A stretch of DNA of 64,000 nucleotides, from positions 67-64,066 of the forward strand of contig JAHFHX010000005.1 in assembly GCA_023246655.1 (NCBI GenBank). The letters run 5' to 3'. The notes beneath the pieces are model-generated. The model was not told the origin of the DNA, did not search any database, and saw only the letters and a list, made by a program, of their open reading frames with translations. Below are positions 1-64,000 of this stretch, piece by piece. Numbering within the stretch: the stretch's first letter is position 1; every line of letters starts with the position of its first letter. Both the position numbers and the translations under genes were made by a program. This DNA is from Candidatus Magasanikiibacteriota bacterium (GTDB taxonomy: Bacteria > Patescibacteriota > Patescibacteriia > Magasanikbacterales > GWA2-37-8).

Positions 1-60
1 TAGGGGCCGTCAAAACCAAGTCGTCGGAGCTTTTGAAGAAACTTTTTATGGGAAATATTT

Positions 61-315
61 TTAAGCATGGTGAACCAGGGAAGATTTGGTAGTGTGAAGC
101 TGGCGAATGGACAAACCTGACACTGGTTCACGAGCAAGCAACTTGTGAATAGTCCATTCTTCCAAAACTTCGCGCAACTCTTCGCGGCACGCTTCAAGGG
201 TGGCGGCGTTTGCCCAGACGCCTTTTAAACCGGCAATCTCACCAAAATATGCTCCATTTTTGAGGAGTTTATATTGTGCTGACTGTAATTTTTTAGCAAA
301 AAATTGACTCAACAT
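61..315 (-). CDS. HicB-like antitoxin (UPF0150 family) candidate
   Basis: 84 aa; motif YFGEIAGLKG...TLEACREELREVLEEW resembles HicB/UPF0150 N-domain; possible partner truncated at window edge. Confidence 0.4.
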   Translation of the reverse strand: MLSQFFAKKLQSAQYKLLKNGAYFGEIAGLKGVWANAATLEACREELREVLEEWTIHKLLAREPVSGLSIRQLHTTKSSLVHHA

Positions 316-359
316 ATAGTAGTAGGATAAAGGATTTTGGCAAGAGCGTCAAGCGATAT

Positions 360-740
360 TTATTCTTCATACACTTCAATCGGTAACCCATCCGGGTCAC
401 GAAAGAAAGTATAACGCTTGTTCGTTGTCGGGTCAACTCGGATTGGTTCAACTTCAACGCCTTTATTTTTAAGTTCCAGCACCGTCTTCTCAATATCACT
501 CAGCGCAAACGCCACGTGTCGGAGTCCAACCGCCTCGGGGTTTGTAACGCGGGGTGGGGGAGTAGGAAAAGAAAAAAGTTCCAGTTGGCAATCAGCGAGC
601 CTGAGATCAAGTTTGTATGAATCTCGCTCCGCCCGGTACGTTTCATTAATAATTTTTGCACCTAAAATTTCCGTATAAAATTTTTTAGAAATTTTGTAAT
701 CAGAACAGATGATAGCGAGGTGGTGGAGGCGGGAGAACAT
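360..740 (-). CDS. VOC/glyoxalase family protein
   Basis: Start moved to internal Met (MFSRLHHLAII); glyoxalase-like HxA...E pattern, about 126 aa. Confidence 0.65.
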   Translation of the reverse strand: MFSRLHHLAIICSDYKISKKFYTEILGAKIINETYRAERDSYKLDLRLADCQLELFSFPTPPPRVTNPEAVGLRHVAFALSDIEKTVLELKNKGVEVEPIRVDPTTNKRYTFFRDPDGLPIEVYEE

Positions 741-757
741 ACTAATATAATTTAAAA

Positions 758-854
758 CCCTCCCCAACAAGGGGAGGGGCGCGGGGTGGGGTTTCGTTAG
801 TTACAGTGAATGATTAAACCCCTCTCTTTATTTCTCCCCTTGTTGGGGAGAGAT
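758..854. repeat. palindromic repeat family C (ccctcccc..ggggaggggcgcggggtggggtttcg)
   Basis: Same element in inverted orientation inside carA at 59199-59319. Confidence 0.8.
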
Positions 855-866
855 ACTTTTTAAATT

Positions 867-1937
867 CTATTCTTCATTGGGTGGCGGCACATCTTCATGT
901 GGTTTCCCCATTTCCTCTTCTGGTGGTTCGCCTTTTTCTACTACCTCCCATACTTGATGTTGAATTTGTTTGAGGAGTTTTGGATTCTCTTTCAAGAATC
1001 GTTTCGTGGCTTCGCGTCCCACACCCAACTTTTCTTCACCAAACGTGTACGAGTTACCTTTTTTGTCCACCACTTTGTAGGTCACGGCGGTATCAAGCAC
1101 ATCACCCGAAACCGAGATACCTTCATTATACATGATATCAAATTCACAAGTGCGGAACGGCGCAGCCACTTTATTTTTCACAACCTTAACTTTCACGCGA
1201 TTGCCGATAATTTTATCACCCTGTTTAATTTGCGCCGCGCGGCGAATTTCAATTCGGACAGACGAATAAAATTTCAAAGCCATGCCACCAGTCGTGGTTT
1301 CCGGATTCCCAAACACAATCCCAATCTTCATGCGTGTCTGGTTAATAAAAATCACCACCGTCTTAGATTTACTTACAATACCCGTCAACTTCCGTAGCGC
1401 CTGACTCATGAGACGTGCTTGGAGTCCCATGTGACTGTCGCCCATTTCACCTTCAATTTCTGCTTTCGGGACAAGTGCTGCTACCGAGTCAACTACAACA
1501 ACGTCAACCGCATTAGAGCGCACCAGTGTTTCCAAAATTTCTAAAGCTTGTTCACCCGTGTCTGGTTGTGAAATCAAAAGTTCGTCAACTTTCACCCCAA
1601 TTTTTTTGGCATAGTCTGGGTCGAGTGCGTGCTCGGCATCAATAAACGCCGCAATGCCACCCAGCTTTTGCACCTCCGCTACAATGTGTTGGGCAAGCGT
1701 AGTTTTTCCTGATGCTTCCGGACCGTAAATTTCAATCACGCGTCCTCGTGGTACACCGCCAACGCCCAGCGCAATGTCAACTGAGAGACATCCCGTTGGC
1801 ACGGCATCCACCTTCATGGCTTTGGATTCACCAAAGCGCATAATCGCTCCCTCCCCAAACCGAGTTTTAATTTGGTCAATAGCGCTCTCCGCTGCCTTTA
1901 ATTTTTCCTTAACCTCCTCCGATACTTGTTTAACCAT
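867..1937 (-). CDS. recA: recombinase RecA
   Basis: 356 aa; Walker [10 protein letters not shown], RecA L1/L2 regions, acidic C-tail. Confidence 0.95.
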
Positions 1938-2020
1938 AGGAATATTAGTCTAAAGTCTAAAGTCAAAGGTCCAAAAGTCGTTGTGACTTTATAGACTTTC
2001 GACTTTTAACTTTTTGACTA

Positions 2021-2746
2021 TTACAGCCCCATCTTACCGCTATTCTCATTTTTATTCAAACTCACCTGCTCTACCCTCTTTGGCAGTTGCACCACCAAGT
2101 GGCGGGTGATGGTGGAAATTTTGCCATGTTTTTTAGTTGCCTCCACGGTAATGGTGTTAACACCATGGGCCAAATCAATCTTAGTTTCAAATTCACCATG
2201 ATTATTCACCATTGCCGCCTGCCCATTAATAGTAAGAGTTGATTCTGGTTCCGTTTGACCTTGAATAATAGTGTTCAATTGGCTAATTACTTCACCCTCG
2301 AGTGGTGCATACAGTACGAGTTGCGGTGGTCGTACAATTCTAATAATTTGCCCGGTAAGGTAAACACCAAAAAGGAGTACGCCCCCGGCCACCAGGCCAA
2401 GGCGCAACATAGTTGCCAATGATGTAAAAGAAGAATATTTAATGGTTTGATGCGGATGAATTAAAGCTATTCCTTCTAGACCTCCTTCGCGAGTAAATTG
2501 GTCTAAGCAGGCTTCGGTTGGTAGGCCCACCAGGTGAGCGTACTCGCGAATATAGGCCAGACGGAAAGTTCGAGAAGTAGGCAATTTGCGAAAATTTCCT
2601 TGTTCAATAGCGGAAAGATATTTTTTTTGAATGTGGGTAGCACTCGCGATATCATCCAAGGTAATACAACGCTCTTCACGACGTTTCTGAAGTTGCTGCC
2701 CCAGGGAAGTCGTGAGGGGGAGTTTTTTGAAACAAAAGATGGACAT
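2021..2746 (-). CDS. XRE-type HTH domain membrane protein (RodZ-like)
   Basis: N-terminal HTH (ITLDDIASATHIQKKYLSAIEQG), central TM helix, C-terminal beta-rich domain. Confidence 0.5.
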   Translation of the reverse strand: MSIFCFKKLPLTTSLGQQLQKRREERCITLDDIASATHIQKKYLSAIEQGNFRKLPTSRTFRLAYIREYAHLVGLPTEACLDQFTREGGLEGIALIHPHQTIKYSSFTSLATMLRLGLVAGGVLLFGVYLTGQIIRIVRPPQLVLYAPLEGEVISQLNTIIQGQTEPESTLTINGQAAMVNNHGEFETKIDLAHGVNTITVEATKKHGKISTITRHLVVQLPKRVEQVSLNKNENSGKMGL

Positions 2747-2805
2747 ACATTAAAAATCACAATGACCAATTTCCAAAATTCAAAACACCAATTTCACACA
2801 CGGTT

Positions 2806-5217
2806 TTAATCATTGGGGTCTGATTGGTCATTGGTCATTTGAGTTTGGTCATTTAAAACAACACCTCCCGCATCCATGGTCTGCTCTTCAGCGGGAATTT
2901 CGTCCTCTTGGGCGAGTCGAAGATGTTCGGTAAATACTTCGCGTGGTTTGGCACCATCAGCTGGTCCTACTATACCATTCTCTTCCAGCTCGTCAAGAAG
3001 CCGCGCAGCGCGGGCATAGCCTACTTTCATTCGGCGTTGCAAAAGTGATGCACTGGCTTTACCCGATTCCAAAACAATTTTTTTAGCATCCTCAAACAAG
3101 GGGTCTTGGTCATCGCTGACCCCACCAAACATATTTACCGTGCCACCGCTGTTCGTTTTCGCAACAATCGAATCATCATACTCTGGCGGTTCGTCACCCT
3201 TTAGGTAGTTTACTACTTCTTTCATTTCTTCTTCCGAAACGTAGGCACCCTGGAGTCGTTTTGGTTTAGAGAGCTCAGCGGTTAAGAACAGCATGTCGCC
3301 GCGTCCCAACAGTTTGTCGGCACCGGGACAATCTAAAATCGTTCGTGAATCAACAATTGATGCTACTGAAAAGGCAATTCGTGCCGGAATATTAGCCTTC
3401 ATAAGTCCGGTGATGACTTCCACGCTTGGTCGCTGAGTTGCCACGACCAAGTGAATTCCCACTGCGCGTGCCATTTGGGCGAGGCGGATAATTCCAGCCT
3501 CTACCTCGCTGGCTGCCGTCGCCATCAGATCAGCCAATTCGTCAATCACAAAAACAATGTATGGTATCTTTTCCTCCGCAGTTTTATTATACGAAAGAAT
3601 GTCGCGTTTACCGGCGGTGGACAACACATCAAAGCGTCGTTCCATTTCACCCAGCGTCCATTTAAGAGCGTTAATCGTTTTGCCAGCATCAGTTATGACC
3701 GGCGTTAAAAGATGTGGAATACCATTATACAGGGTTAACTCCACTCGTTTCGGATCAACCATAATCATGCGTAATGTTTCCGGTGTATTTTGAAACAAGA
3801 GACTGAGAATAATAGTATTGATACAGACTGTTTTCCCCGAGCCGGTCGCACCGGCAATAAGGAGGTGAGGCATTTTTGGGAGGTCGCCTAACCACACTTT
3901 GCCCGCAACGTCTTTTCCAATAGCAATCATCATGGAATGTTCCCGGGTTTTATAGTCCTGAGTTTCCAATAGTTCACGTAGCGTCACCACGGCAACTTTT
4001 TGATTTGGCACTTCAATTCCGACCAATGACTGCCCGGGAATTGGTGCTTCAATCCGAATGGGATGCGCCGCCAAAGAAAGTGCTAAATCATTTGCCAGTG
4101 CTGTGATACGGGTTAACTTGATTCCCTTGGATGGCTTGAGCGAATATTGCGTCACCGTCGGCCCCACTCGCACTTCACCCATGTCCACCTCGATGCCAAA
4201 ATTTTGTAGAGTATCTTTAATGGTCTCGGCATTCGCTTTAATATCTCCCGAGGTTGGTTTGCTCTTAGATGCACGCAGAATGTCAATCGGCGGAACGTTT
4301 TTATATACCACGGGGGGTTTATGGATAGAAATTTTTTCTTCCGCCGGTTCTTCAGAGTCCGGGGGATCTTTTTCTTCGCTATGCGTTTTTTTTAAAACAT
4401 TTTTATGTTGAAAAATACGTGCCTCCTCGGTTTCATCATCAACGTTCGTTTGGTCGCCTACTAATTCTTCCGCTGCTTCGCTCGGGGGAACAGTGGTTTC
4501 ATAATCGCCTTTGATTTTAAATTTCACGGCGTCTGATTTTTTAAATGAAGCAAAAAACAGCACCACATGCTTACCTAGCCAGCCCAAGACCAAAAAAAAT
4601 TTTTTATGAACAGCCACAATTTGCGCCAGGGAGGTATTAAAGAGAAAGATGATCGAAGCGAGCAGTAGCCCTATGAGAATAAGGAGCGCCCCCCAATAAC
4701 CGACATACGTTCCAAGTGGCCAAGCCAAGGCAAGCCCGACAAGCCCACCACCATAACCCTGTAGTGCCAGCGTCGTCATATCAGCTACCGGTTTGTGCAG
4801 ATGAATGAGGCCGTTGAAACTCAAGAAAAATAGAACTGAACCAAGGGTATGGGTGGAACGATACTCATATTTTACATCCTTTATGAGGAGTGCGGCGACA
4901 ACACCAAGCACGAGGGGGAAGATATAGCGTACCTGGCCAAAAACAATAGCCAGTAACGAATCAATAAACTGTCCTGCGACTCCAGCGAGCGAAAAAAAAC
5001 TAAGGGCGGCAAGACCGGCCACGATACATAACAAAATTGCCAACAGTCCCGGACTGATCTCGGGGTTTACGTCGATTTTTTCATACCAGGTAACCTTTCG
5101 GCGGCGCGGGTAAGAATGAGAGCGTGCGTAGCGCATGGAAGGGAGTATGAAATTAAGGGAATTATTCAGGAGTAAATAACTACGTTTACAATCATGACGA
5201 TGCCCATAGTATAACAT
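2806..5217 (-). CDS. ftsK: DNA translocase FtsK/SpoIIIE
   Basis: N-terminal TM helices, Walker A GATGSGKTV, C-terminal gamma winged-helix (RRMKVGYARAARLLDELE). Confidence 0.9.
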   Translation of the reverse strand: MLYYGHRHDCKRSYLLLNNSLNFILPSMRYARSHSYPRRRKVTWYEKIDVNPEISPGLLAILLCIVAGLAALSFFSLAGVAGQFIDSLLAIVFGQVRYIFPLVLGVVAALLIKDVKYEYRSTHTLGSVLFFLSFNGLIHLHKPVADMTTLALQGYGGGLVGLALAWPLGTYVGYWGALLILIGLLLASIIFLFNTSLAQIVAVHKKFFLVLGWLGKHVVLFFASFKKSDAVKFKIKGDYETTVPPSEAAEELVGDQTNVDDETEEARIFQHKNVLKKTHSEEKDPPDSEEPAEEKISIHKPPVVYKNVPPIDILRASKSKPTSGDIKANAETIKDTLQNFGIEVDMGEVRVGPTVTQYSLKPSKGIKLTRITALANDLALSLAAHPIRIEAPIPGQSLVGIEVPNQKVAVVTLRELLETQDYKTREHSMMIAIGKDVAGKVWLGDLPKMPHLLIAGATGSGKTVCINTIILSLLFQNTPETLRMIMVDPKRVELTLYNGIPHLLTPVITDAGKTINALKWTLGEMERRFDVLSTAGKRDILSYNKTAEEKIPYIVFVIDELADLMATAASEVEAGIIRLAQMARAVGIHLVVATQRPSVEVITGLMKANIPARIAFSVASIVDSRTILDCPGADKLLGRGDMLFLTAELSKPKRLQGAYVSEEEMKEVVNYLKGDEPPEYDDSIVAKTNSGGTVNMFGGVSDDQDPLFEDAKKIVLESGKASASLLQRRMKVGYARAARLLDELEENGIVGPADGAKPREVFTEHLRLAQEDEIPAEEQTMDAGGVVLNDQTQMTNDQSDPND

Positions 5218-5222
5218 ACAAA

Positions 5223-5330
5223 ATGTCTAAGACCTAATATTTAATTTCTAATAAAATGACTAATCCAGCCTTCAATGACCAAGGTTGTATATGTAGAAGT
5301 TTTAGAAATTAGATATTAGGTCTTAGACAT
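5223..5330. repeat. inverted-repeat element family D (atgtctaagacctaatatttaatttctaa ... ttagaaattagatattaggtcttagacat)
   Basis: About 108 bp with perfect about 29-bp terminal IRs; paralogs at 19625-19732 and 50684-50790. Confidence 0.8.
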
Positions 5331-5332
5331 TA

Positions 5333-5360
5333 AAAAATCCCGACTCAGTCGGGATTAAAT
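5333..5360. terminator. hairpin tcccgactcagtcgggatt flanked by A-run and T-run
   Basis: Perfect 8-bp stem with A6 upstream and aaatttt downstream; bidirectional terminator-like. Confidence 0.4.
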
Positions 5361-5785
5361 TTTCTCCCCCACTACACTGCGAGAAGAGATGCATGTTTTA
5401 GCTAACGAACCGCATCTAGAAAATATTACCAAAAAACACAGGAGTGTTTGATGGTAAGAGAGAGAATTATTTTTTAGATATACGATCCGGTTGAAACATC
5501 AACTCTTTCGCAGTTGAGTAGAGGAGTAATTTTGTTGCTCTCATTGTAGTGGAGAGAAAAGAGGGCTGTCAAGTGTACAACTATAATAGGAAATATAAAG
5601 GCTGCGGAAAGTACTCAATGAGAACTTTTTCAGATGTTAAGTTTAATTTTTTTTATATCGCCCGCCTCTCAGGAGTATAATGAGGTTGTGGATAATTTTT
5701 GCGCTTAAGCACTCTTAAGATCAATTTTATTTTACTTTAGCTAAAAAATTTTATCCCTTGACAAATAGTTGTCCCCCTGCTGAGC

Positions 5786-5814
5786 TTGACAATGTTTTTT
5801 CTTTATTATAAAAT
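5786..5814 (+). promoter_or_regulatory. sigma70-type promoter upstream of rpoB (TTGACA-17-TAAAAT)
   Basis: Consensus -35 at 5786-5791, 17-nt spacer, -10 at 5809-5814; second extended -10 tgtataat at about 6059-6066. Confidence 0.55.
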
Positions 5815-6083
5815 GTAGGTACTTTAGAAAATTGTACGGACGATCAGCCTTATTTTGGCTAAAAATAGTTAAAATGAGCTTGATCGGACGAGCGTCTCTC
5901 CAGTTTGAACATCTGAAGAGGTGCATGGTACTCCTTAAATCCACTTTTTAGGCCCGCCGCCATGCCTTTTTTTGCTCGGAAATAAGCCAAAAATAAATAA
6001 ACCTCTCGGACGAGGCCTTTTTTTGTTGTTTGAAACACGAATCCCATAAATCACTATTTTTGTATAATCACTAAACTGAATCT

Positions 6084-9000
6084 ATGTCTATTTTCAAACG
6101 CCAACCATTGTCCTCTACCGATCGCCGTTTTTTTACCCGTGAAAGTTATGTTCCGCTACCTGATCTCATTGAAATCCAAAAAAATTCCTATGATTGGTTT
6201 TTGAAATTTGGTATTAAAGAATTGTTTGAAGAAGTTTCCCCAATCACTGATTTTAGTGGCCGTGATTTAGAATTGTATTTAGAAAATTATTATTTAGATG
6301 AAGCCCGATTTGATGAGGTCGTCTGTCGAGAGCGTAATATTACCTTTGAAGCGCCTCTGCGGGTAACGGCCCGCCTGTTGAATAAACGTACCAAGGAAAC
6401 CAAAACCCAGGAGATTTACTTGGGCGATGTCCCGGTTATGACGACGCGGGGAACTTTTGTTATCAATGGCATTGAACGCGTCGTGGTTTCCCAATTAATT
6501 CGAAGCGCGGGAGCATTTTTTATGGCCGAAAATGTTCGTGGCCGCCGTTACTATGGTGCTAAAATTATTCCCAACCGCGGTGCTTGGATTGAAATTGAAA
6601 CTGATCAGAGTAATGTTATTTGGATTAAGGTTGATCGTAAACGTAAGGTAGCAGCAACGTCACTGCTCCGGGCATTTGGATATGAAACTGATGAACAAAT
6701 TCATGATTTGTTTAAGGATGTTAATAATCACCCGCATATTGATTATGTTGATGCCACTATAAAGAAGGATATGGCCAAGAATATGGACGAAGGGTTGATT
6801 GAAGTATATAAAAGAATTCGTCCCGGGGATTTAGCAACTGCCGATAACGCCAAAAGTCTTATTTATGCAATGTTCTTTAATTTTGATCGCTATGATTTAG
6901 GACGGGTTGGTGTCTACAAATTTAATACTAAATTTGAAATGAATTTATCACCCGAAGATTTCGATGTTAAAGAGAATCGGGTATTGTCGGCCGAAAAGCT
7001 TCTCTATGTGCTTAAAGAAGTGGTGCGATTAAATATTACTCAAGAAGAACCAGATGATGTTGATCACTTGGGCAACCGTCGTGTGCGGGCGGTGGGTGAA
7101 CTTACCCAGAATCGTTTCCGTGTGGGGTTAGCGCGGATGGAGCGCATTATTAAGGATAGAATGAGTACCTATGAACTTGATCAATTAACACCCAATAAAC
7201 TCATCAATGCTCGGCCCGTAACCAGTGCTATCCGGGAGTTCTTTATGAGTTCGCAACTTTCTCAGTTCATGGATCAAACAAATCCTCTTGCTGAATTGGA
7301 GCACAAGCGTCGTCTCTCGGCGCTTGGCCCGGGTGGTTTATCGCGTGATCGCGCTGGCTTTGAAGTGCGTGATGTGCATACTACCCATTATGGTCGCATC
7401 TGTCCGATCGCCACCCCTGAAGGTCCCAATATCGGTCTGGTCAATCATCTTTCCAGTTACGCGCGGATTAATGAATTTGGTTTTATCGAAACACCCTACC
7501 GCACGGTTTTAAAAGAAATTAAAAACGATCCTAAATTTACTGAAGGGGAAACGATACGAGGGACTGTTGAAGGTTATAAAGATGGCACTATAATTAGTAA
7601 AGAAATTGCTACTAAACTTGCTAAATCAAAGGCTGCCACCATTGCAATTAAACCTCGGATTACTAACGAAGTGGTATATCTCAATTCTTTTAAAGAAGAA
7701 AAAGTTATTACCGCCGCAGCCAGCGTTAAAACTGATGATCGCGGGTACTTTGTTGAGGGCACTGTGCCGGCTCGAGTATTTGGTCACCCCAGCGTTGCTG
7801 CCACGAATGATCTTGATTATGTTGATGTTGACTCTAACCAGATCGTAAGTATCGCGACCTCCTGTATTCCGTTTTTAGAACATGATGATGCTACCCGCGC
7901 GCTGATGGGTACCAACATGCAGCGTCAAGCCGTACCGTGTATTAAACCAGAGCCGCCGTTAGTTGGTACCGGTGTCGAGCGTTCCGCAGCAATGTACTCA
8001 GGACAAATGGTGGTAGCAGAAGAAGATGGCGAAGTTACCGAAGTGGATGGTAATCGTATTGTGGTGACAACGAAGAAAAGCGGAGCACACAGTTATCGTC
8101 TCAATAAATTTATTCGTTCCAATGCCTCTACCTGTATTAATCAGCATGTAACCGTCCAGTTGGGCGATAAGGTTAAAAAAGGCCAGCCGCTCACTGATGG
8201 CCCTTGTGTTAAAGACGGTGAGTTGGCGCTGGGCCAAAATGTGCTGGTAGCCTATATGGTATGGGATGGTTTCAATTATGAAGATGCGGTGATTGTATCG
8301 GAACGTTTAGTCCAGAGTGATCGTTATAGCTCCATTCATATTGAGGATTATAGTGTGGATGTCTGTGAAACCAAATTGGGTGCTGAGGTTGTAACGGCTG
8401 ATATCCCCAACGTAAGTGAAGAAAAGCTAAAAAATTTGGATAGTGAAGGTATAATTCGTATTGGTGCCGAAGTAAAATCGGGTGATATTTTGGTCGGCAA
8501 AATTACTCCCAAAGGTGAGACGGAGCTCTCCGCGGAAGAGCGTCTGCTGCGAGCAATATTTGGTGAAAAAGCCCGTGATGTGCGCGATTCTTCGCTTTAC
8601 CTTGAACACGGTGAACATGGAAAAGTCATTGATATTAAAACTTTTTCCGCCGAAAACGGAGACAAACTTGAGCCGGGTGTGATTAAGCAAATTCAAGTTA
8701 CAGTGGCTGATCTGCGTAAAGTTCAAGTGGGCGACAAAATGGCTGGTCGTCATGGTAATAAAGGTGTTATTTCTAAAATTGTCCCCATGTCCGATATGCC
8801 GTTTCTAGAGGATGGCACCCCTGTTGATATTATTCTCTCGCCGCTGGGTGTTGTTTCCCGTATGAATTTGGGGCAACTGCTTGAGACCCACTTGGGGTTG
8901 GCGGCAAACGCACTGGGTTATAAAGCCGCTACGCCTGTCTTAAATGGTATTACCGAAGAGCAAATTAAAACTGAGTTAGCAAAAGCAACTCTCCCCACCA

Positions 9001-9509
9001 ACGGCCAAGTGCAACTGTATGATGGCCGCACCGGTGAACCATTCGATCATAAGGCCACCATTGGTTATAACTACATGTTAAAATTGAATCATATGGTGGA
9101 AGACAAAATTCACCAACGTTCAATTGGGCCGTATAGTCTTATCACTCAACAACCACTGGGTGGTAAAGCCCAGTTTGGTGGCCAGCGTTTTGGAGAAATG
9201 GAAGTATGGGCACTGGAGGCGTATGGCGCCGCGCATACCTTGCAAGAGATGATTACCATTAAATCCGATGACGTGCAGGGCCGTTCTAAAGCCTACGAGG
9301 CGATTATTAAGGGTGAAGCAGTTAGTAAGGTAAATATTCCCGAATCATTTAATGTGTTGGTGCGTGAATTGAAAGGTCTTGGTCTTGACGTTGAACTTTT
9401 GAGTCGTTCGTCATCAGGTGAATATCGCCCTGCCGAAGAGGTAAAAGCCGAAGCAGATCGAGAGCGGCGGATGATGGAGCCAGAACAGACAACGGAGACG
9501 GCGAAATAA
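6084..9509 (+). CDS. rpoB: DNA-directed RNA polymerase subunit beta
   Basis: 1141 aa with canonical RpoB conserved blocks. Confidence 0.97.
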
Positions 9510-9611
9510 AGAAATAGAAAAATAAGCGACTGCCCATTCTCCGCTGGGGCGGGGAATCCAACGCCCAATCACAAATTATAAATCTGAAATCTTAAATCTG
9601 AAATCAACTCT

Positions 9612-12600
9612 ATGTCCCGTGAACTCACCCATTCTATTCACTTCGATGCCATCCGTCTAAAATTAGCTTCACCGGAGGTAATTCGTTCTTGGAGCTATGG
9701 TGAAGTTAGTAAACCCGAGACCATTAACTACCGTACCCAAAAACCAGAAAAGGGTGGTTTGTTTGCCGAAGAAATTTTTGGGCCAACCAAAGATTGGGAA
9801 TGTTATTGTGGTAAATATAAAAAAATTCGCTATAAAGGCATTGTATGTGATAAGTGCGGCGTGGAGGTAACGCATTCCTTGGTTCGCCGTGAGCGGATGG
9901 GCCATATTGAATTGGTGGCTCCGGCCGCCCATATTTGGTTTCTTCGCTCTGTGCCATCCAAAGTTGGATTAGTATTGGATTTAGGCGCCCAAGCTTTAGA
10001 AAAGGTAATTTACTTTGCTTCTTTTATTATTACCCACGTTGATGAACCCGGGAAAAAACAAACTGCTGACTTGCTTCGGCAAGAATTTAAAGTCAAAAAG
10101 AAACAAATTGAACATGAACACGAAGAAACACTGAAGCGAGCCGCTGATGATAAAGCAACCCAGAAGGCACTTGATAAAATTCAAGATGAAACCGAACGCA
10201 AACGTAAAGCACTGGAAGCTGATTTTACAAGCGCGGAACGTGAGTTGAAAGAGCTTCAGGTGATGCGCATTATTTCCGAAAATAAATATCAAGAGTTATC
10301 GCTCCGTTACGGTCATTTGTTCGAGGCCTCAATTGGTGCCGAAGGAATTTATCATCTTTTGTCGCGAATTAACGTCGAAGAAACTATCAAGAAACTCACC
10401 GTGGAACAGCAACAAGCGAAGGGAACAAAGCTGGAGCGCATTATTCGTCGCAAAAAACTTTTAAAGAGTTTGGCCATGAATAGCATTCGTCCCGAATGGA
10501 TGGTGCTTAAAAATATTCCCGTCATCCCGCCGGACCTGCGCCCAATGGTGGCTCTGGATGGTGGGCGGTTTGCAACCTCAGATTTGAACGATCTCTACCG
10601 TCGTGTTATTAATCGCAACAATCGTTTGCGACGTCTGTTGGAACTTGATGCCCCGGAAGTTATTTGTCGAAATGAAAAAAGAATGCTGCAGGAAGCGGTG
10701 GATGCCCTCATCGATAACAGCGCTCGCCATTCCAAAACCGTTACTGCCTCAACGGGCCAAAAGCGTCAACTGCGTTCATTGGCCGATATTCTTAAAGGTA
10801 AGCAAGGGCGCTTCCGTCAGAATTTGCTTGGAAAAAGAGTAGATTATTCCGGTCGTTCAGTCATCGTCGTCGGCCCTCAATTGAGTATTGATGAATGCGG
10901 TCTTCCCAAACGGATGGCTCTGGAACTATTCAAACCATTTATCATGGGAGAAATTATTAAACGCGAATTAGCTCACAATGTTCGCAGTGCGAGCCGGTTT
11001 ATTGAATCGCAAGTTGATGAAGTGTGGGATATTTTAGAAGAATTAACCAAAACCAGCCGTGTAATGTTAAACCGCGCCCCTACGCTGCACCGCCTTGGTA
11101 TCCAAGCGTTTCACCCTCGCTTGGTAGAAGGTAAAGCCATCCAGTTACATCCCTTGGTTTGTACCGCTTTTAATGCCGACTTTGATGGTGACCAAATGGC
11201 GGTGCACCTGCCCTTAACAGCGGAAGCTCGTTGGGAAGCGGAAAATCTCATGGCTGCGGAAAAAAATCTGTTAAAGCCAGCTACTGGTCAGCCGGTAATT
11301 ACTCCCAAGCAGGATATTGCCCTTGGTTGTTTTTATTTAACTAAATCCGATGTGGATGATTCTGCAACAACCATTAAATACTTTGGGAGTGAAAAAGAAG
11401 CTAAGTTAGCATATAAAATGCGTACCGCTACACTTCACGAGCGAGTTAAAGTTCGTTTTACTAAACTTGACAAATTCCCCGCCGAGACACCAGCGCTCAT
11501 TGAGACAACCGTTGGTCGCATCCTGTTTAATGAGGTGGTGCCAGACAAGCTGCCCTATTATAACGAAACTATTACCGTTAAAAAATTAGCCAGCATCATT
11601 CGGTTGTGTCTCGAACTCTACGGTCAACAGGACACCGCCTTCTTTTTGGATGAATTGAAGAATCTTGGATATCGCTATGTTACTAAATCTGGTTACTCCC
11701 TTGGTATGGATGATTTTCCGAAGATCGTGCAAAAGCCAAGTTTGATTCGCGAGGGTGATGAGCGGGTACGCGTTATGGAAGAACAATATCGGGAGGGTCT
11801 ATTAACGCAGGGTGAACGCCACGCTAAAATTTTAGAAATTTGGACCGAAACAAAAGATAAAATCCTCAGCAATACACGGGATGTCTTAGATAAACATGGT
11901 CCGGTATTTGCGATGATTGACTCTGGCGCCCGTGGTACTTACGGGCAGCTTGGCCAGGTGATGGGCATGAAGGGCTTAGTCGTTTCCCCCTCCGGTGACA
12001 TTATTGAACTACCCATTAAAGGCAACTTTAAAGAAGGTTTTGATGTCCTTGAATTCTTTATCTCCTCACACGGTACCCGCAAAGGTTTGTCTGATACCGC
12101 TTTGCGCACAGCCAACGCCGGGTATCTTACTCGTCGTTTGGTAGATGTCTCGCAAGATGTGATTGTTATTGAAGATGATTGTGGTGACAAAGAAGGCGAA
12201 ATATTTACAGCGGAACAATCCCGTGAAATGGGTGAAAAACTCTCGGATCGCGTTTGGAGTCGTTACGTTTTGGCCGATGTTAAAGTGGGCAGTACCGTTA
12301 TTGTTCCGGCTGGCGAAGCCATTAATGATCGAGCCGCGCGGTTAGTTGATGAACACAACATTACTTCCATCCATGTGCGCAGTATTATGCAGTGTAGGCT
12401 GGCAAAGGGCGTATGTCGTAAATGCTATGGTTTTGATTTGGGAAGCAACCAGCCAGCCGAAATGGGAACCGCCGTAGGTATTATTGCTGCACAAAGCATT
12501 GGTGAACCGGGTACTCAGCTTACCTTACGCACCTTCCATACCGGTGGTGTGGCTGGTGGGGATATTACCCAAGGGTTGCCACGGGTTGAAGAATTGTTTG

Positions 12601-13484
12601 AAGTGCGTTCCCCCAAACATCAAGCGGTGTTAGCCGACGTCGATGGTAAAATAGAAATTGAAGATGCCGACGGTAAAATTGTTACTTCACCAACGGGCAA
12701 GAAAATTTTTGAAGGCCGCCGCGGACAAAAAATTATCAAGATTCATTTTGAAGGTTTAGATGAAATGAAAATTAAGTATAAGTCTGAAGATGAAGTGGTG
12801 GCAAAAGATGGTGCGGAAGTAAATGTTGATGATGTCTTGGTAGTACGCGGTGCGTCGGGCGAAGAGATTAAAGCTAAATATTCTGGTCGTGTGGCGGTGA
12901 CAAAAACCACGGTCACGCTACATTATGAAGGCCCGCGGGTGCGCGAAAATATTATCCCCCTGGGGTATAAATTGTATGTTAAGACGGGTGACACGGTAGA
13001 AAAAGGTGCTCAAATGACGGATGGCAGTATCAATCTGCAGCAACTTTTTGAACTCAAGGGTCGCGCCGCGGTGCAGCGCTATATCTTGCAAGAAGTGCAG
13101 AATATTTATTCCTCACAAGGTCAGAAAGTGAACGATAAACATGTGGAACTTATTATTCGTCAGATGTTTAGCCGGGTATATGTAGAAGATGCGGGGGACA
13201 CGGATCTCTTGCCGGGAGAAGTGGTAGAGAAAGCACAGGTTGATCAGTCCAACCGTTTAGCTAAAAAAGAAGGGGGCAAGCTAGCGGCAGCCCGTGAATT
13301 ACTCCTTGGCATTAGTAAAGTGGCTTTAACAACGCAAAGCTTCCTCTCCGCCGCCTCATTCCAAGAGACCGCACGTATTCTTATTAATACCGCTTCAACC
13401 GGTAAGATTGATCACCTCGAAGGCCTTAAGGAAAATGTGATCATCGGCCGCCTGATTCCGGCAGGGACGGGGTTCAAACAGTGA
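9612..13484 (+). CDS. rpoC: DNA-directed RNA polymerase subunit beta'
   Basis: 1290 aa; Zn-finger CxxC...CxxC, NADFDGD active site. Confidence 0.97.
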   Translation: MSRELTHSIHFDAIRLKLASPEVIRSWSYGEVSKPETINYRTQKPEKGGLFAEEIFGPTKDWECYCGKYKKIRYKGIVCDKCGVEVTHSLVRRERMGHIELVAPAAHIWFLRSVPSKVGLVLDLGAQALEKVIYFASFIITHVDEPGKKQTADLLRQEFKVKKKQIEHEHEETLKRAADDKATQKALDKIQDETERKRKALEADFTSAERELKELQVMRIISENKYQELSLRYGHLFEASIGAEGIYHLLSRINVEETIKKLTVEQQQAKGTKLERIIRRKKLLKSLAMNSIRPEWMVLKNIPVIPPDLRPMVALDGGRFATSDLNDLYRRVINRNNRLRRLLELDAPEVICRNEKRMLQEAVDALIDNSARHSKTVTASTGQKRQLRSLADILKGKQGRFRQNLLGKRVDYSGRSVIVVGPQLSIDECGLPKRMALELFKPFIMGEIIKRELAHNVRSASRFIESQVDEVWDILEELTKTSRVMLNRAPTLHRLGIQAFHPRLVEGKAIQLHPLVCTAFNADFDGDQMAVHLPLTAEARWEAENLMAAEKNLLKPATGQPVITPKQDIALGCFYLTKSDVDDSATTIKYFGSEKEAKLAYKMRTATLHERVKVRFTKLDKFPAETPALIETTVGRILFNEVVPDKLPYYNETITVKKLASIIRLCLELYGQQDTAFFLDELKNLGYRYVTKSGYSLGMDDFPKIVQKPSLIREGDERVRVMEEQYREGLLTQGERHAKILEIWTETKDKILSNTRDVLDKHGPVFAMIDSGARGTYGQLGQVMGMKGLVVSPSGDIIELPIKGNFKEGFDVLEFFISSHGTRKGLSDTALRTANAGYLTRRLVDVSQDVIVIEDDCGDKEGEIFTAEQSREMGEKLSDRVWSRYVLADVKVGSTVIVPAGEAINDRAARLVDEHNITSIHVRSIMQCRLAKGVCRKCYGFDLGSNQPAEMGTAVGIIAAQSIGEPGTQLTLRTFHTGGVAGGDITQGLPRVEELFEVRSPKHQAVLADVDGKIEIEDADGKIVTSPTGKKIFEGRRGQKIIKIHFEGLDEMKIKYKSEDEVVAKDGAEVNVDDVLVVRGASGEEIKAKYSGRVAVTKTTVTLHYEGPRVRENIIPLGYKLYVKTGDTVEKGAQMTDGSINLQQLFELKGRAAVQRYILQEVQNIYSSQGQKVNDKHVELIIRQMFSRVYVEDAGDTDLLPGEVVEKAQVDQSNRLAKKEGGKLAAARELLLGISKVALTTQSFLSAASFQETARILINTASTGKIDHLEGLKENVIIGRLIPAGTGFKQ

Positions 13485-13508
13485 AGTGAATAGAGGAATA
13501 AAGAAATA

Positions 13509-13538
13509 AAAAGACGCCCCAACCGGGGGGCGTCTTTT
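13509..13538 (+). terminator. rho-independent terminator after rpoC
   Basis: gacgcccc-aacc-ggggggcgtc stem followed by tttt. Confidence 0.7.
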
Positions 13539-13625
13539 GGTGTTGACAATTATTAACACGCCTCGCCGGCCTCTTCTTATATGTACGAATTATTCGCAGA
13601 TATAAAGAGAGGCTATTGTACAATC

Positions 13626-13654
13626 TTGACACTAATTCTAAATGCAATTACAAT
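13626..13654 (+). promoter_or_regulatory. sigma70-type promoter (TTGACA-17-TACAAT) upstream of peroxiredoxin
   Basis: Perfect -35, 17-nt spacer, TACAAT -10 about 55 nt upstream of ATG 13712. Confidence 0.55.
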
Positions 13655-13711
13655 CACAAGAGCATTCTCACGAGCTCTTGTTTTAATTAGCCTCTAAATA
13701 ATTTTACAATT

Positions 13712-14296
13712 ATGGTTGAAGCAGCTTTTCAAATTCCACTCATCGGGCAATCTTTGCCTGAGATGGAACTTACAATGTATCATGAGGATAAAGAAAAAAT
13801 TATTAAACTCTCCAGTTATCGTGGTCAATGGCTCATCCTCTTTTTTTATCCCGCCGACTTTACCTTTATTTGTCCCACCGAACTCGAAGAGATGGCTGTC
13901 AACTATCCTGAGTTTCAAAAGCTTAATGCCGAAGTATTAAGTGTCTCGACCGACACCGTTTTTGTTCACAAAGCGTGGCATGATAACTCCCCAGCTATCA
14001 AAAAAATAAATTTTCCCATGGTCGCAGACCCCACGGGCGAATTGTGTAAATCACTTGGCGTATATATTCCCCGTGAAGGCTTAGCATTGCGTGGTACTTT
14101 TATTATTGATCCTGATGGTATAATTAAAGCCATGGAGGCACACGATAACAGCATCGGCCGCTCTGCGTCTGAACTCTTGCGCAAACTCCAAGCCGCGCAA
14201 TATGTACGTGAACACGGGGGCGAAGTCTGCCCCGCCTCGTGGCGCCCGGGCGGGGCAACGCTCAAGCCGGGGATGGATTTGGTGGGGAAATTATAG
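13712..14296 (+). CDS. 2-Cys peroxiredoxin (AhpC/Prx1 family)
   Basis: FTFICPTE peroxidatic Cys motif, resolving Cys near C-terminus (EVCPASW). Confidence 0.85.
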   Translation: MVEAAFQIPLIGQSLPEMELTMYHEDKEKIIKLSSYRGQWLILFFYPADFTFICPTELEEMAVNYPEFQKLNAEVLSVSTDTVFVHKAWHDNSPAIKKINFPMVADPTGELCKSLGVYIPREGLALRGTFIIDPDGIIKAMEAHDNSIGRSASELLRKLQAAQYVREHGGEVCPASWRPGGATLKPGMDLVGKL

Positions 14297-14316
14297 AATT
14301 AAGAATCAAGAATTCT

Positions 14317-14895
14317 ATGTCATATCAACCAAAAAATTACGATCACCTCCTTGGCACCCCTGGCTTTAGTGATCAACTTCTCAGAAATCATTTTACGCTC
14401 TATCAGGGTTACGTCACCAATACCAACAAATTATCCGACGAGCTCGCTCAACTCACCAAAGATGGCAAGGCCGGCACGCCGGCGTATGCCGAAATGAAAC
14501 GCCGAATAGGTTGGGAATTTGATGGTATGCGCCTCCATGAATATTACTTTGGAAACATGTCAAAAACGAGTTCAAAGTTATCAAGTGGAAAGTTATCAAG
14601 TGCGCTCGAAAAAGATTTTGGTAGTTACGAAGCGTGGGAAAAAGATTTTAAAGCCGTCGGCATGATGCGCGGGATAGGTTGGGTCATTTTATATTGGGAT
14701 AAGGAGGCAGATCGGCTCTTCAATGTGTGGATCAATGAGCATGATGTCGGTCACTTTGCTGGCTGCACACCTATTCTCATTATGGACGTATTTGAACACG
14801 CCTTTATGTTAGATTATGGCACCAAACGGGCAGATTATATAGAGGCCTTCTTTAAAGCAATTGATTGGGTAGTGGTAGAAAATCGGCTAGTTTAA
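14317..14895 (+). CDS. Fe/Mn superoxide dismutase-like protein
   Basis: Start moved to in-frame ATG 14317 (MSYQPK); SOD motifs DVFEHAF and GWVILYWD; N-terminal His motif atypical. Confidence 0.65.
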   Translation: MSYQPKNYDHLLGTPGFSDQLLRNHFTLYQGYVTNTNKLSDELAQLTKDGKAGTPAYAEMKRRIGWEFDGMRLHEYYFGNMSKTSSKLSSGKLSSALEKDFGSYEAWEKDFKAVGMMRGIGWVILYWDKEADRLFNVWINEHDVGHFAGCTPILIMDVFEHAFMLDYGTKRADYIEAFFKAIDWVVVENRLV

Positions 14896-14936
14896 GAAAT
14901 AGATTATCTTACTGTTCCTTGTAATTTCCACTCTTT

Positions 14937-15329
14937 ATGTCTTTTTTTGAGCAAGAAGCAGTACCGACACCCCTGTCGGAACCGGCAGCAATAAGAACAA
15001 GTGATTTTACCCTTGGTATTTCTGATATTGGCGATGATCCGATTGCAGAATTAGAAGAGGACCCACGCCCTGATTTGCCTCGTGCGATGCGATTATTTCG
15101 CGACTATGGTTTCCACCGCGGCGATTGGGTTCGAGGTGAGCCTGGTGGTGGAGATAAGGAGTGGAAAATAATAAAATTTATTGGCCATGTCGCTAATCCA
15201 TCAATACCAGCAGTTATGATAGCACACCGGTCTGGTGATTTTAAGACGTTGACTTTTGGAGAATTTAGAGAACTCAATATCGTAGAAAATACCGGTGCTA
15301 AGCCGATAGTAACCGGTAGCAAAAAATAA
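14937..15329 (+). CDS. hypothetical protein
   Basis: 130-aa ORF in native AT-rich context between sod and capA-like gene. Confidence 0.35.
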   Translation: MSFFEQEAVPTPLSEPAAIRTSDFTLGISDIGDDPIAELEEDPRPDLPRAMRLFRDYGFHRGDWVRGEPGGGDKEWKIIKFIGHVANPSIPAVMIAHRSGDFKTLTFGEFRELNIVENTGAKPIVTGSKK

Positions 15330-15443
15330 GATAAAACAGTAGAGTTACTGCAATAATGGCGATGAAGCCATTTTTTAATACCCGAGCACCGAATTGACGG
15401 AGAACTCATTTTTGTCTAAAATAAAAGAAATTTTAACAATCCC

Positions 15444-16736
15444 ATGCCGTCATCGCTCGTGAAAAAATTAATCGTTGTTGGTTGCGTGTTGCTGGGCGCA
15501 GTAGGGGCAACAGTATTTTTGTGCTTGCATATGCAACCTCCAATAATTGCCCGCAATAATCCTGAGCCAAATACGTCGTTCGCTGTATTATCCACCACAA
15601 TTAAAATCCCCATACTTACATTTGCCTCTGTCGAAAATTCTCTCACTACCGTGAGTTCCACGGTTAGCCTCTACCACATTTTTACCAACGATGTTATAGC
15701 TGCCAAGCAAGCTAATTCTTCTACCATTTCGCTCCAATTTTTTGGCGATATGATGCTTGATCGTAATGTTGCAAAAAGTATGGGTAGTCGTGGACTTGAT
15801 TATATTTTTGCCAAGGTGAATTGTCATCCTGAGCCCGGAATGACCAGGTGCGATAATAGAATGTTTGGAGCTGCGGACATTCTCATAGCTAACTTGGAAG
15901 GTCCTTTTGCACCAACCCGCGTGTTCACAACTAAGTCGATTGCCTTCCGTTTTGATCCCAAATGGGCGAAACAGCTCAAACACTACGGCTTCACCGCCTT
16001 TACACTCGCCAATAACCATACCATGGACATGGGTGCGGCGAATAGTAACTTTACGCGCAAAGTGCTTGCCGAAAACGGGATTAATTATTTTGGTCAGGAA
16101 TATAAAGAAAGTCCGAGTTTGACGTGGTATGCCACGTCGACCCCTCCGCACCTCCCCTTCGTAAGGGGAGGTCAATTATCCCCTCCTTACGAAGGAGGGG
16201 ATCAAGGGGTGGTTTCGTCGTCGGTCGCTCTTCCCGCCACCATCGCCTTCATTGGCATTGAAACCGTCGATCATCCTATCAACAAAGCCCAAGTCCTGGC
16301 TGCTCTGAACGAAGCCAAACAAAAAACTCGCTACATAATCGTCAACGTGCACGGTGGCGTAGAATACAAACGTATCTCCACGAAAGCACAACGCACGTTA
16401 TACCACTGGCTCATCGACAACGGCGCCACGGCCGTCATCGGTCACCATCCCCACGTTGTTGAGGAGATGGAAATGTACAAGGGCGCTCCTATTTTTTATT
16501 CCCTCGGTAATTTTATTTTTGATCAGTATTTTTCCAAAGACACCCAAGAAGGGTTGAGTGTCGGATTGACTTTGCAGGACGGAGGAGTAAAATCGGTGTA
16601 TCTCTTTCCGTTTTTTGGGGTTAAGTCGCAGGTACAGCTGATGACGGGGGAACGACGAGATGGATTTTTGAAATGGATGGAAGATAATAGTCGGTTGGAT
16701 GGTCATACGATCACCAACGGAAAAGTCCAACTATAA
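15444..16736 (+). CDS. CapA/PGA_cap family metallophosphatase-like protein
   Basis: N-terminal TM, FFGDMMLDR, ANLEGP, LANNHTMD motifs typical of CapA; palindromic insert in frame at 16141-16203. Confidence 0.7.
   Translation: MPSSLVKKLIVVGCVLLGAVGATVFLCLHMQPPIIARNNPEPNTSFAVLSTTIKIPILTFASVENSLTTVSSTVSLYHIFTNDVIAAKQANSSTISLQFFGDMMLDRNVAKSMGSRGLDYIFAKVNCHPEPGMTRCDNRMFGAADILIANLEGPFAPTRVFTTKSIAFRFDPKWAKQLKHYGFTAFTLANNHTMDMGAANSNFTRKVLAENGINYFGQEYKESPSLTWYATSTPPHLPFVRGGQLSPPYEGGDQGVVSSSVALPATIAFIGIETVDHPINKAQVLAALNEAKQKTRYIIVNVHGGVEYKRISTKAQRTLYHWLIDNGATAVIGHHPHVVEEMEMYKGAPIFYSLGNFIFDQYFSKDTQEGLSVGLTLQDGGVKSVYLFPFFGVKSQVQLMTGERRDGFLKWMEDNSRLDGHTITNGKVQL
16141..16203. repeat. palindromic insert (ctccccttcgtaaggggag / cccctccttacgaaggagggg) in frame in capA-like gene
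   Basis: 63 bp (21 codons) translating to PPHLPFVRGGQLSPPYEGGDQ. Confidence 0.6.
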
Positions 16737-16908
16737 TTGCCCCCCGAGGGGGGAACGGCGACACAACAATTTCTAATACTTACTACTTGCTACTAAATAC
16801 TTCACACACTATGTCCGGTCACTCCAAATGGCACCCCGCACAATGCCTCTCCGCCCAAGGCGGATCGGCCTATACGGGGCAGGCAACATCTAAGTAGCTT
16901 TCATCCAT

Positions 16909-17631
16909 ATGTCGGGACATTCAAAATGGCACAACATACAAGTAAGAAAAGGTGCGCAAGATGCCAAGAAGGCTAATGTCTTTACCAAATACGCTAAGGC
17001 CATTACCATTGCTGCACAAAAAGGTGGTGATCCAGCCACCAATTTCTCACTCCGCCTCGCGGTTGATAAAGCACGCGCTGTCGGGATGCCCAAAGACAAC
17101 ATCGATCGTGCCATAAAGCGTGGCACCGGTGAACTCAAAGGCGAAGCCAAGATGGAGGAAGTTCTCTACGAGGCCTACGGTCCGGGTGGTGTCGCTATCC
17201 TCATCAAAGCCGTCACCGACAACAAAAATCGTACCGTTTCTGACCTCAAGCATATTCTCAACCTGCATGGAGGATCTTTTGGCAGCGCGGGGAGTGTGCA
17301 GTGGATGTTTGGGCAGTGGGGAGTGGTTGTAGTTAACAAAGAACAAATAACAATTAACAAAGATAAGCTCGAACTTGAATTGATTGAGGCGGGAGCGGAA
17401 GATATTGGAGATAGTGATGGAGATATAGAGATAAAAACGAAAGTCGAAAATTTTCAAAAAGTTTTGCATAAACTCAAAGAACTTGGAATCGAACCGAAAG
17501 ATTCGGGGATCCGGTGGATTGCAAAAGATACGACAGAGATAGATAGAGATACCGGAGGTGAGCTGGGGGAATTATTTACTGAGCTGGAGAGCCACGATGA
17601 TGTGGAAGATTATTTTACGAATGCGGAATAA
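16909..17631 (+). CDS. yebC: YebC/PmpR family DNA-binding regulator
   Basis: MSGHSKWHNIQ...RAIKRG signature; 240 aa. Confidence 0.9.
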   Translation: MSGHSKWHNIQVRKGAQDAKKANVFTKYAKAITIAAQKGGDPATNFSLRLAVDKARAVGMPKDNIDRAIKRGTGELKGEAKMEEVLYEAYGPGGVAILIKAVTDNKNRTVSDLKHILNLHGGSFGSAGSVQWMFGQWGVVVVNKEQITINKDKLELELIEAGAEDIGDSDGDIEIKTKVENFQKVLHKLKELGIEPKDSGIRWIAKDTTEIDRDTGGELGELFTELESHDDVEDYFTNAE

Positions 17632-17665
17632 TATACGAATTTTATAAAATGACAAATACAAAATT

Positions 17666-18151
17666 ATGATAAGTACATTACTATCGGATTTTTCTAGAGT
17701 TTGGCTGTTTCCAAAAGATAAAAATTATCTGGGCGGGCTTAATGAGCTATATGATAAATTAAAAAAACAAGGAAAGTTCAATTTTTTTGATTATTTTGAG
17801 CTCAACGAAGAGCTTTTGACCAAAGTAAAAGATTGGAATCAAAAACTAGAGATATATATTTTTACAACTGGTCATATACAAAATACTCCGGGTGTCATAG
17901 AACGCGTTAAGCCGTTGGTGAAGGGAATTTATTCCGCGGAAGATTTACCCATTAATAAATTATCTCCCGAAGGCTTTGTCTATATGGCCCAACTCATTGG
18001 TAAAAAATCGGAAGAAATTTTGTATATCGACGATAAAGCAGCAAATCTAGAAAGAGCGCAACAGGCAGGAACAGCAATCTGCTTGTATACAGAAAATAAA
18101 TTGTTGTTTCAACATATCGATAATCTGTCTAATCAAAGTAAATCAGCGTAA
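17666..18151 (+). CDS. HAD-like hydrolase domain protein (degenerate N-terminal motif)
   Basis: C-terminal LYIDDKAANLERAQQAGT resembles HAD motif III/IV; no DxD nucleophile motif. Confidence 0.35.
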   Translation: MISTLLSDFSRVWLFPKDKNYLGGLNELYDKLKKQGKFNFFDYFELNEELLTKVKDWNQKLEIYIFTTGHIQNTPGVIERVKPLVKGIYSAEDLPINKLSPEGFVYMAQLIGKKSEEILYIDDKAANLERAQQAGTAICLYTENKLLFQHIDNLSNQSKSA

Positions 18152-18159
18152 TCTGTGTT

Positions 18160-18693
18160 ATGGTCCGCATTCTCGGTATCGACCCCGGCTTTGGCCGCAT
18201 TGGCTACGGGGTAATTGAACACAAGAAAAACAGCACTGACTGGCAAGCCGTTAGTTATGGTTGTATTTCCACCAACCCCAAGGAAACCTTCGTTGAACGC
18301 CTCAAAGACCTGCATGAAGAACTCATCGATCTCATCAAAGAATACCAGCCTACCCGCATGGCTGTGGAAGAATTATTTTTTTTCAAGAATTTAAAAACCG
18401 CCATTGAAGTTGCCCAAGCTCGTGGAGTGATTCTTCTCACGGCAGTTGAAAGCAGTCTCCCCGTCGACGAATTTACTCCGCTTCAAGTAAAACAAGCCAT
18501 GACCGGCTACGGCCGGGCCGAAAAAGGTCAAATGCAAAAAATGGTGGCGATGATTTTAGGAATCAAAGGCAAAATTAAATCCGACGACGCGGCGGATGCG
18601 CTGGCGGTGGCGCTGACGGCGGGTCAGTCACTCTGGGTCGCAAAAATAAAATCCGGATATACGGATGCATCCGGATCTACAGATAAAAAATAA
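18160..18693 (+). CDS. ruvC: crossover junction endodeoxyribonuclease RuvC
   Basis: ILGIDPGFGRIGYGVIE N-terminus, catalytic acidic residues; C-terminal 12 aa encoded by inverted repeat. Confidence 0.9.
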   Translation: MVRILGIDPGFGRIGYGVIEHKKNSTDWQAVSYGCISTNPKETFVERLKDLHEELIDLIKEYQPTRMAVEELFFFKNLKTAIEVAQARGVILLTAVESSLPVDEFTPLQVKQAMTGYGRAEKGQMQKMVAMILGIKGKIKSDDAADALAVALTAGQSLWVAKIKSGYTDASGSTDKK

Positions 18694-19133
18694 GTGATTA
18701 ATTTTATAAATATGGAGGGAAAATTACTACATGAGGAATTAACTTATAAAATTAGAGGTTTACTTTTTAATATCCATAACGAGCTCGGTAGATTTAGAAA
18801 TGAACAACAATATTGTGATGCTTTAGAAAATGTATTAAAAGAGAATAATATTGTTTATCAACGAGAATTTATTTTACCACCATCTTTTGACGGAGAGAAA
18901 AAAGGAAGGAATAAAGTTGATTTTTTAATCGAAGGAAAGATTATTATTGAAGCAAAATGCGTTTCTTTTCTTAATAAAGATAACTATTTCCAATGTCAAC
19001 GTTATCTCAACTCACTCAATCTCGATTTGGCATTATTGGTAAACTTTAGGTCTAAAAATTTGTTAATCCGACGTATTCTTAATTCTAGTCGTCTACAAAA
19101 TCCGTAAATCCGGATGCATCCGTATATCCGGAT
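18651..19133. mobile_element. IR-flanked cassette carrying a GxxExxY-family ORF
   Basis: Perfect 26-bp inverted repeats atccggatatacggatgcatccggat (18651-18676) and its reverse complement (19108-19133) flank ORF 18694-19107. Confidence 0.7.
18694..19107 (+). CDS. GxxExxY family protein (PD-(D/E)XK-like)
   Basis: 137 aa; homologous to ORF 29281-29691 at both N- and C-terminal blocks; family typical of rRNA intervening sequences. Confidence 0.7.
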   Translation: MINFINMEGKLLHEELTYKIRGLLFNIHNELGRFRNEQQYCDALENVLKENNIVYQREFILPPSFDGEKKGRNKVDFLIEGKIIIEAKCVSFLNKDNYFQCQRYLNSLNLDLALLVNFRSKNLLIRRILNSSRLQNP

Positions 19134-19144
19134 ATGGTTCCTCT

Positions 19145-19609
19145 ATGGCTAATCAGCAGTTTATCCTCATCCTCCCCAACATCCGCAGTGGCCACAACGT
19201 CGGCGCCATGTTTAGGACAGCCGACGGTGCTGGTGTCGACAAAATCTATCTCACCGGTTACAGTCCCTGTCCGCCCCATCCCCAAGTGGACAAAGTCTCC
19301 CTCGGCGCCGAAAAGTCCGTACCCTGGGAATACGTTAAACAACCCGGGCGGCTGCTCAAAAAACTCAAAGCCGAAGGGTATCATATTGTTGCCTTGGAGC
19401 AAACTAAAAAGAGTGTTACACTATACCAATGGCAGCCGCAGTTTCCCTTAGCACTTATTGTCGGCAACGAAAAAACCGGTGTCACTAAAAACCTCCTTAA
19501 GTATTGCGATGAGACAGTTGAAATCACTATGCGAGGGAAAAAGAGGAGTCTCAATGTCAGCGTGGCGGCGGGAGTAGCGATGTACTATATAGGTAGTAAA
19601 TCTATCTGA
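19145..19609 (+). CDS. SpoU/TrmH family RNA 2'-O-methyltransferase
   Basis: SPOUT fold motifs (HNVGAMFRTADGAG, LIVGNEKTGV, SLNVSVAAGVAMY). Confidence 0.8.
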   Translation: MANQQFILILPNIRSGHNVGAMFRTADGAGVDKIYLTGYSPCPPHPQVDKVSLGAEKSVPWEYVKQPGRLLKKLKAEGYHIVALEQTKKSVTLYQWQPQFPLALIVGNEKTGVTKNLLKYCDETVEITMRGKKRSLNVSVAAGVAMYYIGSKSI

Positions 19610-19624
19610 TTAGATTGAAAAATT

Positions 19625-19732
19625 TCTAAGTATCTAATTTCTAATGTCTAATATAAGGTCAAATGACAAAATTGGACATTGGAAATTTTATTAGAAATTA
19701 GACATTAGGTGAATTAGACATTTATGGAGTCC
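19625..19732. repeat. inverted-repeat element family D
   Basis: ctaatttctaat ... ttagaaattag IRs, paralog of 5223-5330. Confidence 0.75.
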
Positions 19733-20452
19733 ACTATTTCTCTCTTCCGCCATCTCTACGACCATCTTCCGCCGCTTTTCCCCGACGAGGTGAAACAAAA
19801 GATGTCGCACGCTCTGAATCATTTAGAAAACGATCAAACCATCACGCTCGAAGAAGTTGAGGACACCATGATTGAATTTGGGATAGAAGCGTGGCCATGG
19901 AATCAGGCGTATAAAGAATTTTTGGCTTTGGCCGAGTCCAAAGTGGGGGAACATTTTTTGCTTCCTAAATTGTCTGCCAGCCTTCAGCAAAAGTATCATG
20001 ATTTTAAAGTTTATGGAGGAACCTTGCGCGATTTGCACTCTGGAAATCCAGCCCAATTTTTTACTTCAGAAGAACGTGGTGAAGTGTGCGCCGCCCTTGT
20101 GGATATGCAGCTTGAACTGAGAGTGTACGTTGATCATGAAGTTAAAGGAATGGAGAGAAGCCGATATCTTAAACGCGTGGGAGAGTTTAAGGATCTCTTG
20201 GAGAACATTGAACAAACATTAGAACACCTTCGTAATCTTGCTAATACGGAACAAGATCATCCTACTCTCGCCGACGAAATCCGGGCCCGCGTTCGGAGTT
20301 TTGAGCATAGCCTCTGTCTCCTTGGGCCAGAGCTTAATTATGATGCTATTTGTCAGTCGGCTGATTTTTTCAAGGAACGCAAATTGCATCTCAGCCATAT
20401 GAAGGGTATCCACGTGCCGACAGAGGTGGATTTTTACACACAAATGGATTGA
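19724..20452 (+). CDS. hypothetical protein
   Basis: 242-aa ORF with native composition and no recognisable motifs. Confidence 0.4.
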   Translation: MESTISLFRHLYDHLPPLFPDEVKQKMSHALNHLENDQTITLEEVEDTMIEFGIEAWPWNQAYKEFLALAESKVGEHFLLPKLSASLQQKYHDFKVYGGTLRDLHSGNPAQFFTSEERGEVCAALVDMQLELRVYVDHEVKGMERSRYLKRVGEFKDLLENIEQTLEHLRNLANTEQDHPTLADEIRARVRSFEHSLCLLGPELNYDAICQSADFFKERKLHLSHMKGIHVPTEVDFYTQMD

Positions 20453-20531
20453 CAAATTTTGCAGATGATATATAATCACCGCAATTTTTTAATATGTCTA
20501 AATCTTCACATAATCTGTCTAAATCCGTATT

Positions 20532-21914
20532 ATGAAAAATAATAACTTTAAGAAATTTTGGAAACTCGGAAAAAAAGAAATTAATACACAATATTTTGAT
20601 ATTAATAAAGACGGGGATTTAATTATCTTTGAGGGTAATTATCAGTACAATGTGCGGGAGTTAGCAGAAAAATACGGTACGCCACTCAAGGTAATGTTGC
20701 CATACATTATTGAACAGCGCGTGGAGGACATGATGGACATGTTTGCGGATGTTATTCGCGAGTATAAATATCGCGGCCAGTTTTATTATCACTATCCCAT
20801 GAAAGTGAATCAAAGCCGGGAGTTTGTTTTGCCGCTTATTTCCGAAGGTGCTAACTTAGAAACAACCTCTGCTAATGAGTTGTGGGTGGCAAAGCGCATG
20901 TGGCAGCAAAATCGGTTTAATTCACGCATCAAAGTTATCTGCAATGGTCCGAAGACCGAAGAATATGTCAGCTTAATTGCCGAGCTCAAGGATAACGGGC
21001 TTGATATTGTTCCGATTATTGAAGATTTAGAAGAAGCTGAAGCGCTCAAAAGTTTCCGCGGCCAGGTTGGTGTGCGGTTTGACAACGATATTAAAGTAGA
21101 ATCGCACTGGGATAAAAAAATTGAGCGTTTTGGGCTCAGCCTCGATGAATTATGGACGCTCGGTAAAATAAAAAATCTTACCATGCTTCACTATCACCTG
21201 GGTTGTGAAGTAAAGCGAGAGCGTTATTTTATACAATCCCTCCGGAAAGCCATGGATGTCTACGCCCGTCTTAAAAAAATTAACCCCTCTCTGGATACCA
21301 TTAACATTGGTGGCGGGTTTCGTGCCAATTACTATCGTGATCCCCGCGGCGGCTATTCATATTCCATGAACAACGTGGTGCGGGGCATTATTAAATTCTT
21401 AACTCATTTCTGCGCCGAGCAGGATATCCCGCATCCGAATATTATTAATGAATGGGGATCGTATATTGCCGCCCCTGCTCAAATTACAGTGTACTCGGTG
21501 TTGTCGAAGAAACACATTCCTAATTCCACCGCCAAGCAGTGGTATATTATTAACGGCAGTCTCCAAACACAGCTTCTTGATACTTGGGCAATTCATAAGC
21601 AATGGCATATTGTGCCGGTAAACAATGCCCGCGCCCCCAAACTCACCCGTACCTGGCTCGCGGGCCTCTCCTGTGACGCTGATGATAAATATACTGCTGG
21701 GGGGAGCTACATCTTGTTGCCCCGGTTGGAAGACTTAGAAATAGGTGAAAAACAACATATCGCCGTTTTAGACACGGGCAATTATCAAGACGGTTTTTCT
21801 AATCATCATTGTCTAAATGCCGCCCCCGCCAGGGTCGTCTGCCAGGACGGCGATGTGAAGCTGATCCGTAAACGCGAATCACCAGAAGAAATTGGAAAGA
21901 TGTTTGGATGGTAG
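20532..21914 (+). CDS. speA: SpeA-like biosynthetic arginine decarboxylase (PLP-dependent, short form)
   Basis: YPMKVNQ motif (SpeA YPIKVNQ), alanine-racemase-like TIM barrel blocks; 460 aa. Confidence 0.65.
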   Translation: MKNNNFKKFWKLGKKEINTQYFDINKDGDLIIFEGNYQYNVRELAEKYGTPLKVMLPYIIEQRVEDMMDMFADVIREYKYRGQFYYHYPMKVNQSREFVLPLISEGANLETTSANELWVAKRMWQQNRFNSRIKVICNGPKTEEYVSLIAELKDNGLDIVPIIEDLEEAEALKSFRGQVGVRFDNDIKVESHWDKKIERFGLSLDELWTLGKIKNLTMLHYHLGCEVKRERYFIQSLRKAMDVYARLKKINPSLDTINIGGGFRANYYRDPRGGYSYSMNNVVRGIIKFLTHFCAEQDIPHPNIINEWGSYIAAPAQITVYSVLSKKHIPNSTAKQWYIINGSLQTQLLDTWAIHKQWHIVPVNNARAPKLTRTWLAGLSCDADDKYTAGGSYILLPRLEDLEIGEKQHIAVLDTGNYQDGFSNHHCLNAAPARVVCQDGDVKLIRKRESPEEIGKMFGW

Positions 21915-21961
21915 ACCGCGCAATTTGACACCCATTTGTTGTCGTAGTATAGTTTCAGCAT

Positions 21962-22219
21962 ATGAACGAAGATAAAGTCATTCAAAAATTATTGGAACAT
22001 GATGACCGGTTTGAACGAATGGAACAGAAGCTTGAGAACACTGCAACGAGGGACGAGTTGCGGGAGATAAAAACCATTCTTGAATCGGTAGCGGTTGATG
22101 TTAAAAAGATTCGCGAAGATCATCTTTTCGTATTGGAATGGATGAAACGGCTTCAAGATAAAGTTGACCAGCAAGAGGAAGAGATTCGAAGGATAAAAAT
22201 GCAACTCAAGATGGCATAA
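21962..22219 (+). CDS. coiled-coil hypothetical protein
   Basis: 85-aa charged heptad-rich ORF followed by terminator. Confidence 0.35.
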   Translation: MNEDKVIQKLLEHDDRFERMEQKLENTATRDELREIKTILESVAVDVKKIREDHLFVLEWMKRLQDKVDQQEEEIRRIKMQLKMA

Positions 22220-22233
22220 AAAATTACAGAAAC

Positions 22234-22262
22234 AAAAAACCCGCTGATGAGGCGGATTTTTT
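22234..22262. terminator. bidirectional terminator (cccgc-tgatgag-gcgg, A-run and T-run)
   Basis: Immediately precedes conserved boundary motif 22257-22292. Confidence 0.5.
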
Positions 22263-22292
22263 GTCTCGTTTGTGCACAAGGTGAGATGCCGG
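22257..22292. repeat. conserved island-boundary motif ttttttgtctcgtttgtgcacaaggtgagatgccgg
   Basis: Reappears at 34917-34990 with a 36-bp palindromic insertion; both copies sit 3' of GC-rich minus-strand cargo. Confidence 0.7.
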
Positions 22293-22355
22293 AGATTCAT
22301 GCCGGCTCATGGGGTGACGAACCAGGATTCGTCGTCCTCTCCTTTTTGTCGCTGG

Positions 22356-22796
22356 TTACTCGGTGTCCGGGTAGACCAGGCACGTGGGGTCGTCGAGCGG
22401 GATGAAGGGCAGATGCATGGAATGCACCAGCAATCCTTCCGGTCCGGTCTCGAAGGTGTGAAGTGTGCCGCGCGGCATCCACACGCGCATGCCGGGGACG
22501 AGCTCGTGCTCCATGAGTTCGCCGTTGCGTTCCGCCTTGAACTGGCCGCCGCCGGAGATGATCGAAACGATACGATCGCTCTTCGGGTGCAAGTGGAGCC
22601 GCTCGCCCTCGACGTATCCAGCCGGGAACTTGATGAAAAGTTCCCCAACCAGCCCTTCCCGGATGATCCAGGCCGTCATGTAGCTCTCGTAGTACACCCT
22701 TCCTCTGTTGAGCGACGGAACCGGCAACCGTTCCAAATACTCAATGAAGTTTCCGTTTTCCCACCTGCGGGCGATTTCTTCGCTGAGGTTGGTCAT
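22356..22796 (-). CDS. cupin domain protein (GC-rich, Shine-Dalgarno-bearing)
   Basis: Cupin motifs HLHP...E...G and PRGTLHTFE; aggagg 5 nt upstream of ATG; GC visibly above native background. Confidence 0.7.
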   Translation of the reverse strand: MTNLSEEIARRWENGNFIEYLERLPVPSLNRGRVYYESYMTAWIIREGLVGELFIKFPAGYVEGERLHLHPKSDRIVSIISGGGQFKAERNGELMEHELVPGMRVWMPRGTLHTFETGPEGLLVHSMHLPFIPLDDPTCLVYPDTE

Positions 22797-22804
22797 GCTA
22801 CCTC

Positions 22805-23176
22805 CTACCGGTAAGGGTGATCTTTCAATTCAGGCGGTGACGTCGGCGGCCTGAATTTTTTTTCCAACCACCTTCGCCAGGGCCCGTGATAATGATCCCC
22901 TGAAGCACTAGGGAATCTCACGTTAAGTAGAGCCATATAAAGGAACAGAAAACCAATAACTAAAATTAAGAAAGACAGGCTCTTAATCCCCTCGGGGAAC
23001 CAAGGCTGGTGGGTCGCCCATGCCAAAAGATTTAGCGGGACTCCCACTTCCAAAATAAAAATAAAGATGTCGGCGAAGCCCTTGTGGTTGGCCCAGACAT
23101 AGGCCGCCACCGGTATAAGCTTGATACAACACACGAAGATGATGCTCCGCGCGATACTACGAATGCGTTCGCTCAT
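22805..23176 (-). CDS. small multi-TM membrane protein
   Basis: Start at internal Met MSERIRS; 3-4 predicted TM helices; part of island 1. Confidence 0.4.
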   Translation of the reverse strand: MSERIRSIARSIIFVCCIKLIPVAAYVWANHKGFADIFIFILEVGVPLNLLAWATHQPWFPEGIKSLSFLILVIGFLFLYMALLNVRFPSASGDHYHGPWRRWLEKKFRPPTSPPELKDHPYR

Positions 23177-23313
23177 GGCTGTCTCCTTGTTTTGGTTCGT
23201 TTGAACACTACACCATACTACATTTTTTGTCAATACTTTTCTACATAATCTTATCCACAGATAGAGTAAAAATTATAGCATTATTCACATTATTTTAGCT
23301 AAATTATAAGTAC

Positions 23314-23342
23314 TTGACAAAATACCAGCATTATTATAAAAT
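23314..23342 (+). promoter_or_regulatory. sigma70-type promoter TTGACA-17-TAAAAT for TrmB-family gene
   Basis: Consensus hexamers with 17-nt spacer, about 45 nt upstream of ATG 23387. Confidence 0.5.
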
Positions 23343-23386
23343 AAAAATGTAGTAATTTTTCTACAACATTTATTTAAAAAACAACT

Positions 23387-24118
23387 ATGATCACCGCCCC
23401 ACAATTAGAAGAATTTGGGCTTAGCTTAAAGGAAGCTCAGGTCTATTTAGCCTCCCTGCAATTAGGCCCGGCGAGCGTGCAAGCTCTCGCGGAGCAGGCG
23501 GCCATTCACCGCGTTTCTACCTACGATATTATCCAATCGTTAATCGAAAAGGGGTTTGTTCACCAAACCGCTCAAGGCAAAAAACGGCATTTAGAAGCAG
23601 TCGCGCCCGACAAGGTACTGCTCTCGCTCCGCGCCAAGGAAACGTCGTTTCTTAATTTGCTCCCGGAATTAAAGGCCATTGCCTGTAAAGGCGCCAGCAA
23701 GCCCAAGGTTATGTATTTTGAGGGCAGAGACACCGTGTGGAAAGCGTATCTCGATAGAATTAGGCACGACACCAGTGATAAGGAAAATTTGGTGTATGGC
23801 ACGTCCACGGAATTATTAACCACCTACCCCAAAGAATACGAACAATTCACCAAAGAACGATTGGCGCGGGGCATCAAAGCCAGAATCATCGTGGAAAAAT
23901 CAGCCTACGGCATGGTAGAAGCCAAACGCGCCAAAGACGAACTACGCGAAGTAAAATTTTTGCCCGAAGGTAAAAAATTTAAAACCCACACCGTTATCTA
24001 CGGCAATCGCGTTATGACCGTATCGTGGGAGAGCATGATTTTGGTAATTATTGAAGATCAAGCGAATGCAGATAATCAACGTTTAGTTTGGGAGATGTTG
24101 TGGAATAGTTTGAAATAG
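23387..24118 (+). CDS. TrmB family transcriptional regulator
   Basis: N-terminal wHTH (LKEAQVYLASLQLGPASVQALAEQAAIHRVSTYDIIQSLIEKGFV) plus C-terminal TrmB-like domain. Confidence 0.7.
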   Translation: MITAPQLEEFGLSLKEAQVYLASLQLGPASVQALAEQAAIHRVSTYDIIQSLIEKGFVHQTAQGKKRHLEAVAPDKVLLSLRAKETSFLNLLPELKAIACKGASKPKVMYFEGRDTVWKAYLDRIRHDTSDKENLVYGTSTELLTTYPKEYEQFTKERLARGIKARIIVEKSAYGMVEAKRAKDELREVKFLPEGKKFKTHTVIYGNRVMTVSWESMILVIIEDQANADNQRLVWEMLWNSLK

Positions 24119-24158
24119 TTATTTTCGCTTGCCTTTTTGGCTGAATTTGTTAGAATGG

Positions 24159-24264
24159 AACACAGATTACACAGATTGACGACGAGGATTACGCAGATGT
24201 GATCCGTCAATTACCTCCGTCTTCACAATCTGTGTAGCTTACTTTAATCAGCGTAATCTGTGTT
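24159..24264. repeat. repeat family F (cacagattacgcagat / aatcagcgtaatctgtgttatg)
   Basis: Palindromic copies; 22-mer aatcagcgtaatctgtgttatg also immediately precedes ruvC ATG (18138-18159). Confidence 0.7.
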
Positions 24265-25371
24265 ATGAACAAAAAAATTCTCTCCGAACTCTCCCCCGGT
24301 CTGCGCAAACTCATTGTTACCGACACCACTTCCAAAACCAATCGCATCGCCGGCATCCACGCGCATACTTCCAAAGCCAAAAGCCCAGTTTCCACATATG
24401 CCATGGAAACATTACAACACCTTAACGGCGGTTCCACACTCAACGCCGCACTTTGGCTTAAGGAACATCTCGATAATGGCGGCAAGCTCGTGGTTACGCT
24501 CGCGGGTGCTTTGAGTTCGTTCCAAATTGGTGTTATGCTTGCGGAACTCATTCGCCAAGGCAAAGTTCATCTCATCTCGGCAACGGGCGCTAACCACGAA
24601 GAATCGTATTACCGCTACGTCGCGCACTCCCATTACGCCTACATTCCCCGCTACACCGAGCTCACTCCCGAGCAAGAAGCCGAACTGCGCGACGCGGGCC
24701 TCCGCCGCATCACTGATACTTTTCTCCCCGAAGATGAATCCGTCCGCATCATGGAGCCGCACCTCCTTAAAATGTGGAAGGAAGCCGAAAAAAAAGGCAA
24801 GCGCTATTTCCCCCACGAATATTTCCGTCGCCTCTTCTCCGAAGGTCTTATTAAGCCCGACAAAGGCGCCAACCCAGCCGACTGCTGGACGTACGAAGCG
24901 TACAAAAAAAATGTTCCCACTGTCATCCCGGGCTTTGAAGACTCCACCATGGGAAATATCTTCGCGAGCTACGTCTACAATGGCCCGCATAAAAAGAAAG
25001 AGGATACGAGCGTCAGTGGTAGTGTGATGAAAACCGGCCTAGAATATTTTGGCTTTCTCTACGATTGGTATCAAGCTGAATCAGCCAATGCCCCGATTGC
25101 ATTTCTCCAACTCGGTGGTGGCATTGCCGCTGATTTCCCCATCTGCGTGGTTCCATCTCTCAAACATGATCTTAAATTAAAAAAAGTTCGTGACTGGGCT
25201 GGGTTTATTGAAATCGGCTCCAGCCCCATGTCCTACGGTTCCTACTCTGGCGCCGGCGGCAAAGAAAAAATTACGTGGGATAAGTTATCCACGAAGAGTT
25301 ATTACCAGATTATTCAGAGTGATGTGACTGTAGCGTTTCCGTGGATTGCGGCGGTGTTACTTGGGCTATAG
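24265..25371 (+). CDS. deoxyhypusine synthase family protein (homospermidine synthase-like)
   Basis: Blocks VVTLAGALSS, ISATGANHEE, QLGGGIAADF, ITWDKL, FPWIAAVLLG align to the DHS NAD-binding core. Confidence 0.75.
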   Translation: MNKKILSELSPGLRKLIVTDTTSKTNRIAGIHAHTSKAKSPVSTYAMETLQHLNGGSTLNAALWLKEHLDNGGKLVVTLAGALSSFQIGVMLAELIRQGKVHLISATGANHEESYYRYVAHSHYAYIPRYTELTPEQEAELRDAGLRRITDTFLPEDESVRIMEPHLLKMWKEAEKKGKRYFPHEYFRRLFSEGLIKPDKGANPADCWTYEAYKKNVPTVIPGFEDSTMGNIFASYVYNGPHKKKEDTSVSGSVMKTGLEYFGFLYDWYQAESANAPIAFLQLGGGIAADFPICVVPSLKHDLKLKKVRDWAGFIEIGSSPMSYGSYSGAGGKEKITWDKLSTKSYYQIIQSDVTVAFPWIAAVLLGL

Positions 25372-25390
25372 AAGCGGATAAGCGCGGAGG

Positions 25391-25465
25391 CAACAACCCC
25401 CCCGAGGGGGGGGCTACGGGGTGTCACAATTCCCCGCCCAAGCGGGGAATCCAGTGAGCGAATTG
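25391..25465. repeat. partial family B palindrome (cccccccgagggggggg ... ttccccgcccaagcggggaatcc)
   Basis: Related to 54084-54196, 56114-56226 and 58997-59112. Confidence 0.5.
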
Positions 25466-25595
25466 TTGATATGATTGAGCGACGGACAAAATGAACGAAT
25501 TGTTACGCAAAGGACTTGCGCTCTCCTGTTTCCCTCGAGAGAGGGATGATAACGCGAATTTGCGAACTCAAACCTCATAATTTCTTATATAAAAT

Positions 25596-25991
25596 ATGCT
25601 CCTAGTAAAAACAAAAATCGGACCCAGTAAAATTCAAGGCTCCGGACTTTTTGCTGCGGAGTTTATCTCTAAAGGCACACTAATTTGGAAGTTCGCGCCT
25701 GGTTTTGATATGGCAATTGACAAAACTGAAGTAGAAAAGTTACCAGAAATTGCTCGAAAAACTTTTTTAAGATATGCACCGCTCCACCCGATAATGAAAA
25801 AATACATACTATCGTTTGATGATGCTCGTTTTTTCAACCATTCAGAAAATCCAAATGTGGAAAGCACCTGGCCAAATGGCTCTGAGGCAACCGATGTGGC
25901 TGTAGCAGCGCGAGATATTGAAGAAGGGGAGGAGCTAACGGAGAATTATAAAGAGTATGATGCAACTTTTGATTATAAAATGAAGAATTAA
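25596..25991 (+). CDS. SET domain-containing protein
   Basis: GSGLFAAEFISKGTLI, RFFNHSENPN and C-terminal EL..NY motifs of SET methyltransferases. Confidence 0.75.
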   Translation: MLLVKTKIGPSKIQGSGLFAAEFISKGTLIWKFAPGFDMAIDKTEVEKLPEIARKTFLRYAPLHPIMKKYILSFDDARFFNHSENPNVESTWPNGSEATDVAVAARDIEEGEELTENYKEYDATFDYKMKN

Positions 25992-25994
25992 TTT

Positions 25995-26846
25995 ATGTCA
26001 AAAAATGTCACCCTCGGCCTCATTCAAATGCAGTGTAGTACCGACCCTAAGGAAAATTTAGTCAAAGGTCTCAAAAAGGCAGAAGAGTGCATCGCCAAAG
26101 GCGCACAAATTGTAGTCTTGCCAGAACTTTTTTTGTCGCACTATTTTTGCCAAGGGCCAAAGGATAAAAAATATTTTGATCTGGCGGGGCCAATCCCTGG
26201 CCCGACCACCGCAGCCTTCGGCGAATTGGCAAAGAAAAATAAGGTGGTAGTAGTCTGTTCATTATTTGAAAAATCCCAAGCAGGAAAATTTTTTAACACG
26301 ATCGCTGTAATCGGAGTAAATGGAGAGGTAATGGGTACGTATCGAAAAATACACATCCCGTCGCTGCCACCAGATTTTTACGCCGAGAATTATTATTTTG
26401 AACCGGGTTCAGAAACCAAAGTGTTTAAAACACCGTATGCCACAATCGGCACGTTAATTTGCTACGACCAATGGTTTCCCGAGGTGGCCCGGATGGCAAC
26501 CGTACAGGGCGCACAGATTTTATTGTATCCAACCGCCATTGGATGGACCCCCGCCCAGCTTAGTTCCCGGGGCCCAGCGGAGTATGAAGCTTGGCAAATA
26601 ACACAACGAAGCCACGGCATTGATAACAATGTGTTTGTGGCGGCCGTGAATAGGGTTGGACAAGAAAAAGATCTCAAGTTTTGGGGAACGTCGTTCGTGA
26701 GTGACCCGTATGGGCAAGTTTTGGTAAAAGCCTCTCTTGACAAAGAAGAAAACATTATTATTACCATTGATCTTGGTGTCATTGACGAAATGCGTCGGGA
26801 ATGGCCGTTTTTGGATGAGCGGCGGATTAAAGTGGAAAACGCCTAA
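25995..26846 (+). CDS. aguB: N-carbamoylputrescine amidase (carbon-nitrogen hydrolase)
   Basis: C-N hydrolase catalytic E..K..C (ICYDQWFPE); directly precedes agmatine deiminase. Confidence 0.75.
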   Translation: MSKNVTLGLIQMQCSTDPKENLVKGLKKAEECIAKGAQIVVLPELFLSHYFCQGPKDKKYFDLAGPIPGPTTAAFGELAKKNKVVVVCSLFEKSQAGKFFNTIAVIGVNGEVMGTYRKIHIPSLPPDFYAENYYFEPGSETKVFKTPYATIGTLICYDQWFPEVARMATVQGAQILLYPTAIGWTPAQLSSRGPAEYEAWQITQRSHGIDNNVFVAAVNRVGQEKDLKFWGTSFVSDPYGQVLVKASLDKEENIIITIDLGVIDEMRREWPFLDERRIKVENA

Positions 26847-26851
26847 CGTAT

Positions 26852-27862
26852 ATGTTTTATCAAATGCCCGCCGAATGGGAACCGCACGAAGCCACCTGGC
26901 TCGCCTGGCCGCACCTCAAAAGTCACTGGCCTGGAAAATTTGAACCAATTCCGTACGTCTACGCCGAAATTATTCGCGCCCTCTCTGGCAGTGAAATGGT
27001 ATACTTGTGCGTGAATGATAAAAAAATGGAAGCTGAAGCGCGTGCAATTCTCAAGGAAAAAGCAGTACCAACCGATCATGTAAAATTTTTTTACATCCCC
27101 ACCAACGCCTCCTGGAGCCGCGACCACGGCCCTATTTTTGTTAGAAATGAAAAAGGGAAACGGATCATTTCCGATTGGGATTACAACGCATGGGGCGGTC
27201 AGTGGGAATACGACCTTGATGATGTCGTACCACAAAAAATCGGCAAACTCCTCAACATCCCGGTTATACAAACCCACCGCGTACTCGAAGGCGGGTCAAT
27301 CGATGTGAACGGGAAAGGCTCCCTTCTTACTACCACACAATGTCTCCTCAACAAAAACCGCAACCCGGACGCGAATCAACAAGATATTGAAAACTTTCTC
27401 AAAGAATTTTTAGGCGCGACCAATATTCTCTGGCTCAAAGATGGCGTCGCTGGCGATGATACCAGCGGCCACATTGATGATTTTGCCCGGTTTGTGAATG
27501 AAACAACGGTTGTCTGCGGGCTCGAGAAAGGCAAAAATGACGAAAATTACCAAGCGCTCAAAAATAATTTTGAAGCACTTCAAACCATGAAAGATCAAGA
27601 CGGTAAGGAACTCACGGTTATTGCTATGCCTATGCCCTCTCCCGTAGTTTACGAAAATCGCCGGCTCCCGGCCAGCTATGCCAATTTTTATATCAGTACC
27701 AAAGCAGTCTTAGTCCCCACGTTCCGCTGCCCAGAGGATGAAAAAGCGTTCGAGACTCTTGGACCGTATTTTCCAGACAGAAAAATAATCGGAGTTGACT
27801 GTACTGATCTGGTGTGGGGGCTGGGGACGATTCATTGTTCAACCCAACAGATGCCGAGATAA
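26852..27862 (+). CDS. aguA: agmatine deiminase
   Basis: MPAEWEPHEATWLAWPH N-terminus, catalytic GTIHCSTQQ. Confidence 0.9.
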   Translation: MFYQMPAEWEPHEATWLAWPHLKSHWPGKFEPIPYVYAEIIRALSGSEMVYLCVNDKKMEAEARAILKEKAVPTDHVKFFYIPTNASWSRDHGPIFVRNEKGKRIISDWDYNAWGGQWEYDLDDVVPQKIGKLLNIPVIQTHRVLEGGSIDVNGKGSLLTTTQCLLNKNRNPDANQQDIENFLKEFLGATNILWLKDGVAGDDTSGHIDDFARFVNETTVVCGLEKGKNDENYQALKNNFEALQTMKDQDGKELTVIAMPMPSPVVYENRRLPASYANFYISTKAVLVPTFRCPEDEKAFETLGPYFPDRKIIGVDCTDLVWGLGTIHCSTQQMPR

Positions 27863-27870
27863 TTTAAGCA

Positions 27871-27912
27871 AAATTACAAAATCCGAGTTTTTAGCTCGGA
27901 TTTTGTAATTCT
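27871..27912. terminator. bidirectional terminator hairpin acaaaatccgag-tttttag-ctcggattttgt
   Basis: 12-bp stem between convergent aguA(+) and ORF 27891-28172(-). Confidence 0.55.
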
Positions 27913-28172
27913 CGTGGGGCCATGTATTGCCATAAAAATACATCTAGTGAATCAGCAGTTACGGTCTGTTTTTCACCAGTTTCAGTATTTTCACAGTGAA
28001 TAGTCACTTCTACTTTTTGCTCGTTATTATATCCAAAATTTAGAATTTCTCCGCGTTCCCATTTTCCACTTTTTCGTTTGACCCATATGCGGCCACGCTC
28101 CTTTAGGCGCTCTACTGCTTCTAACATTTTATCTCCAGCGTATGGCCTAGCAGCATCTAGTGGTTTCTCCAT
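27891..28172 (-). CDS. hypothetical protein
   Basis: 93-aa ORF convergent with aguA. Confidence 0.3.
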   Translation of the reverse strand: MEKPLDAARPYAGDKMLEAVERLKERGRIWVKRKSGKWERGEILNFGYNNEQKVEVTIHCENTETGEKQTVTADSLDVFLWQYMAPRELQNPS

Positions 28173-28190
28173 AAGTAAATTACTAGGTAA

Positions 28191-29180
28191 TTAAATTATT
28201 TTTTGTGGTTTTATTTTTTTAAATCTCCTTATAAATCCCTGTACACCGTTTTGATCCATCATCCCGGCCTGTGGCCCGTGTTGTTGCACCACATTACACG
28301 CATTGGCCGTGCCCCATTCGAGCGCATGGGGGATATCGTGTCCAAAATGCCTGGCCGCGATGTAAGCTGAAGAAAATGCGTCCCCAGCGCCGGTTTTCGC
28401 TACTACTTCAACAGGGTACGGATCCAAGTGCCATAATTCGTCTCTGTCACCCGCCCAGGCACCTCGTTTGGCGTCTGTCAGTGCGACTTCTCTAACCCCC
28501 ATCCCTAAAAGTTCGTGAATCACTGCCGTAATACTTTTTTCTTCTTCCTCCGTCCGCCCTAAAATTTTTTCGGCTTCTTCTTTATTAACGATCAAGAGAT
28601 CCGCTCGGCGTACCACATCACGTAAGGTCGTCAAAGCGTATTTAAGCAGGTACGAACCAGGGTTGATCGCCAATTTAATCGTCGGGTGGTCCATTAAAAG
28701 TTTTATAAGAGCCGTCTGTACTGTATCGTGGCCTTCACTTAGTCCCGTGTAATAAATCCATTCAGTCGCCGGAAAGGGTTGCGGCCATTGGTAGTTTTTT
28801 TTGTCAGTGTAGGACAATATTGTCCGTTCCTGTTTGTAATTTAAAATTATGGAATACCGAGTTTTGGCATCCTTATCAAACGTAATATAATCAGTATTTA
28901 CGTTCTGTTTTTTAAGTTCCTCAATCGCACTTTGTCCATTCATATCACCACCGACGGTGCTCACGACCGCCGTAGTCAGCCCAAGTTTTTGCGCTCCCAC
29001 CGCGACATTGGGCGCGTTACCACCCAGAGCTTGGAAACTATCAACAATCGGAATTTTAGCGCCATAATCCAGGCATAGTTCCATCTCCTTAAGTTCGGCA
29101 ACCTGACATTCCGCGCAGGAATCATCAATTTGAATGTGAGTATCAATGACGGGGTCGCCAATCGCGATTAAGTTATACAT
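28191..29180 (-). CDS. PfkB family carbohydrate kinase
   Basis: GG motif ALGGNAPN near N-terminus and TGAGDAF signature near C-terminus. Confidence 0.8.
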   Translation of the reverse strand: MYNLIAIGDPVIDTHIQIDDSCAECQVAELKEMELCLDYGAKIPIVDSFQALGGNAPNVAVGAQKLGLTTAVVSTVGGDMNGQSAIEELKKQNVNTDYITFDKDAKTRYSIILNYKQERTILSYTDKKNYQWPQPFPATEWIYYTGLSEGHDTVQTALIKLLMDHPTIKLAINPGSYLLKYALTTLRDVVRRADLLIVNKEEAEKILGRTEEEEKSITAVIHELLGMGVREVALTDAKRGAWAGDRDELWHLDPYPVEVVAKTGAGDAFSSAYIAARHFGHDIPHALEWGTANACNVVQQHGPQAGMMDQNGVQGFIRRFKKIKPQKII

Positions 29181-29192
29181 ATATGTACGAAT

Positions 29193-29724
29193 ATACGAAA
29201 TAATACGAACTTACGAACTACGAACACACCATGCATGATGTGCTAATTTAGAAACAAAATACTTACGAACTACGAACAAATTAATATTCATTAATTACTC
29301 TTTTAATTACAACTCCACGGTAAGTAAAACAGGCGATAATAGCTAATTTTAAGTTGAGCGCGGACAAGTATTGTTTTGTTTGTTCAATGACAGAAGCTGA
29401 AATAAATTCGCCGCGCTTTAATTCTAAAACAATTTTATTTTCAATCAAAAAATCAAGAAAATATTTACCGACAATTTCATTTTCGTACCGGAGAGGTACA
29501 TAAACTTGTTCGCCAAAGATAAGGTGTCTGTATCCTAGCCCAATGCCAACGGCTTTCTGGTAATATTTCTCTTGATGTCCGCCGCCAAGGCGTTTAGAGA
29601 CATCGATTAAAATGCCGTTAATAATAAAACTCAACTCTGGAAATAGTAAATCTTTTTTATTTACTACATATTGTTTCCCTCCACCAGGCATATTCGTAGT
29701 TCGTAAGTTCGTATTATTTCGTAT
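29193..29724. mobile_element. IR-flanked cassette carrying a GxxExxY-family ORF (tacgaa-type IRs)
   Basis: 33-bp IR atacgaaataatacgaacttacgaactacgaa (29193-29225) and its reverse complement at 29692-29724. Confidence 0.7.
29281..29691 (-). CDS. GxxExxY family protein
   Basis: GHQEKYY (GxxExxY) motif; homolog of ORF 18694-19107. Confidence 0.7.
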   Translation of the reverse strand: MPGGGKQYVVNKKDLLFPELSFIINGILIDVSKRLGGGHQEKYYQKAVGIGLGYRHLIFGEQVYVPLRYENEIVGKYFLDFLIENKIVLELKRGEFISASVIEQTKQYLSALNLKLAIIACFTYRGVVIKRVINEY

Positions 29725-29738
29725 GTTCGGATATAGTT

Positions 29739-30047
29739 TTATTCTCGTTCATATTCCTTAACCATGTCAGAGCTGTGCTTGTGTTTCCCTCGTATAATCT
29801 GAATTAATTCTCGTCCTGCAACGAGGAACATCAACCCCATCGCAAACATGACGATCTTGTCATGATGGACTAATGCGTACACAAAGAGCGATGCTGAAGC
29901 CACTACAAAGACCGCGTCCTGACGTTTTTCTGCTTCGAGTAATACGCCATACGCAAGTGCGAGCGCACCCATAAAGCCGACGACGTAGACGGCGAGGTCG
30001 ACGAACGAGGTTGGGAGGTTGGGAAGTAGGTTTTCGAGAGGAATCAT
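29739..30047 (-). CDS. LAB_N-like small membrane protein
   Basis: SLFVYALVHHDKIVMFAMGLMFLVAGRELIQI resembles lipid-A-disaccharide synthase N-terminal domain. Confidence 0.4.
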   Translation of the reverse strand: MIPLENLLPNLPTSFVDLAVYVVGFMGALALAYGVLLEAEKRQDAVFVVASASLFVYALVHHDKIVMFAMGLMFLVAGRELIQIIRGKHKHSSDMVKEYERE

Positions 30048-30717
30048 ATAATATGTTTTAGTAATTTATTAATAGTTCCAGGATTTTTGAGAGTTTCAGT
30101 TCCTGCTATATCAAAAACTTTCCACCAAATATCCATGTAAGGGTAGGAAGCAAGAAAGTCAAAAAATTCTTTATGGTGGCCGGGATGTTCTTTATTAATA
30201 ACGTCGGCAACATAAATCCATTGAACCAAATGCGATAGATCTCCATGGCCGTTTTCGTTCAGATCCTCCAAGTCAATGAATGGCTTTCCTTGAGAAATGA
30301 CTTTTTCTCTCAGGTCTCTTGGACCTCGTATATTCATTTCTGGGGTTACGGTAATAATTTCATCATACCCCAGTTGGGAGGCTCTTTTTTTCAGAATTTT
30401 TAACAAATTTTCACGTCCGGAACCACCACTATTTGCACAGACTTCGACTCCAAGATCCTCTAACCATAGACTAAACCCACTCTTATCCTCCAATCCTCCA
30501 AGGCATTTGAAGCACACGTCGCAAGCGGTCGAATATCGTGAGGGATGTCTCTCCAGACAGTATTTCTGAGATCGGGAATAGGGATTTTTTGTCCTGTCTC
30601 ATGGTCTTCATGATAAGAGCACTTGTCCCACGTTTCTAGTGGTAGTGTTTTAAGCTGTGCCAACAATTTTTGCCAACCCTCGCTTAATTGTGGTTTTTTC
30701 CAAAAGTCAAATCTCAT
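30044..30717 (-). pseudogene. possible frameshifted gene (two overlapping ORFs 30460-30717 and 30044-30517)
   Basis: Two same-strand ORFs overlap by 58 nt in different frames; combined about 225 aa of unknown function. Confidence 0.3.
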
Positions 30718-30718
30718 A

Positions 30719-30940
30719 TTATTTTTTCTTTATTAACCGCCACTCCCGATACAAATTCGACACAATAAAAACCATCTGCAAAATAATAAAAATTAAATCG
30801 TGTAAATAGATGCTGTAGGCGAGTAAAAAAATTCCCCCAATCGCAAAATTCCAGTCGCGCGGTTTTTCTTTTTTAATGAAAATGCCGTGGGTGATTATGA
30901 GAAGGCCGATGACGCCGAGGAGTTTGAAGAGGTAGGACAT
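30719..30940 (-). CDS. LAB_N domain membrane protein
   Basis: LLAYSIYLHDLIFIILQMVFIVSNLYREW matches LAB_N consensus. Confidence 0.55.
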   Translation of the reverse strand: MSYLFKLLGVIGLLIITHGIFIKKEKPRDWNFAIGGIFLLAYSIYLHDLIFIILQMVFIVSNLYREWRLIKKK

Positions 30941-30945
30941 AGTGA

Positions 30946-31435
30946 AGGATTGTAGGCGAGTAGGACGGTAGGATTGTAGAAAAATTAGTTAAAATTATTT
31001 ACCATCTTGTTGAGCATTCTCATTACTTCGTCTAATAAAGTATCGCATTTTTTAAAATCAAGCTGACTACCAAACGGTAAGCGCCTCGTGATTTCTAGTT
31101 GAGTTTCTAATTCCGATCCTGAACCAAAGGCAATGAGTAAAAATTGGCGATATTCCTTTTCACCTCCGCGGCGTCTTCCTTCAGCAATGTTTGACGGTAT
31201 AGAAACGGCAGCGCGTCTCATTTGAGATGCCAAACCATACATTTCTGACTTTGGAAATTTATCCGTTAATTCGTAAATACAAACCACCAACTCCATCGCT
31301 TTCTGCCAAACTATGAGGTCTTTGTATGTATCCCGCATATTTATTAGGATGGTAGGTGAGTAGAGTGTGGTAAACAAGTGAAAGACACTACTGCCGTAAT
31401 CACCCTACTTTCCTACCGTCCTACAATCCTATTAC
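30946..31435. mobile_element. IR-flanked cassette carrying a four-helix-bundle ORF
   Basis: gtaggacggtagga-containing IRs at 30946-30978 and 31403-31435 (reverse complement). Confidence 0.6.
30985..31377 (-). CDS. four helix bundle protein (TIGR02436 family)
   Basis: DLIVWQKAMELVV..Y.LTDKFPKSEMYGLASQMRRAAVSIPSNIAEG signature. Confidence 0.8.
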   Translation of the reverse strand: MFTTLYSPTILINMRDTYKDLIVWQKAMELVVCIYELTDKFPKSEMYGLASQMRRAAVSIPSNIAEGRRRGGEKEYRQFLLIAFGSGSELETQLEITRRLPFGSQLDFKKCDTLLDEVMRMLNKMVNNFN

Positions 31436-32379
31436 TCTTTCCACAGGTTAACGTAACCAATCGCCTCCAACGCCGCCACCACGCCTTGCCCGGCGGCAAT
31501 TGCAATCTGCTTGTGGGGGACATCGGTGACGTCGCCGGCAGCAAAAATCCCGGGGACATTGGTGTGGCATAGTTTATCCGCCACAATCTCTCCGGCTGCA
31601 TTTCGTTCTAAGTTAGTGGCGAATTGCGAATTAGGAATCGCGCCAATATGCACCATCACGCCCTGCACGGGGAGCATATGCTCGGCGCCATCGGGGGTTT
31701 TGTATTTTATTCCCTCAACTTTTGTCTCGCCCATAATTTCGGTGGTCATGGCTTCGTATAGAATGGTCACATTTCTCATTTCCTTTAATTTATCAATAAG
31801 AATTTTATCACCCTTGGGGAAGCCGTCTTGCTTCTCTTGGGTATTAGGATATTTGGTCAGGACGTAAACTTGTTTGGCAATGCCACTCATCATGAGAGCC
31901 GACTCCAGGGCGCTGTTGCCTGCCCCAATCGTCACGGTATCTTTACCTTTGAAGAGTGGTCCATCGCATACCGTGCAGGAGGTAATGCCTTTGCGGTCCA
32001 GTTTCATCTCCCCCGGAATACCAAGTTTTTTAGGGTGAATGCCGGTACCAATAATCACCGTCTTCGTCTCATACGTCTTCTCTTCGCCCACGGCGTTTTT
32101 GGCCTTCACAAGGTGATAATTTTTGGTCGGCACGATTTCCGTCACCATCCATCCTTCATCAAATTCTACGCCATAGGATAGTGCATGCTCATGAAATTTT
32201 TGCGCCAAATCATACCCTTGGATGCTCTGAATCCCCGGCCAGTTGTTGGTTTCCCCCGACAATGCCACTTCGCCACCGATGTTATCAGTCACGACTTTAA
32301 AATTAAGTTTTCGCCGCGCCGCGTACACGGCCGCACTACAGCCCACAGCTGCTCCTCCGATGATGATAAGATCAAACAT
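31432..32379 (-). CDS. trxB: thioredoxin-disulfide reductase
   Basis: FAD GGAAVG, redox CTVCDG, NAD(P) GAGNSALE, GIFAAGD. Confidence 0.9.
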   Translation of the reverse strand: MFDLIIIGGAAVGCSAAVYAARRKLNFKVVTDNIGGEVALSGETNNWPGIQSIQGYDLAQKFHEHALSYGVEFDEGWMVTEIVPTKNYHLVKAKNAVGEEKTYETKTVIIGTGIHPKKLGIPGEMKLDRKGITSCTVCDGPLFKGKDTVTIGAGNSALESALMMSGIAKQVYVLTKYPNTQEKQDGFPKGDKILIDKLKEMRNVTILYEAMTTEIMGETKVEGIKYKTPDGAEHMLPVQGVMVHIGAIPNSQFATNLERNAAGEIVADKLCHTNVPGIFAAGDVTDVPHKQIAIAAGQGVVAALEAIGYVNLWKE

Positions 32380-32390
32380 AATATAAAATA

Positions 32391-33647
32391 TTAACTAAAT
32401 TTTTTTTCCATTCTTTCGTAATCCGCTTGAACAATCTCTTGTATTGCTTTATAAGGAACGCCAAGTGCAACACGTGTTTGCGTAAAGCATCTCTTAAAAC
32501 CACTAATATTGTTTCGAAGATACAGTCTCCGTAACTCATTAAGTCGGCTGACGATGGGCGGTTCATCAAAAATTTTTTCAGGATCAGGCAAATTTGCTCC
32601 TTTGATTTTTCGTAGGTACTCAACCAGCGCATTAAATTGGTTTTCAATATCTATGGAAGGAAATTTTGTCACCGCTTCTTCTAAATTAAGATCATATTTT
32701 TCTTTAAGAATTTTTTCCAAACGGGCAACCACATCAGAAAATCTTTGTTGTTCTCCGTTTACGCTCCCGGACTCATTAGCTGATCTCTGGTCAATGAGTG
32801 CCTGTAATTCTGCAACAAGAACAGTGATTTCAGGGTCACTCTTCATCGCTTTTCGTCGTGGATCGTTAAGGATTCGTAGAATGTTGGGCAATACTTCTGT
32901 AGACCCAGGAGTCTGTAGTCTATCAATTGGGGATGGTTCGGCCGTGAGCTGGGCAACCAAGTCATTAATATAACGTCCTCGTGCTGCCTCAATCTCTATT
33001 CTCTTGGTACGAGCGGTTACAATATCGTAGTGGCGCGCAACATTTTTTATAAATTCTTTTATCTCTCCTACCAACCTCCGTTTTCCCCGATGAGGAAAAT
33101 GTTGAGTATATGGTGCAAGGGGAGCAATATGTGCAGTGAACTCAATCGTGTCACCGAGAACACGAAAGTTAAGGTTATAGTTACCATCGCCGTAAGAAAA
33201 AACATAACCACGGTCTGGTTCTTTGTGATAGAGCGGTTCCCCCAGACCAGGAATTTTGAGGTCAATTGAGTCTGCGCCAATATGAAACTCGTGTGTTAAC
33301 TTATTATAGCGACCAATGTCCACCGTTTGATAATCTAACGATCGCTCCTCATAGAATTGCGACAAAGCGTTAGCCAGAGAATCCTGACATTGCTCAAGTC
33401 TTTGGCTTAAATCAGCAAATAATACAGGATATGTATCATCAGAGGCACGCGAGAGATTGCCCAAATCTTGGTCTAAGATATCAAGCGGGTGAAGCCAGAG
33501 TTGTATCTGACGTTGAGGAACCTTAGCTTCTTCAGTGGCTTCAATAAATACTCGCCGGGCTTCTAATAGTCGCGTGTGGAGTGATTCAGCTTGAAGTTCG
33601 CGAGGAGTTTTCTCCGTTACTAATGGTGTATCTGATCGTTCACCCAT
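32391..33647 (-). CDS. hypothetical protein (418 aa)
   Basis: Long ORF with native composition and no recognisable motifs. Confidence 0.5.
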   Translation of the reverse strand: MGERSDTPLVTEKTPRELQAESLHTRLLEARRVFIEATEEAKVPQRQIQLWLHPLDILDQDLGNLSRASDDTYPVLFADLSQRLEQCQDSLANALSQFYEERSLDYQTVDIGRYNKLTHEFHIGADSIDLKIPGLGEPLYHKEPDRGYVFSYGDGNYNLNFRVLGDTIEFTAHIAPLAPYTQHFPHRGKRRLVGEIKEFIKNVARHYDIVTARTKRIEIEAARGRYINDLVAQLTAEPSPIDRLQTPGSTEVLPNILRILNDPRRKAMKSDPEITVLVAELQALIDQRSANESGSVNGEQQRFSDVVARLEKILKEKYDLNLEEAVTKFPSIDIENQFNALVEYLRKIKGANLPDPEKIFDEPPIVSRLNELRRLYLRNNISGFKRCFTQTRVALGVPYKAIQEIVQADYERMEKKFS

Positions 33648-33662
33648 ATACTTGGTTTTGGT

Positions 33663-34298
33663 CTATAATGAGATTATTTTTTTTAATTCTTCGTACGCTT
33701 GTTTTACATCCTCCCCCCACACGAGTGCACTGCCCGGGTAAACGATGTCTGCGCCAGCCTCTTCTAAACCTTTAATTGTAGTCGCGTTAACGGCGCCGTC
33801 TACTCCGCACAAAGGTCGGGGAGTTAAGCTGGCGAACATTTTAATTTTTTCTTTAACTTTTTCCACAAACGGCGTACCCTGCTTGCCAGGATACACCGTC
33901 ATAAAGAGAATTAGGCTGACCAAAGAAAAGTAAGGCGCTACGTCTGAAAGCGGCGTGTCGGGGTTTAAGACCAAACCAGCCTCCCAACCATGCTCGCGGA
34001 TAAAGGCGATAATTTTTTTAGTGTTGCCAACCTCAATCGGGAAAATAACGCGAAACACTTTGTTATTACCTTCCCATTTTTTCATTTCCGCAATCGGATC
34101 GGCCACCATCAAGTGCAATTCAAATTTTAAAGGCGTTTGCAAATCTTTTAACTGGTCTACTTCCGCAAAAGATCTTGTTTCCACAAATTTTCCATCCATC
34201 ACGTCAACTTGAATGAAAGGGAAAAAGGGCTCTACGCGACGCAGTTTAGTAATAAAACCTTCAAATGTAGCCTCCAAAATGCTGGGGATGATGGTCAT
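33663..34298 (-). CDS. rpe: ribulose-phosphate 3-epimerase
   Basis: IIPSIL, VDVMDGKFV, HLMV blocks. Confidence 0.85.
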   Translation of the reverse strand: MTIIPSILEATFEGFITKLRRVEPFFPFIQVDVMDGKFVETRSFAEVDQLKDLQTPLKFELHLMVADPIAEMKKWEGNNKVFRVIFPIEVGNTKKIIAFIREHGWEAGLVLNPDTPLSDVAPYFSLVSLILFMTVYPGKQGTPFVEKVKEKIKMFASLTPRPLCGVDGAVNATTIKGLEEAGADIVYPGSALVWGEDVKQAYEELKKIISL

Positions 34299-34304
34299 AA
34301 TAAT

Positions 34305-34745
34305 TTATTTCTCAATCGCCGCAATTTTATTCATTCTCCGCGCATGCCGGCCACCGTCAAAACCAGACTCCAAGAATTTTTTTACAATCGCTACGGCATG
34401 CTCATTAGAAAGTACGTCGCCGCCGAGGCACAATACGTTCCCATTGTTGTCCCTGCGTCCATACTCGGCCGCTTCAATGCTGTAACCGATAATGGCGCGA
34501 ATGCCTTTTATTTTATTAGCCGCAATGTTCGTTCCATTTCCCATCCGGCAAATTACTATTCCTTGGTTATTTTTACCTTTCGCGACCTTCCGAGCCAAAG
34601 GGATTATATAATCTGGGTAATCATCATCCTTATCATATTTTTTTGGCCCCAAATCAACCGCCTTTTTTTTAAGCTGGGTTTTAAGATAACGAATAAGGTA
34701 TTTTTTAAGCTGGAATCCTCCGTGGTCGGTAGCGATGTAAAGCAT
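34305..34745 (-). CDS. rpiB: ribose 5-phosphate isomerase B
   Basis: TDHGG...GIVICRMGNGTNIAANK RpiB/LacAB motifs. Confidence 0.85.
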   Translation of the reverse strand: MLYIATDHGGFQLKKYLIRYLKTQLKKKAVDLGPKKYDKDDDYPDYIIPLARKVAKGKNNQGIVICRMGNGTNIAANKIKGIRAIIGYSIEAAEYGRRDNNGNVLCLGGDVLSNEHAVAIVKKFLESGFDGGRHARRMNKIAAIEK

Positions 34746-34840
34746 AATGTAAGCAGATTAAGCAGAGTAAGTTTGTAAGCAGATTAAGCAGAAATAACGT
34801 CGCGATTTTTAATCTGCCTATTCTGCTTACCTTGCTTACT
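34745..34840. repeat. repeat family G (taagcagattaagcaga palindromic)
   Basis: gtaagcagattaagcaga x2 and inverted partner aatctgcctattctgcttac. Confidence 0.6.
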
Positions 34841-34891
34841 AACTGGATTATTATATCTTTTTCCTCTATTTTTGGCAACCTCAAGAAAAAC

Positions 34892-34923
34892 AAAAAACCA
34901 CCGTTTCCCACGGTAGGTTTTTT
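34892..34923. terminator. bidirectional terminator (accgt-ttccc-acggt, A-run and T-run)
   Basis: Precedes the second copy of the conserved boundary motif. Confidence 0.5.
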
Positions 34924-34990
34924 GTCTCGTTTGTGCCCGTCTGCAACGCTAGCGCTAGCTTAGCGGGCAGGCACAAGGTGAGATGCCCGG
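34917..34990. repeat. conserved island-boundary motif, copy 2 with internal 36-bp palindrome
   Basis: ggttttttgtctcgtttgtgc[ccgtctgcaacgctagcgctagcttagcgggcaggc]acaaggtgagatgcccgg. Confidence 0.7.
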
Positions 34991-35067
34991 CGTTGTTGCC
35001 TGCCGGGCGAAGACGCCATTTTGAGAACGTGTGTGGCGCACGGTTGCGGTGGAGGGTCATTCAGCGA

Positions 35068-35784
35068 TCACCCGTCGCGCTTGCGGGAGACGAGCACCCG
35101 GTAGCTCATGGAGATGGGGATCTTAGACGGGAAATCGTAGAACGCCAAGATGCGGTTGTCGCCGCGGCCCATGAGACCCGGCACGCGCAGGTGGTAACGG
35201 CCCGAATGCCACGAGTGGTCCCTCCACGCGACGATGGGCCGACGGAGCTGTGCTTTGGGATTGGCGGCGGCGAAGGCGAGGAGCTCGGGGAAGCCCTCGA
35301 GCTGGTATCCTTTCTCCTCGATCTCGGCGATGCCCTCGAGATCGTTGATCGTACGATCGAACTCGTACAGCTCCAGGTCGACCTTGCGGATGCCCGTGCC
35401 CTCGATCGGGAGCATTCTGGGGGAGAGCTCGCCGCCGGTACCGCTGATATCCTGGTCCGCGGCCTTCAGCAGGCCTTTGAAGCCGAGATCGAGGTTGACC
35501 AGAGTAGGATAGATGTGCTTCTCGCTGCGCCCGATCCCGATGCCGATCAGTATGGTCTGCTGCAGAGCCGCCTGGAAGGCGCGCCCAGCCGATCCCGCCT
35601 CACCGGCGCTCTTGGCGATGGATTTGATGAGGTCGGAGTGGGGGTTGTCGCCGGGGAGCTTCGGCTCGTGGCTGGAGATGAACTCGGAGCCGTCCTCGGT
35701 GAAAGTCGTTCGGAACTCCTCCTCGGGTAGGTCCGAGAGCACCAGGCTGTAGTTGTCGTCCGTCTTCAGGATGTTCATCCTCAT
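35068..35784 (-). CDS. hypothetical protein, GC-rich foreign-like gene 2 of island 2
   Basis: About 239 aa from ATG 35784 (MRMNIL); GIGIGRS glycine-rich segment; no confident family assignment. Confidence 0.5.
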   Translation of the reverse strand: MRMNILKTDDNYSLVLSDLPEEEFRTTFTEDGSEFISSHEPKLPGDNPHSDLIKSIAKSAGEAGSAGRAFQAALQQTILIGIGIGRSEKHIYPTLVNLDLGFKGLLKAADQDISGTGGELSPRMLPIEGTGIRKVDLELYEFDRTINDLEGIAEIEEKGYQLEGFPELLAFAAANPKAQLRRPIVAWRDHSWHSGRYHLRVPGLMGRGDNRILAFYDFPSKIPISMSYRVLVSRKRDG

Positions 35785-35816
35785 GGTCGTTCCCTTTCTG
35801 GCCAGGTTCAACTGGC

Positions 35817-36155
35817 CTACCAACTGGAAGACTGGTTGGCGATGAGCAGGTAGAGGTAATTCTCAGCGAAAGAATCAGGACTGATCCTCCCTCCGAAGCC
35901 GAGGAAGAGGGGGTCGCTGGCCCCCGGCATCTCGCCAGGCTCCACACCGAGGGCCACGATCGTTCCCTCGTCAGCGATCTGGGGACGGTACTGCTGGAGT
36001 GCCTTGAGGTGGCGCCGACTCGCGAGCGTGAAGTGGTGCCTCTGCGCGATCTGCCGGATGATGTCGGCGTCGTTCCGCCGGGCAAGGATCAAGCAGGCAC
36101 GCACCACTTCATGGTCGACTATGAGCTCGATGCTTCTAGCACCGTAAGGGGTCAT
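35817..36155 (-). CDS. hypothetical protein, GC-rich foreign-like gene 1 of island 2
   Basis: About 113 aa from ATG 36155 (MTPYGARS) with strong Shine-Dalgarno gaggagg 5-6 nt upstream. Confidence 0.45.
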   Translation of the reverse strand: MTPYGARSIELIVDHEVVRACLILARRNDADIIRQIAQRHHFTLASRRHLKALQQYRPQIADEGTIVALGVEPGEMPGASDPLFLGFGGRISPDSFAENYLYLLIANQSSSW

Positions 36156-36421
36156 GACGTCCTCCTCTCTTTTCTTTGCCGGGACCCATTCCCAGCCTCC
36201 AGCCAATTCTTTTATAAGAACTCGCTGGAGGCCAGGACTATGTCCAGCAGAGAGCCACCAGGCTATTCTGCTGGGTTTTGTAAAGAACAGTGTTTCACTG
36301 CGGAAACTAGTGAGTATACGTTATTTTTACAATCTTGTCAATATATACCAATAGATAGTAAGTATAATTTTGGCTTATTTTAAATAAAAATATAGAAATA
36401 TACAAAATATGTCGGAATAAC

Positions 36422-36450
36422 TTGACATATTTTTGAGAATGTGCTATACT
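36422..36450 (+). promoter_or_regulatory. sigma70-type promoter TTGACA-17-TATACT for second TrmB-family gene
   Basis: Consensus hexamers with 17-nt spacer; palindrome tccctctcccggcgggagaggga (about 36464-36500) lies between promoter and ATG. Confidence 0.55.
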
Positions 36451-36513
36451 ATAAACACTTATTCCCTCACCCTCTGTCCCTCTCCCGGCGGGAGAGGGAC
36501 ACTTGTGGCCACT

Positions 36514-37284
36514 ATGCAAACCATTAATTTAGAAAATCTTAAAAAATTGGGGCTAAAGCCCAATGACGCCGCTGTTTATCTAGCTCTTTTAGAGTTGGGG
36601 AACGGCACGGTAACGGAAATTAGCCATAAAGCCGCCTTAAACAGAACCACTGGTTACGATATTTTGGAACGATTATGCCTGTATGGTATTGTTGGTCGAG
36701 TCACTACTGGAAAGAAGAAGATTTATGCCGCGGAATCGCCCACCCGTCTCCGGCAATTTTTGGAAAATAAAAAACAAGTGGCCGAACGGCGCCTCGAGGA
36801 TCTAAAAACTTTGCTGCCCGATTTGCAGTCGCTGTATAAAACTGAACTCAAACCCACGATCAAGTTTGCCGAGGGCAAAGAGCAGATGGAAAAAATATAT
36901 AATGATGCCTTAGAAACCAAAGGCCCCATCTATTCCATTTTGAATTTAAAAAATTATGCGGAATTTTTTGAAGAAGCCGGAACTAAACAGTCCATTGAGC
37001 GTGCCAAGCGTGGTATTAAAGAAAAAGTGTTATCTATAAAAAATGAAACTGCACTCGCCTGGCACGAAAAAACATATAAAGGCAAGAAAAAATTACAAGC
37101 GCATACGGAATATCGCTGGATCGAGCAGAAGAAAGAATATTCCACGGCTGGAGAAATTAATGTATTTGATGATAAGGTTATTGTGATGCTTTCCCGCCCC
37201 GATGAAAATGCGGCTTTTGAAATTCAAAGCCAAACGTTTGCAGACTTTTTGAAAATTGTGTTTGAACGGGCATGGAATGGTTGA
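36514..37284 (+). CDS. TrmB family transcriptional regulator
   Basis: Start at MQTINLENLKKLGLKPNDAAVYLALLELG; wHTH plus TrmB C-domain; paralog of 23387-24118. Confidence 0.7.
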   Translation: MQTINLENLKKLGLKPNDAAVYLALLELGNGTVTEISHKAALNRTTGYDILERLCLYGIVGRVTTGKKKIYAAESPTRLRQFLENKKQVAERRLEDLKTLLPDLQSLYKTELKPTIKFAEGKEQMEKIYNDALETKGPIYSILNLKNYAEFFEEAGTKQSIERAKRGIKEKVLSIKNETALAWHEKTYKGKKKLQAHTEYRWIEQKKEYSTAGEINVFDDKVIVMLSRPDENAAFEIQSQTFADFLKIVFERAWNG

Positions 37285-37811
37285 TAATTTAGATTTGACA
37301 AATTAGTGAGAAAGGTTACTTTTACAAAATATAATATAAGAATCAAAATAGAATTTTAATCTATCATACCTATGGCTGGAGAAGGCGGAGGAGAACAGAA
37401 CGCAATTGATTCCGGACTTCATTTTCCAAGCTTTGAATATTCAACGTGGGCAACGAGACGTGGAAGCTGACCGCCAAGAGCAATTTGCCGATGATCCTGA
37501 AGCACTAATGGAATTTGGTAGAGTTATCCTTGAACTTGAACACCAAGTGCGTCGTATTATTGACGATGCTGCGCAAGTTCAAACTGCAGTTCAACAACGT
37601 ACTGTCAGACTTTAGAGATTGTCAGTAACGTACGTAACCTTATAGCCAGTTTGAGAAAAGGAGAAGACAAATCTCACCACCTACTCTTCCGGTTAGGCGA
37701 GTTATCTGATGGGGCGAGGCTAGAGGAAGTTTCTGATTATCTTAGTGGACTAGATAAGTATTTAGACGCTTTGGCACGGCGGTTAGGTGCTAAGGATTTT
37801 GGTGAAAGAGG

Positions 37812-37840
37812 TTGACAAGTGGAATAAGATCAACTATCAT
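37812..37840 (+). promoter_or_regulatory. sigma70-type promoter TTGACA-17-TATCAT driving a non-coding leader
   Basis: Consensus -35, 17-nt spacer; no ORF downstream before terminator at 38049-38069. Confidence 0.45.
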
Positions 37841-37846
37841 GTAATA

Positions 37847-38069
37847 AAGCGTTATCACCCGTAATCAGCGGGGAGCTGGAGGCAGAACTCCGTCAGTCGG
37901 AAAGTAGATCCTCCCGGGTACGCCCGTTATAGCAGTAATTAAGTAAAAGCACAAGATGGTACCGTCTGCGGCTTGCCGCACCCCGAGCGCAGCCCTCGAG
38001 CAAAGTCGAGAGGCCGAAGTCGAGGGGTCGTCAAATCATGGACTCTTGGCACGTGGAAGCGTGCTTTTT
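37847..38069 (+). ncRNA. candidate structured 5' leader/sRNA upstream of ileS (weak T-box-like features)
   Basis: GC-rich, stem-rich about 220 nt bounded by promoter and terminator (gcacg-tggaa-cgtgc-ttttt); contains CCGUUA and GAUGGUACCGUC; not confidently classified. Confidence 0.3.
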
Positions 38070-38155
38070 AATTTTCAATTTACAATCAAGGCCCAATATA
38101 TCAATGATGCCTTCAAAATTCATTGGAAATTGAAAATTATAAATTGAAAATTTTT
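38066..38155. repeat. palindromic repeat family I (aattttcaatttacaat ... attgaaaattataaattgaaaatt)
   Basis: Between leader terminator and ileS ATG; same IR family flanks the 4HB cassette at 51975-52431. Confidence 0.65.
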
Positions 38156-38162
38156 ACAAACT

Positions 38163-41100
38163 ATGTACAACGCCAACACCGAAGAACAAAAAATTCTCGA
38201 ATTCTGGAAAGAAAACAAAGCTTTCGAAAAATCTGTCCAAAATCGTCCCGAAGATAAACCCTACGTTTTTTATGATGGTCCACCATTTGCCACCGGTCTC
38301 CCACACTATGGGCATATTTTAGCTTCCGTTATTAAAGATGTGGTGCCGCGTTATTGGACCATGAAAGGCTACCGCGTGCCGCGCAAGTGGATTTGGGATT
38401 GTCACGGGCTCCCGATTGAGAGTTTGATTGAAAAAGAATTGGGTATTTCATCTAAAAAACAGATTGAAAATGAATTTGGCGTAGATAAATTTAACGACGC
38501 CTGCAAATCTAAGGTGCAATTATATGTTGGCGAATGGAAAAAAATGGTAGAGCGTATCGGTCGCTGGGTAGAATATGATAATTCCGCCAAAACTATGGAC
38601 CCAACCTATATGGAATCGGTCTGGTGGGCCCTCAAAACCATTTGGGATAAAGGCCTCATCTACGAAGGTCGGAAAGTCCTTATGTACTGCCCGCACTGCG
38701 AAACGCCCGTCTCCAAGGCAGAGATTGCCATGGATAATAGCTATAAGGATATAACGGAAGAGTCCGTCACCGCGAAGTTTAAATTAAAAAATAAAAATGA
38801 AAAAATAAAAAATATTGAAGGCGATATTTTTATACTCGCGTGGACGACAACGCCGTGGACATTGCCGGGGAATGTGGCGCTGGCGGTTGGGAAGGATATC
38901 TTTTACTCAGTCGTCCAAGCGACTAATGGAGTATATATTGTTGCGTCTGACCGAGTGGAAAAAGTTTTTGCTGGAGAAACAGTTGAAGTCCTGAAAGAAG
39001 TGAGAGGCGTGGATTTGGCTGGCTTAGAATACGAGCCGCTTTTTGACATGCCGGCCATGCAAGAAACTGGCAAGAAGGCATATTATGTCTCAACGGCCAA
39101 TTTTGTCACGACCGCTGATGGTACCGGTGTCGTCCATACGGCCGTGATTTATGGTGAAGACGACTATAATCTTGGCCTCAAACTCGATCTGCCCATGGTA
39201 CCAATGTTAAATGAGAGAGGGGAGTTTAATGAGGTGGCACCAGAATTTCTCCGCGGGGCTTATTTCAAAAAAGCGGAGAAAGAAATTAAGAACGACCTCG
39301 AAAAACGTGGTTTATTATTTTCCCGCGAGCAATTCACGCACTCCTATCCGCATTGTTGGCGCTGCAACACCCAGCTTATTTACAACGCTATTTCCGCATG
39401 GTTCATTAATATTCAAAAAATTAAAACTCGTCTCATTGAACTCAACCAAAATATTAATTGGTACCCAGAGCACTTGAAAGAGGGTCGTTTTCTGAATATC
39501 CTTGAGACAGCACCAGATTGGAATATTTCCCGTAATCGCTACTGGGCGACGCCGTTGCCGTTTTGGAAATGTAGTCGAAAGGAACAAGGAACAAGGAACA
39601 AGGAACAAGGTGATTGCGACAACATTGTATGCATCGGTAGTGTCGCCGAGCTGAAAGAGAAAGCGACCAACTTTTCCGAAGTATTCCCGACCGACAATGT
39701 TGCCGAGCTGGATTTGCACAAACAGTTCATGGATAAAATCAAACTCAAGTGTGACCAATGTGGGGGAATAATGGAGCGCATTCCGGAAGTGATTGATTGT
39801 TGGGTAGAATCTGGTTCGGTGCCATTTGGGCCGTTGCATTACCCGTTTGAGAACAAACAGGAGTTTAAAGACAAATTCCCGGGCCAATATATTGCTGAGT
39901 ATATTAATCAAACTCGCGCCTGGTTTTATTACACGCATGTGATGGCGACGCTTTTGTTTGATTCTAATGCTTTTGAGAATTGCGTTACCACCGGTGAAAT
40001 CCAAAATGACAAAGGCGAAAAATTGTCCAAGTCAAAACGAAATTTTACTGACCCCTGGATTATTATTGAGCAGTATGGCGTTGATGCTCTCCGTTATTAT
40101 TTAATGACCAGCCCAGTGATGCTCGCGGATAATTTGTTATTCAACGACCGCGAAGTCAAAGATATTTATAACAAAGTCGTCAACATGCTCTCGAATGTGC
40201 TGGAGTTTTATCAGATGTACGCAGCACCAACTGTCATCCCGAGCGAGGCTCGCGCCGACGAGGGATCTCTGGCTCACTCGACGACGGACAGAGATTCCTC
40301 ACCCCTGCGACGGGGATTCGGAATGACAAAACATAGCAAACATATTCTCGATCGTTGGATTATGGCTAAACTCCATGAGTTAGTCAAAACCGTCACCGAG
40401 GAAATGGATAAATACAACACGGTAAAAGCCGGCCGGCCAATTAAGGATTTTATTGATGATCTTTCCACGTGGTATCTGCGCCGGAGCCGCGATCGCTTTA
40501 AGGGTAGTGACGAGCTCGATAAACAGCACGCTCTCCACACCCTCCGTGAAGTGCTTCTGGCACTCTCCAAACTCATGGCTCCGTTCACGCCGTTCATTGC
40601 CGAAAAAATCTATCAATCCCTACATTCCTACTCGCCTACCGCCCTACAACCCTCGGTTCACCTAGAAGATTGGCCTCAGTACCACGAAGAGCATCACGTG
40701 CAAGGCGTGCTTGATGAGATGAGTGGTGTCCGTAAAATGGTGGAACTCGGTTTGGCGCTCCGGGCTGAGAATAAAATTAAAGTCCGTCAGCCACTGTATC
40801 AATTAACAGTGAACAATGAACATTTATCACACGAACTCAAGAGTATCATTGCTGATGAGCTAAATGTTAAACAGGTTGATTTCGCTGAATTCGTTGAGGA
40901 GAATCCAGATTGGGTGAGCAAAGAGGACGGTAAGCCCAAAGTGTGGCTCAATATCAAACTTGATGAGCAATTAAAAAAAGAGGGGCTACTCCGCGAAGTG
41001 ATTCGCACTATTAACCAATTGCGCAAAGAGATGAAGTTGACGATTCAGGATCAGGTGGTAATTTTGTATTCAACTAATGATGCGGAGTTACAACAAGTAT

Positions 41101-41225
41101 TTACACAGTTCGCTGAAGAGGTTAAACGATCGGTACTCGCGAGCGACCTGGTGGCAAGCAAAGACATCGCAAAAGTTGAGATCGAAATTGATAAAAAATC
41201 GCTAAAATTAGAGATAAAAAAGTAG
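38163..41225 (+). CDS. ileS: isoleucine--tRNA ligase (type 2)
   Basis: HIGH (PHYGHIL), KMSKS (KLSKSK), editing domain; 1020 aa. Confidence 0.95.
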   Translation: MYNANTEEQKILEFWKENKAFEKSVQNRPEDKPYVFYDGPPFATGLPHYGHILASVIKDVVPRYWTMKGYRVPRKWIWDCHGLPIESLIEKELGISSKKQIENEFGVDKFNDACKSKVQLYVGEWKKMVERIGRWVEYDNSAKTMDPTYMESVWWALKTIWDKGLIYEGRKVLMYCPHCETPVSKAEIAMDNSYKDITEESVTAKFKLKNKNEKIKNIEGDIFILAWTTTPWTLPGNVALAVGKDIFYSVVQATNGVYIVASDRVEKVFAGETVEVLKEVRGVDLAGLEYEPLFDMPAMQETGKKAYYVSTANFVTTADGTGVVHTAVIYGEDDYNLGLKLDLPMVPMLNERGEFNEVAPEFLRGAYFKKAEKEIKNDLEKRGLLFSREQFTHSYPHCWRCNTQLIYNAISAWFINIQKIKTRLIELNQNINWYPEHLKEGRFLNILETAPDWNISRNRYWATPLPFWKCSRKEQGTRNKEQGDCDNIVCIGSVAELKEKATNFSEVFPTDNVAELDLHKQFMDKIKLKCDQCGGIMERIPEVIDCWVESGSVPFGPLHYPFENKQEFKDKFPGQYIAEYINQTRAWFYYTHVMATLLFDSNAFENCVTTGEIQNDKGEKLSKSKRNFTDPWIIIEQYGVDALRYYLMTSPVMLADNLLFNDREVKDIYNKVVNMLSNVLEFYQMYAAPTVIPSEARADEGSLAHSTTDRDSSPLRRGFGMTKHSKHILDRWIMAKLHELVKTVTEEMDKYNTVKAGRPIKDFIDDLSTWYLRRSRDRFKGSDELDKQHALHTLREVLLALSKLMAPFTPFIAEKIYQSLHSYSPTALQPSVHLEDWPQYHEEHHVQGVLDEMSGVRKMVELGLALRAENKIKVRQPLYQLTVNNEHLSHELKSIIADELNVKQVDFAEFVEENPDWVSKEDGKPKVWLNIKLDEQLKKEGLLREVIRTINQLRKEMKLTIQDQVVILYSTNDAELQQVFTQFAEEVKRSVLASDLVASKDIAKVEIEIDKKSLKLEIKK
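39578..39610 (+). repeat. tandem heptamer (ggaacaa)x4 inside ileS
   Basis: Encodes KEQGTRNKEQG; perfect 7-bp units. Confidence 0.6.
40232..40330. repeat. family A palindromic element inserted in frame in ileS
   Basis: ctgtcatcccgagcgaggc...gagggatctctggctca...ggaatgacaa; 99 bp (33 codons) translating to VIPSEARADEGSLAHSTTDRDSSPLRRGFGMT. Confidence 0.75.
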
Positions 41226-41438
41226 AACGTCTTGACAAAAGTATTCCCAGTGACTAAACTAGTGGTTTGAATTATCGAAGGAGACCAAATTCATACCACA
41301 CTACTTATGAGTTTGCATAACTCAGAGGAGCCCGATCCTGGTACGTGCAGCTACGAAAATAAAATTACTAAAGAATTCACTATAACCCAGCGAGTGCGAG
41401 TGGCCGTTGGGTTATTTTAATTCTAAAAAAATTATACT

Positions 41439-42728
41439 ATGAACAGTAATAACGTAACCGTAGCCGGAAAAACAATCTTATTAATTCATGCTGGTTCAAT
41501 GCGTAAAAAATTTATTTTTGATCGACTAAAAGAATTAGGTATACAAATTGTTTGTTTAAATAAGGAAAGAACCACTTTGGCCGAGCCCTATGTGAGTCAC
41601 TGGATTACCGCCGATTTAAAAGATTACCAGGCGTGTCTTGACCAAGTGAAACAATTCATGAGCGATAATCCGACGGTTAAAATTGACGGAGCGTTGACAT
41701 TTTGGGATGAATGCATCTTGCTCACTTCCAAAATTGTTGACGCATTTGGTTGGGTTGGTATTCCTTTTGCGGTATCAGATCGAATCAAGAATAAATATGT
41801 TTTTAGAGACGCTTGCCAAACCGAAGGAATCTCGGCACCGTGCCATGTACTTATTCATCAAGAAACGGACTTAGACCAGGTTGATAAAAAACTAGAATAT
41901 CCGCTCGTGATTAAACCAATTTACGGTGCCTGTAGTGCCTTTGTGGTACGGGTAGAAAACCAGGCAGAACTTCAAGCAGCCTACGCCACAATCAAAAAAA
42001 ATATTAATAATTTTTGGTTAGCGCCAGAATGGAAGAATCTCGAAGTACAAGCAGAAGAATACATTGACGGTCAAGAAGTGGATATTGATATTCTGTTGCA
42101 AGATGGGCAGTGTACATATATCGCCATTATTGATAATAAGGAGACCAATGAGCCTTATTTTGTGGAGACTGGTTGGTCCTCACCTTCGCGATTATCCGCT
42201 CCGGAGCAGCGCGCTTTAGAAGCAATGGCTCTATCCACGCTTGATAAACTTGGGGTTAAAAATGGTTGCGTCCACTTTGAAGCTAAAATTGGTTCTCAGG
42301 GAGCGGTTCCTATTGAAGTCAACTTACGTATGGGCGGTGGCGAGGTTTATATTTACTCAAAGCTCGTATGGGGAGTTGATTTAGTAGAAGGTGCCGCCAC
42401 GATTGCCCTGGGTTTACCGTTGCACGTTGCTAAAGCCGCCTCTCCGCATTATCACCTCTTGTCGCATCGTTTTTTGTCTGGTGATACCTGCCAGGTAACT
42501 AAAATCAACGTTCATAAAGACCTCTACACTCAAGACTATTTTGTGGATCTATATTTTGAAAAACAGGCCGGCGATATATTTTTAGCTCCTCCAGAAGGTT
42601 ATGATCGCAGCATCGGTGTTATCACTGTAAAGGGTCAGAGCCACCAAGAAACAGCCAATAATTTAGCCAAGGCGCTTAAGTATATTGATTATACTCTGAA
42701 AAAAATGGAAACCAAACAGCAGGATTAA
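41439..42728 (+). CDS. ATP-grasp domain protein (carboxylate-amine ligase-like)
   Basis: Pre-ATP-grasp plus ATP-grasp blocks (EEYIDGQEVDIDIL, VHFEAK, EVNLRMGGG). Confidence 0.75.
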   Translation: MNSNNVTVAGKTILLIHAGSMRKKFIFDRLKELGIQIVCLNKERTTLAEPYVSHWITADLKDYQACLDQVKQFMSDNPTVKIDGALTFWDECILLTSKIVDAFGWVGIPFAVSDRIKNKYVFRDACQTEGISAPCHVLIHQETDLDQVDKKLEYPLVIKPIYGACSAFVVRVENQAELQAAYATIKKNINNFWLAPEWKNLEVQAEEYIDGQEVDIDILLQDGQCTYIAIIDNKETNEPYFVETGWSSPSRLSAPEQRALEAMALSTLDKLGVKNGCVHFEAKIGSQGAVPIEVNLRMGGGEVYIYSKLVWGVDLVEGAATIALGLPLHVAKAASPHYHLLSHRFLSGDTCQVTKINVHKDLYTQDYFVDLYFEKQAGDIFLAPPEGYDRSIGVITVKGQSHQETANNLAKALKYIDYTLKKMETKQQD

Positions 42729-42752
42729 ATCTCTATTTCTGTCATTTAAACT

Positions 42753-44132
42753 ATGTTGCAAAACAAAGAAAAAATTTTATTCGTGCAAAGTAAACTCATT
42801 ACCAATGGTATACAGATTACGGTAAAGGGGAAGCGCTTTGCGATTCAATATCCACTACCCATTTGGCGGAAGACTCCACCAGCGATTCGACAAATTTTAT
42901 TAGAGCATTTAACGTTTGGAAATACCCATTTTTTACCAGTCACCTTAGGTTACGATCGAATTCGCTACAATACCGCACTCCCGCTTTTTGAGCCATTACT
43001 TTTTCGAAATCAAGCAATCTCTATTGTTAAGGCTGAGAAGTATGATAAAGTACCACCCCTAACATATTTGCGAAAATTTTTTAATTTGCAGTTTGATTTT
43101 GCGCCAAGAGCCGGGACAGTAGTAGGTGAAGATGCCCGGAAAAAATTTTCCAAAACTCCAGTAACGGCTATCATCCCATTTACCTTCGGCAAAGAGAGTC
43201 TTGCCACCTTTGCCTTATGTCGCGAGGTGGGTATTAAACCGGTATTAGTTTATTCCCAAGAACCATCCTCACCATACGAGGAAGCTTACAAAAAGAAACA
43301 ATTAATTAATTTTAGCAAAGAATTTAATGTTGATACGTATTTTGTTAAAAATGAACCTGGATTATTTCGCTATGATGTTGCTTTTAAACAGAAGCCAGGT
43401 ACGGAGGTAGGGTGGGGGCTTCAGACAACGTTACTTTCTTGGCAGGTATTGCCTTTTGTTTTTGCCTATCAAGCACAATATATTTTTTTTGGTAGTGAAT
43501 ATTCAAACAATGAATATGAGATCAATGAAGCTGGGTGGCGTGTGCAGTTATCATATGATCAGACCAGTTTTTTTACTATGGAGCAAGATAATGCTATTCG
43601 TGTGTTGACGCATGATAACTGTCGCGTGCGGACCAGCTTAGAACCTATGGAGGAAACTGCTATTCTATTTATGTTGCATCGACGCTATCCAGAGATTGGT
43701 AAATATCAATTCTCGTGTACCGGAGAAAAATCATTGTACCCTGGCTCGCAGTGGTGCCACCAGTGTTATAAATGCTGGCGGATGTTTTTAATTGCTTGTT
43801 GTGTTGGAGTTGATCCATATTCCTTTGGGTTTAAAAAAGATCTCTTAAATACACCGGGCATCTTTACTAATTATTTTGGCGAGGAGATTAAAAGTGGTTC
43901 TCAAGATGAACTCGATTTCTGTTTCTATGTTCTGCATAAAAAGAATTGGCCATCTCCATATGTTACCAAATTCCGCCGCCACCGGCTCTCACACCTTAAG
44001 CCCTGGGGTTTCTACCGCAAAAATTTTACTTCGCTCCAACCTCATCTTAATCTTCCCGCACCCTATCGCGAAAAGTTTTTAGCTATCTTTGCACAGGAAT
44101 TACGCCAGCTCAAAAAAGTCCTGCCACGGTAG
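42753..44132 (+). CDS. hypothetical protein, possible degenerate PP-loop/PAPS-reductase-like ATPase with C-terminal Cys cluster
   Basis: AIIPFTFGKESLATFAL resembles degenerate SGGKDS PP-loop; Cys cluster C..12..CHQCYKC. Confidence 0.4.
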   Translation: MLQNKEKILFVQSKLITNGIQITVKGKRFAIQYPLPIWRKTPPAIRQILLEHLTFGNTHFLPVTLGYDRIRYNTALPLFEPLLFRNQAISIVKAEKYDKVPPLTYLRKFFNLQFDFAPRAGTVVGEDARKKFSKTPVTAIIPFTFGKESLATFALCREVGIKPVLVYSQEPSSPYEEAYKKKQLINFSKEFNVDTYFVKNEPGLFRYDVAFKQKPGTEVGWGLQTTLLSWQVLPFVFAYQAQYIFFGSEYSNNEYEINEAGWRVQLSYDQTSFFTMEQDNAIRVLTHDNCRVRTSLEPMEETAILFMLHRRYPEIGKYQFSCTGEKSLYPGSQWCHQCYKCWRMFLIACCVGVDPYSFGFKKDLLNTPGIFTNYFGEEIKSGSQDELDFCFYVLHKKNWPSPYVTKFRRHRLSHLKPWGFYRKNFTSLQPHLNLPAPYREKFLAIFAQELRQLKKVLPR

Positions 44133-44221
44133 TATAAAGGGTTGACAATATCTTTGTTTTATTTTACAGTTATCTATAGTGGGGAACCATACCACCTTTT
44201 TTTCTATATCTCATAATCAGT

Positions 44222-45187
44222 ATGATAACTGTCAAGCAAGTTTTTGATCTCAGCCTCAAAATGGGGATGGCCGCTGATCCACGTGGTCTGCAAGCGATAA
44301 AAAAACACTTCAATCGGGTTAAACATCAGTATAATGATCTTCCTGCCGCCGAGAAGGAATACTTTGACATCAATCGCCTCACAAACCCTTACCTCGATAG
44401 CTCAGTACTTATCGATGACGGTACAACCAAAGTTAAACGGGTGTTAGCCGGCATCGATATTGGTGCTGGAGAAATTTTACTCGCGAGCCAACTCAATGAG
44501 CGTGGCAAGAAAATCGATGTCGTTATTGGTCATCACCCGCTTGGTAAAAATTTGGCTTATTTAGATGAAGCTATGGAACTGCAAGCTGAAGTGCACGAGA
44601 GTCATGGTGTGCCTATTCATCTAGCAGAGAAAATTTTGGAAGAACGTGTCAACGAAGTGGGTCGGGGTATTCACCCTATGAATCATTATCAAGTGGTTAA
44701 TATTGCTGAATTACTCCATATTAATTTAATGAATACACACACCACGACGGATAATTTGGTTGATCAATTCATGTATAACTTTTTGAAGAAAAGAGCTCCC
44801 GAGACCGTGGGAGATTTAATGAAAGCGCTCATGGAAATTCCTGAATATCAGCAGGCTAAGCGACTTGGGACTGGTCCTAAAATTTTTGCTGGCAATCCCA
44901 AACACCGCATTGGCAAATTTTTACTCGAGATGACCGGTGGCACTAACCCCTCGAGTAAAGTGTATGAGCAATACTCCCGCGCTGGTATCAGTACTATTGT
45001 TGGAATGCATATCCGGGAACAATCTATGGAAGCCGTTAACACGCACCAGCTTAATGTTATTATTGCCGGTCACATTTCATCCGATTCGCTTGGCATGAAT
45101 TTGTTTCTTGATGAACTTGAAAAGCGCGGCATCGAAGTTGTGCCCTGTGGTGGGTTGATAAGGGTGAGTCGGGTTAAAAAGAAGTAA
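44222..45187 (+). CDS. Nif3-like dinuclear metal center protein
   Basis: DVVIGHHPL and VIIAGHISSDSLG resemble Nif3/YqfO HHP and AGHY.TE motifs. Confidence 0.5.
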   Translation: MITVKQVFDLSLKMGMAADPRGLQAIKKHFNRVKHQYNDLPAAEKEYFDINRLTNPYLDSSVLIDDGTTKVKRVLAGIDIGAGEILLASQLNERGKKIDVVIGHHPLGKNLAYLDEAMELQAEVHESHGVPIHLAEKILEERVNEVGRGIHPMNHYQVVNIAELLHINLMNTHTTTDNLVDQFMYNFLKKRAPETVGDLMKALMEIPEYQQAKRLGTGPKIFAGNPKHRIGKFLLEMTGGTNPSSKVYEQYSRAGISTIVGMHIREQSMEAVNTHQLNVIIAGHISSDSLGMNLFLDELEKRGIEVVPCGGLIRVSRVKKK

Positions 45188-45251
45188 TTCTCATAACGCG
45201 TAACGTGGAACTTGGAGCGTTACGCGTTTTACGTTATGCGTTACACGAAAT

Positions 45252-45833
45252 ATGATCTCTCTCCTCCAAGGTAAAATTATCTCAAACGCCAACGGTGAGA
45301 TCACGCTCATGACCACGGGTGGTGTTGGGTACCGCGTAAAAGTAAGCCCTAACGCTAGCCTCAATTGCATTGTGGGCACAGAGGTTACCCTCGACACGTA
45401 TTTGGTAGTTCGCGAAGACGTCCTCGAACTTTCTGGTTTTGCCAACATCGCGGAGAAAGAGTTGTTTAAACAATTTATTACCGTGACTGGCGTTGGCCCT
45501 AAGACCGCTCTCCATTTGCTTTCACTGGGCACCGTAGAAGAAATTACTATTGCCATCGGCCGTGGAGACATTGATTACCTCACCAAGGTGAGCGGCATTG
45601 GCAAAAAAACCGCCGAGCGGATTGTGGTTGAACTCAAAAGCAAACTCAAAGAACATTTGGAAGAGAGCGGTACAACGTTTACCCCGGGTAGCGACACTCT
45701 CGGCGATGTTATTGATGCTTTGGTAACGCTTGGTTACTCTGTTTTACAAGCGCGAGAAACGGCTAAAAAACTTGATCCAGCCGGGAAGACGAGTGAGCAG
45801 TTGTTGCGAGAAGCGCTAAGGGTGATAAAGTAA
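45252..45833 (+). CDS. ruvA: Holliday junction DNA helicase RuvA
   Basis: N-terminal OB domain, two HhH motifs, C-terminal RuvB-interaction domain. Confidence 0.9.
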   Translation: MISLLQGKIISNANGEITLMTTGGVGYRVKVSPNASLNCIVGTEVTLDTYLVVREDVLELSGFANIAEKELFKQFITVTGVGPKTALHLLSLGTVEEITIAIGRGDIDYLTKVSGIGKKTAERIVVELKSKLKEHLEESGTTFTPGSDTLGDVIDALVTLGYSVLQARETAKKLDPAGKTSEQLLREALRVIK

Positions 45834-45841
45834 ACTTTCAA

Positions 45842-45944
45842 CTGTCATTCCGAGCGAGGCGTTGCAGCCGACGAGGGATCTCTGGCTCAATCAACATTGG
45901 GTGGTCAAGTGAGCCAGAGATCCCTCCTGCGGTCGGGATGACAA
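45842..45944. repeat. family A palindromic element (intergenic ruvA/pyrF)
   Basis: tgtcattccgagcgaggc...gagggatctctggctca / tgagccagagatccctc...gggatgacaa. Confidence 0.8.
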
Positions 45945-45952
45945 TTGGAGTG

Positions 45953-46726
45953 CTAGGATTTTGACATTCTCGCCTGATAGGCGAGCCACCCCGCCTCCCG
46001 ATATTTCTTCGCCTCCGCCGCCATATCGGCAGATTCATAAATTCCTCGTCCGACAATAATAATGTCGGATTTTTGTTTACCGATGACGTTTTCAGGTGTG
46101 TTATATTGTTGGCCTAAATTATCTCCACCAACAGCCAGCTGTACGCCCGGGGTCATGTTGATGAAACAGGGCTCGTCAATGAGTTGGCGGGTGGTGATAA
46201 AGCCGATTACAAAATCTTTGTTATCTTGGGCCATTTTGAGGGATTCTTCAGTGTACGCTCCTTTCGCTAGGTTGCCTTTTGGTGTCATTTCCGCAAGAAG
46301 GAGTAACGCGCGCCCTTTGGAAAGTCCTATTTCCTTGAGCCCTTGAATAATTCCCGGCCCCGGCACGGTATGGCAATTCACAATGTCGGCCCAATCCGCA
46401 ATGTGGTAGATGCCGTCTTGATATTGATGTTTCACCGTGTTACCAATGTCGGCAAATTTGCGGTCTTCGAATAATAAGAAATTGTGTTTTTCAGCGAGTC
46501 GTTGTAATTGTATCACTAAGTCAGTATCAAAATCTTCTACGATATCAATGTGTGTCTTGAGAAGACATATTTCCGGACCAACGGTATTGGCAATTTTTAA
46601 AAGTTCAGCTTTTGTTATCACATCAGCAGCGATAGAGAGATTTGTCTGTTTATCATCCATGAGATCGAGCAGTTTTTTGGCAGTTGGATTGGTACAAAGT
46701 TTGGCGCGTTCTGAGTAGGAGGGCAT
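45953..46726 (-). CDS. pyrF: orotidine 5'-phosphate decarboxylase
   Basis: URA3-like blocks LLKTHID and [10 protein letters not shown]; 257 aa. Confidence 0.9.
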
Positions 46727-46729
46727 AAG

Positions 46730-47473
46730 TTATGATTTAAACAATTTCATAGTTAGTATTTGTGGCAGTCGCATCGCAGTTTCAAATTTTTTTCTATCCA
46801 CTTTTTTCGCTGCTGGCAACGGGCGTGGCTCAATAATATTCTGGATAAGAAATCCAGCTTTAGCCGTGGCTTGAGTGTAATCTTGCAGAGGGCGAGTAAA
46901 TTTTGGTACTACCATGCCACCACCAAAATTTGCTTGACGCACACTTTGCTTAAAATAATCCTCCAGTATCCAAATTTCTTTGCCATCTTTTTCAATCTTG
47001 GTAATCTGCGCTCGAGTGGGGTGAGAGATTGATATTATGCAAAAACCACCGTGTTGTAATACGCGATAAAATTCTTGGAAAACTTTGTTAATGTTTTGAA
47101 TATTCTCAATAACATACATGCATACAATTCCATCAAATGTCGTAGGGCGGAAGGGGAGCTTGCTGATACTCCCGTTGAGATAGTGTACGCCTAGTTTTGT
47201 TGGAGTTTCGTTACTGGCAATTTCTAGCATTTTTTTACTGACATCAATACCGGTTACTTGAGCACCCTTTTTTGCTAGCGCTTGAGCGTAAATACCAGAT
47301 CCACACCCTGCGTCGAGCACGCGCAAACCTCGCAACTGTTTGGGTAACAAAGAGAACGCCGCCGGCATATCAATGTATTCATTATGTACTCGGCCACCGG
47401 CGTTGTTTCGAGAATCGTGGTACTGTTGGCCGAAAGTATTATAGACTCCAGTAACTTTTTTAGTCATGTTCAT
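46730..47473 (-). CDS. class I SAM-dependent methyltransferase
   Basis: VLDAGCGSGIYAQALAKKGAQVTGIDVS motif I and post-I. Confidence 0.8.
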   Translation of the reverse strand: MNMTKKVTGVYNTFGQQYHDSRNNAGGRVHNEYIDMPAAFSLLPKQLRGLRVLDAGCGSGIYAQALAKKGAQVTGIDVSKKMLEIASNETPTKLGVHYLNGSISKLPFRPTTFDGIVCMYVIENIQNINKVFQEFYRVLQHGGFCIISISHPTRAQITKIEKDGKEIWILEDYFKQSVRQANFGGGMVVPKFTRPLQDYTQATAKAGFLIQNIIEPRPLPAAKKVDRKKFETAMRLPQILTMKLFKS

Positions 47474-47474
47474 A

Positions 47475-48125
47475 TTAAGTTGTTGTTGAAATAGTACTCC
47501 ACCAATTTTCCGGATCAGCGCTCCACGAGAGCGCTTGTTTTTTCTCCGTTGGTTTCAAATAGTTTTCCGTGGTCGCAACATCAATAAGTGTAGAAAAATT
47601 ACTCAGTGTATCAAGCATAATATTGGCCGCGGTAAAAGCCTGTTTAGCTTGGTTCATTTGATAATTAAAAATAGCAATCACGTTAGTCACGGTTGCGTTA
47701 TGTTCGCGTTGGCAGGCGGCAGCGGATTTTAATGAGCTCCCACCCGAAGAAATTAAATCCTCTACTATTAAAACTTTGGAACCAGGTTTCATAAAGCCCT
47801 CCACTTGTTTGCCTTTGCCGTGGGCTTTTGGTTCTGGACGAATATAGACCATTGGCTTATTTAATTCATAAGCCAAAAATGATGCCCAGGGGACTGCCGC
47901 CATGGCCGTGCCGCCAATAATATCAAATTGAATACCGCGCTCCTCGACGAGTTTTTTAAAGGCCATAATGACTTTTTTTCGTTCCTCGGGGAATGAAATT
48001 ATCAGTCGGTTATCACAGTAGATTGGCGCTTTCATCCCCGAAGCCCATGTGTATGGGGGGTTGGTACTGACGGTCACCGCTTTTATTTTTAACAAAATTT
48101 TAGCAATTTCTTCGGCTGTAGTCAT
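47475..48125 (-). CDS. pyrE: orotate phosphoribosyltransferase
   Basis: PRPP-binding VLIVEDLISSGGS; located within pyr cluster. Confidence 0.75.
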   Translation of the reverse strand: MTTAEEIAKILLKIKAVTVSTNPPYTWASGMKAPIYCDNRLIISFPEERKKVIMAFKKLVEERGIQFDIIGGTAMAAVPWASFLAYELNKPMVYIRPEPKAHGKGKQVEGFMKPGSKVLIVEDLISSGGSSLKSAAACQREHNATVTNVIAIFNYQMNQAKQAFTAANIMLDTLSNFSTLIDVATTENYLKPTEKKQALSWSADPENWWSTISTTT

Positions 48126-48175
48126 ATTATTTCACGAAATCATGCCGCGCAACGACAGTTGAAGTGCGGCTTTTA

Positions 48176-49057
48176 TTAATAATAAATTTTTGCCCCGCTT
48201 TTATCACGATGATATTTGCCAAACTCAGTAAGTTGGTTAGCAACTGCTTTTGATACCACCGGCCCTTCCATGCACATGCGGATACCAAGCGGGTCAACGC
48301 AACACTGCCCGCAGATGCCGATGCCGCATTTCATAAAGCGTTCAATGCTAATTTCGCATTCGAGATTACGCAGATTACAAAATTCTAAGACTTTAAATTC
48401 CATCAACTCAGGACCACATGTTACAAATAGTAGCTTTTTTGGCATTGTCTGATTACGCAGATACGAGTCGGCAAGTTCAGACAATAAATCCGTCACATAA
48501 CCTTTGTGTCCCGCGCTACCATCATCAGTTGCCAGGTGGAGAGTTACGTTCGGTAATTTTTTTACCCTTTCTTCAAATAATAAATTGTCTTTATCACGTG
48601 CGCCGACGCAAAAGTCGATTGTGACGTTGTTGTCGTGAGCCAGAGATCCCTCGTCGGCCGCGAGGCCTCGCTCGGGATGACAATTGGAGAGTTCTTCTGC
48701 CAAAAAACCCAGTGGTGCTGCGCCGTATCCGCCCGCGACCATTATGTAGTGGGTGTTTGGTTTTACAGAAAAAGCAGTGCCATAGGGGCCGGTAATGCCT
48801 ACTCGGTCACCAATCTTCATTTCAAACAAAGCTTTGGTAAGAGGGCCGCGGTTGAAAATAGTTAAGCCAAATTGTGCGCCACTATCATAACCAATTGAAA
48901 ACGGTTTTTGGTCGAGTCCGGGTACCCAGAGCATGACGAATTGGCCGGGTTTGCTTTTGAGAGAAAAATTAAAATAAAAAGTTTTGACCTGTTCAGTTTC
49001 GTTGACGATTTTTGTGATCGGTAGAAAAATTGGTTGGTCCATATTTGCAAGTGTCAT
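48176..49057 (-). CDS. pyrK: dihydroorotate dehydrogenase electron transfer subunit
   Basis: FAD/NAD-binding fold plus C-terminal 2Fe-2S Cys cluster CGIGICGQCC; start moved to internal Met because the upstream extension lies in a repeat. Confidence 0.8.
   Translation of the reverse strand: MTLANMDQPIFLPITKIVNETEQVKTFYFNFSLKSKPGQFVMLWVPGLDQKPFSIGYDSGAQFGLTIFNRGPLTKALFEMKIGDRVGITGPYGTAFSVKPNTHYIMVAGGYGAAPLGFLAEELSNCHPERGLAADEGSLAHDNNVTIDFCVGARDKDNLLFEERVKKLPNVTLHLATDDGSAGHKGYVTDLLSELADSYLRNQTMPKKLLFVTCGPELMEFKVLEFCNLRNLECEISIERFMKCGIGICGQCCVDPLGIRMCMEGPVVSKAVANQLTEFGKYHRDKSGAKIYY
48635..48683. repeat. family A half-element inserted in pyrK
   Basis: gtgagccagagatccctcgtcggccgcgaggcctcgctcgggatgacaa in frame (DEGSLAHDNN). 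Confidence 0.65.
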
Positions 49058-49148
49058 TGCGAGGAGTGAGGAACGAACGACGCGGCAATCTCCCTGCTTA
49101 AGACATACGTAAATCGGGGAGATTGCTTCGCTTCGCTCGCAATGACAG
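49053..49148. repeat. family A variant element between pyrD stop and pyrK start
   Basis: gtcattgcgaggagtgaggaacgaacgacgcggcaatctccc...gggagattgcttcgcttcgctcgcaatgacag. Confidence 0.7.
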
Positions 49149-50054
49149 TTAGTGTGCGGCACCTCGAATCTCATCGAGCGATTTAATCCCTTCCTCTTTC
49201 ATAATTCGTTCCATTTCGTCAGTCATGGTTTTGAACACCTCAACACCGCCATAATAAATGGCTGATCCAACTCCGATGAGCGTTGCGCCAGCCATAATCA
49301 TCGCTAGGGCATCTTCACCGGTCGTCACGCCTCCGGTGCCAATGATGGGGATTTTGACGGCCTGGAAAATGTCGTAGACGCATTTGAGGGCAATGGGAAA
49401 GAGCGCCGGGCCAGAAATACCTCCTTGTTTGTTGTGTAAAATTGGTCGACGGGCACGCACATCAATGGCCATGCCGCTGACGGTATTCACCGCCGTAATC
49501 GCGTCCGCGCCAGCCGTTTCTGCCGCTTTGGCAATGTCTACAATATTCCAGGCATTGGGGGATAGTTTCATGATCACTGGGACATTGGTCACGGCCTTTA
49601 CTTTTTTGGTAATCATCTCAATCGCCGGGATAGAATAAGCAAACGGGTCGCCAAATTCGCGGCTCACGTTGGGGCAGGAGACATCAATTTCTAAAAAATC
49701 AATCGGCGCGGCACAGATACGCTCCGACACCGCGGCAAATTCGTCTGGGGTTCCAGCGAACACGCTGCCAATAAGTGGTGCCTCACAAACCGTTTTAAAT
49801 AGTTTTAATTCTTCAACCCCAGCCTCAACTCCCGGGTTGGAAAGACCAACCGCGTTAATATAATAATTTGTCGTACCCATTTGCGTAGGGTTGGGGTGCC
49901 CAGTGCGTGGTGTCAGTGAAAGCGATTTCACCGTCACGCCACCCGCTCCATTCTCAATCACATTTTTCATGCTCGCGGCCGTAACGCCCATGATGCCGGA
50001 GGCGAGGACGAGCGGGTTCTCGAAGGATTTATTAAGGAAGGTGGTTGTGAGCAT
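49149..50054 (-). CDS. pyrD: dihydroorotate dehydrogenase catalytic subunit (class 1B)
   Basis: Start moved to internal Met 38 (MLTTTFLNKSFENPLVLASG); FMN-binding blocks. Confidence 0.9.
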   Translation of the reverse strand: MLTTTFLNKSFENPLVLASGIMGVTAASMKNVIENGAGGVTVKSLSLTPRTGHPNPTQMGTTNYYINAVGLSNPGVEAGVEELKLFKTVCEAPLIGSVFAGTPDEFAAVSERICAAPIDFLEIDVSCPNVSREFGDPFAYSIPAIEMITKKVKAVTNVPVIMKLSPNAWNIVDIAKAAETAGADAITAVNTVSGMAIDVRARRPILHNKQGGISGPALFPIALKCVYDIFQAVKIPIIGTGGVTTGEDALAMIMAGATLIGVGSAIYYGGVEVFKTMTDEMERIMKEEGIKSLDEIRGAAH

Positions 50055-50067
50055 ATAAACCGTTTTT

Positions 50068-50430
50068 CTATAGCTGTTTTGTTTGTTGTTTTTTGTGAAG
50101 CAATTCGCGCGCTTTGGAAGTAGAGATATGAAACCAGTAAGTAGAGTGGCACTCTGGGCACTCATGTACTTGGGCCAGACGATCTCCGTTTGAATTTTCT
50201 TGGCGAGGAGCTACAGCAAGCTGCACAGAAATAATTTTTCCCTTGTCGTGTTGACCATGCAGCAAGCAATTTTTTTTGGGGCAAGTAACACCTGGGCTGT
50301 AGGTTTCGCTGGTAGGAAAAACATTACCCCATATATATTTTTTTTGAGGTAGGGGGTCAGCTTCAATTAGGGTAGTTTGCCGGAACAATAATTCTGAATC
50401 AGAGCCCATATTATTTAGTATTCCGTTCAT
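50068..50430 (-). CDS. small zinc-ribbon hypothetical protein
   Basis: CPKKNC...CPEC pairs; 120 aa. Confidence 0.35.
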   Translation of the reverse strand: MNGILNNMGSDSELLFRQTTLIEADPLPQKKYIWGNVFPTSETYSPGVTCPKKNCLLHGQHDKGKIISVQLAVAPRQENSNGDRLAQVHECPECHSTYWFHISTSKARELLHKKQQTKQL

Positions 50431-50668
50431 TTATAAGTAAACGAATTTTATTTTTCTCTCCACGGTTATACCCACCCATCTTTCCATCACTCCTAATCAC
50501 TCGGTGGCAGGGGATTGCGGGATTATAATTTTTACTTAAAATAGTCCCAACTGCTCGGGAAGCGTTAGGCCGGCCGGCTAGCTTAGCGACTTGTTTGTAA
50601 GTCAACGTTTTGCCAGCAGGGATTTTTTTAACGATGGCGTGGACTTTTTCTTTGAAAGAAGTTTTCAT
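50411..50668 (-). CDS. MGMT family protein (methylated-DNA-protein-cysteine methyltransferase DNA-binding domain only)
   Basis: IPCHRVI active-site motif; 85 aa. Confidence 0.7.
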   Translation of the reverse strand: MKTSFKEKVHAIVKKIPAGKTLTYKQVAKLAGRPNASRAVGTILSKNYNPAIPCHRVIRSDGKMGGYNRGEKNKIRLLINERNTK

Positions 50669-50683
50669 AACGATCGAAAAAAA

Positions 50684-50790
50684 TCCTAAGTACCTAATTT
50701 CTAATATCTAATATAATGCCCAATGCCAAATTTGACATTTTGATTTAGGAATTTTATTAGAAATTAGATATTAGATGAATTAGAAATTAT
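50684..50790. repeat. inverted-repeat element family D
   Basis: Paralog of 5223-5330 and 19625-19732. Confidence 0.75.
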
Positions 50791-51970
50791 AAACCTTTCC
50801 ATTTAAAACAGTTGCGACCGGCCACCCTTTTAATTTCCACCCCGCAAAGGGCGACCAACCACATTTGGTTTTTAAATCCTCGTTTCTAACTTCTTTCTCT
50901 AAATTAAGATCTACTATAACCCAATCATTCGTTTCCGGCAACTCAAAAATTTTTTGTGCATTGCCACTCATCACAGCTACCAATTTTTCCAGTGATAATT
51001 TACCTTTATTGTATGCACTTAGGAGTAAGGGAAGCGAAGTCTCAATCCCCGGAACACCAGAAGGAGAATCCGGATAGGCTCGAGCTTTTTCTTCGAGCGT
51101 GTGCGGGGCGTGGTCGGTTCCAATGGTATCAATAGTACCATCCGCAATGCCCGCCCACAGAGCGCGCTGATCTTCCGGTGTGCGGAGCGGAGGGTTCATC
51201 TGCGCCTTGGAGCCAAGCACGGCGTAGGCTTCGCTATCTAAAAATAAATGATGCGGTGTGGTTTCGGCTGAGACGTTTACCCCTTTTGCCTTGGCCTCGC
51301 GGATTAAATCCACCTCCTCTTTTGTACTCGCGTGGAGAACATAGAGTTTAGTTTTATAAAATTCCGCCATCTCAATAGCCTGCGCCACGGCGCTAGCGGC
51401 GACCGACCGATCTCTAATTAATCCATGCACTTTGATACTATCATTATCTTTAAATTTTTCTTTTTGCATTTTTATTTTTATTTCGTCCTCCGCGTGCACC
51501 GCCACAACTAAATTCAATTCAGCCGCCAGTTTAAAAATTTGTTCTTGGTTAGATCTCTTATCCACGAGTAAATTACCGGTACTTGAACCCATGAACAGTT
51601 TAATTCCAATAATTTCATCTTTTACTTTCTTTATTTCCTCTAAATTATCCGGCGTTGCCCCAAAGTAAAAATAATAATGAAGAGGAATTTCAACTTCAGA
51701 GAGCTGTTCATCAATTATTTGTTTTTTGTTTCTTAGTGCTTCGGCAGTGGTGATAGCCGGTGTATTATTGGGCATATCAAAAACCGTTGTCACACCACCA
51801 TGGATAGCAGCTTGTGCGCCAGTTTTCCAATCTTCTTTATGCTCTCCGCCGGGGACACGAAAGTGGACGTGCGGGTCAATGAGGGCGGGGAGGGCGAGGA
51901 GGTTATTGAGGTTGAGGGAAGAGGGGAGATCAAGGTCAAGATTCTGATTGTTGTAGCTTTTGATCAGCAT
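50780..51970 (-). CDS. pyrC: dihydroorotase (amidohydrolase)
   Basis: DPHVHFR metal-binding start, DHAPH motif; within pyr cluster. Confidence 0.8.
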   Translation of the reverse strand: MLIKSYNNQNLDLDLPSSLNLNNLLALPALIDPHVHFRVPGGEHKEDWKTGAQAAIHGGVTTVFDMPNNTPAITTAEALRNKKQIIDEQLSEVEIPLHYYFYFGATPDNLEEIKKVKDEIIGIKLFMGSSTGNLLVDKRSNQEQIFKLAAELNLVVAVHAEDEIKIKMQKEKFKDNDSIKVHGLIRDRSVAASAVAQAIEMAEFYKTKLYVLHASTKEEVDLIREAKAKGVNVSAETTPHHLFLDSEAYAVLGSKAQMNPPLRTPEDQRALWAGIADGTIDTIGTDHAPHTLEEKARAYPDSPSGVPGIETSLPLLLSAYNKGKLSLEKLVAVMSGNAQKIFELPETNDWVIVDLNLEKEVRNEDLKTKCGWSPFAGWKLKGWPVATVLNGKVYNF

Positions 51971-51974
51971 GTGT

Positions 51975-52431
51975 TAATTTTCAATTTTTAATTTACAATT
52001 TTCAATGAATGATCAATTTCCAATTCAGCTCTTTTTACCGTCTAACGTCATTAAAATTTTTTGAAAAATCAACGTTAACTCCTGAGCTTCTTTCCAATTT
52101 ATTCGCAATTCCTCTTGTCTATTTGCGTCGGTGGTCGCTAACATTCTTAACCAATGTTTTGTCTCCTGAACTTCCTTTTTACAAATATAAATTTTATTTC
52201 TAAAATCTTTTGGTGATGAGGCGCCATTAGCCTCCATATAATTTGCTCCAACACTCGTAGCCGACCGTAGTATCTGGGAAACAATAGAACGATTAAATTC
52301 ATTAAGTGTCAAACTCTTACAAAATTTAATAATAATCTCACCAAAGCGAGCCGTCCTATCTTCCAAATCATATTTTGAAAATTGAGTCATTGCAAATTGA
52401 TTGAAAATTGTAAATTAAAAAATTGAAAATT
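51975..52431. mobile_element. IR-flanked cassette carrying a four-helix-bundle ORF
   Basis: About 33-bp IRs aattttcaatttttaatttacaattttcaat / attgaaaattgtaaattaaaaaattgaaaatt. Confidence 0.7.
52025..52390 (-). CDS. four helix bundle protein (TIGR02436 family)
   Basis: FPK.E...L..Q..RSATSVGANYMEANG signature. Confidence 0.8.
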   Translation of the reverse strand: MTQFSKYDLEDRTARFGEIIIKFCKSLTLNEFNRSIVSQILRSATSVGANYMEANGASSPKDFRNKIYICKKEVQETKHWLRMLATTDANRQEELRINWKEAQELTLIFQKILMTLDGKKS

Positions 52432-52896
52432 TCAAAGGTTATAATCCTTAATCTCTTCCTGTTCAAAAATTTTCTCGCAATATTTGCAACTCAACTTAAT
52501 CACCGTGCCGTAGCGTTTTACAGAAAACAAGGTCGTCATGCGCTCAAAGTTGGTAATGCACTTGGGGTTGGGGCATACTACTACGCGTTCGATTGTTTGC
52601 GGAATTTGGACTTTAAATTTTTTGGTGACTTTATAATTTTTAATAATATTAATTGATGCCTCGGGAGCGAGCAAAGCAACCTCGTTGGCTTCTTCTGGCG
52701 TGAGTTCACGCCCCTCCACTTTGATTAAATCTTTGTGCCCCATGGCGCGGCTGGGGAGGTTAAGACCAACCGTGACAACCTTCTTGTGATCAGGGAGACG
52801 TAAAACGCGAATAATTTTTAACGCTCGGCCAGCGGTAATGTGGTCAATCACGGTGCCGTCTTTGATGGCGGAGACTAGTAATTCTTGTGGAGTCAT
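52432..52896 (-). CDS. pyrI: aspartate carbamoyltransferase regulatory subunit
   Basis: Allosteric domain plus zinc domain CPNPKC...CKYCE. Confidence 0.9.
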   Translation of the reverse strand: MTPQELLVSAIKDGTVIDHITAGRALKIIRVLRLPDHKKVVTVGLNLPSRAMGHKDLIKVEGRELTPEEANEVALLAPEASINIIKNYKVTKKFKVQIPQTIERVVVCPNPKCITNFERMTTLFSVKRYGTVIKLSCKYCEKIFEQEEIKDYNL

Positions 52897-52935
52897 AAGA
52901 TATTTAATTATTTTGAGTTACAAAACATCAATTTT

Positions 52936-53138
52936 TGTCATCCCGAGCGCACGAGGGATCTCTGGCTCACACATTTGTCATTTCGAGCGGAGTGACGCCT
53001 CGCGGCGGAACGAAGTCGAGAAATCTCGTCGTATCGTTGCGAGATTCATCCACTACGCTCCTTCGTCGTCGCTTCGGTCGGAATGACAAGTAAGCCAGAG
53101 ATCCCTCGTCGGCTGCGAAGCCTCGCTCGGGATGACAG
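52936..53138. repeat. tandem family A elements between pyrB stop and pyrI start
   Basis: Two adjacent copies of gtcatcccgagcg...gagggatctctggctca ... gggatgacag. Confidence 0.8.
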
Positions 53139-53144
53139 TGTATG

Positions 53145-54062
53145 TTAGAATTTTCCTAAAACCAAACCAAACAGCGCCTCGCGAACATACAACCCATTCT
53201 CAGCTTCTTGAAAATAATAGGCATACGGCGTGGCATCAACGTCGGGGGCAACTTCGTTCACGCGCGGCAGGGGATGAAGGATTTTTAAATTTGATTTTAC
53301 ACCCTTGAGCATAGCGGCGGTGAGTACATACGCATTTTTTACTTTCTCATACTCCGCTGGATCACCAAAACGCTCTGCCTGAATGCGGGTCATGTAGAGA
53401 ATATCAACTTTCGGCAGTATCGGTTCTAATTCGGAATGTAGAGAAAATTTAATGCGACTTAATTTAAATTCATCCAAAATATATTCCGGCATCTGGAGCA
53501 TTTCTGGCGCGACACAGTAAACCCGCGAATTAAAGTGGCACAGTGCCTGTGCAAGCGAGTGTACCGTGCGCCCATATTTTAAGTCACCAACAAACGCAAT
53601 GGATAAATTTTCTAATTTTTTTTGCGTTTCCTGAATGCTCAATAAATCCAGAAAAGTTTGGCTGGGGTGTTGATTAGCGCCATCGCCGCCATTGATGATG
53701 GGTTTTTCGCTCGCTTCAGCTGCTCGGCGTGCTGCTCCTTCCAGCGGATGGCGCATCGCAATAACATCCGCATATTGCGAGATAATTTTAATTGAATCAT
53801 AGAGTGTCTCGCCTTTTTTAGTGGAGGTAACATTTGGATCAGCGAAACCAATAACCTTACCTCCTAGACGTTGCATAGCGGTTTCAAAAGAAAGCCGGGT
53901 TCTAGTGGACGGCTCAAAAAAACAACTCCCGAGGACATAGCCGTCGAGGAGTTTTGGCTGCGGTTTCTTTTTGAGCGCGCTCGCTACTTTTAGAACATGA
54001 AGAATTTCTTCTTTGGTGAATTCTTTGATGGAGAGGATGTCGCGATTTTTAAATGTGAGCAT
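53145..54062 (-). CDS. pyrB: aspartate carbamoyltransferase catalytic subunit
   Basis: STRTR carbamoyl-phosphate motif, HPLP. Confidence 0.95.
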
Positions 54063-54083
54063 AGTAGATGGTTATTAGTTAAT

Positions 54084-54196
54084 CCCCCCTCGAGGGGGGC
54101 TCACGGGGGGTGTAAGACTCTTGTGTGGCCGTTTCGTCGTCCAACCGTTAGCGACGCAAAGGTCTCACACCCCCACTACCCCCCTCGAGGGGGGAA
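54084..54196. repeat. family B palindromic element overlapping the carB 3' end
   Basis: cccccctcgaggggggc...ggtgtaag...tctcacaccccc...cccctcgagggggg; supplies the last about 15 codons and stop of carB. Confidence 0.75.
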
Positions 54197-57100
54197 TTTA
54201 CAAATTCCTGCCACGAGAGAGGCACTCCGTCCTTTTTTGCTCTATTCGTCAAACAATCCAGAAACAACATTGCCGTTTGCAGGTTGGTAATAATAGGCAC
54301 GTGATGGTTAATAGCCATGCGGCGAATTTGGTAACCATCAGTCGTCACTTTCTTGCCCTGGCCACTTGGAATATTTATTACCACATCCACCTCGCGCTCC
54401 GCAATTGCTGTCAACACATTTGGCTCACCGCCCTCGCGTGCTTTATATAAAAAAGCCGAGGCAATACCGTGGCGTGACAGAAAATCGTGCGTGCCTTCAG
54501 TAGCATAAATGTTCCACCCCTCTTCGTCAAGCTGTTTAATAGCCGGCAGAAGTTCTAATTTTTTATCGCCACCAATGGAGAGTAAAATATTTTTGCCCTT
54601 AACCGTTTGTTCAGTCGCAAGCCAGGACATAAAGAACGCTTCTTGGTAGTTGCGCCCCAGGCACGCCACCTCGCCAGTCGAGGCCATCTCCACACTGGCA
54701 ATCGGGTCCGACCCTTTGAGTCGGTTATAAGAGAATTGCGGGGTTTTTACCCCCACATAGTCCAAATCAAGGGTAAAATACTGGGCTGGCACGTGACGAC
54801 CCAGCATCACTTGCGTGGCAATCTCAATAAAATTATGGCCGGTCACTTTGGAAACAAACGGAAAAGAGCGTGAAGCACGTAAATTACATTCAATAACTTT
54901 AACCTCATTATTTTTGGCCAGCAGTTGAAAGTTAAAAGGCCCGGTAATGTTAAGCGCCGCCACAATCTGGCGCGCGATGTGTTTTGCTTGGCGAATTGTT
55001 TCGAGGTAGAGCCGCTGTGGTGGAAGTACAATGGTCGCGTCTCCCGAATGTACGCCCGCATTTTCAATATGTTCCGAAATTGCCTTAATCACAATTTCTC
55101 CATCCTGCGCCACGCCATCCACCTCCAATTCTTTTGCTCCAGTAATAAATTTTGACATTACCACCGGGTGCTCGGGCGACACAATCGCCGCTTCGCCCAA
55201 ATATTTCTCCAATTCTTCGTCACTCCACACCACATTCATGGCTGTGCCGGAAAGAATATATGAAGGGCGGATGATAAGAGGATACTGAACATCACTCGCA
55301 AATTTTTTAGCGGCCGAGAGGTTAGTCACTTCTTGCCAGGTTGGCTGGTCTATTTTAAGTTTATTCAAAAGTGCGGAAAATTTTTGACGATTTTCAGCGA
55401 TGTCGATTGATTGGGGGGAGGTGCCGAGGATGAGCATCGTCGGTTTACTGTCATCCCGACGACGAAGGAGGGATCTCTGGCTTACCGATTCAACTGTCAT
55501 CCCGAGCGAGGCCTCGCGGCCGACGAGGGATCTTTGTCCGTCGATTGGTGAGCCAGAGATTCCTTGTCGCTGCGGCGCTCCTCGGAATGACAATTGAGGG
55601 TATGCCTTCGCGAGTGGAAGTGCCAAATTATTCGGAATTTGCCCACCCACCGACACAATGATCCCCTTGGGATTTTCAAAATCCGCAATGTCGCGCACTC
55701 TTTCCAAAGTTAATTCTTCAAAATACAAACGATCTGATTCGTCATAATCAGTGGAGACCGTTTCCGGGTTAGAGTTGATAATAATGGGGGATTCATCTAG
55801 TTTGCGCAGTGTCCGGGCGGTGTTGACGGCGCACCAATCAAATTCTACGGATGATCCGATACAGTACGGGCCAGAGCCAAGGACGATAATGGATTTTTTT
55901 GTACTCGGTTTTATATCATGTTCGGTGCCATGATACGTTGTGTAAAGATAATTAGTTTCGGCAGAAAATTCTCCAGCCAAAGTATCAATTTGTTTTATCA
56001 CCGGCGTAATTTTATTTTTAATGCGCAGTTCTCGGATTTTGTCTTCGGTTGAGTTGATTAATTTGGCGATGGTTTTGTCGGAGAAGCCGAATTGTTTGGC
56101 GGTGCGGAACAACTCCCCCCTCGAGGGGGGTAGTGGGGGTGTGAGTCCTTTGCGTCGCGGATCATTCGCCAACCGTGAGCCACGCAGGGGTCTTACACCC
56201 CCCATGAGGCCCCCCTCGAGGGGGGATTTGCGAACGCTGTGTTCAACATCCACAATCGCCTTCACATGCTCCAAAAACCATTTATCAATCTTCGACATCT
56301 CATGAATTTTCTCCACACTCATCCCACCACGCATCGCCTTATAAATTGCAAACAAACGCCGATCGGTTGGGTGTTCAATTTCCGCCTCGGGATCAGGAAT
56401 ATCATGCGGATAGTCACTCAAGCCATTGGCGCCAATGTTTAACATGCGCACGGCTTTTTGGAGCGCCTCCGGAAATGATCGCCCAATTGCCATCACCTCA
56501 CCAACACTTTTCATTTCCGATCCAATGGTCCGTTCCGCGATTTTAAATTTCGTTAAATCCCACCGCGGAATTTTCACCACGAGATAGTCGAGCGCCGGTT
56601 CAAAACAGGCGGACGTTTTTTTCGTCACGGAATTTCGGAGTTCATGCAATTGTTTCCCCAGCGCTAGTTTCGCAGCGACGAACGCAAGGGGATACCCAGT
56701 GGCTTTAGATGCGAGCGCACTCGACCGGCTCAACCGCGCGTTCATCTCAATCACGCGGTAATCGCCGTTCTTAGGGTTCAGCGCATACTGAATATTACAT
56801 TCGCCGACAATTCCCATTGCTCGCGCTACCTTGATAGCTACCTCGCGCAGCATGTGATACTCCTCATTCGTCAGCGTCTGCGACGGCGCGACCACAATGC
56901 TCTCGCCCGTATGAATACCCATGGGGTCAAAATTTTCCATGTTACACACCGTAATGGCGGTGTCATTACTATCGCGCACAATTTCGTATTCAATTTCTTT
57001 CCACCCGCCCAAATATTCTTCAATCAAAATTTGGGGAGCACCATGCAGTGCTTCCCCGGCGCGTTCGCGGAGTTCAGCCTCATTCTCAATTTTTCCTGAT

Positions 57101-57627
57101 CCTAATCCGCCGAGCGAAAAACCCGAGCGCATCATAATCGGGTATTTTATTTTTTTTGCTGCCTCAAGGGCTTCCTCCACCGTCGTCACCGCAAAACTCA
57201 CCGGAGTCTTAATCCCAATCTTAGTCAAAGCCCTCTTGAAGAAATCCCGATCCTCAGTAATGCGTATCGCTTCCACTGGAGTCCCGAGAACCACAACCCC
57301 ATTTTTTTTTAACACCCCTTTTGCCTCCAACGCGAGCCCCAAATTCAGCGCCGTCTGCCCGCCAAAACCCAAGAGGATCCCGTCCGGTTTTTCTTTTTTA
57401 ATAATTTGCGAAACGGTTTCTAAATTGAGTGGCTGTAAATAAACCGTGTCTGCCATCCCCGGGTCCGTTTGCACCGTGGCAATATTGGGGTTCACGAGTA
57501 CGGTAAAAATTCCCTCTTCTTTAAGAGCTTTAATGGCCTGTGAGCCGGAGTAATCGAATTCGCCAGCTTGGCCAATGCGGAGACCGCCGGAGCCGAGGAG
57601 GAGGATTTTTTTAATTTGTTTGGGCAT
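54148..57627 (-). CDS. carB: carbamoyl-phosphate synthase large subunit
   Basis: Two ATP-grasp halves, oligomerisation and MGS-like domains; two extra internal inserts. Confidence 0.95.
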   Translation of the reverse strand: MPKQIKKILLLGSGGLRIGQAGEFDYSGSQAIKALKEEGIFTVLVNPNIATVQTDPGMADTVYLQPLNLETVSQIIKKEKPDGILLGFGGQTALNLGLALEAKGVLKKNGVVVLGTPVEAIRITEDRDFFKRALTKIGIKTPVSFAVTTVEEALEAAKKIKYPIMMRSGFSLGGLGSGKIENEAELRERAGEALHGAPQILIEEYLGGWKEIEYEIVRDSNDTAITVCNMENFDPMGIHTGESIVVAPSQTLTNEEYHMLREVAIKVARAMGIVGECNIQYALNPKNGDYRVIEMNARLSRSSALASKATGYPLAFVAAKLALGKQLHELRNSVTKKTSACFEPALDYLVVKIPRWDLTKFKIAERTIGSEMKSVGEVMAIGRSFPEALQKAVRMLNIGANGLSDYPHDIPDPEAEIEHPTDRRLFAIYKAMRGGMSVEKIHEMSKIDKWFLEHVKAIVDVEHSVRKSPLEGGLMGGVRPLRGSRLANDPRRKGLTPPLPPSRGELFRTAKQFGFSDKTIAKLINSTEDKIRELRIKNKITPVIKQIDTLAGEFSAETNYLYTTYHGTEHDIKPSTKKSIIVLGSGPYCIGSSVEFDWCAVNTARTLRKLDESPIIINSNPETVSTDYDESDRLYFEELTLERVRDIADFENPKGIIVSVGGQIPNNLALPLAKAYPQLSFRGAPQRQGISGSPIDGQRSLVGREASLGMTVESVSQRSLLRRRDDSKPTMLILGTSPQSIDIAENRQKFSALLNKLKIDQPTWQEVTNLSAAKKFASDVQYPLIIRPSYILSGTAMNVVWSDEELEKYLGEAAIVSPEHPVVMSKFITGAKELEVDGVAQDGEIVIKAISEHIENAGVHSGDATIVLPPQRLYLETIRQAKHIARQIVAALNITGPFNFQLLAKNNEVKVIECNLRASRSFPFVSKVTGHNFIEIATQVMLGRHVPAQYFTLDLDYVGVKTPQFSYNRLKGSDPIASVEMASTGEVACLGRNYQEAFFMSWLATEQTVKGKNILLSIGGDKKLELLPAIKQLDEEGWNIYATEGTHDFLSRHGIASAFLYKAREGGEPNVLTAIAEREVDVVINIPSGQGKKVTTDGYQIRRMAINHHVPIITNLQTAMLFLDCLTNRAKKDGVPLSWQEFVNSPLEGGSGGVRPLRR
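55448..55593. repeat. family A element inserted in frame in carB
   Basis: Translates to ...GQRSLVGREASLGMTVESVSQRSLLRRRDDSK... inside carB. Confidence 0.75.
56114..56226. repeat. family B element inserted in frame in carB
   Basis: Translates to PLEGGLMGGVRPLRGSRLANDPRRKGLTPPLPPSRGE. Confidence 0.75.
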
Positions 57628-57636
57628 AGTCTTTAA

Positions 57637-57685
57637 CTGTCATCCCGAGCGAGGCTTCGCAGCCGACGAGGGATCTCTGTCTCAG
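57637..57685. repeat. family A half-element immediately upstream of carB start
   Basis: ctgtcatcccgagcgaggcttcgcagccgacgagggatctctgtctcag. Confidence 0.7.
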
Positions 57686-57804
57686 TTTTTACTTTATCTT
57701 AGCCAAATTTATTAAATTTCACCCTGTCGTCACTTGCTTTCTTCTTCTTCTGCTATTATGCCTTGTTCCTCTAGCGCCACGGTAGCGCGAGAAAGGAGGA
57801 CAAA

Positions 57805-58032
57805 ATGGTGGCAGACATAGTAAAACCGTTACTGACTACTCTGATGGTAGTGTTCGGTTGGGGAGGGTGGTTTCTAACCTTTCAGGTTTTCGTGTCATGG
57901 GCCCTGTCATGGGCAATGGGCGGGGGGCGGGTCACGAACGCCGAGATGGCGGAGTGGGTGGGATGGTCGGTGCTCTTCACCGCCGTCCCCTGGTTGATTC
58001 TGCGCCGGCTTGACCGTCGGCCGCGGAACTGA
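57805..58032 (+). CDS. small GC-rich two-TM membrane protein with strong Shine-Dalgarno sequence
   Basis: aaggagg 5 nt upstream of ATG; 75 aa, Trp/Gly-rich hydrophobic; two downstream hairpin terminators (58042-58089, 58098-58164). Confidence 0.4.
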   Translation: MVADIVKPLLTTLMVVFGWGGWFLTFQVFVSWALSWAMGGGRVTNAEMAEWVGWSVLFTAVPWLILRRLDRRPRN

Positions 58033-58041
58033 CCCCCCAAG

Positions 58042-58164
58042 CCTCGCCGCCACATCTCCGGCAATTCGGGAGACTGTGGCGGCGAGGCCAAGCGAAAAAC
58101 CAACCTACCAATCTCACCATGTTTTCAAATCCTTGAAGATATGGTGAGTAGGTTGGTTTTTTGT
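58042..58164 (+). terminator. tandem terminator hairpins after small ORF
   Basis: 13-bp stem cctcgccgccaca...tgtggcggcgagg, then accaacctac...gtaggttggt followed by tttttt. Confidence 0.5.
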
Positions 58165-58185
58165 TTTAAAAGGACACTCGCCATT

Positions 58186-58352
58186 TGTCATTCCGACCGC
58201 AGGAGGAATCTCTGGCTCACTCAACGGTGTCGACATCGGTCGTTGGTTGAGCCAGAGATCCCTCGTCGCCGCGAGGCTCGCTCGGGATGACAGATCGCCA
58301 TAACCATTTAGCCATGTCAACTAGATCCTTCGCTCCGACTCAGGATGACACC
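58186..58352. repeat. family A elements at carA 3' end
   Basis: tgtcattccgaccgc...gagccagagatccctcgtcgcc...gggatgacag plus half copy ctagatccttcgctccgactcaggatgaca. Confidence 0.7.
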
Positions 58353-59737
58353 AAGTTGTAGAATTTCTGAAATAAAAATTTCGTATCCGTCGGCCCCGGG
58401 CTCGCTTCCGGGTGAAACTGCACCGAAAAAAACGGCAGCGTCTCGTGCGCCACGCCTTCTACCGAATTATCATTCAAATTTCTAAAATTCACATACCAAC
58501 CCTTCGGGAGTGTTTTCTCATCCACCGCATACCCATGGTTTTGGCTGGTAATGACACACTTGCCCGAAAAGGAGCTACGCTCCCTCGGGCCAAGTTTCGT
58601 CCCTGCCCCGAGAGGGCCGCGCCCTTTTTCGGGGGCAAGTTCCATACATGGCTGATTCTGCCCGCGGTGGCCAAAGGGGAGTTTGTACGTTTTGGCGCCA
58701 GCGGCGAGCGCCATCAGTTGCGACCCCAAACAAATTCCCATAATTGGTTTTGGTTTTTTTCCGCCCGAAGCGGATCCGCCTTGGGCGGAGAGTGCCTTCT
58801 TTAAAATCGTAATCGTCTCCGTACACTGCGCCGGGTCGCCCGGGCCGTTGGAGAGGAAGAGGCCGTCGAATTTATCATTCGTGTAATCGTAATTGTAGGG
58901 CACGCGTTCAATAGTCCAGGGGAATTGTTGGAGGGAGCGGATGATGTTTTCTTTCATGCCGCAGTCCACGGCGATAATTGTTTTTGTCCGGCCAAGTCCC
59001 CCCTGTGAGGGGGGTAGGGGGGTGTGAGCCGTCGGGGACAATAAACTCGCATCCTTTGATAATTGGCGACGCACCGGTCTTACACCCCCCGGTGAGCCCC
59101 CCTCGAGGGGGGAGTTTCCGTGATACGTTTTTGGACGAGTGATTGAGACTTCGGCGACGAGATTGCGGGTATTGGGGTCGACAAAAGTGAGACCGCGAAC
59201 GAAACCCCTCTCTGTATCTCTCCCCTTATAGGAGAGAGAGTGATTGAGAGAAACGGCGATAGTTCCTTCGTTTACGGTTTTCCCTCCCCTATAAGGGGAG
59301 GGGCGCGGGGTGGGGTTTCGGTCACCGCTCACCATCGCCCCGAGCATCACCCCACTCTCCCTAATAATTTTCGTCAACGCCCGCGTATCCACGCCCATGA
59401 TAATCGGCACCTGTTCGTCCTTGAGCCACTCCAACAGCGACCGCAAGGCGGTAGCATGGCTATATTTCTCACACGCCTCACTTACCACCACTCCAGAAAG
59501 ATGAATTTTTTTGGATTCCCAGCGTCCAGGGCCAGGCACGCCGTAATTACCAATCAACGGATACGTAAACGTTAAAATTTGCCCATTATACGATGGGTCA
59601 GTCAGCGTTTCCACGTAGCCGGTCATGCCAGTGTTAAAGACGACCTCGCCATGAAAAACACCCTTCTGATGGGTGGGGGAGAGGCCAGGGAAGGATTGGC
59701 CGTTTTTTAGGAGGAGTTGGGAGGGGTTGAATTTCAT
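58340..59737 (-). CDS. carA: carbamoyl-phosphate synthase small subunit (glutamine amidotransferase)
   Basis: CarA N-domain plus class I GATase (GICLGSQ, HPE); about 85 aa longer than typical because of three palindromic inserts. Confidence 0.9.
   Translation of the reverse strand: MKFNPSQLLLKNGQSFPGLSPTHQKGVFHGEVVFNTGMTGYVETLTDPSYNGQILTFTYPLIGNYGVPGPGRWESKKIHLSGVVVSEACEKYSHATALRSLLEWLKDEQVPIIMGVDTRALTKIIRESGVMLGAMVSGDRNPTPRPSPYRGGKTVNEGTIAVSLNHSLSYKGRDTERGFVRGLTFVDPNTRNLVAEVSITRPKTYHGNSPLEGGSPGGVRPVRRQLSKDASLLSPTAHTPLPPSQGGLGRTKTIIAVDCGMKENIIRSLQQFPWTIERVPYNYDYTNDKFDGLFLSNGPGDPAQCTETITILKKALSAQGGSASGGKKPKPIMGICLGSQLMALAAGAKTYKLPFGHRGQNQPCMELAPEKGRGPLGAGTKLGPRERSSFSGKCVITSQNHGYAVDEKTLPKGWYVNFRNLNDNSVEGVAHETLPFFSVQFHPEASPGPTDTKFLFQKFYNLVSS
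58582..58616. repeat. small palindromic insert in carA (ccctcggg...ccccgagaggg)
   Basis: Encodes extra GPRERSSFSG-like segment. Confidence 0.45.
58997..59112. repeat. family B element in frame in carA
   Basis: tcccccctgtgagggggg...ggtgtgag...tcttacacccccc...cccctcgagggggg. Confidence 0.75.
59199..59319. repeat. family C element in frame in carA
   Basis: cgaaacccctctct...ccctcccctataaggggaggggcgcggggtggggtttcg; inverted copy of 758-854. Confidence 0.8.
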
Positions 59738-59807
59738 AAGGATATCCGCCAGAGGCGGGATTGTCAGCCAGACGGACTCTCTGTGCGAACAGCTCGTCTC
59801 GTCGCTG

Positions 59808-59840
59808 ACAAAAAAATACCACCCATTGTCGGGTGGCCGT
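59808..59840 (-). terminator. rho-independent terminator downstream of gatB
   Basis: ccacccgacaatgggtgg hairpin followed by T-run on the minus strand. Confidence 0.6.
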
Positions 59841-59938
59841 TAGTTTGTCTCCTGGTCAGTTGTATCGTTGGGATGGATTTTCATATCTAGCCCAGTATAA
59901 CAAACAGGAGTTAGGTAATCAAGTAGTACTATCCACAG

Positions 59939-61642
59939 TTATTTTAACCGTTCCCGCAGCAATTTCTCTACTACCACCGGATCCGCGCTCCCCTCCGTCG
60001 CCTTCATCGCCATGCCAATTAAAAATTTAATGATTGGGTCTTTGCCAGCTTTGAATTGAGCTACCTGAGCCGGGTAATTTTTTATTACTTCATCCACCAC
60101 GGCACCAATTTTACCAACATCGCTAACCTGCCCGTAGCCTTTTTCTTCCATAATATGCGTTGGGTCAAGATTAACACCGGAGTCGAGCATCGCGCCGAGA
60201 ATTTTTTGGGCGTTTGTTGAGTTTACGCGATTAGCATATACCAGGGCAATGAGTTCTGCAAAATTTTCTGGTTGAATTTTAAGAATTCGGATGTCAATTG
60301 TGCGTTCTTTCATGGCACCCATGAGTTTAGTGGTGAGCCACCCACCGGCAAGGCGGGCGAGTTCTTGGGCGGGTTTGCAAATCGGCGGACGAGCCCTCAC
60401 CCTGCCCTCTCCCGTGGGGAGAGGGTGTGATTGTCCGCCTCTCCCGGCGGGAGAGGTCGGGTGAGGGGCAATCGTACACTCATGCGTTTCGGGGAGGCTG
60501 TGGAGCCACTCGGACAGCTCGCTCATCACATTCTCCGCAAAATCTCCCCATACCTTGTCGGCAGTGAGCATAAACGCGTCAGCATAGGAGAAACCGTATT
60601 CTTTGTGGAAACGTTCTCGTCGTGTCTGCGGAAGTTCAGGAATGGTCACGCTCGCCGCAATCTCAAGGGGATGAAAAGCAGGAATATCTGGCTCCGGAAA
60701 ATAGCGATAGTCCGCCGAGGTTTCTTTGGAACGTTGGCGTACAGTCGTTTGTGTCGGGTCATCCCAGCCACGCGTCTCCTGGGCCCAACTCTCACCTTTT
60801 TCCAGCATCTCAGTCTGTCGCTTAATTTCAAACTCAATGGCTTTTTCCACCGCGCGGAACGAGTTAATATTTTTTACCTCAACTTTAGAATTTAATTTGC
60901 ATCCCGGCTTCGCCACAATCATTCCTTTTTCCTTGCTCCATGTTCCTTCCGTCTGCAAGGACACGTTCGCCTCACACCGCATCTGTCCTTTTTCCATATC
61001 GGCATCAGAGACACCAAGATAACGGAAAATGAGTTGTAATTCCTGACAGTACGTCTTGGCTTCTAACGCACTCTCAACGTCCGGCTCGGAAACAATTTCG
61101 ACGAGCGGTACTCCGGCACGATTGAAGTCGATCAACGTGCAATTGTCATTCTGAGAGAGCTTCGCAGCGACCGAAGAATCTAGTTGTCGCGAACTAGATC
61201 CTTCGCTGCGCTCAGGATGACAAATAGCATGGGCTAATTTAGCCGTATCCTCTTCCAAATGCACGCGCGTAATGCCGATGCGCGCCGTCCCTCGCGGATT
61301 TTTATCCGTCAACGTCAACTCAATTGCCCCATGTTCACCAATGGGTTCATCATACTGCGAAATCTGGTAACCTTTGGGCAAATCAGGATAAAAATAATGC
61401 TTACGATCAAATTTACTGTTCTCATTTATGCTGCAACCAAGCGCCCGCGCAATTTTTACGGTATCAATAATTGCCTGCTTATTTGGCACGGGCAATGTCC
61501 CCGGGTGCGCCAAACACACCTCGCATATGTTTACATTAGGAGTCTGGATGAACGGGTCATTCTTGCACGAACAAAACATTTTACTCGCTGTGTTGAGTTC
61601 AACGTGGATTTCAAGACCAATTATTGGTATATACTTGAGCAT
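59939..61642 (-). CDS. gatB: Asp/Glu-tRNA amidotransferase subunit B
   Basis: GatB N-terminal catalytic blocks and C-terminal YqeY domain; two in-frame palindromic inserts. Confidence 0.9.
   Translation of the reverse strand: MLKYIPIIGLEIHVELNTASKMFCSCKNDPFIQTPNVNICEVCLAHPGTLPVPNKQAIIDTVKIARALGCSINENSKFDRKHYFYPDLPKGYQISQYDEPIGEHGAIELTLTDKNPRGTARIGITRVHLEEDTAKLAHAICHPERSEGSSSRQLDSSVAAKLSQNDNCTLIDFNRAGVPLVEIVSEPDVESALEAKTYCQELQLIFRYLGVSDADMEKGQMRCEANVSLQTEGTWSKEKGMIVAKPGCKLNSKVEVKNINSFRAVEKAIEFEIKRQTEMLEKGESWAQETRGWDDPTQTTVRQRSKETSADYRYFPEPDIPAFHPLEIAASVTIPELPQTRRERFHKEYGFSYADAFMLTADKVWGDFAENVMSELSEWLHSLPETHECTIAPHPTSPAGRGGQSHPLPTGEGRVRARPPICKPAQELARLAGGWLTTKLMGAMKERTIDIRILKIQPENFAELIALVYANRVNSTNAQKILGAMLDSGVNLDPTHIMEEKGYGQVSDVGKIGAVVDEVIKNYPAQVAQFKAGKDPIIKFLIGMAMKATEGSADPVVVEKLLRERLK
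60394..60468. repeat. palindromic element family C'' in frame in gatB
   Basis: ccctcaccctgccctctcccgtggggagagggtg...ctctcccggcgggagaggtcgggtgagggg; 75 bp (25 codons); related to 36464-36500. Confidence 0.7.
61143..61223. repeat. family A variant element in frame in gatB
   Basis: ttgtcattctgagagagcttcgcagcgaccgaagaatctag...ctagatccttcgctgcgctcaggatgacaa; 81 bp (27 codons). Confidence 0.75.
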
Positions 61643-61654
61643 ACATCATGAAAA

Positions 61655-61770
61655 ATCTGCGAACATACGAACGGCTACGAACGTACGAACTACGAATAAT
61701 AATTAACGATGCCATTTTTGTTCGTAATTCGCATGTTCGTACTAAATTCGTACGTTCGTACATAATTACG
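61655..61770. repeat. repeat family E (tacgaa/ttcgta palindromic)
   Basis: cgaacatacgaacggctacgaacgtacgaactacgaa ... ttcgtaattcgcatgttcgtactaaattcgtacgttcgtac. Confidence 0.7.
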
Positions 61771-61850
61771 GTTGTTAGCTTACCATTCCTCTTGATTTTT
61801 GACAATATAAAAACCCCGAGTGAAACCCGGGGCCAAGTTGCCTGTGATAT

Positions 61851-62618
61851 TTAGATATTTGAGGGCGGAAGAGAGGAAGCTAAAGTAGTCGGGACAGGAT
61901 TTTTTTTGGCGCTGTGATACAAGAGTACCATGGCCAGAGTTGTAAGTGGGGCAATTAAGGCGCTGCTTACTGAAGTGGCAAAGTTGCGCACAACGTCCAT
62001 AACAAGCTCCGAGGAAATAATAAACGAGAATGGTGTGGCAATAAGAAATCGTATCACGACGGAGATAATGACAAAAAGTACATTAGGAGCAAAAATCAAT
62101 AGTGCCATTAACCACCAGCGACCAATAACCAACTTTTTGCTGGCTTTCAGAGCTTCGATACCACGTTGGTTGTCCAGAATGACAGCGTAGACAGCGAAAG
62201 AGAACCAGATGGTGAAGATCATTCCGGGAATAATAAAAAGGAGCGTGCCACCAAAAATAGCCAGACCAGCTAAGATTGAAGTAAAGATAAATGGCCAGAG
62301 TAGGCGACTAGAGGAGCTAAAAATTTGTTTCCATTCTGCCATAGTTTGGCCGCTCACAATTTGATTAACAGCATAGGTAAGAGAAACGGTGGCCCATAAA
62401 CTAAATAACAAACTGGCGACTACAACTACTACAATAATAATATTACTCATGAGAGCCGACGAAGGAATGAGTGAATTGAGGTACAGGCCCAGTACACCAA
62501 AAATGGAGCTGACGAGGGTGGGAAGGAATAGAAACAGCACGTAGATAGCCAAGCGCCGCCAATGCTGGCAGTAGGTTTTCCAGCTCGTAGTAATAAGTTC
62601 CGATAGTGAGATGAGCAT
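61851..62618 (-). CDS. multi-pass membrane hypothetical protein
   Basis: 255 aa with about 6 hydrophobic helices. Confidence 0.5.
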   Translation of the reverse strand: MLISLSELITTSWKTYCQHWRRLAIYVLFLFLPTLVSSIFGVLGLYLNSLIPSSALMSNIIIVVVVVASLLFSLWATVSLTYAVNQIVSGQTMAEWKQIFSSSSRLLWPFIFTSILAGLAIFGGTLLFIIPGMIFTIWFSFAVYAVILDNQRGIEALKASKKLVIGRWWLMALLIFAPNVLFVIISVVIRFLIATPFSFIISSELVMDVVRNFATSVSSALIAPLTTLAMVLLYHSAKKNPVPTTLASSLPPSNI

Positions 62619-62641
62619 ATGCTCGAATGATGAATGAAGAG

Positions 62642-63355
62642 TTAAGAATGATGAATCAGGAGAGTTCGTAACAAGTCAGTGGCTCGTTTTTTCATTATAC
62701 CAACATTTTCTTCTGCCGGCAAATTATGAATAACGCTGCCACGCCTGGTAAATAGTCTTTGATAGTTTGAAGAAGCAAACGTGCGAGCAATTTTTTTCTG
62801 GAATGTTAAACGTTCAAAGATAACGTTATCTTGTTTATTAGAGCGTCCGGTTAAGCGCCGTAGGGCTTGCTCTGGATCAATCGCGAGCAACACCAGGTGG
62901 TCAGGGCGATACTGGAGCGCCAACTTGTTGCCAACGAGATTGCTAACGATCGTCGTGGTCAAACTTTTTTCCATTGTCGGTTGATAGCACAACGAAGTTG
63001 AGACGCCGCGGTCTTGGACGACACATTTTTTATCTTGGAGCGCGGGGATAATAATTTTTTTATACAAGATAAGGCGGTCCAGCGAATAACTTTCGGCAAT
63101 AGCGCGCGGTGGGTAGTTATTGTTTTTATTAATTAATTCTTCGCGAATAATTTTACCAATGCCAACGTAACTTGGTTCGGAGCTAAAAATAAAATCATAG
63201 CTTTTGAGTTCAGCGTATGCTGGATAGTCGCCATTAGTTTTCCAATAGTCAGTCAAATCAAAAATGGCGTTACCTTCGGCGGTAAGGTAGTCTTTCCAGG
63301 TTTTAATTATGGTACTTTTACCGGAGCCGTCGATGCCGTCGAGCATTATAAACAT
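62642..63355 (-). CDS. tmk: thymidylate kinase
   Basis: P-loop DGIDGSGKST, DR(G) motif; adjacent to folA. Confidence 0.7.
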   Translation of the reverse strand: MFIMLDGIDGSGKSTIIKTWKDYLTAEGNAIFDLTDYWKTNGDYPAYAELKSYDFIFSSEPSYVGIGKIIREELINKNNNYPPRAIAESYSLDRLILYKKIIIPALQDKKCVVQDRGVSTSLCYQPTMEKSLTTTIVSNLVGNKLALQYRPDHLVLLAIDPEQALRRLTGRSNKQDNVIFERLTFQKKIARTFASSNYQRLFTRRGSVIHNLPAEENVGIMKKRATDLLRTLLIHHS

Positions 63356-63440
63356 AACTATGTACGAAATTACGAAATGTACGAAAGATACGAACTATAA
63401 AATTTCGTACCTTTCGTATTATTCGTATGTTCGCACATAA
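63356..63440. repeat. repeat family E overlapping folA 3' end
   Basis: tgtacgaaattacgaaatgtacgaaagatacgaa ... ttcgtattattcgtatgttcgcac; encodes folA C-terminal TYVRTYE. Confidence 0.65.
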
Positions 63441-63895
63441 GTTACAAACGCCAACCCTTCCCGCTCCTCCCTCTCCATCTCTTTCCAAACCTTCTTATCA
63501 ATCTCCGGGAAAAAAACGTCCCCTTCAATCGTCTGGTGGACCTCGGTAATATAGAGTGTATCAGCCTGGTCGAACGTTTGTCGATACATTTCGCCGCCGC
63601 CGATTACCATCACGTCGCCCTTCGCATGGGTGTTCAAGGCCTCATCAATCGTATGGTACACCTCGACACCGGCAGGCACCACGAGATCAGTGTGCCTTGT
63701 CACTACCACATTCGTCCGATTTGGCAGTGGACGAAATTTTTCCGGAATTGATTCCCAGGTTTTCCGGCCCATTAAGACAACTTTCCCCGTGGTCAATTTT
63801 TTGAAATGCTTAAGATCCTCCGGCAGGTACCACGGAAGAGTGTTGCTTTTGCCAATGCAATTGTTGTCTGAGACAGCGGCGATGAGTGATAACAC
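63419..63895 (-). CDS. folA: dihydrofolate reductase
   Basis: LIAAVS..N.IG..N.LPW, GRKTWESIP, VIGGG motifs; apparent GTG start. Confidence 0.85.
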   Translation of the reverse strand: MLSLIAAVSDNNCIGKSNTLPWYLPEDLKHFKKLTTGKVVLMGRKTWESIPEKFRPLPNRTNVVVTRHTDLVVPAGVEVYHTIDEALNTHAKGDVMVIGGGEMYRQTFDQADTLYITEVHQTIEGDVFFPEIDKKVWKEMEREEREGLAFVTYVRTYE

Positions 63896-63974
63896 AGATT
63901 ACGCAGATTATAATGGATTACGCAGATTCGAATCTGTGTAATCCACTTAAATCTGTCTGAATCTGTGTTATATC
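63891..63974. repeat. repeat family F (cacagattacgcagattcgaatctgtgta)
   Basis: Paralog of 24159-24264. Confidence 0.65.
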
Positions 63975-64000
63975 GCAATTGGGAAAGCAATTCTCGGATA

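What the first reader, a model, noticed from the sequence alone, without database searches (positions are those of the whole stretch)
34890..36210. GC-rich, Shine-Dalgarno-bearing two-gene cargo of unknown function beside a native TrmB regulator (island 2)
Two same-strand genes (about 113 aa and about 239 aa) of clearly higher GC than the window background sit between rpiB and a divergent TrmB-family regulator. Both have strong Shine-Dalgarno sites (gaggagg, gaaaggg), whereas nearly all native genes here have none. Neither protein matches a family I can name; the larger one has a GIGIGRS glycine-rich segment. The cargo is bounded 3' by a terminator plus a conserved 36-nt motif that also bounds a second GC-rich island at 22.2 kb. 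Compact, foreign, regulator-adjacent and unassignable: this is the best candidate for an undescribed toxin-antitoxin, defence or stress module in the window.
Basis: partly seen in the sequence, partly recalled or inferred. Interest (0 to 1): 0.78.

Follow-up and report, generated by a model that had tools for sequence, protein, structure and literature searches.

The report
Orphan DGR-type variable-protein gene island
The GC-rich two-gene insert is real and foreign-looking, but its larger gene belongs to a known kind: the small lectin-fold proteins that diversity-generating retroelements hypermutate in CPR bacteria, present here without that machinery, so it is not a new toxin-antitoxin or defence module.

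Summary
Window 34.9-36.27 kb has 62-65% GC against a 45% background and carries two minus-strand genes, g1 (112 aa) and g2 (238 aa). Both have Shine-Dalgarno sites, which about 46 native genes lack.

The interpretation as a toxin-antitoxin or defence module is not supported. g2 has no hit in curated libraries. A profile of g2 and its homologues, however, finds 2,062 representative clusters. Its C-terminal domain models as a C-type-lectin fold.

Three of its closest homologues (L001, L015, L017) are demonstrable targets of diversity-generating retroelements (DGRs). Each has a variable-repeat/template-repeat (VR/TR) pair mismatched almost only at TR adenines, with a reverse transcriptase beside it. 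Those homologues are also GC-rich and SD-bearing inside low-GC CPR genomes.

The window has no TR, reverse transcriptase or Avd in 64 kb, so g2 is an orphan target. One sibling population carries a stop codon in it. g1 is an ORFan with only a marginal resemblance to the same domain.

Two related genomes (one named Candidatus Magasanikbacteria) lack the island at the rpiB/ileS site. One site is empty; the other holds a different GC-rich gene, so the site looks like an insertion hotspot.

Verdict: a new member of a known kind, of modest interest.

The parts
34898..34916 (-). Bidirectional intrinsic terminator hairpin. The extended A-tract/T-tract stem spans about 34886-34927. It ends the g1-g2 transcript and insulates the rpiB promoter (34878-34850).
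   Evidence: Terminator scan. RNA fold of 34885-35030, z = -4.9.
34918..34987 (.). Shared junction motif. 34918-34936 and 34971-34987 are identical to 22257-22275 and 22274-22290 at island 1. Here the two halves are split by a 34-nt insertion (34937-34970) that extends the TTGTGC/GCACAA palindrome into a long hairpin.
   Evidence: There are only two copies in the window; the 17-mer is expected 0.07 times by chance.
34985..35008 (-). GC-rich hairpin in the g2 3' UTR (GCCCGGC...GCCGGGC). It is analogous to a hairpin of different sequence at the same relative position in island 1.
   Evidence: Sequence. Folds.
35068..35784 (-). g2, 238 aa. Residues 1-88 are a poorly modelled N-terminal part. Residues about 89-238 are a C-type-lectin-fold domain homologous to DGR variable proteins of CPR bacteria. 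An SD site (GAAAGGGA) lies at 35798-35791.
35080..35229 (-). The part of g2 (residues about 186-235) that corresponds to the variable repeat (VR) of its DGR-targeted homologues. No matching template repeat exists in the window. Both g2 SNPs seen in another sample (35183, 35210) fall here.
34933..35730 (+). A 265-aa antisense ORF that public gene callers annotated instead of g2. It is an artefact of high GC.
   Evidence: GC1/2/3 of 0.81/0.46/0.64, the mirror image of g2. Gene calls in L007 and L008. Homology supports the minus-strand frame.
35817..36155 (-). g1, 112 aa. It is an ORFan with a strong SD site (GAGGAGG, 36167-36161) and a coding-like GC3. It lies 32 nt upstream of g2.
   Evidence: Weak similarity to the g2 family.
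36195..36232 (-). A 38-nt imperfect palindrome/hairpin in the predicted 5' UTR of g1-g2, at the 5' edge of the GC-rich block.
   Evidence: fold z = -6.7.
36313..36341 (-). Sigma-70-like promoter (TTGACA-17-TATACT) in AT-rich DNA, reading towards g1-g2.
36422..37284 (+). Divergent promoter (36422-36450) and TrmB-family regulator gene (36514-37284). Its composition is native-like, but it belongs to the block that is absent at this site in two relatives.

Best explanation
**What it is.** The island is a horizontally acquired two-gene operon, lying within a ~2.9-kb block (with the TrmB gene) that separates the rpiB promoter from the ileS leader, in a CPR bacterium related to Candidatus Magasanikbacteria.

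**g2.** g2 encodes a small soluble protein with no signal peptide or membrane segment evident from reading the sequence (no prediction tool was run). Its C-terminal 150 residues form a C-type-lectin-fold ligand-binding domain. It belongs to the family of proteins that CPR diversity-generating retroelements (DGRs) use as variable proteins.

**How the family works.** In complete systems the last ~130 nt of the gene is the variable repeat (VR). It is overwritten by cDNA made from a nearby template repeat (TR) by an error-prone reverse transcriptase that randomises adenines. This re-shapes the binding surface.

**State in this window.** The target gene is present without TR, reverse transcriptase or Avd. 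It is therefore most likely a frozen, possibly decaying, orphan variable protein.

**Expression.** It would be transcribed from a sigma-70-like promoter divergent from a TrmB-family regulator, translated through its own SD sites, and stopped at a bidirectional terminator.

**g1.** g1 is a co-transferred ORFan of unknown role, possibly a degenerate copy of the same domain.

**Shown:** the composition, the gene structure, the homology, the fold, the DGR status of the homologues, the absence of DGR parts in 64 kb, and the absence of the island in relatives.

**Inferred:** ligand binding, TrmB control, the frozen or decaying status, and the direction of transfer.
For: **Family.** g2 has five homologues at 41-48% identity. 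A profile of them finds 2,062 representative clusters at E <= 1e-3 and 532 at E <= 1e-10. A family HMM hits g2 at 7.5e-41.

**DGR status of homologues.**
- L001: VR 6427-6557 and TR 6966-7096; 14 of 15 mismatches at TR adenines; RVT_1 reverse transcriptase downstream.
- L015: 18 of 18 mismatches at TR adenines.
- L017: 14 of 16 mismatches at TR adenines; reverse transcriptase 59% identical to that of L001.
- L011: a bAvd gene lies next to the homologue.

**Shared traits.** Close homologues are GC-rich (0.575-0.656) in 0.41-0.49 GC contexts and carry SD sites.

**Orphan status.** tblastn finds no reverse transcriptase or Avd in the window. No TR is found even when every mismatch at a TR adenine is allowed.

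**Foreignness and site.** L016 has the rpiB and ileS-leader promoters back to back. L018 has a different GC-rich gene at the same site.

**Decay.** A sibling population carries W192stop and V201E in g2.

**Literature.** CPR DGR targets usually lack recognisable domains and are expected to be new C-Lec variants (PMC8144416). Atypical GC is taken as evidence of DGR horizontal transfer (PMC5758913).
Against: - Only 64 kb of one contig could be searched. The genome was not in the genome collection, so a DGR acting from elsewhere cannot be excluded.
- The high GC and the SD sites are shared by family members in several hosts. They may therefore be a family trait rather than proof of recent arrival.
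- g1 remains unexplained.
- Regulation by TrmB is inferred from adjacency only.
- The stop-codon allele comes from a single assembly consensus.
Confidence: 0.7

Rival explanations
1. g2 is an active remote target of a DGR located elsewhere in the genome, so its C-terminal binding surface is still being diversified in trans.
For: - DGRs acting on non-adjacent targets are known, and contig-based surveys miss them (PMC8144416, read).
- Two of the five SNPs between two populations over 7.65 kb fall in the 150-nt VR-equivalent segment.
- Both SNPs are A versus non-A on the sense strand, at second codon positions.
Against: - No TR, reverse transcriptase or Avd is found in 64 kb.
- One of the two changes creates a stop codon (TGG to TAG), which DGR templates normally avoid (established knowledge of AAY-type variable codons).
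- g2 has a 2-residue insertion in this segment relative to its homologues.
- Three other assemblies are identical or nearly so in this segment.
Confidence: 0.15
2. The pair is an undescribed toxin-antitoxin, defence or stress module.
For: It is a compact two-gene operon with 32-nt spacing. It is foreign in composition, sits next to a regulator, and has no curated family hit.
Against: - The only PADLOC or NCBIfam matches are fragments with E of 0.05-0.23.
- g2 has a lectin-type binding fold, not a known toxin fold.
- g2 homologues occur alone or inside DGR cassettes, never with a g1-like gene.
- g1 has no homologues, so there is no conserved gene pair.
Confidence: 0.05
3. The island is an assembly chimera or contamination, not part of this genome.
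For: There is a sharp compositional break on both sides.
Against: Three independent assemblies from other samples (L007, L008, L009) carry the same sequence; L007 and L008 span both junctions at 99.9-100% identity, L009 only the 5' one. The junctions carry functional-looking promoters and a terminator.
Confidence: 0.01

Closest known systems
Variable (target) proteins of CPR/Patescibacteria diversity-generating retroelements (DGR clade 2 of Roux et al. 2021, PMC8144416; 'CPR set' of Wu et al. 2018, PMC5758913)
   Same: - 41-48% identity to proteins shown here to carry a VR with a cognate TR and reverse transcriptase.
- Small size, and no recognisable Pfam domain.
- C-terminal lectin-type fold.
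- GC-rich and SD-bearing inside low-GC CPR genomes.
   Different: - No TR, reverse transcriptase or Avd within 64 kb.
- About 50 extra N-terminal residues.
- A 2-residue insertion in the VR-equivalent segment.
- Preceded by an ORFan gene.
- Placed under a promoter divergent from a TrmB regulator.
Structurally characterised C-type-lectin-fold DGR variable proteins: Mtd (Bordetella phage BPP-1, 1yu0) and TvpA (Treponema denticola, 2y3c)
   Different: There is no detectable sequence similarity. g2 is much smaller, is not a phage tail-fibre tip or a lipoprotein, and has no signal peptide evident from reading the sequence (not tested with a predictor).
P0157, a hypothetical protein of Candidatus Magasanikbacteria RIFCSPLOWO2_02_FULL (GCA_001783035.1, locus L011)
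   Same: 48% identical to g2. Its gene GC is 0.63 against flanks of 0.46. It carries an SD site, and no TR or reverse transcriptase lies within 5 kb. It is a second apparent orphan in the same candidate phylum.
   Different: It still has a bAvd (PF22296) gene beside it. It sits at a different genomic site, with no g1-like gene and no TrmB.
Type II toxin-antitoxin operons
   Same: Two small co-oriented genes with short spacing, in horizontally acquired context, near a regulator.
   Different: There is no homology to any toxin or antitoxin family, no conserved pairing, and the lectin fold is not a known toxin fold.

Membership tests
DGR variable (target) protein | Sequence homology to proteins that carry a demonstrable VR | tested here: met
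   g2 matches P0001 at E = 3e-33 and 48% identity. The family HMM hits g2 at 7.5e-41. P0001, P0156 and the L017 protein each have VR/TR pairs.
DGR variable (target) protein | C-type-lectin (or Ig) fold that hosts the variable segment at its C-terminal end | tested here: met
DGR variable (target) protein | A cognate template repeat that differs from the VR almost only at adenines | tested here: not met
   An A-tolerant scan of both strands of the 64-kb window with the 3' ends of g2 and g1 found only self-matches. blastn-short found no similar segment. The rest of the genome could not be searched.
DGR variable (target) protein | A DGR-type reverse transcriptase (and usually Avd) in the same locus | tested here: not met
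   tblastn with the L001 and L017 reverse transcriptases and the L011 bAvd gave no hit in the window better than E = 0.56.
DGR variable (target) protein | Observed diversification of the VR between individuals or populations | tested here: inconclusive
   Two of five SNPs between the window and L007 lie in the VR-equivalent segment. One of them is a stop codon. L008 is identical to the window; L009 (35453-36471) does not cover the VR-equivalent segment. Read-level data are not available.
Toxin-antitoxin / anti-phage defence system | Homology of at least one component to a known toxin, antitoxin or defence family | tested here: not met
   PADLOC gave only DdmD at E = 0.053 (9 bits) for g1 and nothing for g2. 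Pfam gave nothing. NCBIfam gave DptH at E = 0.23 (9 bits against a cut-off of 620).
Toxin-antitoxin / anti-phage defence system | A conserved gene pair that recurs in other genomes | tested here: not met
   g1 has no homologue other than itself. The g2 homologues examined in seven other contexts have no g1-like neighbour.
g1 as a second member of the g2 (CLec) family | Significant profile match to the family domain | tested here: inconclusive
   HMMER scores g1 at 5.1 bits. One of 2,000 shuffles reaches that score. However, g1 ranks only third of 752 six-frame ORFs, at E = 1.4. hhalign gives probability 1% and P = 0.054. The single-sequence AF2 model has pLDDT 46.
Integron gene cassette | An attC recombination site (long imperfect inverted repeat with R''/R' core sites) at the 3' end, and an integrase nearby | not tested
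   This was considered only because two islands share a 3' junction motif. The 3' hairpins have stems of 5-9 bp, which from memory is shorter than attC sites. No integrase search was run.

The most novel reading that the evidence does not exclude
In this Magasanikbacteria-like lineage, certain intergenic sites act as capture slots for GC-rich, SD-bearing foreign genes. The evidence for this reading:
- Both TrmB paralogues in the window sit divergently beside the two GC-rich islands.
- Both islands end in the same 36-nt motif plus a bidirectional terminator.
- The rpiB/ileS site is empty in one relative and holds a different GC-rich gene in another.

On this reading the islands are cassettes moved by an unknown site-directed mechanism, perhaps placed under TrmB control. 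The GC-rich target, sitting beside a low-GC reverse transcriptase in complete DGRs, would point to targets being exchanged independently of the retroelement.
Probability: 0.12. Interest if true: 0.6.

Novelty: new member of a known kind. Interest (0 to 1): 0.33.

Why it matters
- **Assignment.** The finding turns an 'unassignable foreign module' into a recognisable object: an orphan DGR variable protein from a large family that Pfam, NCBIfam and PHROGs do not cover (2,062 representative clusters).
- **Annotation error.** Public gene callers annotate the antisense ORF here, so the family is under-counted.
- **For DGR biology.** It is an example of a target surviving, and apparently decaying, without its retroelement. 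Close family members are 13-22 GC points richer than their hosts, and where the full reverse transcriptase is held (L001, L017) about 20 points richer than it. They also carry SD sites in genomes that otherwise lack them.
- **For CPR genome evolution.** It points to an insertion hotspot between rpiB and ileS.
- **Scale.** None of this is a new kind of system.

Tried and rejected
- **Curated libraries.** Pfam, NCBIfam, PHROGs and PADLOC gave nothing usable for either protein. Pfam on 49 family members also gave nothing consistent. PDB sequence searches gave nothing.
- **Non-coding RNA.** No Rfam hit at gathering score in the window, and none of meaning at E <= 1 in 34.7-38.2 kb. No tRNA.
- **g1 as a paralogue of g2.** The similarity is marginal and is treated as unproven. 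The g1 structure model was too poor to search with.
- **TR hunt outside the window.** A degenerate pattern (A kept; C/G/T allowed to be A) first failed the 14-plain-base rule. Once accepted, it found nothing in genome contigs, not even the VR itself, so this genome is not in that collection.
- **Other collection scans.**
  - The TrmB protein found no relatives in genome contigs.
  - The g2 family found nothing in viral contigs and only one locus in JGI metagenomes.
- **The junction motif.** It has no copy in other fetched loci except those of the same species. It was not found in viral contigs as a whole. The two 17-mer hits there lie in unrelated sequence and look like chance.
- **5' ends of the two islands.** They share no similarity. 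The two TrmB proteins are only 26% identical, so the islands are not a recent duplication.
- **Other dead ends.**
  - No phage or plasmid matches.
  - AFDB fold libraries were unavailable.
  - Paul et al. 2017 could not be read.
- **T-box idea for the ileS leader.** This came from memory. Rfam gave no support.
Full report

Yes. In 1-kb windows, 35001-36000 has GC 0.624, while the rest of the 64-kb window lies between 0.38 and 0.54. At 100-nt resolution the rise begins near 34900 and ends near 36270, with AT-rich DNA (0.21-0.23 GC) immediately beyond the upstream edge. It is the longest stretch above 0.57 GC in the window.

Two minus-strand ORFs fill the island. g1 is 36155..35817 (112 aa) and g2 is 35784..35068 (238 aa). 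Their codon-position GC is 0.63/0.43/0.78 and 0.61/0.42/0.87. That is the signature of real genes from a high-GC source. It also explains the several long overlapping ORFs on other frames.

The 265-aa plus-strand ORF 34933-35730 has the mirror-image pattern (0.81/0.46/0.64). It is what public gene callers annotated in two other assemblies. Homology shows that the minus-strand frame is the gene.

Both genes have SD sites: GAGGAGG before g1 and GAAAGGGA before g2. In a crude survey of 51 non-overlapping ORFs of at least 120 aa, no native gene had such a site. Only the genes of the two GC-rich islands did.

RpiB, Rpe and two TrmB-family regulators are confirmed by Pfam.

**2. The shared motif.**

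Positions 34918-34936 and 34971-34987 are identical to 22257-22275 and 22274-22290, which overlap by 2 nt to give 34 contiguous bases at island 1. Here the two halves are separated by a 34-nt insertion.

Folding shows three things:
- Part of the motif (GAGACAAAAAA) is simply the A-tract arm of a bidirectional terminator.
- The TTGTGCACAA palindrome is extended into a long hairpin by the insertion.
- Each island has its own GC-rich hairpin just upstream of the motif.

The terminator at 34916-34898, the g1-g2 promoter at 36341-36313, the TrmB promoter at 36422-36450 and the rpiB promoter at 34878-34850 were found by consensus scan.

**3. What g2 is.**

Curated libraries give nothing. A word-indexed search found five homologues of 167-198 aa at 41-48% identity, covering the C-terminal 60-77% of g2. 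g2 itself is missing from that database because the antisense ORF was called instead.

A profile of these six sequences found 2,062 representative clusters at E <= 1e-3 and 532 at E <= 1e-10. Some are multi-domain proteins with two to four copies of the domain. None of 49 members has a consistent Pfam match.

- SenA, EgtB, FGE and PvdO;
- intimin and invasin;
- many animal C-type lectins;
- the DGR variable proteins TvpA (2y3c) and Mtd (1yu0).

Foldseek's top hits are almost all C-type lectins as well, though weak.

**4. The family is a DGR target family.**

- In L001, the context of the best homologue P0001, the last 131 nt of the gene (6427-6557) are repeated at 6966-7096 with 15 mismatches. 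Fourteen of them are at adenines of the downstream copy. An RVT_1 reverse transcriptase follows at 7467-8576.
- L015 shows the same arrangement, with 18 of 18 mismatches at template adenines and the start of a reverse transcriptase at the contig end.
- L017 has 14 of 16 mismatches at template adenines and a reverse transcriptase 59% identical to that of L001.
- L011 (Candidatus Magasanikbacteria, GCA_001783035.1) has a bAvd gene beside the homologue but no TR or reverse transcriptase within 5 kb.
- Two more distant members (L012, and the phage-like L014) have no DGR parts within 5 kb.

This fits published surveys. CPR bacteria are strongly enriched in DGRs of a CPR-specific clade. Their targets usually have no recognisable domain, and uncharacterised VR-bearing domains are expected to be new C-Lec variants (PMC8144416). 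Most CPR VRs were left unclassified by Wu et al. (PMC5758913).

**5. What is missing here.**

- The window has no reverse transcriptase or Avd by tblastn with three queries.
- It has no second family member.
- It has no template repeat for the 3' end of g2 or g1, even when any mismatch opposite a template adenine is allowed.

g2 is therefore an orphan within at least 35 kb on one side and 28 kb on the other. I could not search the rest of the genome. The degenerate TR pattern found nothing in the genome collection, not even the VR itself, so the genome is not held there.

Other assemblies of the same species carry the island unchanged (L008 and L009 at 100%). L007 differs at five positions in 7,650 nt, and two of these fall in the VR-equivalent segment: TGG to TAG (W192stop) and GTG to GAG (V201E). 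Both are non-A versus A on the sense strand, which is a faint echo of DGR-type change. A stop codon fits decay better than templated diversification.

**6. g1.**

g1 has no homologue but itself in the word-indexed search and no curated hit. Its single-sequence model is poor.

Residues 32-71 align with the helix-strand segment 'GY..A...ELLAFG..P..Q...PIVALGS' of the g2 family. The score is 5.1 bits, reached by 1 of 2,000 shuffles. Against that, the same ORF ranks only third among 752 six-frame ORFs, and hhalign gives 1% probability.

I treat a degenerate lectin-fold origin as a lead, not a result. No homologue context contains a g1-like gene.

**7. Foreignness and the site.**

A related genome (GCA_964533715.1, L016; 72-77% nucleotide identity in shared genes) has ileS and rpiB-rpe-trxB in the same relative order. 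There the two promoters sit back to back within about 500 nt. It has no g1, g2, TrmB or the two small ORFs. Relative to it, window ~34886-37830 is an indel block.

A second relative is named Candidatus Magasanikbacteria (GCA_030650025.1, L018; 70-78% identity). At the same place, between the rpiB promoter and the ileS leader promoter, it has a different 223-aa gene of 0.63-0.71 GC and no TrmB. The site therefore looks like a hotspot for GC-rich foreign genes.

The island 1 site (between the arginine decarboxylase and deoxyhypusine synthase genes) holds an IS200/RAYT-like gene in L018 instead (the family name rests on my reading of the sequence).

The close homologues of g2 are also 13-22 GC points above their flanks (L001 0.656 vs 0.486; L015 0.637 vs 0.414; L011 0.627 vs 0.459; L017 0.575 vs 0.442). 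They carry SD-like sites, while the adjacent reverse transcriptases have host-like or lower GC (0.435 and 0.375). High GC plus SD is thus a trait of this subfamily wherever it is found. It supports foreign origin but does not date the arrival in this genome.

**8. Mechanism.**

Best-supported reading:
- g2 is a small soluble lectin-fold binding protein of the CPR DGR-target class.
- It was acquired horizontally together with g1.
- It is transcribed from a consensus promoter divergent from a TrmB-family regulator, through a 145-nt leader with a strong hairpin (36195-36232).
- It is translated through SD sites that are unusual for this host.
- Transcription ends at a bidirectional terminator that protects the rpiB promoter.

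Without a TR or reverse transcriptase, its binding surface is fixed. The stop-codon allele suggests it is dispensable. Ligand, cellular role and TrmB control are inferences.

Rivals, in order:
- an active remote target of a DGR elsewhere (0.15);
- a toxin-antitoxin or defence module (0.05);
- an assembly artefact (0.01, contradicted by three independent assemblies).

**9. Residual oddities.**

Both TrmB paralogues in the window are only 26% identical to each other, and no others exist in the window. Both sit divergently beside the two GC-rich islands, and both islands end in the same motif. The 5' ends of the islands are unrelated, and the motif was not found elsewhere. This could mark a capture site or mechanism, but the evidence is two cases in one genome.

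**10. Verdict.**

The functional guess is not. The larger gene is a new, orphan member of a known kind of system (DGR variable proteins). Interest is modest.

Noticed in passing
window 22290-23200 (island 1), with TrmB at 23387-24118: A second GC-rich, SD-bearing minus-strand pair lies divergent from the other TrmB paralogue. It consists of a weak Cupin_2 protein (22356-22796, SD TAGGAGGT) and a 123-aa hydrophobic protein (22805-23176, SD AAGGAGA). It ends in the same junction motif plus a bidirectional terminator. In relative L018 this site holds an IS200/RAYT-like gene instead.
   Followed up: partly
window 40228-40290, 45837-45950, 48632-48690, 52934-52975, 53082-53139, 55463-55580, 57630-57690, 58181-58294; L016 8702-8743: A family of about 50-60-nt GC-rich inverted-repeat elements (TGTCATCCCGAGCGAGGC...CGACGAGGGATCTCTGGCTCA) is scattered over the window. 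One copy lies in frame inside ileS, where it is translated as ...VIPSEARADEGSLAH.... The related genome carries a copy at a different position in its ileS. This is reminiscent, from memory, of Rickettsia palindromic elements.
   Followed up: no
window 34933-35730 (+) and 22299-22814 (+); L007, L008: Public gene calls annotate the antisense ORF of g2 (250/265 aa) instead of g2. The same kind of long antisense ORF (22299-22814 +) exists opposite the cupin gene of island 1. Family counts based on called proteins will miss such GC-rich genes.
   Followed up: yes
window 37835-38160; L016 9494-9960; L018 21225-21392: A conserved structured leader with its own TTGACA-17-TATCAT promoter and a terminator-like hairpin precedes ileS in all three related genomes. 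It looked T-box-like to me (…GATGGTACC…), but Rfam gave no hit even at E <= 1.
   Followed up: partly
L001 6001-8576, L015 5001-6531, L017 4866-7377: In three complete or near-complete CPR DGRs, the target gene is 13-22 GC points above the host flanks. In L001 and L017 it is about 20 points above the adjacent reverse transcriptase. The excess spans the whole gene, not just the VR, so whole-cassette transfer does not explain it.
   Followed up: partly
L018 20428-21099: A 223-aa GC-rich (0.63-0.71) gene, with an N-terminal hydrophobic helix and an Ala/Glu-rich coiled coil, occupies the rpiB/ileS site in Candidatus Magasanikbacteria GCA_030650025.1. Its leader shares AGGAGGACGTCA with the g1 SD region.
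   Followed up: no
window-wide, the 20 nt upstream of start codons (e.g. 34746-34800, 29183-29224, 61655-61696, 18140-18160, 24245-24265): Native genes lack SD sites. Many instead have leaders built of short repeated words (TACGAA, AATCTG/CTTAATCTGCTTA, TTAGAC/TAGACA) directly before the ATG, and some are shared between unrelated genes.
   Followed up: no
window 54083-54230, 56111-56230, 58997-59117: Repeated CCCCCCTCGAGGGGGG palindromes with conserved flanks lie inside or between the large ORFs of the 54-60 kb region, which is itself richer in GC (0.50-0.54).
   Followed up: no
window 37406-37615 and 37651-37815 (+): Two small ORFs (69 and 54 aa, no Pfam hit) lie between TrmB and the ileS leader. 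They belong to the block that is absent in both relatives.
   Followed up: no

Follow-up and report, generated by a model that had tools for sequence, protein, structure and literature searches.

A gene pair for an ATP-grasp ligase and a remote MurL relative in CPR bacteria and archaea

A described system with which the present locus can be compared is the MurD2/MurL alternative peptidoglycan pathway of Xanthomonas oryzae, encoded by XOO_1320/XOO_1319 (Feng et al. 2017; reviewed in PMC8788868 and PMC5808125). Its MurL protein is alone among known peptide L-to-D epimerases in being driven by ATP. MurL is ATP- and Mg-dependent, forms AMP and works unidirectionally from L to D; adenylation of the alpha-carboxylate was proposed, and the protein was described as having 'no known domains' (PMC8788868, PMC5808125). 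Here, a gene for a distant MurL relative is found next to a ligase gene of a different type, in a pairing that has so far been left unstudied.

Layout of the locus and of its leader region

The locus lies in a 64,000-nucleotide stretch of DNA, hereafter the window, from a bacterium of the candidate phyla radiation (CPR). Three co-directional genes follow ileS (38163-41225), and all three open reading frames proposed in a first-pass annotation were confirmed on the + strand: gene A, encoding an ATP-grasp enzyme of 429 aa (41439-42728), gene B, encoding a PP-loop protein of 459 aa (42753-44132), and gene C, encoding a NIF3/DUF34 protein of 321 aa (44222-45187). The next gene is ruvA (45252-45833). 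The annotation had taken the three genes as one operon; their common direction holds, but a division into two transcription units describes the locus better, one comprising a leader, A and B, and the other comprising C with its own conserved promoter.

A sigma-70-type promoter-like site is present on the + strand at 41232-41260 (consensus scan, 10/12 matches), with the expected hexamers: a -35 TTGACA at 41232-41237, a 17-nt spacer and a -10 TAAACT at 41255-41260. Promoter-like matches are not in excess in this 4.4-kb region (14, vs 10.7 +/- 3.7 in shuffled sequence). A TTGACA-17-TAnAnT arrangement is kept at the equivalent position in the orthologous spacers of two other loci, L003 and L008, and we infer that the site is the promoter of the leader-A-B unit. 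It is followed by a predicted small leader ORF of 37 codons, MSLHNSEEPDPGTCSYENKITKEFTITQRVRVAVGLF and a stop (41307-41420, + strand), whose equivalents occupy the same position in L003 (MESSSLDDPDPITVQ..., where a 29-aa gene had been called independently) and in L008 (MEASYSKEEPEPNST...). Positions 41325-41339 specify its conserved acidic-proline motif EEPDP, which corresponds to a consensus [ED][ED]P[DE]P in the three sequences; their proline codons show synonymous third-position differences, with the amino acids retained. Such motifs belong to a class of slow-to-translate, EF-P-sensitive sequences.

The leader ORF runs through a terminator-like hairpin, ATAACCCAGCGAGTGCGAGTGGCCGTTGGGTTAT (41382-41415), followed by TTTT (whole element 41382-41419, + strand), and its stop codon falls inside the T-run. 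As the hairpin ends about 20 nt before the ATG of A, there is no space for a further promoter. The outer stem, ATAACCCA/TGGGTTAT, and the T-run are kept in L003 and L008; the inner stems diverge in sequence yet still pair in the three orthologous leaders (-16.4, -18.1 and -11.5 kcal/mol). The hairpin is the dominant element in both the minimum-free-energy and the centroid folds of the leader, and a default terminator scan of the region did not list it. It is a candidate attenuator, and the leader as a whole (promoter, ORF and hairpin) probably controls A-B expression: on completing the ORF, a ribosome would mask the hairpin or melt it, permitting read-through into A and B. This leader is known from three sequences of one clade (window, L003 and L008), and the ORF is missing upstream of the ATP-grasp gene in all other loci examined.

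The 89-nt B-C spacer contains a separate promoter-like site, TTGACA-17-TACAGT, at 44142-44170 (+ strand, consensus scan), which is kept as TTGACA-17-TACAGT in L003 and as TTGACA-17-TACTGT in L008. Such a conserved site suggests that C forms its own transcription unit. It also belongs to a promoter-like repeat family found throughout the window (CTTGACAA..., D9), with further copies at 5785 and 23313.

The three gene products and their relatives

Gene A was expected to encode an ATP-grasp enzyme, and its product matches Pfam ATP-grasp_4 above the Pfam cut-off (E=5e-25), with weak matches to ATPgrasp_N and LAL_C2. Among solved structures, its best relative is the L-amino acid ligase (LAL) BL00235 (3VOT, 4e-28), and other LALs and BacD come next. 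Over its full length, A is 43-48% identical to the N-terminal halves of double ATP-grasp proteins from five other loci (L001, L005, L006, L007 and L072), and its orthologue in other CPR lineages is the N-terminal half of a double ATP-grasp of about 800 aa (LAL-like plus Ddl-like) that adjoins B there. By sequence, A is thus an LAL-type ATP-grasp enzyme.

For B, a Pfam search returned zero matches, and no QueC, asparagine-synthase or NAD-synthase model of Pfam or NCBIfam reached E<=0.1. The two motifs recognised earlier were both recovered: FTFGKES at residues 143-149 (43179-43199, + strand), and the cluster C-x12-CHQCYKC at residues 322-341 (43716-43775, + strand), formed by C322, C335, C338 and C341. 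These four cysteines, together with F143, G146 and K147, are invariant across 51 homologues. The family profile aligns SFGKDS/FTFGKES onto the SGGxDS of MnmA, GMP synthase and TtuA, in agreement with the suggestion of a degenerate PP-loop. With the AlphaFold model of B (pLDDT 94.4, pTM 0.93), the top Foldseek matches in the PDB are PP-loop enzymes: QatC, QueC, MnmA/TrmU, YcfA, Cap9, TtuA and the ATP-pyrophosphatase subunit of GMP synthase. Their TM-scores are low (0.33-0.42) and reflect a common PP-loop core, and the modelled structure of B has the adenine-nucleotide alpha-hydrolase (PP-loop) fold that had been anticipated. Among these enzymes, QueC adenylates a carboxylate, and its zinc site, C-x8-C-x2-C-x2-C, resembles by spacing the C-x12-C-x2-C-x2-C of B, which probably also binds zinc.

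The relationship of B to MurL emerges at the level of the family. The NCBIfam model NF041275 (MurL_Xanthmoales) matches 25 of the 51 B-family members; the best match is P0093 (3.5e-13, model positions 73-445 of 447), which is 31% identical to B over the full length. Pfam PF26298 (MurL_epimerase_C) is precomputed on B-family members, and the similarity covers regions beyond the PP-loop core too. The best family score against the MurL model is 48.9 bits and that of the window's own B is 11.6 bits (E=0.07), for a model cut-off of 700. Through these intermediate sequences, B can be placed as a remote MurL-family protein and is presumed to be a peptide C-terminal L-to-D epimerase. The adenylation proposed for MurL is in keeping with a PP-loop fold of a carboxylate-adenylating kind. 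The first-pass annotation had suggested an unrecognised small-molecule, peptide or RNA-modification pathway; a remote MurL relative favours chemistry on peptides or D-amino acids over RNA modification.

As for C, its Pfam NIF3 match is slightly below threshold (21.9 vs 23.4 bits), but its match to the solved NIF3 protein 3RXY (E=8.6e-27) and the GHHP metal-site motif at residues 103-106 are those of a genuine NIF3 protein, as the Nif3-like assignment had it.

Cassette distribution and competing readings

The A-B pair represents a pared-down form of a cassette that occurs widely among CPR bacteria and, with a simpler make-up, in some archaea. Of 63 species-level B loci, 58 (CPR bacteria, Bathy- and Asgard archaea) have an ATP-grasp gene no more than 3 kb from B, and in 50 the two are adjacent on the same strand, including 14 of the 15 archaeal-type loci. 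In the reverse view, B lies downstream in just 12 of 64 ATP-grasp-anchored loci, an asymmetry that fits an optional tailoring step on the ligase product. The partners common in B cassettes are D-Ala-D-Ala-ligase-like (2e-45 to 2e-52), L-Ala-D/L-Glu-epimerase-like (1e-59) and DAP-decarboxylase-like genes (lysA-like, 1e-43 to 1e-47); a DgcN match (7e-45) and S66, M15 and beta-lactamase-fold proteins were found as well. From these associations, the cassette probably makes peptides containing D-amino acids. In close relatives, B adjoins an unannotated protein of about 504-533 aa, protein X, which replaces or accompanies A, a point against the mechanism proposed below.

The mechanism that we propose, and to which we give an even chance, is that A forms a peptide bond and that B then adenylates the carboxylate of the newly added C-terminal residue and changes its configuration from L to D. 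In this scheme, A would convert ATP to ADP and Pi via an acyl-phosphate, leaving a C-terminal L-residue with a free alpha-carboxylate. B, with its QueC-like PP-loop domain and Cys4 site, would adenylate this carboxylate (ATP to AMP and PPi), rendering the alpha-proton acidic; inversion of the centre and hydrolysis would free the product, in one direction only. The logic would be that of MurD2/MurL, to ligate an L-residue and then epimerise it on the peptide, with the Mur ligase swapped for an ATP-grasp ligase. The product would most likely be a short peptide with a terminal D-amino acid, feeding cell-wall-type peptide metabolism.

Most members of the PP-loop superfamily substitute at the adenylated carbon, as in amidation or thiolation, so that B might form amides or otherwise substitute rather than epimerise: it would adenylate the carboxylate of the ATP-grasp product and hand it to ammonia or an amine, in the manner of QueC, of asparagine or NAD synthetase-type amidation, or of a functional MurT/GatD analogue. 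The nearest solved folds of B (QueC, QatC, Cap9 and YcfA) favour this, as does the presence in 24 of the 63 B loci of an MR/MLE-type dipeptide epimerase that needs no cofactor, next to which a second epimerase looks redundant unless two D-centres are made. We nevertheless consider it unlikely, given that MurL is the sole family-level sequence relationship detected for B, that no QueC, asparagine-synthase or NAD-synthase model matched at E<=0.1, and that no glutaminase partner was found in the examined B neighbourhoods. B could also be a true functional MurL. Peptidoglycan synthesis is general among CPR bacteria, B hits no curated family other than the MurL model, and a cell-wall-peptide theme runs through the neighbours. 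This reading is distinctly improbable in view of scores far below the 700-bit equivalog cut-off and of the absence of a Mur ligase, both beside B, in the stretch from ileS through A and C to ruvA, and among the 10 mid-sized window ORFs scanned. Furthermore, the B family shows the same ATP-grasp adjacency in Bathyarchaeia and Asgard archaea, which are not known to have murein. A glutamate racemase with experimental support is also present in at least one CPR bacterium, according to work cited within PMC11974145.

The presence of C as a dedicated pathway member, possibly in RNA or tRNA modification, was the version of the first-pass annotation, of which the co-conservation of A and B stood and that of C did not. 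In its favour, many PP-loop enzymes modify tRNA, and B-C adjacency holds across 54-75% B identity (window, L003/L009, L008, L010, L011, L074 and the contig of P0009), with gaps of just 16-27 nt in L010 and L011; of 80 ATP-grasp-anchored loci, moreover, 8 have a NIF3 gene, variously oriented, in the vicinity of the double ATP-grasp. Against it, C has its own conserved promoter, NIF3 is found with B at just 6 of 63 loci and is missing from 57, and homologues of C outnumber those of B about 60-fold (6,035 homologues, many 60-67% identical, vs 96 in the same database). An orthologue with 64-65% identity occupies the ileS...ruvA slot when A and B are absent (L071) or when B is absent and other cargo is present (L072, L073), and the partners of B at other loci are amino-acid and peptide enzymes, none with an RNA-binding domain. 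C is thus probably a conserved backbone neighbour, and a three-gene pathway seems highly improbable. Hardly more credible is that the small ORF upstream of A encodes a RiPP-like precursor modified by A and/or B, for instance through ligation onto the peptide or through C-terminal epimerisation or activation, and does not act as a regulatory leader. The ORF is conserved and stands directly before an ATP-grasp gene, its N-terminal motif is kept and its C-terminal part varies, and ATP-grasp enzymes acting on ribosomal peptides are known (graspetides, PGM1 of pheganomycin); however, the ORF is limited to the clade of the window while A-B pairing is far wider, A is of the LAL and not of the graspetide type, and overlap with a terminator hairpin is a geometry typical of attenuators. 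Finally, a role of B in anti-phage defence was suggested by its best Foldseek match, QatC of QatABCD, and by the listing of Cap9. It is essentially refuted: PADLOC gave nothing for A, B or C at E<=0.1, the low TM-scores reflect the shared core, and the surrounding genes are metabolic and syntenic, none of them being QatA/B/D or CBASS genes.

Comparison with described systems

Translating ribosomes are known to block the terminator in attenuators such as that of E. coli pyrBI. The A-B leader has the same order of elements, with a promoter, a short ORF running into or through an intrinsic-terminator hairpin, and then the first structural gene. It differs in that no antiterminator structure or pause signals were identified in it. 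Its conserved element, [ED][ED]P[DE]P, is known from the three sequences and would be unusual as a sensor. A shares its fold, significant sequence similarity and a weak LAL_C2 C-terminal domain with L-amino acid ligases (BL00235/3VOT, RizA-type 4WD3, BacD/YwfE). However, known LALs make L,L-dipeptides and have no epimerase partner, and most CPR lineages have the A-type domain joined in one protein with a second, Ddl-like ATP-grasp domain.

QueC, QatC and Cap9 are the nearest solved folds to B, all with a PP-loop ATP site. B differs from them by the lack of a QueC model match in Pfam or NCBIfam, by an additional N-terminal domain of about 130 aa and a longer helical C-terminal domain in the AlphaFold model, and by the absence of a deazapurine or defence context. 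With MurD2/MurL, the likeness extends to homology of the B family with MurL, by way of intermediate sequences, over nearly the full length, to the genetic pairing of each protein with an ATP-dependent amino-acid-adding ligase, and to an ATP-to-AMP chemistry of MurL that fits the PP-loop fold of B. In contrast, the partner of B is an ATP-grasp L-amino-acid ligase rather than a Mur-family ligase, and the similarity lies far under the equivalog threshold. MurL is found in Xanthomonadales, Actinobacteria and Alphaproteobacteria and the B family in CPR bacteria and archaea, where a UDP-MurNAc peptide is unlikely to be the substrate of the archaeal members.

Genes A and B between ileS and ruvA

Between ileS (38163-41225) and ruvA (45252-45833) lie three co-directional genes of the forward strand: A (41439-42728, 429 aa), which encodes an ATP-grasp enzyme, B (42753-44132, 459 aa), which encodes a MurL-related PP-loop protein, and C (44222-45187, 321 aa), which encodes a NIF3/DUF34 protein. 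The gaps from ileS through A, B and C to ruvA are 213, 24, 89 and 64 nt in order. These reading frames match exactly those of the first-pass annotation, whose observations were all confirmed; its interpretation of the three genes as one pathway, possibly of RNA modification, is supported only in part. In the window, Rfam models at their gathering thresholds and a tRNA scan gave no match. The window comes from a bacterium of the candidate phyla radiation (CPR; Patescibacteria); the nearest relatives carry the labels Magasanikbacteria or Peregrinibacteria.

Protein A passes the curated threshold of Pfam ATP-grasp_4 (5e-25, 88.3 bits, cut-off 27), and its closest solved structures are L-amino-acid ligases (LALs), namely BL00235 (3VOT, 4e-28), 4WD3 (6.5e-7) and BacD (about 3e-5). 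Since its best solved relatives are LALs, A is classed as a LAL-type ATP-grasp enzyme; its match to LAL_C2 is below threshold (20.4 against 29.4) and that to ATPgrasp_N is also weak. All-against-all BLAST showed that A is orthologous end to end (43-48% identity) to the N-terminal half of a double ATP-grasp protein of about 800 aa that adjoins B in other CPR lineages. The C-terminal half of this protein is D-Ala-D-Ala-ligase-like (2e-45, under the Ddl cut-off). The window's clade keeps the LAL-like half alone, and no Ddl-like second half was found elsewhere in the window. Metagenomes yielded no close relatives of A in a first scan and only relatives of at most 47% identity in a second.

Protein B was modelled with AlphaFold from 51 homologues (pLDDT 94.4, pTM 0.93). 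The best 20 Foldseek matches of the model in the PDB are all PP-loop enzymes (E down to 5e-5), with QatC, QueC, TrmU/MnmA, YcfA, Cap9, TtuA, the ATP-pyrophosphatase subunit of GMP synthase and argininosuccinate synthase as the top structures; a PDB search with B as a single sequence returned noise only (nitrogenase, E=0.077). The model has the PP-loop topology, with a strand (138-142) leading into FTFGKES (143-149) and a helix (147-159), and B is thus assigned to the Rossmann-like PP-loop, or adenine-nucleotide alpha-hydrolase, fold. In B's clade the signature is a degenerate TFGKES instead of SGGxDS. Distant members carry the same segment as SFGKDS, and their profile places it onto the SGGVDS of MnmA (HMMER, E=0.003-0.004), the alignment extending across MnmA, GMP synthase and TtuA at E values of 0.003-0.03. 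The resemblance to a degenerate PP-loop noted in the first-pass annotation is therefore confirmed, and the Cys cluster that it had also pointed out is present at residues 322-341 (C-x12-CHQCYKC). Residues F143, G146, K147, C322, C335, C338 and C341 are invariant among the 51 homologues, and E148 and S149 are kept in at least 90% of them. In its motif, the C-x12-C-x2-C-x2-C arrangement resembles the Cys4 zinc site of QueC, and it may bind zinc. B does not fall into the QueC family, no QueC model of Pfam or NCBIfam matching it at E<=0.1.

No Pfam family matches B, and on the NCBIfam model MurL_Xanthmoales, whose cut-off is 700 bits, it scores 11.6 (E=0.072). Even the best-scoring family member, P0093, reaches 48.9 bits, far under that cut-off, so that B is not a MurL equivalog by this curated measure. 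The relationship to MurL nevertheless appears to run through the whole protein, beyond the shared motif, and is made via intermediate sequences. The MurL model is matched by 25 of the 51 aligned family members; P0093, whose full-length identity to B is 31%, matches at 3.5e-13 across positions 73-445 of 447, and PF26298 (MurL_epimerase_C) is precomputed on several members. A tblastn search of a plasmid collection for genuine MurL gave no match. The genetic pairing of MurL with MurD2 is not found here either, as the neighbours of B are ileS, A, the NIF3 gene and ruvA; no Mur ligase occurs in any neighbourhood inspected or among 10 further ORFs of the window. Lacking both the equivalog score and the MurD2 pairing, B is not filed as MurL. 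An exhaustive profile search at E<=1e-3 puts the size of its family at 1,315 cluster representatives; at E<=1e-30 there are 167. The hosts include many CPR lineages, Omnitrophica, Desulfobacterales, and Aenigm-, Nano-, Bathy-, Thor-, Hermod- and Promethearchaeota. Named members are all annotated as 'hypothetical', as are the best 120 matches, all CPR and archaeal, of a profile search with distant members.

Gene neighbourhoods of the B family

Linkage was assessed in 63 species-representative genome loci carrying B. In 58 of them B has an ATP-grasp gene at a distance of at most 3 kb, and in 50 the two are same-strand neighbours. The common cassette of CPR lineages comprises, in order, the double ATP-grasp gene, B, an MR/MLE enzyme like L-Ala-D/L-Glu epimerase (1e-59), an unannotated protein of 340-369 aa, an ATP-grasp_3 enzyme distantly similar to MfnD and PylC, and a LysA/FslC-like PLP decarboxylase (1e-43 to 1e-47). 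Occasional partners are an LD-carboxypeptidase of family S66, a DgcN-like DUF1611 protein, an M15 peptidase and a beta-lactamase-fold protein. The unannotated protein was considered as a counterpart of C and rejected, the two having no similarity. A second, divergent B paralogue (25-30% identical) sits beside the first in some CPR cassettes (L001:8620-9993, L005:9392-10771, L023:11454-12737 and L054:11744-12973), which suggests two distinct adenylation or epimerization steps in the full pathway.

A smaller, archaeal-type module was found in 15 loci, where B is followed by a single Ddl-like ATP-grasp gene (2e-52) and a GNAT gene. On the divergent strand it is accompanied by a threonine-synthase-like PLP enzyme of the PRK06381 type, whose score exceeds the curated cut-off. 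These loci (L043-L048, L051-L052, L056-L058, L060, L066, L068 and L070; for example L057:9986-14108) belong to Bathyarchaeia and Asgard archaea (Thor-, Hermod- and Promethearchaeota), and in L060 the module adjoins a gene similar to 2,4-diaminopentanoate dehydrogenase. The D-Ala-D-Ala-ligase-like enzyme is here found, unexpectedly, in archaea that have no murein.

With the ATP-grasp gene as anchor, in 80 metagenome loci, B comes next in 12 of the 64 that have enough flank, and a GNAT/Acetyltransf_6 protein comes next in 18 of the 80. B is thus nearly always found with an ATP-grasp gene and the ATP-grasp gene often without B, the pattern expected of an optional tailoring step on the ligase product. 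The GNAT/Acetyltransf_6 protein is an alternative tailoring partner of the same double ATP-grasp ligase. One to three such proteins of about 295-300 aa, in tandem, replace B after the double ATP-grasp gene, also in L073 (747-3438), L016 and L063; the anchored loci of this arrangement are L080-L081, L085, L097, L107, L109, L120, L122, L134-L135, L138, L140, L142-L143, L145, L148-L149 and L151.

Sister lineages of the window's clade carry a further unannotated protein of about 504-533 aa, here called X, directly upstream of B, where it replaces the ATP-grasp gene or is added to it. Copies occur at L010:8403-9980, L011:1675-3276, L072:4420-5934, L074:2-175 (a gene end) and on the contig of the B-family protein P0009. 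X is 37% identical between lineages, is absent from the window, and has no relatives in Pfam, NCBIfam, PADLOC or the PDB. In L072 it stands beside a double ATP-grasp gene without B. The 386- and 504-aa proteins of that locus were considered as a split B, which was rejected, and the 386-aa protein is not claimed as a VanX-like dipeptidase, its M15 match being below threshold (6e-4). Seven loci (L009, L010, L018, L025, L042, L062 and L063) come from GenBank TPA assemblies labelled 'uncultured Gammaproteobacteria', 'Pseudomonadales', 'Vicinamibacterales' or 'Actinomycetota'; given their CPR-like or archaeal-like gene content and synteny, these organism labels look unreliable.

The leader of A, the NIF3 neighbour and repeats of the window

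The spacer between ileS and A contains, on the forward strand, the promoter hexamers TTGACA-17-TAAACT that had been proposed from the sequence (41232-41260), a small ORF of 37 codons beginning MSLHNSEEPDPG (41307-41420), and the strong hairpin ATAACCCA...TGGGTTAT (41382-41415); the T-run behind it reaches to about 20 nt from the ATG of A. The orthologous spacers of two related loci, L003 and L008, repeat this promoter pattern and carry small ORFs that start with MESSSLDDPDP and MEASYSKEEPEP, respectively; in L003 an independent gene call falls at the ORF position. The outer stem of the hairpin is the same in both, and the inner stems differ yet pair (-18.1 and -11.5 kcal/mol). Proline codons of the acidic-proline motif vary at synonymous positions among the three spacers, as expected if a leader peptide is translated. 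There is no promoter space between hairpin and A, so transcription of A and B must pass through the hairpin. The window's ORF crosses the hairpin, and those of L003 and L008 end at its 5' arm. As the ORF runs into the hairpin, a ribosome completing it would stop the terminator from forming; a ribosome stalled at the acidic-proline motif would leave it free to form. A leader-peptide transcription attenuator may thus control A and B. The leader is known from these three sequences; it is absent from other lineages, and no alternative (antiterminator) structure was found. That the small ORF instead encodes a RiPP-like precursor peptide is less likely.

The sequence of C identifies it as a real NIF3/DUF34 protein: it matches the NIF3 protein 3RXY over residues 58-312 (8.6e-27) and carries the GHHP metal-binding motif at residues 103-106. 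Its score against Pfam NIF3 is marginal (21.9 against 23.4), and PF01784 is precomputed on most of its close homologues. The function of NIF3/DUF34 proteins is unsettled, a role as metal chaperone or insertase having been proposed (PMC8469502). C does not behave as a member of an A-B pathway. In the database that gave 96 homologues for B, C has 6,035, many of them 60-67% identical to it, and it stands beside B in only six of the 63 loci, all from the window's clade or its sister. On the 963-kb contig of L071 the backbone from ileS through NIF3 to ruvA exists without A or B, and in L072 and L073, where C is 64-65% identical, the same slot is filled by the double ATP-grasp gene and other partners, without B. 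The spacer between B and C moreover has its own TTGACA-17-TACAGT site, kept in L003 and L008. What still speaks for a link is the tight B-C gap in L010 and L011 (16-27 nt), together with a NIF3 gene near the ATP-grasp in 8 of the 80 anchored loci, in varying orientations; a functional tie of C to A and B is accordingly regarded as improbable.

The motif CTTGACAA-N-TAT(A/T)A(A/C)A(A/G)T occurs at 5785-5814, 23313-23342 and 44141-44170, upstream of rpoB, of an ORF at 23387 and of C. Its recurrence points to genuine use of strong sigma-70-type promoters by this genome. An obvious Shine-Dalgarno sequence is missing at most of the genes inspected.

The window also holds at least nine copies, on both strands, of a palindromic repeat of about 55 nt, CTGTCATCCCGAGCGAGGC...GCCGACGAGGGATCTCTGGCTCA (40231-40288, 45837-45948, 48635-48690, 52934-52975, 53082-53139, 55489-55580, 57630-57690 and 58181-58294). 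Some sit in frame within genes and leave the frame unbroken, as in ileS (an 'ADEGSLAH' stretch), a pyrK-like ORF and carB; the family has the appearance of a REP-like or miniature mobile element that proteins tolerate as an insertion. A second family of CCCCCCTCGAGGGGGG palindromes is found at 25396-25425, 54083-54198, 56111-56229 and 58997-59116, with several copies in or beside the carB ORF (54148-57627). A PGA_cap (CapA-like) gene and an apparent polyamine set, with an Orn/Arg-decarboxylase-fold enzyme, a deoxyhypusine-synthase-like enzyme and an agmatine-deiminase-type PAD_porph protein, occupy 15444-16736, 20532-21914, 24265-25371 and 26852-27862. The decarboxylase-fold gene (20532-21914) was examined as the LysA-like decarboxylase of the cassette and rejected, as it gave no tblastn match to the decarboxylases of the cassettes and sits among polyamine genes.

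Proposed chemistry and comparison with MurD2/MurL

The best-supported reading of A and B is a ligase-epimerase couple. A would join amino acids by a peptide bond, and B would then adenylate the new C-terminal carboxylate and invert it from L to D, converting ATP to AMP. The analysis demonstrated the folds, the homology and the gene linkage; we infer the epimerization, its substrate and the zinc. The partners with links to D-amino acids or the cell wall (Ddl-like, L-Ala-D/L-Glu-epimerase-like, LysA-like, DgcN-like, S66 and M15 proteins) suggest peptidoglycan-type peptides in CPR bacteria, and the archaeal members show that UDP-MurNAc is no necessary part of the chemistry. In a wider proposal, PP-loop enzymes of the MurL type would serve generally as one-way peptide epimerases, driven by ATP and acting behind ATP-grasp ligases. 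With Ddl-, MfnD- and LysA-like partners, they would let CPR bacteria make D-amino-acid peptides (such as L-Ala-D-Glu-type or D-Ala-containing cell-wall blocks) from only L-amino acids, by a route that bypasses both racemases and the Mur-ligase pathway; a minimal form would exist in some Bathy- and Asgard archaea, and the window's clade would switch the system by a new acidic-proline leader-peptide attenuator. This proposal as a whole is tentative, and we consider it rather more likely to fail than to hold.

A plausible rival is that B forms an amide, as most of the PP-loop superfamily substitutes instead of epimerizing, and many cassettes already hold an MR/MLE epimerase; the whole-length similarity to MurL speaks against it. 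That similarity could also mean that B is a true MurL acting on a nucleotide precursor, a reading disfavoured by the low scores, the lack of a nearby Mur ligase and the archaeal distribution. QatC and Cap9 among the structural matches call to mind anti-phage defence of the QatABCD or type IV CBASS kind, which was rejected, since PADLOC matches none of A, B and C and no companion genes occur in any neighbourhood. As for the single three-gene or RNA-modification pathway of the first-pass annotation, the A-B pairing recurs across lineages, but C mostly occurs apart from it.

If the ligase-epimerase chemistry is true, it would explain the source of D-residues in genome-reduced CPR bacteria, would indicate D-amino-acid peptides in murein-free archaea, and would offer a pair for the enzymatic synthesis of L,D-peptides. 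Specialists are likely to be surprised by how broad the family is and by its wiring to ATP-grasp ligases; no description of the CPR/archaeal family, of its PP-loop fold or of a LAL-epimerase pairing was found in the searchable literature.

To our knowledge, no peptide epimerase other than MurL consumes ATP and works in one direction only, and MurL has been regarded as a Xanthomonas-type peptidoglycan curiosity. QueC adenylates a carboxylate, and for this reason the QueC-like fold of B fits the adenylation proposed for MurL; a MurL-related family on such a fold gives that proposal a structural footing. MurL needs ATP and Mg, forms AMP and works from L to D only; adenylation of the alpha-carboxylate has been proposed, and the enzyme was said to lack 'known conserved domains' (PMC8788868; PMC5808125). 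Its activity is documented for Xanthomonas, Micromonospora and Salinispora only (PMC8788868). The branch of B is large, with over 1,300 cluster representatives at E<=1e-3, and wholly unannotated; its genetic links are to ATP-grasp ligases and to enzymes of D-amino-acid or cell-wall-peptide metabolism, not to MurD2. The MurD2/MurL route, in which MurD2 adds L-Glu and MurL turns it to the D form, is the closest known system: B appears related to MurL and would be MurL-like in role, following the same logic with an ATP-grasp ligase in place of MurD2. Unlike MurL, however, it scores 11.6 bits against a threshold of 700 and has no MurD2 beside it, its partner being an ATP-grasp enzyme in 58 of 63 loci.

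Follow-up and report, generated by a model that had tools for sequence, protein, structure and literature searches.

Introduction

Rickettsia palindromic elements (RPEs), described by Ogata et al. 2000 and 2002 and summarised in PMC10969869, are families of palindromes of ~100-150 bp that lie both between genes and in frame in housekeeping genes. According to this review, they are translated as additional loops that the protein fold is believed to tolerate, no transposase is known for them, and the whole genome of R. conorii contains 44 copies.

We found at least 13 palindromic inserts in frame in the 64-kb stretch of DNA analysed here (the window, to which all coordinates refer): three in carB, five in carA, two in gatB and one each in ileS, pyrK and the PGA_cap gene. 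The DNA comes from a metagenome-assembled genome (MAG) of an uncultured member of Candidatus Magasanikbacteria (CPR/Patescibacteria). We hold with good confidence that the inserts are short mobile palindromes, filtered for frame and loop position and translated with their hosts, and that family A, the main one, has a likely parent or mobiliser in a GIY-YIG element.

Results

Palindromic repeats within and between genes

An earlier note on this DNA had described three palindrome families, A, B and C, occurring between genes and inside open reading frames without breaking them. The repeats were found at the positions it named, in numbers far above chance and larger than it had stated, and the 13 inserts leave their genes intact. 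The window has 11 matches to the family A core GAGGGATCTCTGGCTCA at ≤2 mismatches (0.01 expected), 18 to the family A terminus TGTCATYCYGA (0.15 expected) and five to the family B terminus CCCCCCTCGAGGGGGG (0 expected). The two copies of family C lie at 758-853 and 59197-59323. All tested copies fold into strong hairpins (z-scores from -2.7 to -9.6), and a chance origin of the repeats is excluded. The three families are all present, but they are not the only ones: carA also holds families E and F, gatB holds family D (60383-60470), and the PGA_cap gene holds family G.

The genes concerned are carB (54148-57627), carA (58340-59737), gatB (59939-61642), ileS (38163-41225), pyrK (48176-49174) and the PGA_cap ORF (15444-16736); they had been named correctly, the last as 'capA-like'. 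In each gene, a single frame runs through the inserts, with homology flanking them on both sides. If frame were irrelevant, the chance that all inserts are multiples of three would be ~(1/3)^11, counting at least 11 independent inserts. The insert families also have intergenic copies in the window, and genic and intergenic copies are 80-100% identical. The numbers of inserts given earlier for carB (two internal copies and a third providing the C-terminus and stop), gatB (two), ileS (one, near 40232-40330) and pyrK (one) are borne out by our analysis. For carA, three inserts and ~85 surplus residues had been claimed, whereas we found four internal inserts and a terminal half-element, and the protein is ~110 aa too long.

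Among the intergenic copies, the family A doublet between ruvA and pyrF (45843..45943, z = -7.1) is the best preserved and served as the reference. Further family A doublets lie between pyrI and pyrB (52936..53137), with a second A-type doublet nested in the central loop, and downstream of carA (58186..58292, recognised by its termini, z = -6.1). A solo family A arm, also recognised by its termini, is located 10 nt upstream of the carB start codon (57638..57690), and a family C copy lies between a glyoxalase gene and recA (758..853). Nesting was observed at 52936-53137, at 55449-55592 and at three other loci (L044, L047 and L107). The window also contains small ORFs of the PF05635 and PDDEXK_3 families, bracketed by unrelated repeats.

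Inserts in carB and carA

The three carB elements are on the minus strand. The first, a family B element with exact 16-nt palindromic termini (56115..56225, z = -6.7), corresponds in frame to CarB residues ~468-505 (peptide SPLEGGLMGGVRPLRGS...PPLPPSRGE) and to the gap 467-504 of the CarB alignment to human CPS1. The occupant of this site differs by genome: it belongs to family B in the window and to family A in L001, and L003 has a third element. The second, identified by its termini and fold, is an in-frame family A doublet of 144 nt, or 48 codons (55449..55592, CarB residues ~677-726, gap 675-730 versus CPS1); it is a nested composite, with a solo A arm (55495-55541) in its centre, and is present in L003 and absent from L001. 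The third, a family B element recognised by its termini (54084..54194, z = -9.6), lies across the 3' end of carB and is the source of the final ~15 codons (SPLEGGSGGVRPLRR) and of the stop codon (54148-54150); the CarB proteins of L001 and L003 end immediately after LSWQEF.

CarA of the window has 465 aa, compared with a family median of 353. Its internal inserts, of 33, 42, 10 and 22 aa (107 aa in total), are all missing from the CarA of the closest relative (356 aa, 85% identical). All carA elements are on the minus strand, and the four internal ones are in frame. The family C element (59197..59323, residues ~139-181) is 95% identical to the intergenic copy (758-796/816-853), and the insert is missing in 117 of 118 homologs. 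The family B element (58997..59112, residues ~209-247) was identified by sequence match and ortholog comparison; at this site P0003 has a homologous insert, P0004 and P0005 have a different element, and P0002 has none. The small palindrome F (TCCGCCC..GGCGGA, 58755..58795), recognised as an inverted repeat, corresponds to GGSASGGKKP (residues 320-329) and is shared only with P0003; its other copies are intergenic at 16850 and in L001. Palindrome E (58562..58640, PEKGRGPLGAGTKLGPRERSSF, residues 369-390, hairpin z = -3.4) is common to L003/P0004 only. Finally, a solo A2-type arm at the 3' end (TGTCATCCTGAGTCGGAGCGAAGGATC, 58319..58350), recognised by its termini, supplies the final codons Ser-Ser and the TGA stop, and the CarA proteins of relatives end in ...LV, without SS.

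In an AlphaFold model of CarA, the fold is kept, with a core pLDDT above 90 and a TM-score to E. coli CarA of 0.85. Three of the four inserts are modeled with low confidence, as coil that joins secondary-structure elements; pLDDT drops below 50 at residues 153-171 (C insert), 216-239 (B insert) and 371-389 (E insert), the last forming a loop between two strands. The predicted positions of the inserts thus meet the expectation of fold-compatible loops, for one protein and in a predicted structure; a low pLDDT does not by itself prove surface exposure. The suggestion that core enzymes tolerate such inserts in surface loops is supported to that extent, in that the CarA inserts fall into coil and the core matches E. 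coli CarA on superposition.

Inserts in gatB, ileS, pyrK and the PGA_cap gene

Both gatB inserts are in frame on the minus strand. At site 1, a family A2 doublet recognised by its termini (61144..61222, residues ~141-166, CHPERSEGSSSRQLDSSVAAKLSQND, z = -5.0) has orthologous inserts in the identical frame in 13 of 46 relatives, with a patchy distribution. The peptide HPERSEGS...DSSAxPQND is conserved and the hairpin potential is kept across ~70-84% protein identity. Judged by this conservation, the site-1 insert is old and common to several lineages, so not all inserts are recent. The other insert, palindrome D (60383..60470, residues ~391-420, z = -5.8), was identified by ortholog comparison and occurs in none of the 46 relatives; in the window, a related partial copy is located at 36462-36513. 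Overall, the alignments of CarA, CarB and GatB with orthologs show clearly that the inserts are lineage-specific and not conserved ancestral sequence.

The ileS insert is a family A doublet on the plus strand (40232..40328, VIPSEARADEGSLAHSTTDRDSSPLRRGFGMT) and the pyrK insert a solo family A arm of 16 codons on the minus strand (48635..48682, CHPERGLAADEGSLAH); both are in frame and were recognised by their termini and by homology on either side. The PGA_cap gene contains in frame a twin-hairpin palindrome, G, on the plus strand (16151..16200), identified by its fold, the lineage specificity of which is unverified, and a 25-nt remnant of family A consisting of termini only (15822-15846).

Architecture of family A

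Family A elements end in inverted repeats, TGTCATYCYGA...TCRGRATGACA, and their main size mode is 75-125 nt. The structure of the family is that of an inverted doublet of hairpin arms, with solo arms also present, and resembles a REPIN. The arm hairpins covary (CG 37 / UA 32 and CG 39 / UA 31), with practically no mispairs. Long-range pairing, considered as an alternative, fails at the columns where the arm hairpins covary. No target-site duplication of ≥4 nt was found in any of 160 family A elements, nor were flanking repeats of 2-3 nt enriched over shuffled pairings.

The family was surveyed in 928 kb, an arbitrary sample of loci among the matches listed. Among those matches, the survey comprised at least 162 complete elements, of which at least 45 lay within long open frames. 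In loci from Magasanikbacteria-like and other Patescibacteria genomes, again among the matches listed, 42 of 139 complete copies were in long open frames; in Rikenellaceae, with the same restriction, the figure was 0 of 13.

A GIY-YIG nuclease gene within long family A elements

A-type elements of 365-415 nt with identical ends contain an ORF of ~97 aa for a GIY-YIG nuclease in seven out of seven cases, and all six ORFs tested score above the PF01541 threshold. Family A seems to represent a gene-less version of this very small nuclease-carrying element, a partnership of nuclease and repeat that is possibly new. The protein consists of the catalytic domain and a short tail, without a recognisable DNA-binding domain, and weakly matches 1ZG2 (E = 4e-4); its family comprises at least 2785 clusters. 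In other phyla, GIY-YIG genes are flanked by cognate repeats with co-varying termini. Neither a GIY-YIG gene nor a RAYT or transposase gene was found in the 64-kb window, and for none of the families B to G did we find a relative with an ORF.

Discussion

Our verdict is that the inserts are most probably selfish repeats, analogous to RPEs, among which selection has kept those that suit the frame and fall in loops. Several GC-rich, non-coding palindromic repeat families of ~50-150 nt have, on this reading, spread in the Magasanikbacteria genome, both between and inside genes. Within genes, we infer that selection would keep copies with a multiple of three bases and no in-frame stop, and the tolerated places would be loops, linkers and the C-terminus. 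Such copies would be co-transcribed and translated with the host gene into disordered Gly/Pro/Arg/Ser-rich loops that leave the fold unchanged. Their translation is inferred from frame preservation only, because there are no expression or proteomic data. A site once opened may remain a soft spot, in which later elements nest or replace the resident, and this would explain why one position of a protein is occupied by different elements in different orthologs. Family A consists of two REP-like hairpin arms, inverted around a variable central hairpin, and the GIY-YIG nuclease of the long copies would be its likely parent, acting on the hairpin arms to mobilise them without target-site duplications.

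The repeats, their in-frame placement and lineage specificity, the modelled loop location, the arm covariation and the bracketing of the GIY-YIG ORF by family A ends are observations. The role of the nuclease as the driver is an inference, and GIY-YIG enzymes are nucleases that, to our knowledge, are not known as transposases. Another activity, either a RAYT/IS200-type HUH transposase encoded elsewhere or host replication or recombination acting on the hairpins, may instead move the repeats, and the GIY-YIG ORF could be selfish cargo that landed in a favoured central loop. The central loop is indeed a favoured landing site of other elements, the GIY-YIG gene of locus L114 lies between two elements and not within one, the PF05635 and PDDEXK_3 ORFs of the window are bracketed by unrelated repeats, and the absence of target-site duplications would fit HUH enzymes too. 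However, each of the seven long A-type elements has a GIY-YIG ORF of one and the same subfamily and no other cargo, and in Burkholderiaceae, as well as in another high-GC contig, the repeat termini vary together with the nuclease lineage. In addition, we saw neither a RAYT nor a transposase within the window or adjoining the elements, and the termini lack the GTAG-type head of REPs. We therefore regard a different mobiliser as unlikely, though it remains a serious competitor to the nuclease.

The inserts might also have been domesticated as useful loops or mRNA hairpins that provide interaction surfaces or tune translation or mRNA stability. The retention of the GatB site-1 insert, with its conserved peptide and hairpin potential, speaks for such a role, as does a frame bias: 32 of 42 genic family A copies read the VIPSE... 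frame, among the matches listed. This bias is partly due to the TGA in the terminus and to which frames are open. Each frame of family A is open in 17-43% of cases, compared with 24% in shuffles and 33% in random genomic windows; the family is not notably stop-free and thus shows no sign of adaptation to coding. Moreover, the closest relatives lack the inserts, identical sequences are intergenic, a given site can hold more than one frame and family, and the prediction for the inserts is disorder, all of which makes domestication improbable compared with a selfish origin.

It is still harder to maintain that the inserts are removed, by intron-like excision, translational bypass or intein-like splicing, leaving enzymes of normal length. 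CPR genomes are known for intervening sequences in their rRNA genes, genes for the PF05635 '23S rRNA IVS protein' are present, and the elements fold as highly stable hairpins. However, all inserts in the window preserve the frame and are free of stops, which removal would not require; they are 10-50 aa long, lack intein motifs and vary in their first and last residues, and the comparison with Rfam matched no intron or other family. Assembly or binning artefacts, conceivable in a MAG because palindromic repeats confuse assemblers, and ancestral variable loops that merely resemble repeats are hardly credible, as independent assemblies (the SICD Baikal MAG, CAZHNI, JACRFW, CAYHFR and a Logan contig) of other studies also contain elements in frame, either at these sites or elsewhere, genic copies match intergenic ones closely, and the CarA of the nearest relative has no internal inserts.

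For the selfish-repeat reading, a wider claim is possible, which we put forward only tentatively: family A and its relatives may constitute an undescribed mobile element, in which an autonomous unit of ~400 nt, encoding nothing but a minimal GIY-YIG nuclease of ~97 aa that is flanked by two structured hairpin arms, spawns REPIN-like doublets without an ORF. If so, it would be spread across Patescibacteria, Bacteroidota, Proteobacteria, Acidobacteriota and others. In CPR, the doublets would land in protein-coding genes nearly as often as random placement predicts and be carried for long as translated loops, a steady supply of new loop sequence to the core proteome of the smallest genomes.

Comparison with known systems

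The likeness to RPEs that had been proposed stands: the repeats are palindromes of ~100-150 bp that fold as long hairpins, and they lie in frame in unrelated protein-coding genes whose orthologs lack them, at predicted loop positions in the CarA model. They differ in local density (at least 13 in 64 kb versus 44 per R. conorii genome), in a CPR/Patescibacteria host, in the way that several families accumulate and nest at shared sites, and in the tie of one family to an ORF-bearing GIY-YIG relative. Common descent is unlikely because the host is a Patescibacteria MAG; without a consensus comparison, the relation is one of analogy, not membership.

Bacterial MITEs, such as Coxiella QMITE1 (PMC5896051), enterobacterial RU/ERIC (PMC2759123) and Correia elements, are similarly small and non-autonomous, have terminal inverted repeats and occasionally extend or interrupt ORFs in frame. 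Here, however, no parent insertion sequence with a transposase was found, and presence in essential genes is far more frequent. The term 'MITE-like' used previously fits the terminal inverted repeats, the small size and the lack of an ORF; family A was rejected as a classical MITE on account of the missing target-site duplication and of long forms that carry a GIY-YIG gene in place of a transposase.

With free-standing GIY-YIG homing endonucleases and minimal UPF0213/YhbQ-type proteins (PDB 1ZG2), the long elements share the GIY-YIG catalytic domain (PF01541), and the patchy same-site GatB insert is reminiscent of homing to one cognate site. Yet the ORF is not in an intron or intein, and family A as a whole occupies many unrelated sites.

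REPINs (Bertels & Rainey 2011, PMC3116915; Nunvar 2010, PMC2817692) are likewise built from a short hairpin unit, with an inverted doublet and spacer as the mobile form; singlets exist, target-site duplications are lacking, and a gene for a small protein is flanked by repeats. The flanked gene in our case encodes the ~97-aa GIY-YIG protein and not an HUH/Y1 RAYT, the termini read TGTCAT... without the GTAG-type head, ~30% of family A copies are genic rather than extragenic, and the family crosses phyla. In its architecture, family A is closer to the REPIN doublet than to a MITE.

Palindromic repeats and the genes that carry them

The repeat families are present where the earlier note, made from the sequence alone, had placed them, and in numbers far beyond those found in shuffled sequences. 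The family A core, allowing up to two mismatches, has 11 matches in the window (0.01 expected), the family A terminus TGTCATYCYGA has 18 (0.15 expected) and the family B terminus CCCCCCTCGAGGGGGG has five (0 expected), while the two copies of family C are 95% identical to each other. Further palindrome families occur in gatB (D), carA (E and F) and the PGA_cap gene (G). All 12 copies tested formed long hairpins, folding far better than shuffles (z from -2.7 to -9.6). The whole window gave no Rfam match at gathering thresholds, and the elements therefore belong to no curated RNA family. A GC-island scan for additional inserts was too noisy for use.

The region bearing the inserts is a pyrimidine-synthesis cluster on the minus strand, with pyrB (53145-54062), carB (54148-57627) and carA (58340-59737), and with pyrK, pyrD, pyrC, pyrI and pyrF upstream; gatB (59939-61642, minus strand) lies in the same region, and ileS (38163-41225) is on the plus strand. 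The Pfam map of about 50 ORFs also includes rpoB, rpoC, recA, ftsK, ruvA and ruvC among other housekeeping genes. After a protein that is 100% identical, the closest proteins to the window CarA are from Candidatus Magasanikbacteria and other Patescibacteria. The database protein for gatB (P0241; 524 aa) is identical to the ORF over its length and covers 92% of the 567 aa, so the deposited gene call differs from the longest ORF.

In-frame inserts in host proteins

At least 13 in-frame inserts were found within 64 kb, and a single reading frame runs through the inserts in every host gene. Alignments to solved orthologs are interrupted exactly at the inserts in CarB (residues 467-504 and 675-730), CarA (136-182, 211-246 and 369-393), GatB (near 137-160 and 374-432) and IleRS (near 690-728); the predicted junction-spanning peptides include AAPTVIPSEARADEGSLAH in IleRS and KSPLEGGLMGGVRPLR in CarB. 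The earlier note was right that carA has inserts but had counted three: there are four internal ones, of 33, 42, 10 and 22 aa, and a half-element that supplies the last two codons and the stop, giving a protein of 465 aa against a family median of 353. Its reading of a third carB copy as the source of the C-terminus held, the last ~15 codons and the stop being supplied by the element, and the second carB insert is a doublet with an additional arm nested within it. The insert reported in pyrK is present, but is only a single arm of 16 codons. The PGA_cap insert could not be confirmed in this way, because the protein aligned too weakly to solved structures.

We predicted the structure of the window CarA with AlphaFold2, using 118 homologs as input. 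The model has a mean pLDDT of 82.5 (core above 90) and a TM-score of 0.85 to E. coli CarA, normalised to the target; the columns of the catalytic Cys, His and Glu do not vary, and the window protein retains all three. Three inserts (residues 153-171, 216-239 and 371-389) were modeled as coil with pLDDT below 50, each between regular secondary-structure elements. The fourth, the 10-aa F palindrome (residues 320-329), was predicted with higher confidence, at a pLDDT of about 87, and includes a short helical turn. The proposal that surface loops tolerate the inserts is thus supported, but only by a predicted model and only for this one protein.

Some features of these genes fall outside the list of inserts. 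In the PGA_cap gene, TGTCATCCTGAGCCCGGAATGAC at 15822-15846 is in frame (CHPEPGMT) and is made up of the two family A termini, nearly adjacent to each other; it may be what remains of a copy after internal deletion, or the footprint of an excision. The carB-carA spacer (57690-58186) contains a GC-rich 75-codon ORF on the plus strand (57806-58033), predicted to encode a small membrane protein. A solo family A arm lies on one side of it and a family A doublet on the other, and a strong terminator-like hairpin follows; different small ORFs occupy this spacer in L001 and L003, two syntenic contigs from other genomes. In one locus from a related genome (L119, 11544-11707), where the end of the locus cuts the gene off, the IleRS call is 1199 aa long and lists a His_Phos_1 (phosphoglycerate-mutase-like) domain between tRNA-synt_1 segments, which seems to be a whole domain inserted into a core enzyme.

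Architecture and distribution of family A

A gapped one-arm pattern searched against species-representative genomes returned more than 110 stretches among the matches listed, most of them from Magasanikbacteria and Magasanikbacteria-like MAGs; Rikenellaceae/Alistipes, Roseospira navarrensis, Acidobacteriota, Gemmatimonadales and more were also listed. The window and the retrieved loci (928 kb) contain 162 complete elements, with a main size mode of 75-125 nt and a second at 350-420 nt. Their layout is TGTCATYCYGA, a variable small hairpin, GAGGRATCT, a variable central hairpin, AGATYCCTC, a second variable small hairpin and TCRGRATGACA, and the arm hairpin is TGTCATCCCGAGCGAGGC...GACGAGGGATCT.

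When pairs were counted in 72 aligned elements, the one that discriminates between the two foldings was CG in 37, UA in 32 and UG in 3 of the left arms, and CG in 39 and UA in 31 of the right arms. Long-range pairing of the termini leaves 30-31 sequences unpaired at those same columns, and the simple reading of family A as one long palindrome was rejected, since the terminal pairing that it predicts fails there. Each arm pairs within itself, which makes family A a doublet of REP-like hairpins in inverted orientation, resembling a REPIN; in the central stem, each pair has 26-30 double changes. Solo arms occur as well, and elements have repeatedly nested in the central loop of copies already present. 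No target-site duplication of 4 nt or longer was found in any of 160 elements, and duplications of 2-3 nt were not enriched. The flanks carry Y before TGTCAT and R after ATGACA, and the inverted repeats stop at Y|TGTCAT...ATGACA|R.

We scored an element as genic when an open frame extended for 60 or more codons on each side. By this criterion 42 of 139 complete elements (30%) in Magasanikbacteria-like and other Patescibacteria loci are genic, compared with 51% of random 95-nt windows in those loci, so depletion of genic copies is only mild, an unusual situation among bacterial repeats; in Rikenellaceae/Alistipes none of 13 lies in an open frame. Entry is biased to the frame T|GTC ATC CCG..., read as VIPSE... 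(32 of the 42 genic copies), in part because the three frames are open in 43%, 29% and 17% of strand-copies and because of the TGA inside ATGACA. Adaptation of the elements to coding was rejected: they are not notably stop-free, and the 17-43% open per frame is no enrichment over 24% for shuffles and 33% for genomic windows. There is therefore no sign of coding-friendly evolution, and survival by filtering is sufficient. A length-modulo-3 skew of the genic copies was also discarded as evidence of translation; it is circular, because these copies had been defined by their open frame.

Elements carrying a GIY-YIG gene

Each of the seven elements of 365-415 nt that have family A ends encloses a single ORF of ~97 aa, and all six ORFs scanned passed the Pfam GIY-YIG threshold. 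One of these elements lies in L001, a syntenic contig from a Baikal MAG, and its ends are exactly the GAGGGATCTCTGGCTCA core of the window. In the window itself, a regex scan and the Pfam map of ~50 ORFs revealed no GIY-YIG, RAYT (REP-associated transposase) or transposase gene. The protein family comprises at least 2785 clusters at 90% identity, carries generic annotation only and frequently comes from very short contigs; among solved proteins, the nearest to it is the UPF0213 protein 1ZG2, itself uncharacterised (E = 4e-4).

Cognate repeats surround all four members inspected from other phyla, and in two cases the repeat termini vary along with the nuclease lineage: a Burkholderiaceae MAG has GTCGTTCCGA/TCGGGACGAC, and a high-GC contig has GTCACCCCGA/TCGGGGTGGC. 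These observations point to a nuclease-repeat partnership but do not prove that the nuclease moves the repeats. Whether it drives their movement is the weakest link of our argument, and we consider the two roles, driver and mere cargo, about equally probable. In the Burkholderiaceae MAG (L115, 1-1127), the gene stands amid a tandem-like array of cognate ~100-nt elements spaced ~100 nt apart, resembling REPIN/BIME-type clusters. A limited literature search found no paper linking GIY-YIG genes to REP, REPIN, MITE or palindromes.

Comparison with relatives and origin of the inserts

We compared the window with syntenic contigs from other studies, L001 (GCA_009694865.1) and L003 (GCA_964533715.1), and with further relatives. 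Counting aligned columns, the L001 CarA shares 85% identity with that of the window, and all four inserts are missing from it; in other close CarA relatives some of the four are present, or the sites are occupied by different elements. At CarB site 1 the window has a B element, L001 an A element and L003 a third palindrome; at site 3 the window and L003 both have an A element and L001 has none, and both relatives have an insert at a site that is vacant in the window. Site 1 of GatB carries an insert in 13 of 46 relatives; the palindrome at site 2 is found in the window only. The earlier note's claim of lineage-specific insertions is upheld. At empty and filled sites in the DNA of the window, L001 and L003, divergence of the loop residues on either side prevented exact junctions from being defined.

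In DNA from five genomes, the element at GatB site 1 is orthologous. Its right arm is of one subtype throughout, the region is the same 99 nt in four genomes, and the potential to form a hairpin is kept, although the proteins are only ~70-84% identical; some inserts are therefore old and stably carried, and others are recent. L001, although the nearest relative of the window, lacks this insert, which implies either near-precise loss or a more complex history.

The evidence fits an account in which selfish hairpin repeats insert widely and genic copies survive only if frame, stops and position permit. The survivors would be carried along and presumably translated as disordered loops, and sites once opened may serve as landing pads for more copies. 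Particular inserts, notably the one at GatB site 1, may still have been domesticated. That inserts lying in frame are also translated is an inference; removal of the inserts before translation is nevertheless unlikely, since eleven or more independent inserts all preserve the frame in genes with homology on both sides, and no Rfam or intein-like signal was seen for them. Both grounds on which the insertions could have been refuted are excluded, assembly artefact by in-frame elements in independent assemblies and an ancestral loop by the lack of inserts in the nearest relatives.

Many MAGs titled 'uncultured Gammaproteobacteria' (TPA assemblies including CAZHNI, CAZXML, CAYIHE and CAZBWU) and one titled 'Candidatus Udaeobacter' (37% GC) have Magasanikbacteria-like synteny, proteins and repeats, and these taxonomic labels are probably wrong; the loci concerned include L003, L009, L012, L017, L010, L023 and L100.

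Other small elements in the window

AT-rich inverted repeats of ~30 nt, TTTTCAATTTTTAATTTACAATTTTCAAT ... ATTGAAAATTGTAAATTAAAAAATTGAAAATT, stand on either side of a minus-strand PF05635/TIGR02436 gene ('four helix bundle / 23S rRNA IVS protein'; 52025-52390, within 51975-52440). The same words recur as an inverted pair without an ORF immediately upstream of ileS (38065-38152), and the two arrangements resemble a second mini-element with a single ORF and a miniature form derived from it. Another PF05635 gene is at 30985-31377. There are two small PDDEXK_3 (PF13366) nuclease genes, one (18694-19107) flanked by direct repeats (18648-18685 and 19097-19134), the other (29281-29691) adjoining a periodic ACGAA-word repeat (region 29183-29691) that recurs at 61655-61696 and 63360-63401. 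Other AT-rich periodic repeats are found at 5222-5331, 19618-19722 and 50678-50788. Two GC-rich islands (22272-22814 and 34931-36206; 65-68% GC against about 44%) start with the same ~33-nt motif, GCACAAGGTGAGATGCC..., and the larger (~1.2 kb) has overlapping ORFs on both strands and no Pfam or Rfam match.

Comparison with known systems

In-frame 'protein-coding palindromes' have so far been treated as a peculiarity of Rickettsia, whose palindromic elements are an unusually frequent case with 44 in-frame insertions in R. conorii (2024 review, PMC10969869). The likeness to these elements that the earlier note proposed is borne out as a functional match, though as far as can be told the window elements are not members of the Rickettsia families. 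The CPR thus provides a second, independent and locally denser case, suggesting that in-frame palindromes are a general outcome where hairpin repeats meet small, gene-dense, weakly selected genomes; a limited literature search found no papers on such elements, or on MITEs, in CPR/Patescibacteria genomes. The inserts help to account for oddly long, hard-to-align CPR proteins, bear on annotation and structure prediction, and provide natural experiments that show where CarAB, GatCAB and IleRS have loops able to accommodate 10-50 additional residues.

The term 'MITE-like' suits family A in its terminal inverted repeats, but not in target-site duplication or transposase parentage, both of which are missing. 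With the REPIN-RAYT system family A shares the hairpin-doublet architecture, but it differs in the associated enzyme and in not being confined to extragenic positions, and the GIY-YIG hairpin-doublet system may prove to be a new class of element. If confirmed, the link between family A and GIY-YIG would be a nuclease-repeat partnership parallel to RAYT-REPIN, and would give a role to a very large family now known only as 'GIY-YIG nuclease family protein'.
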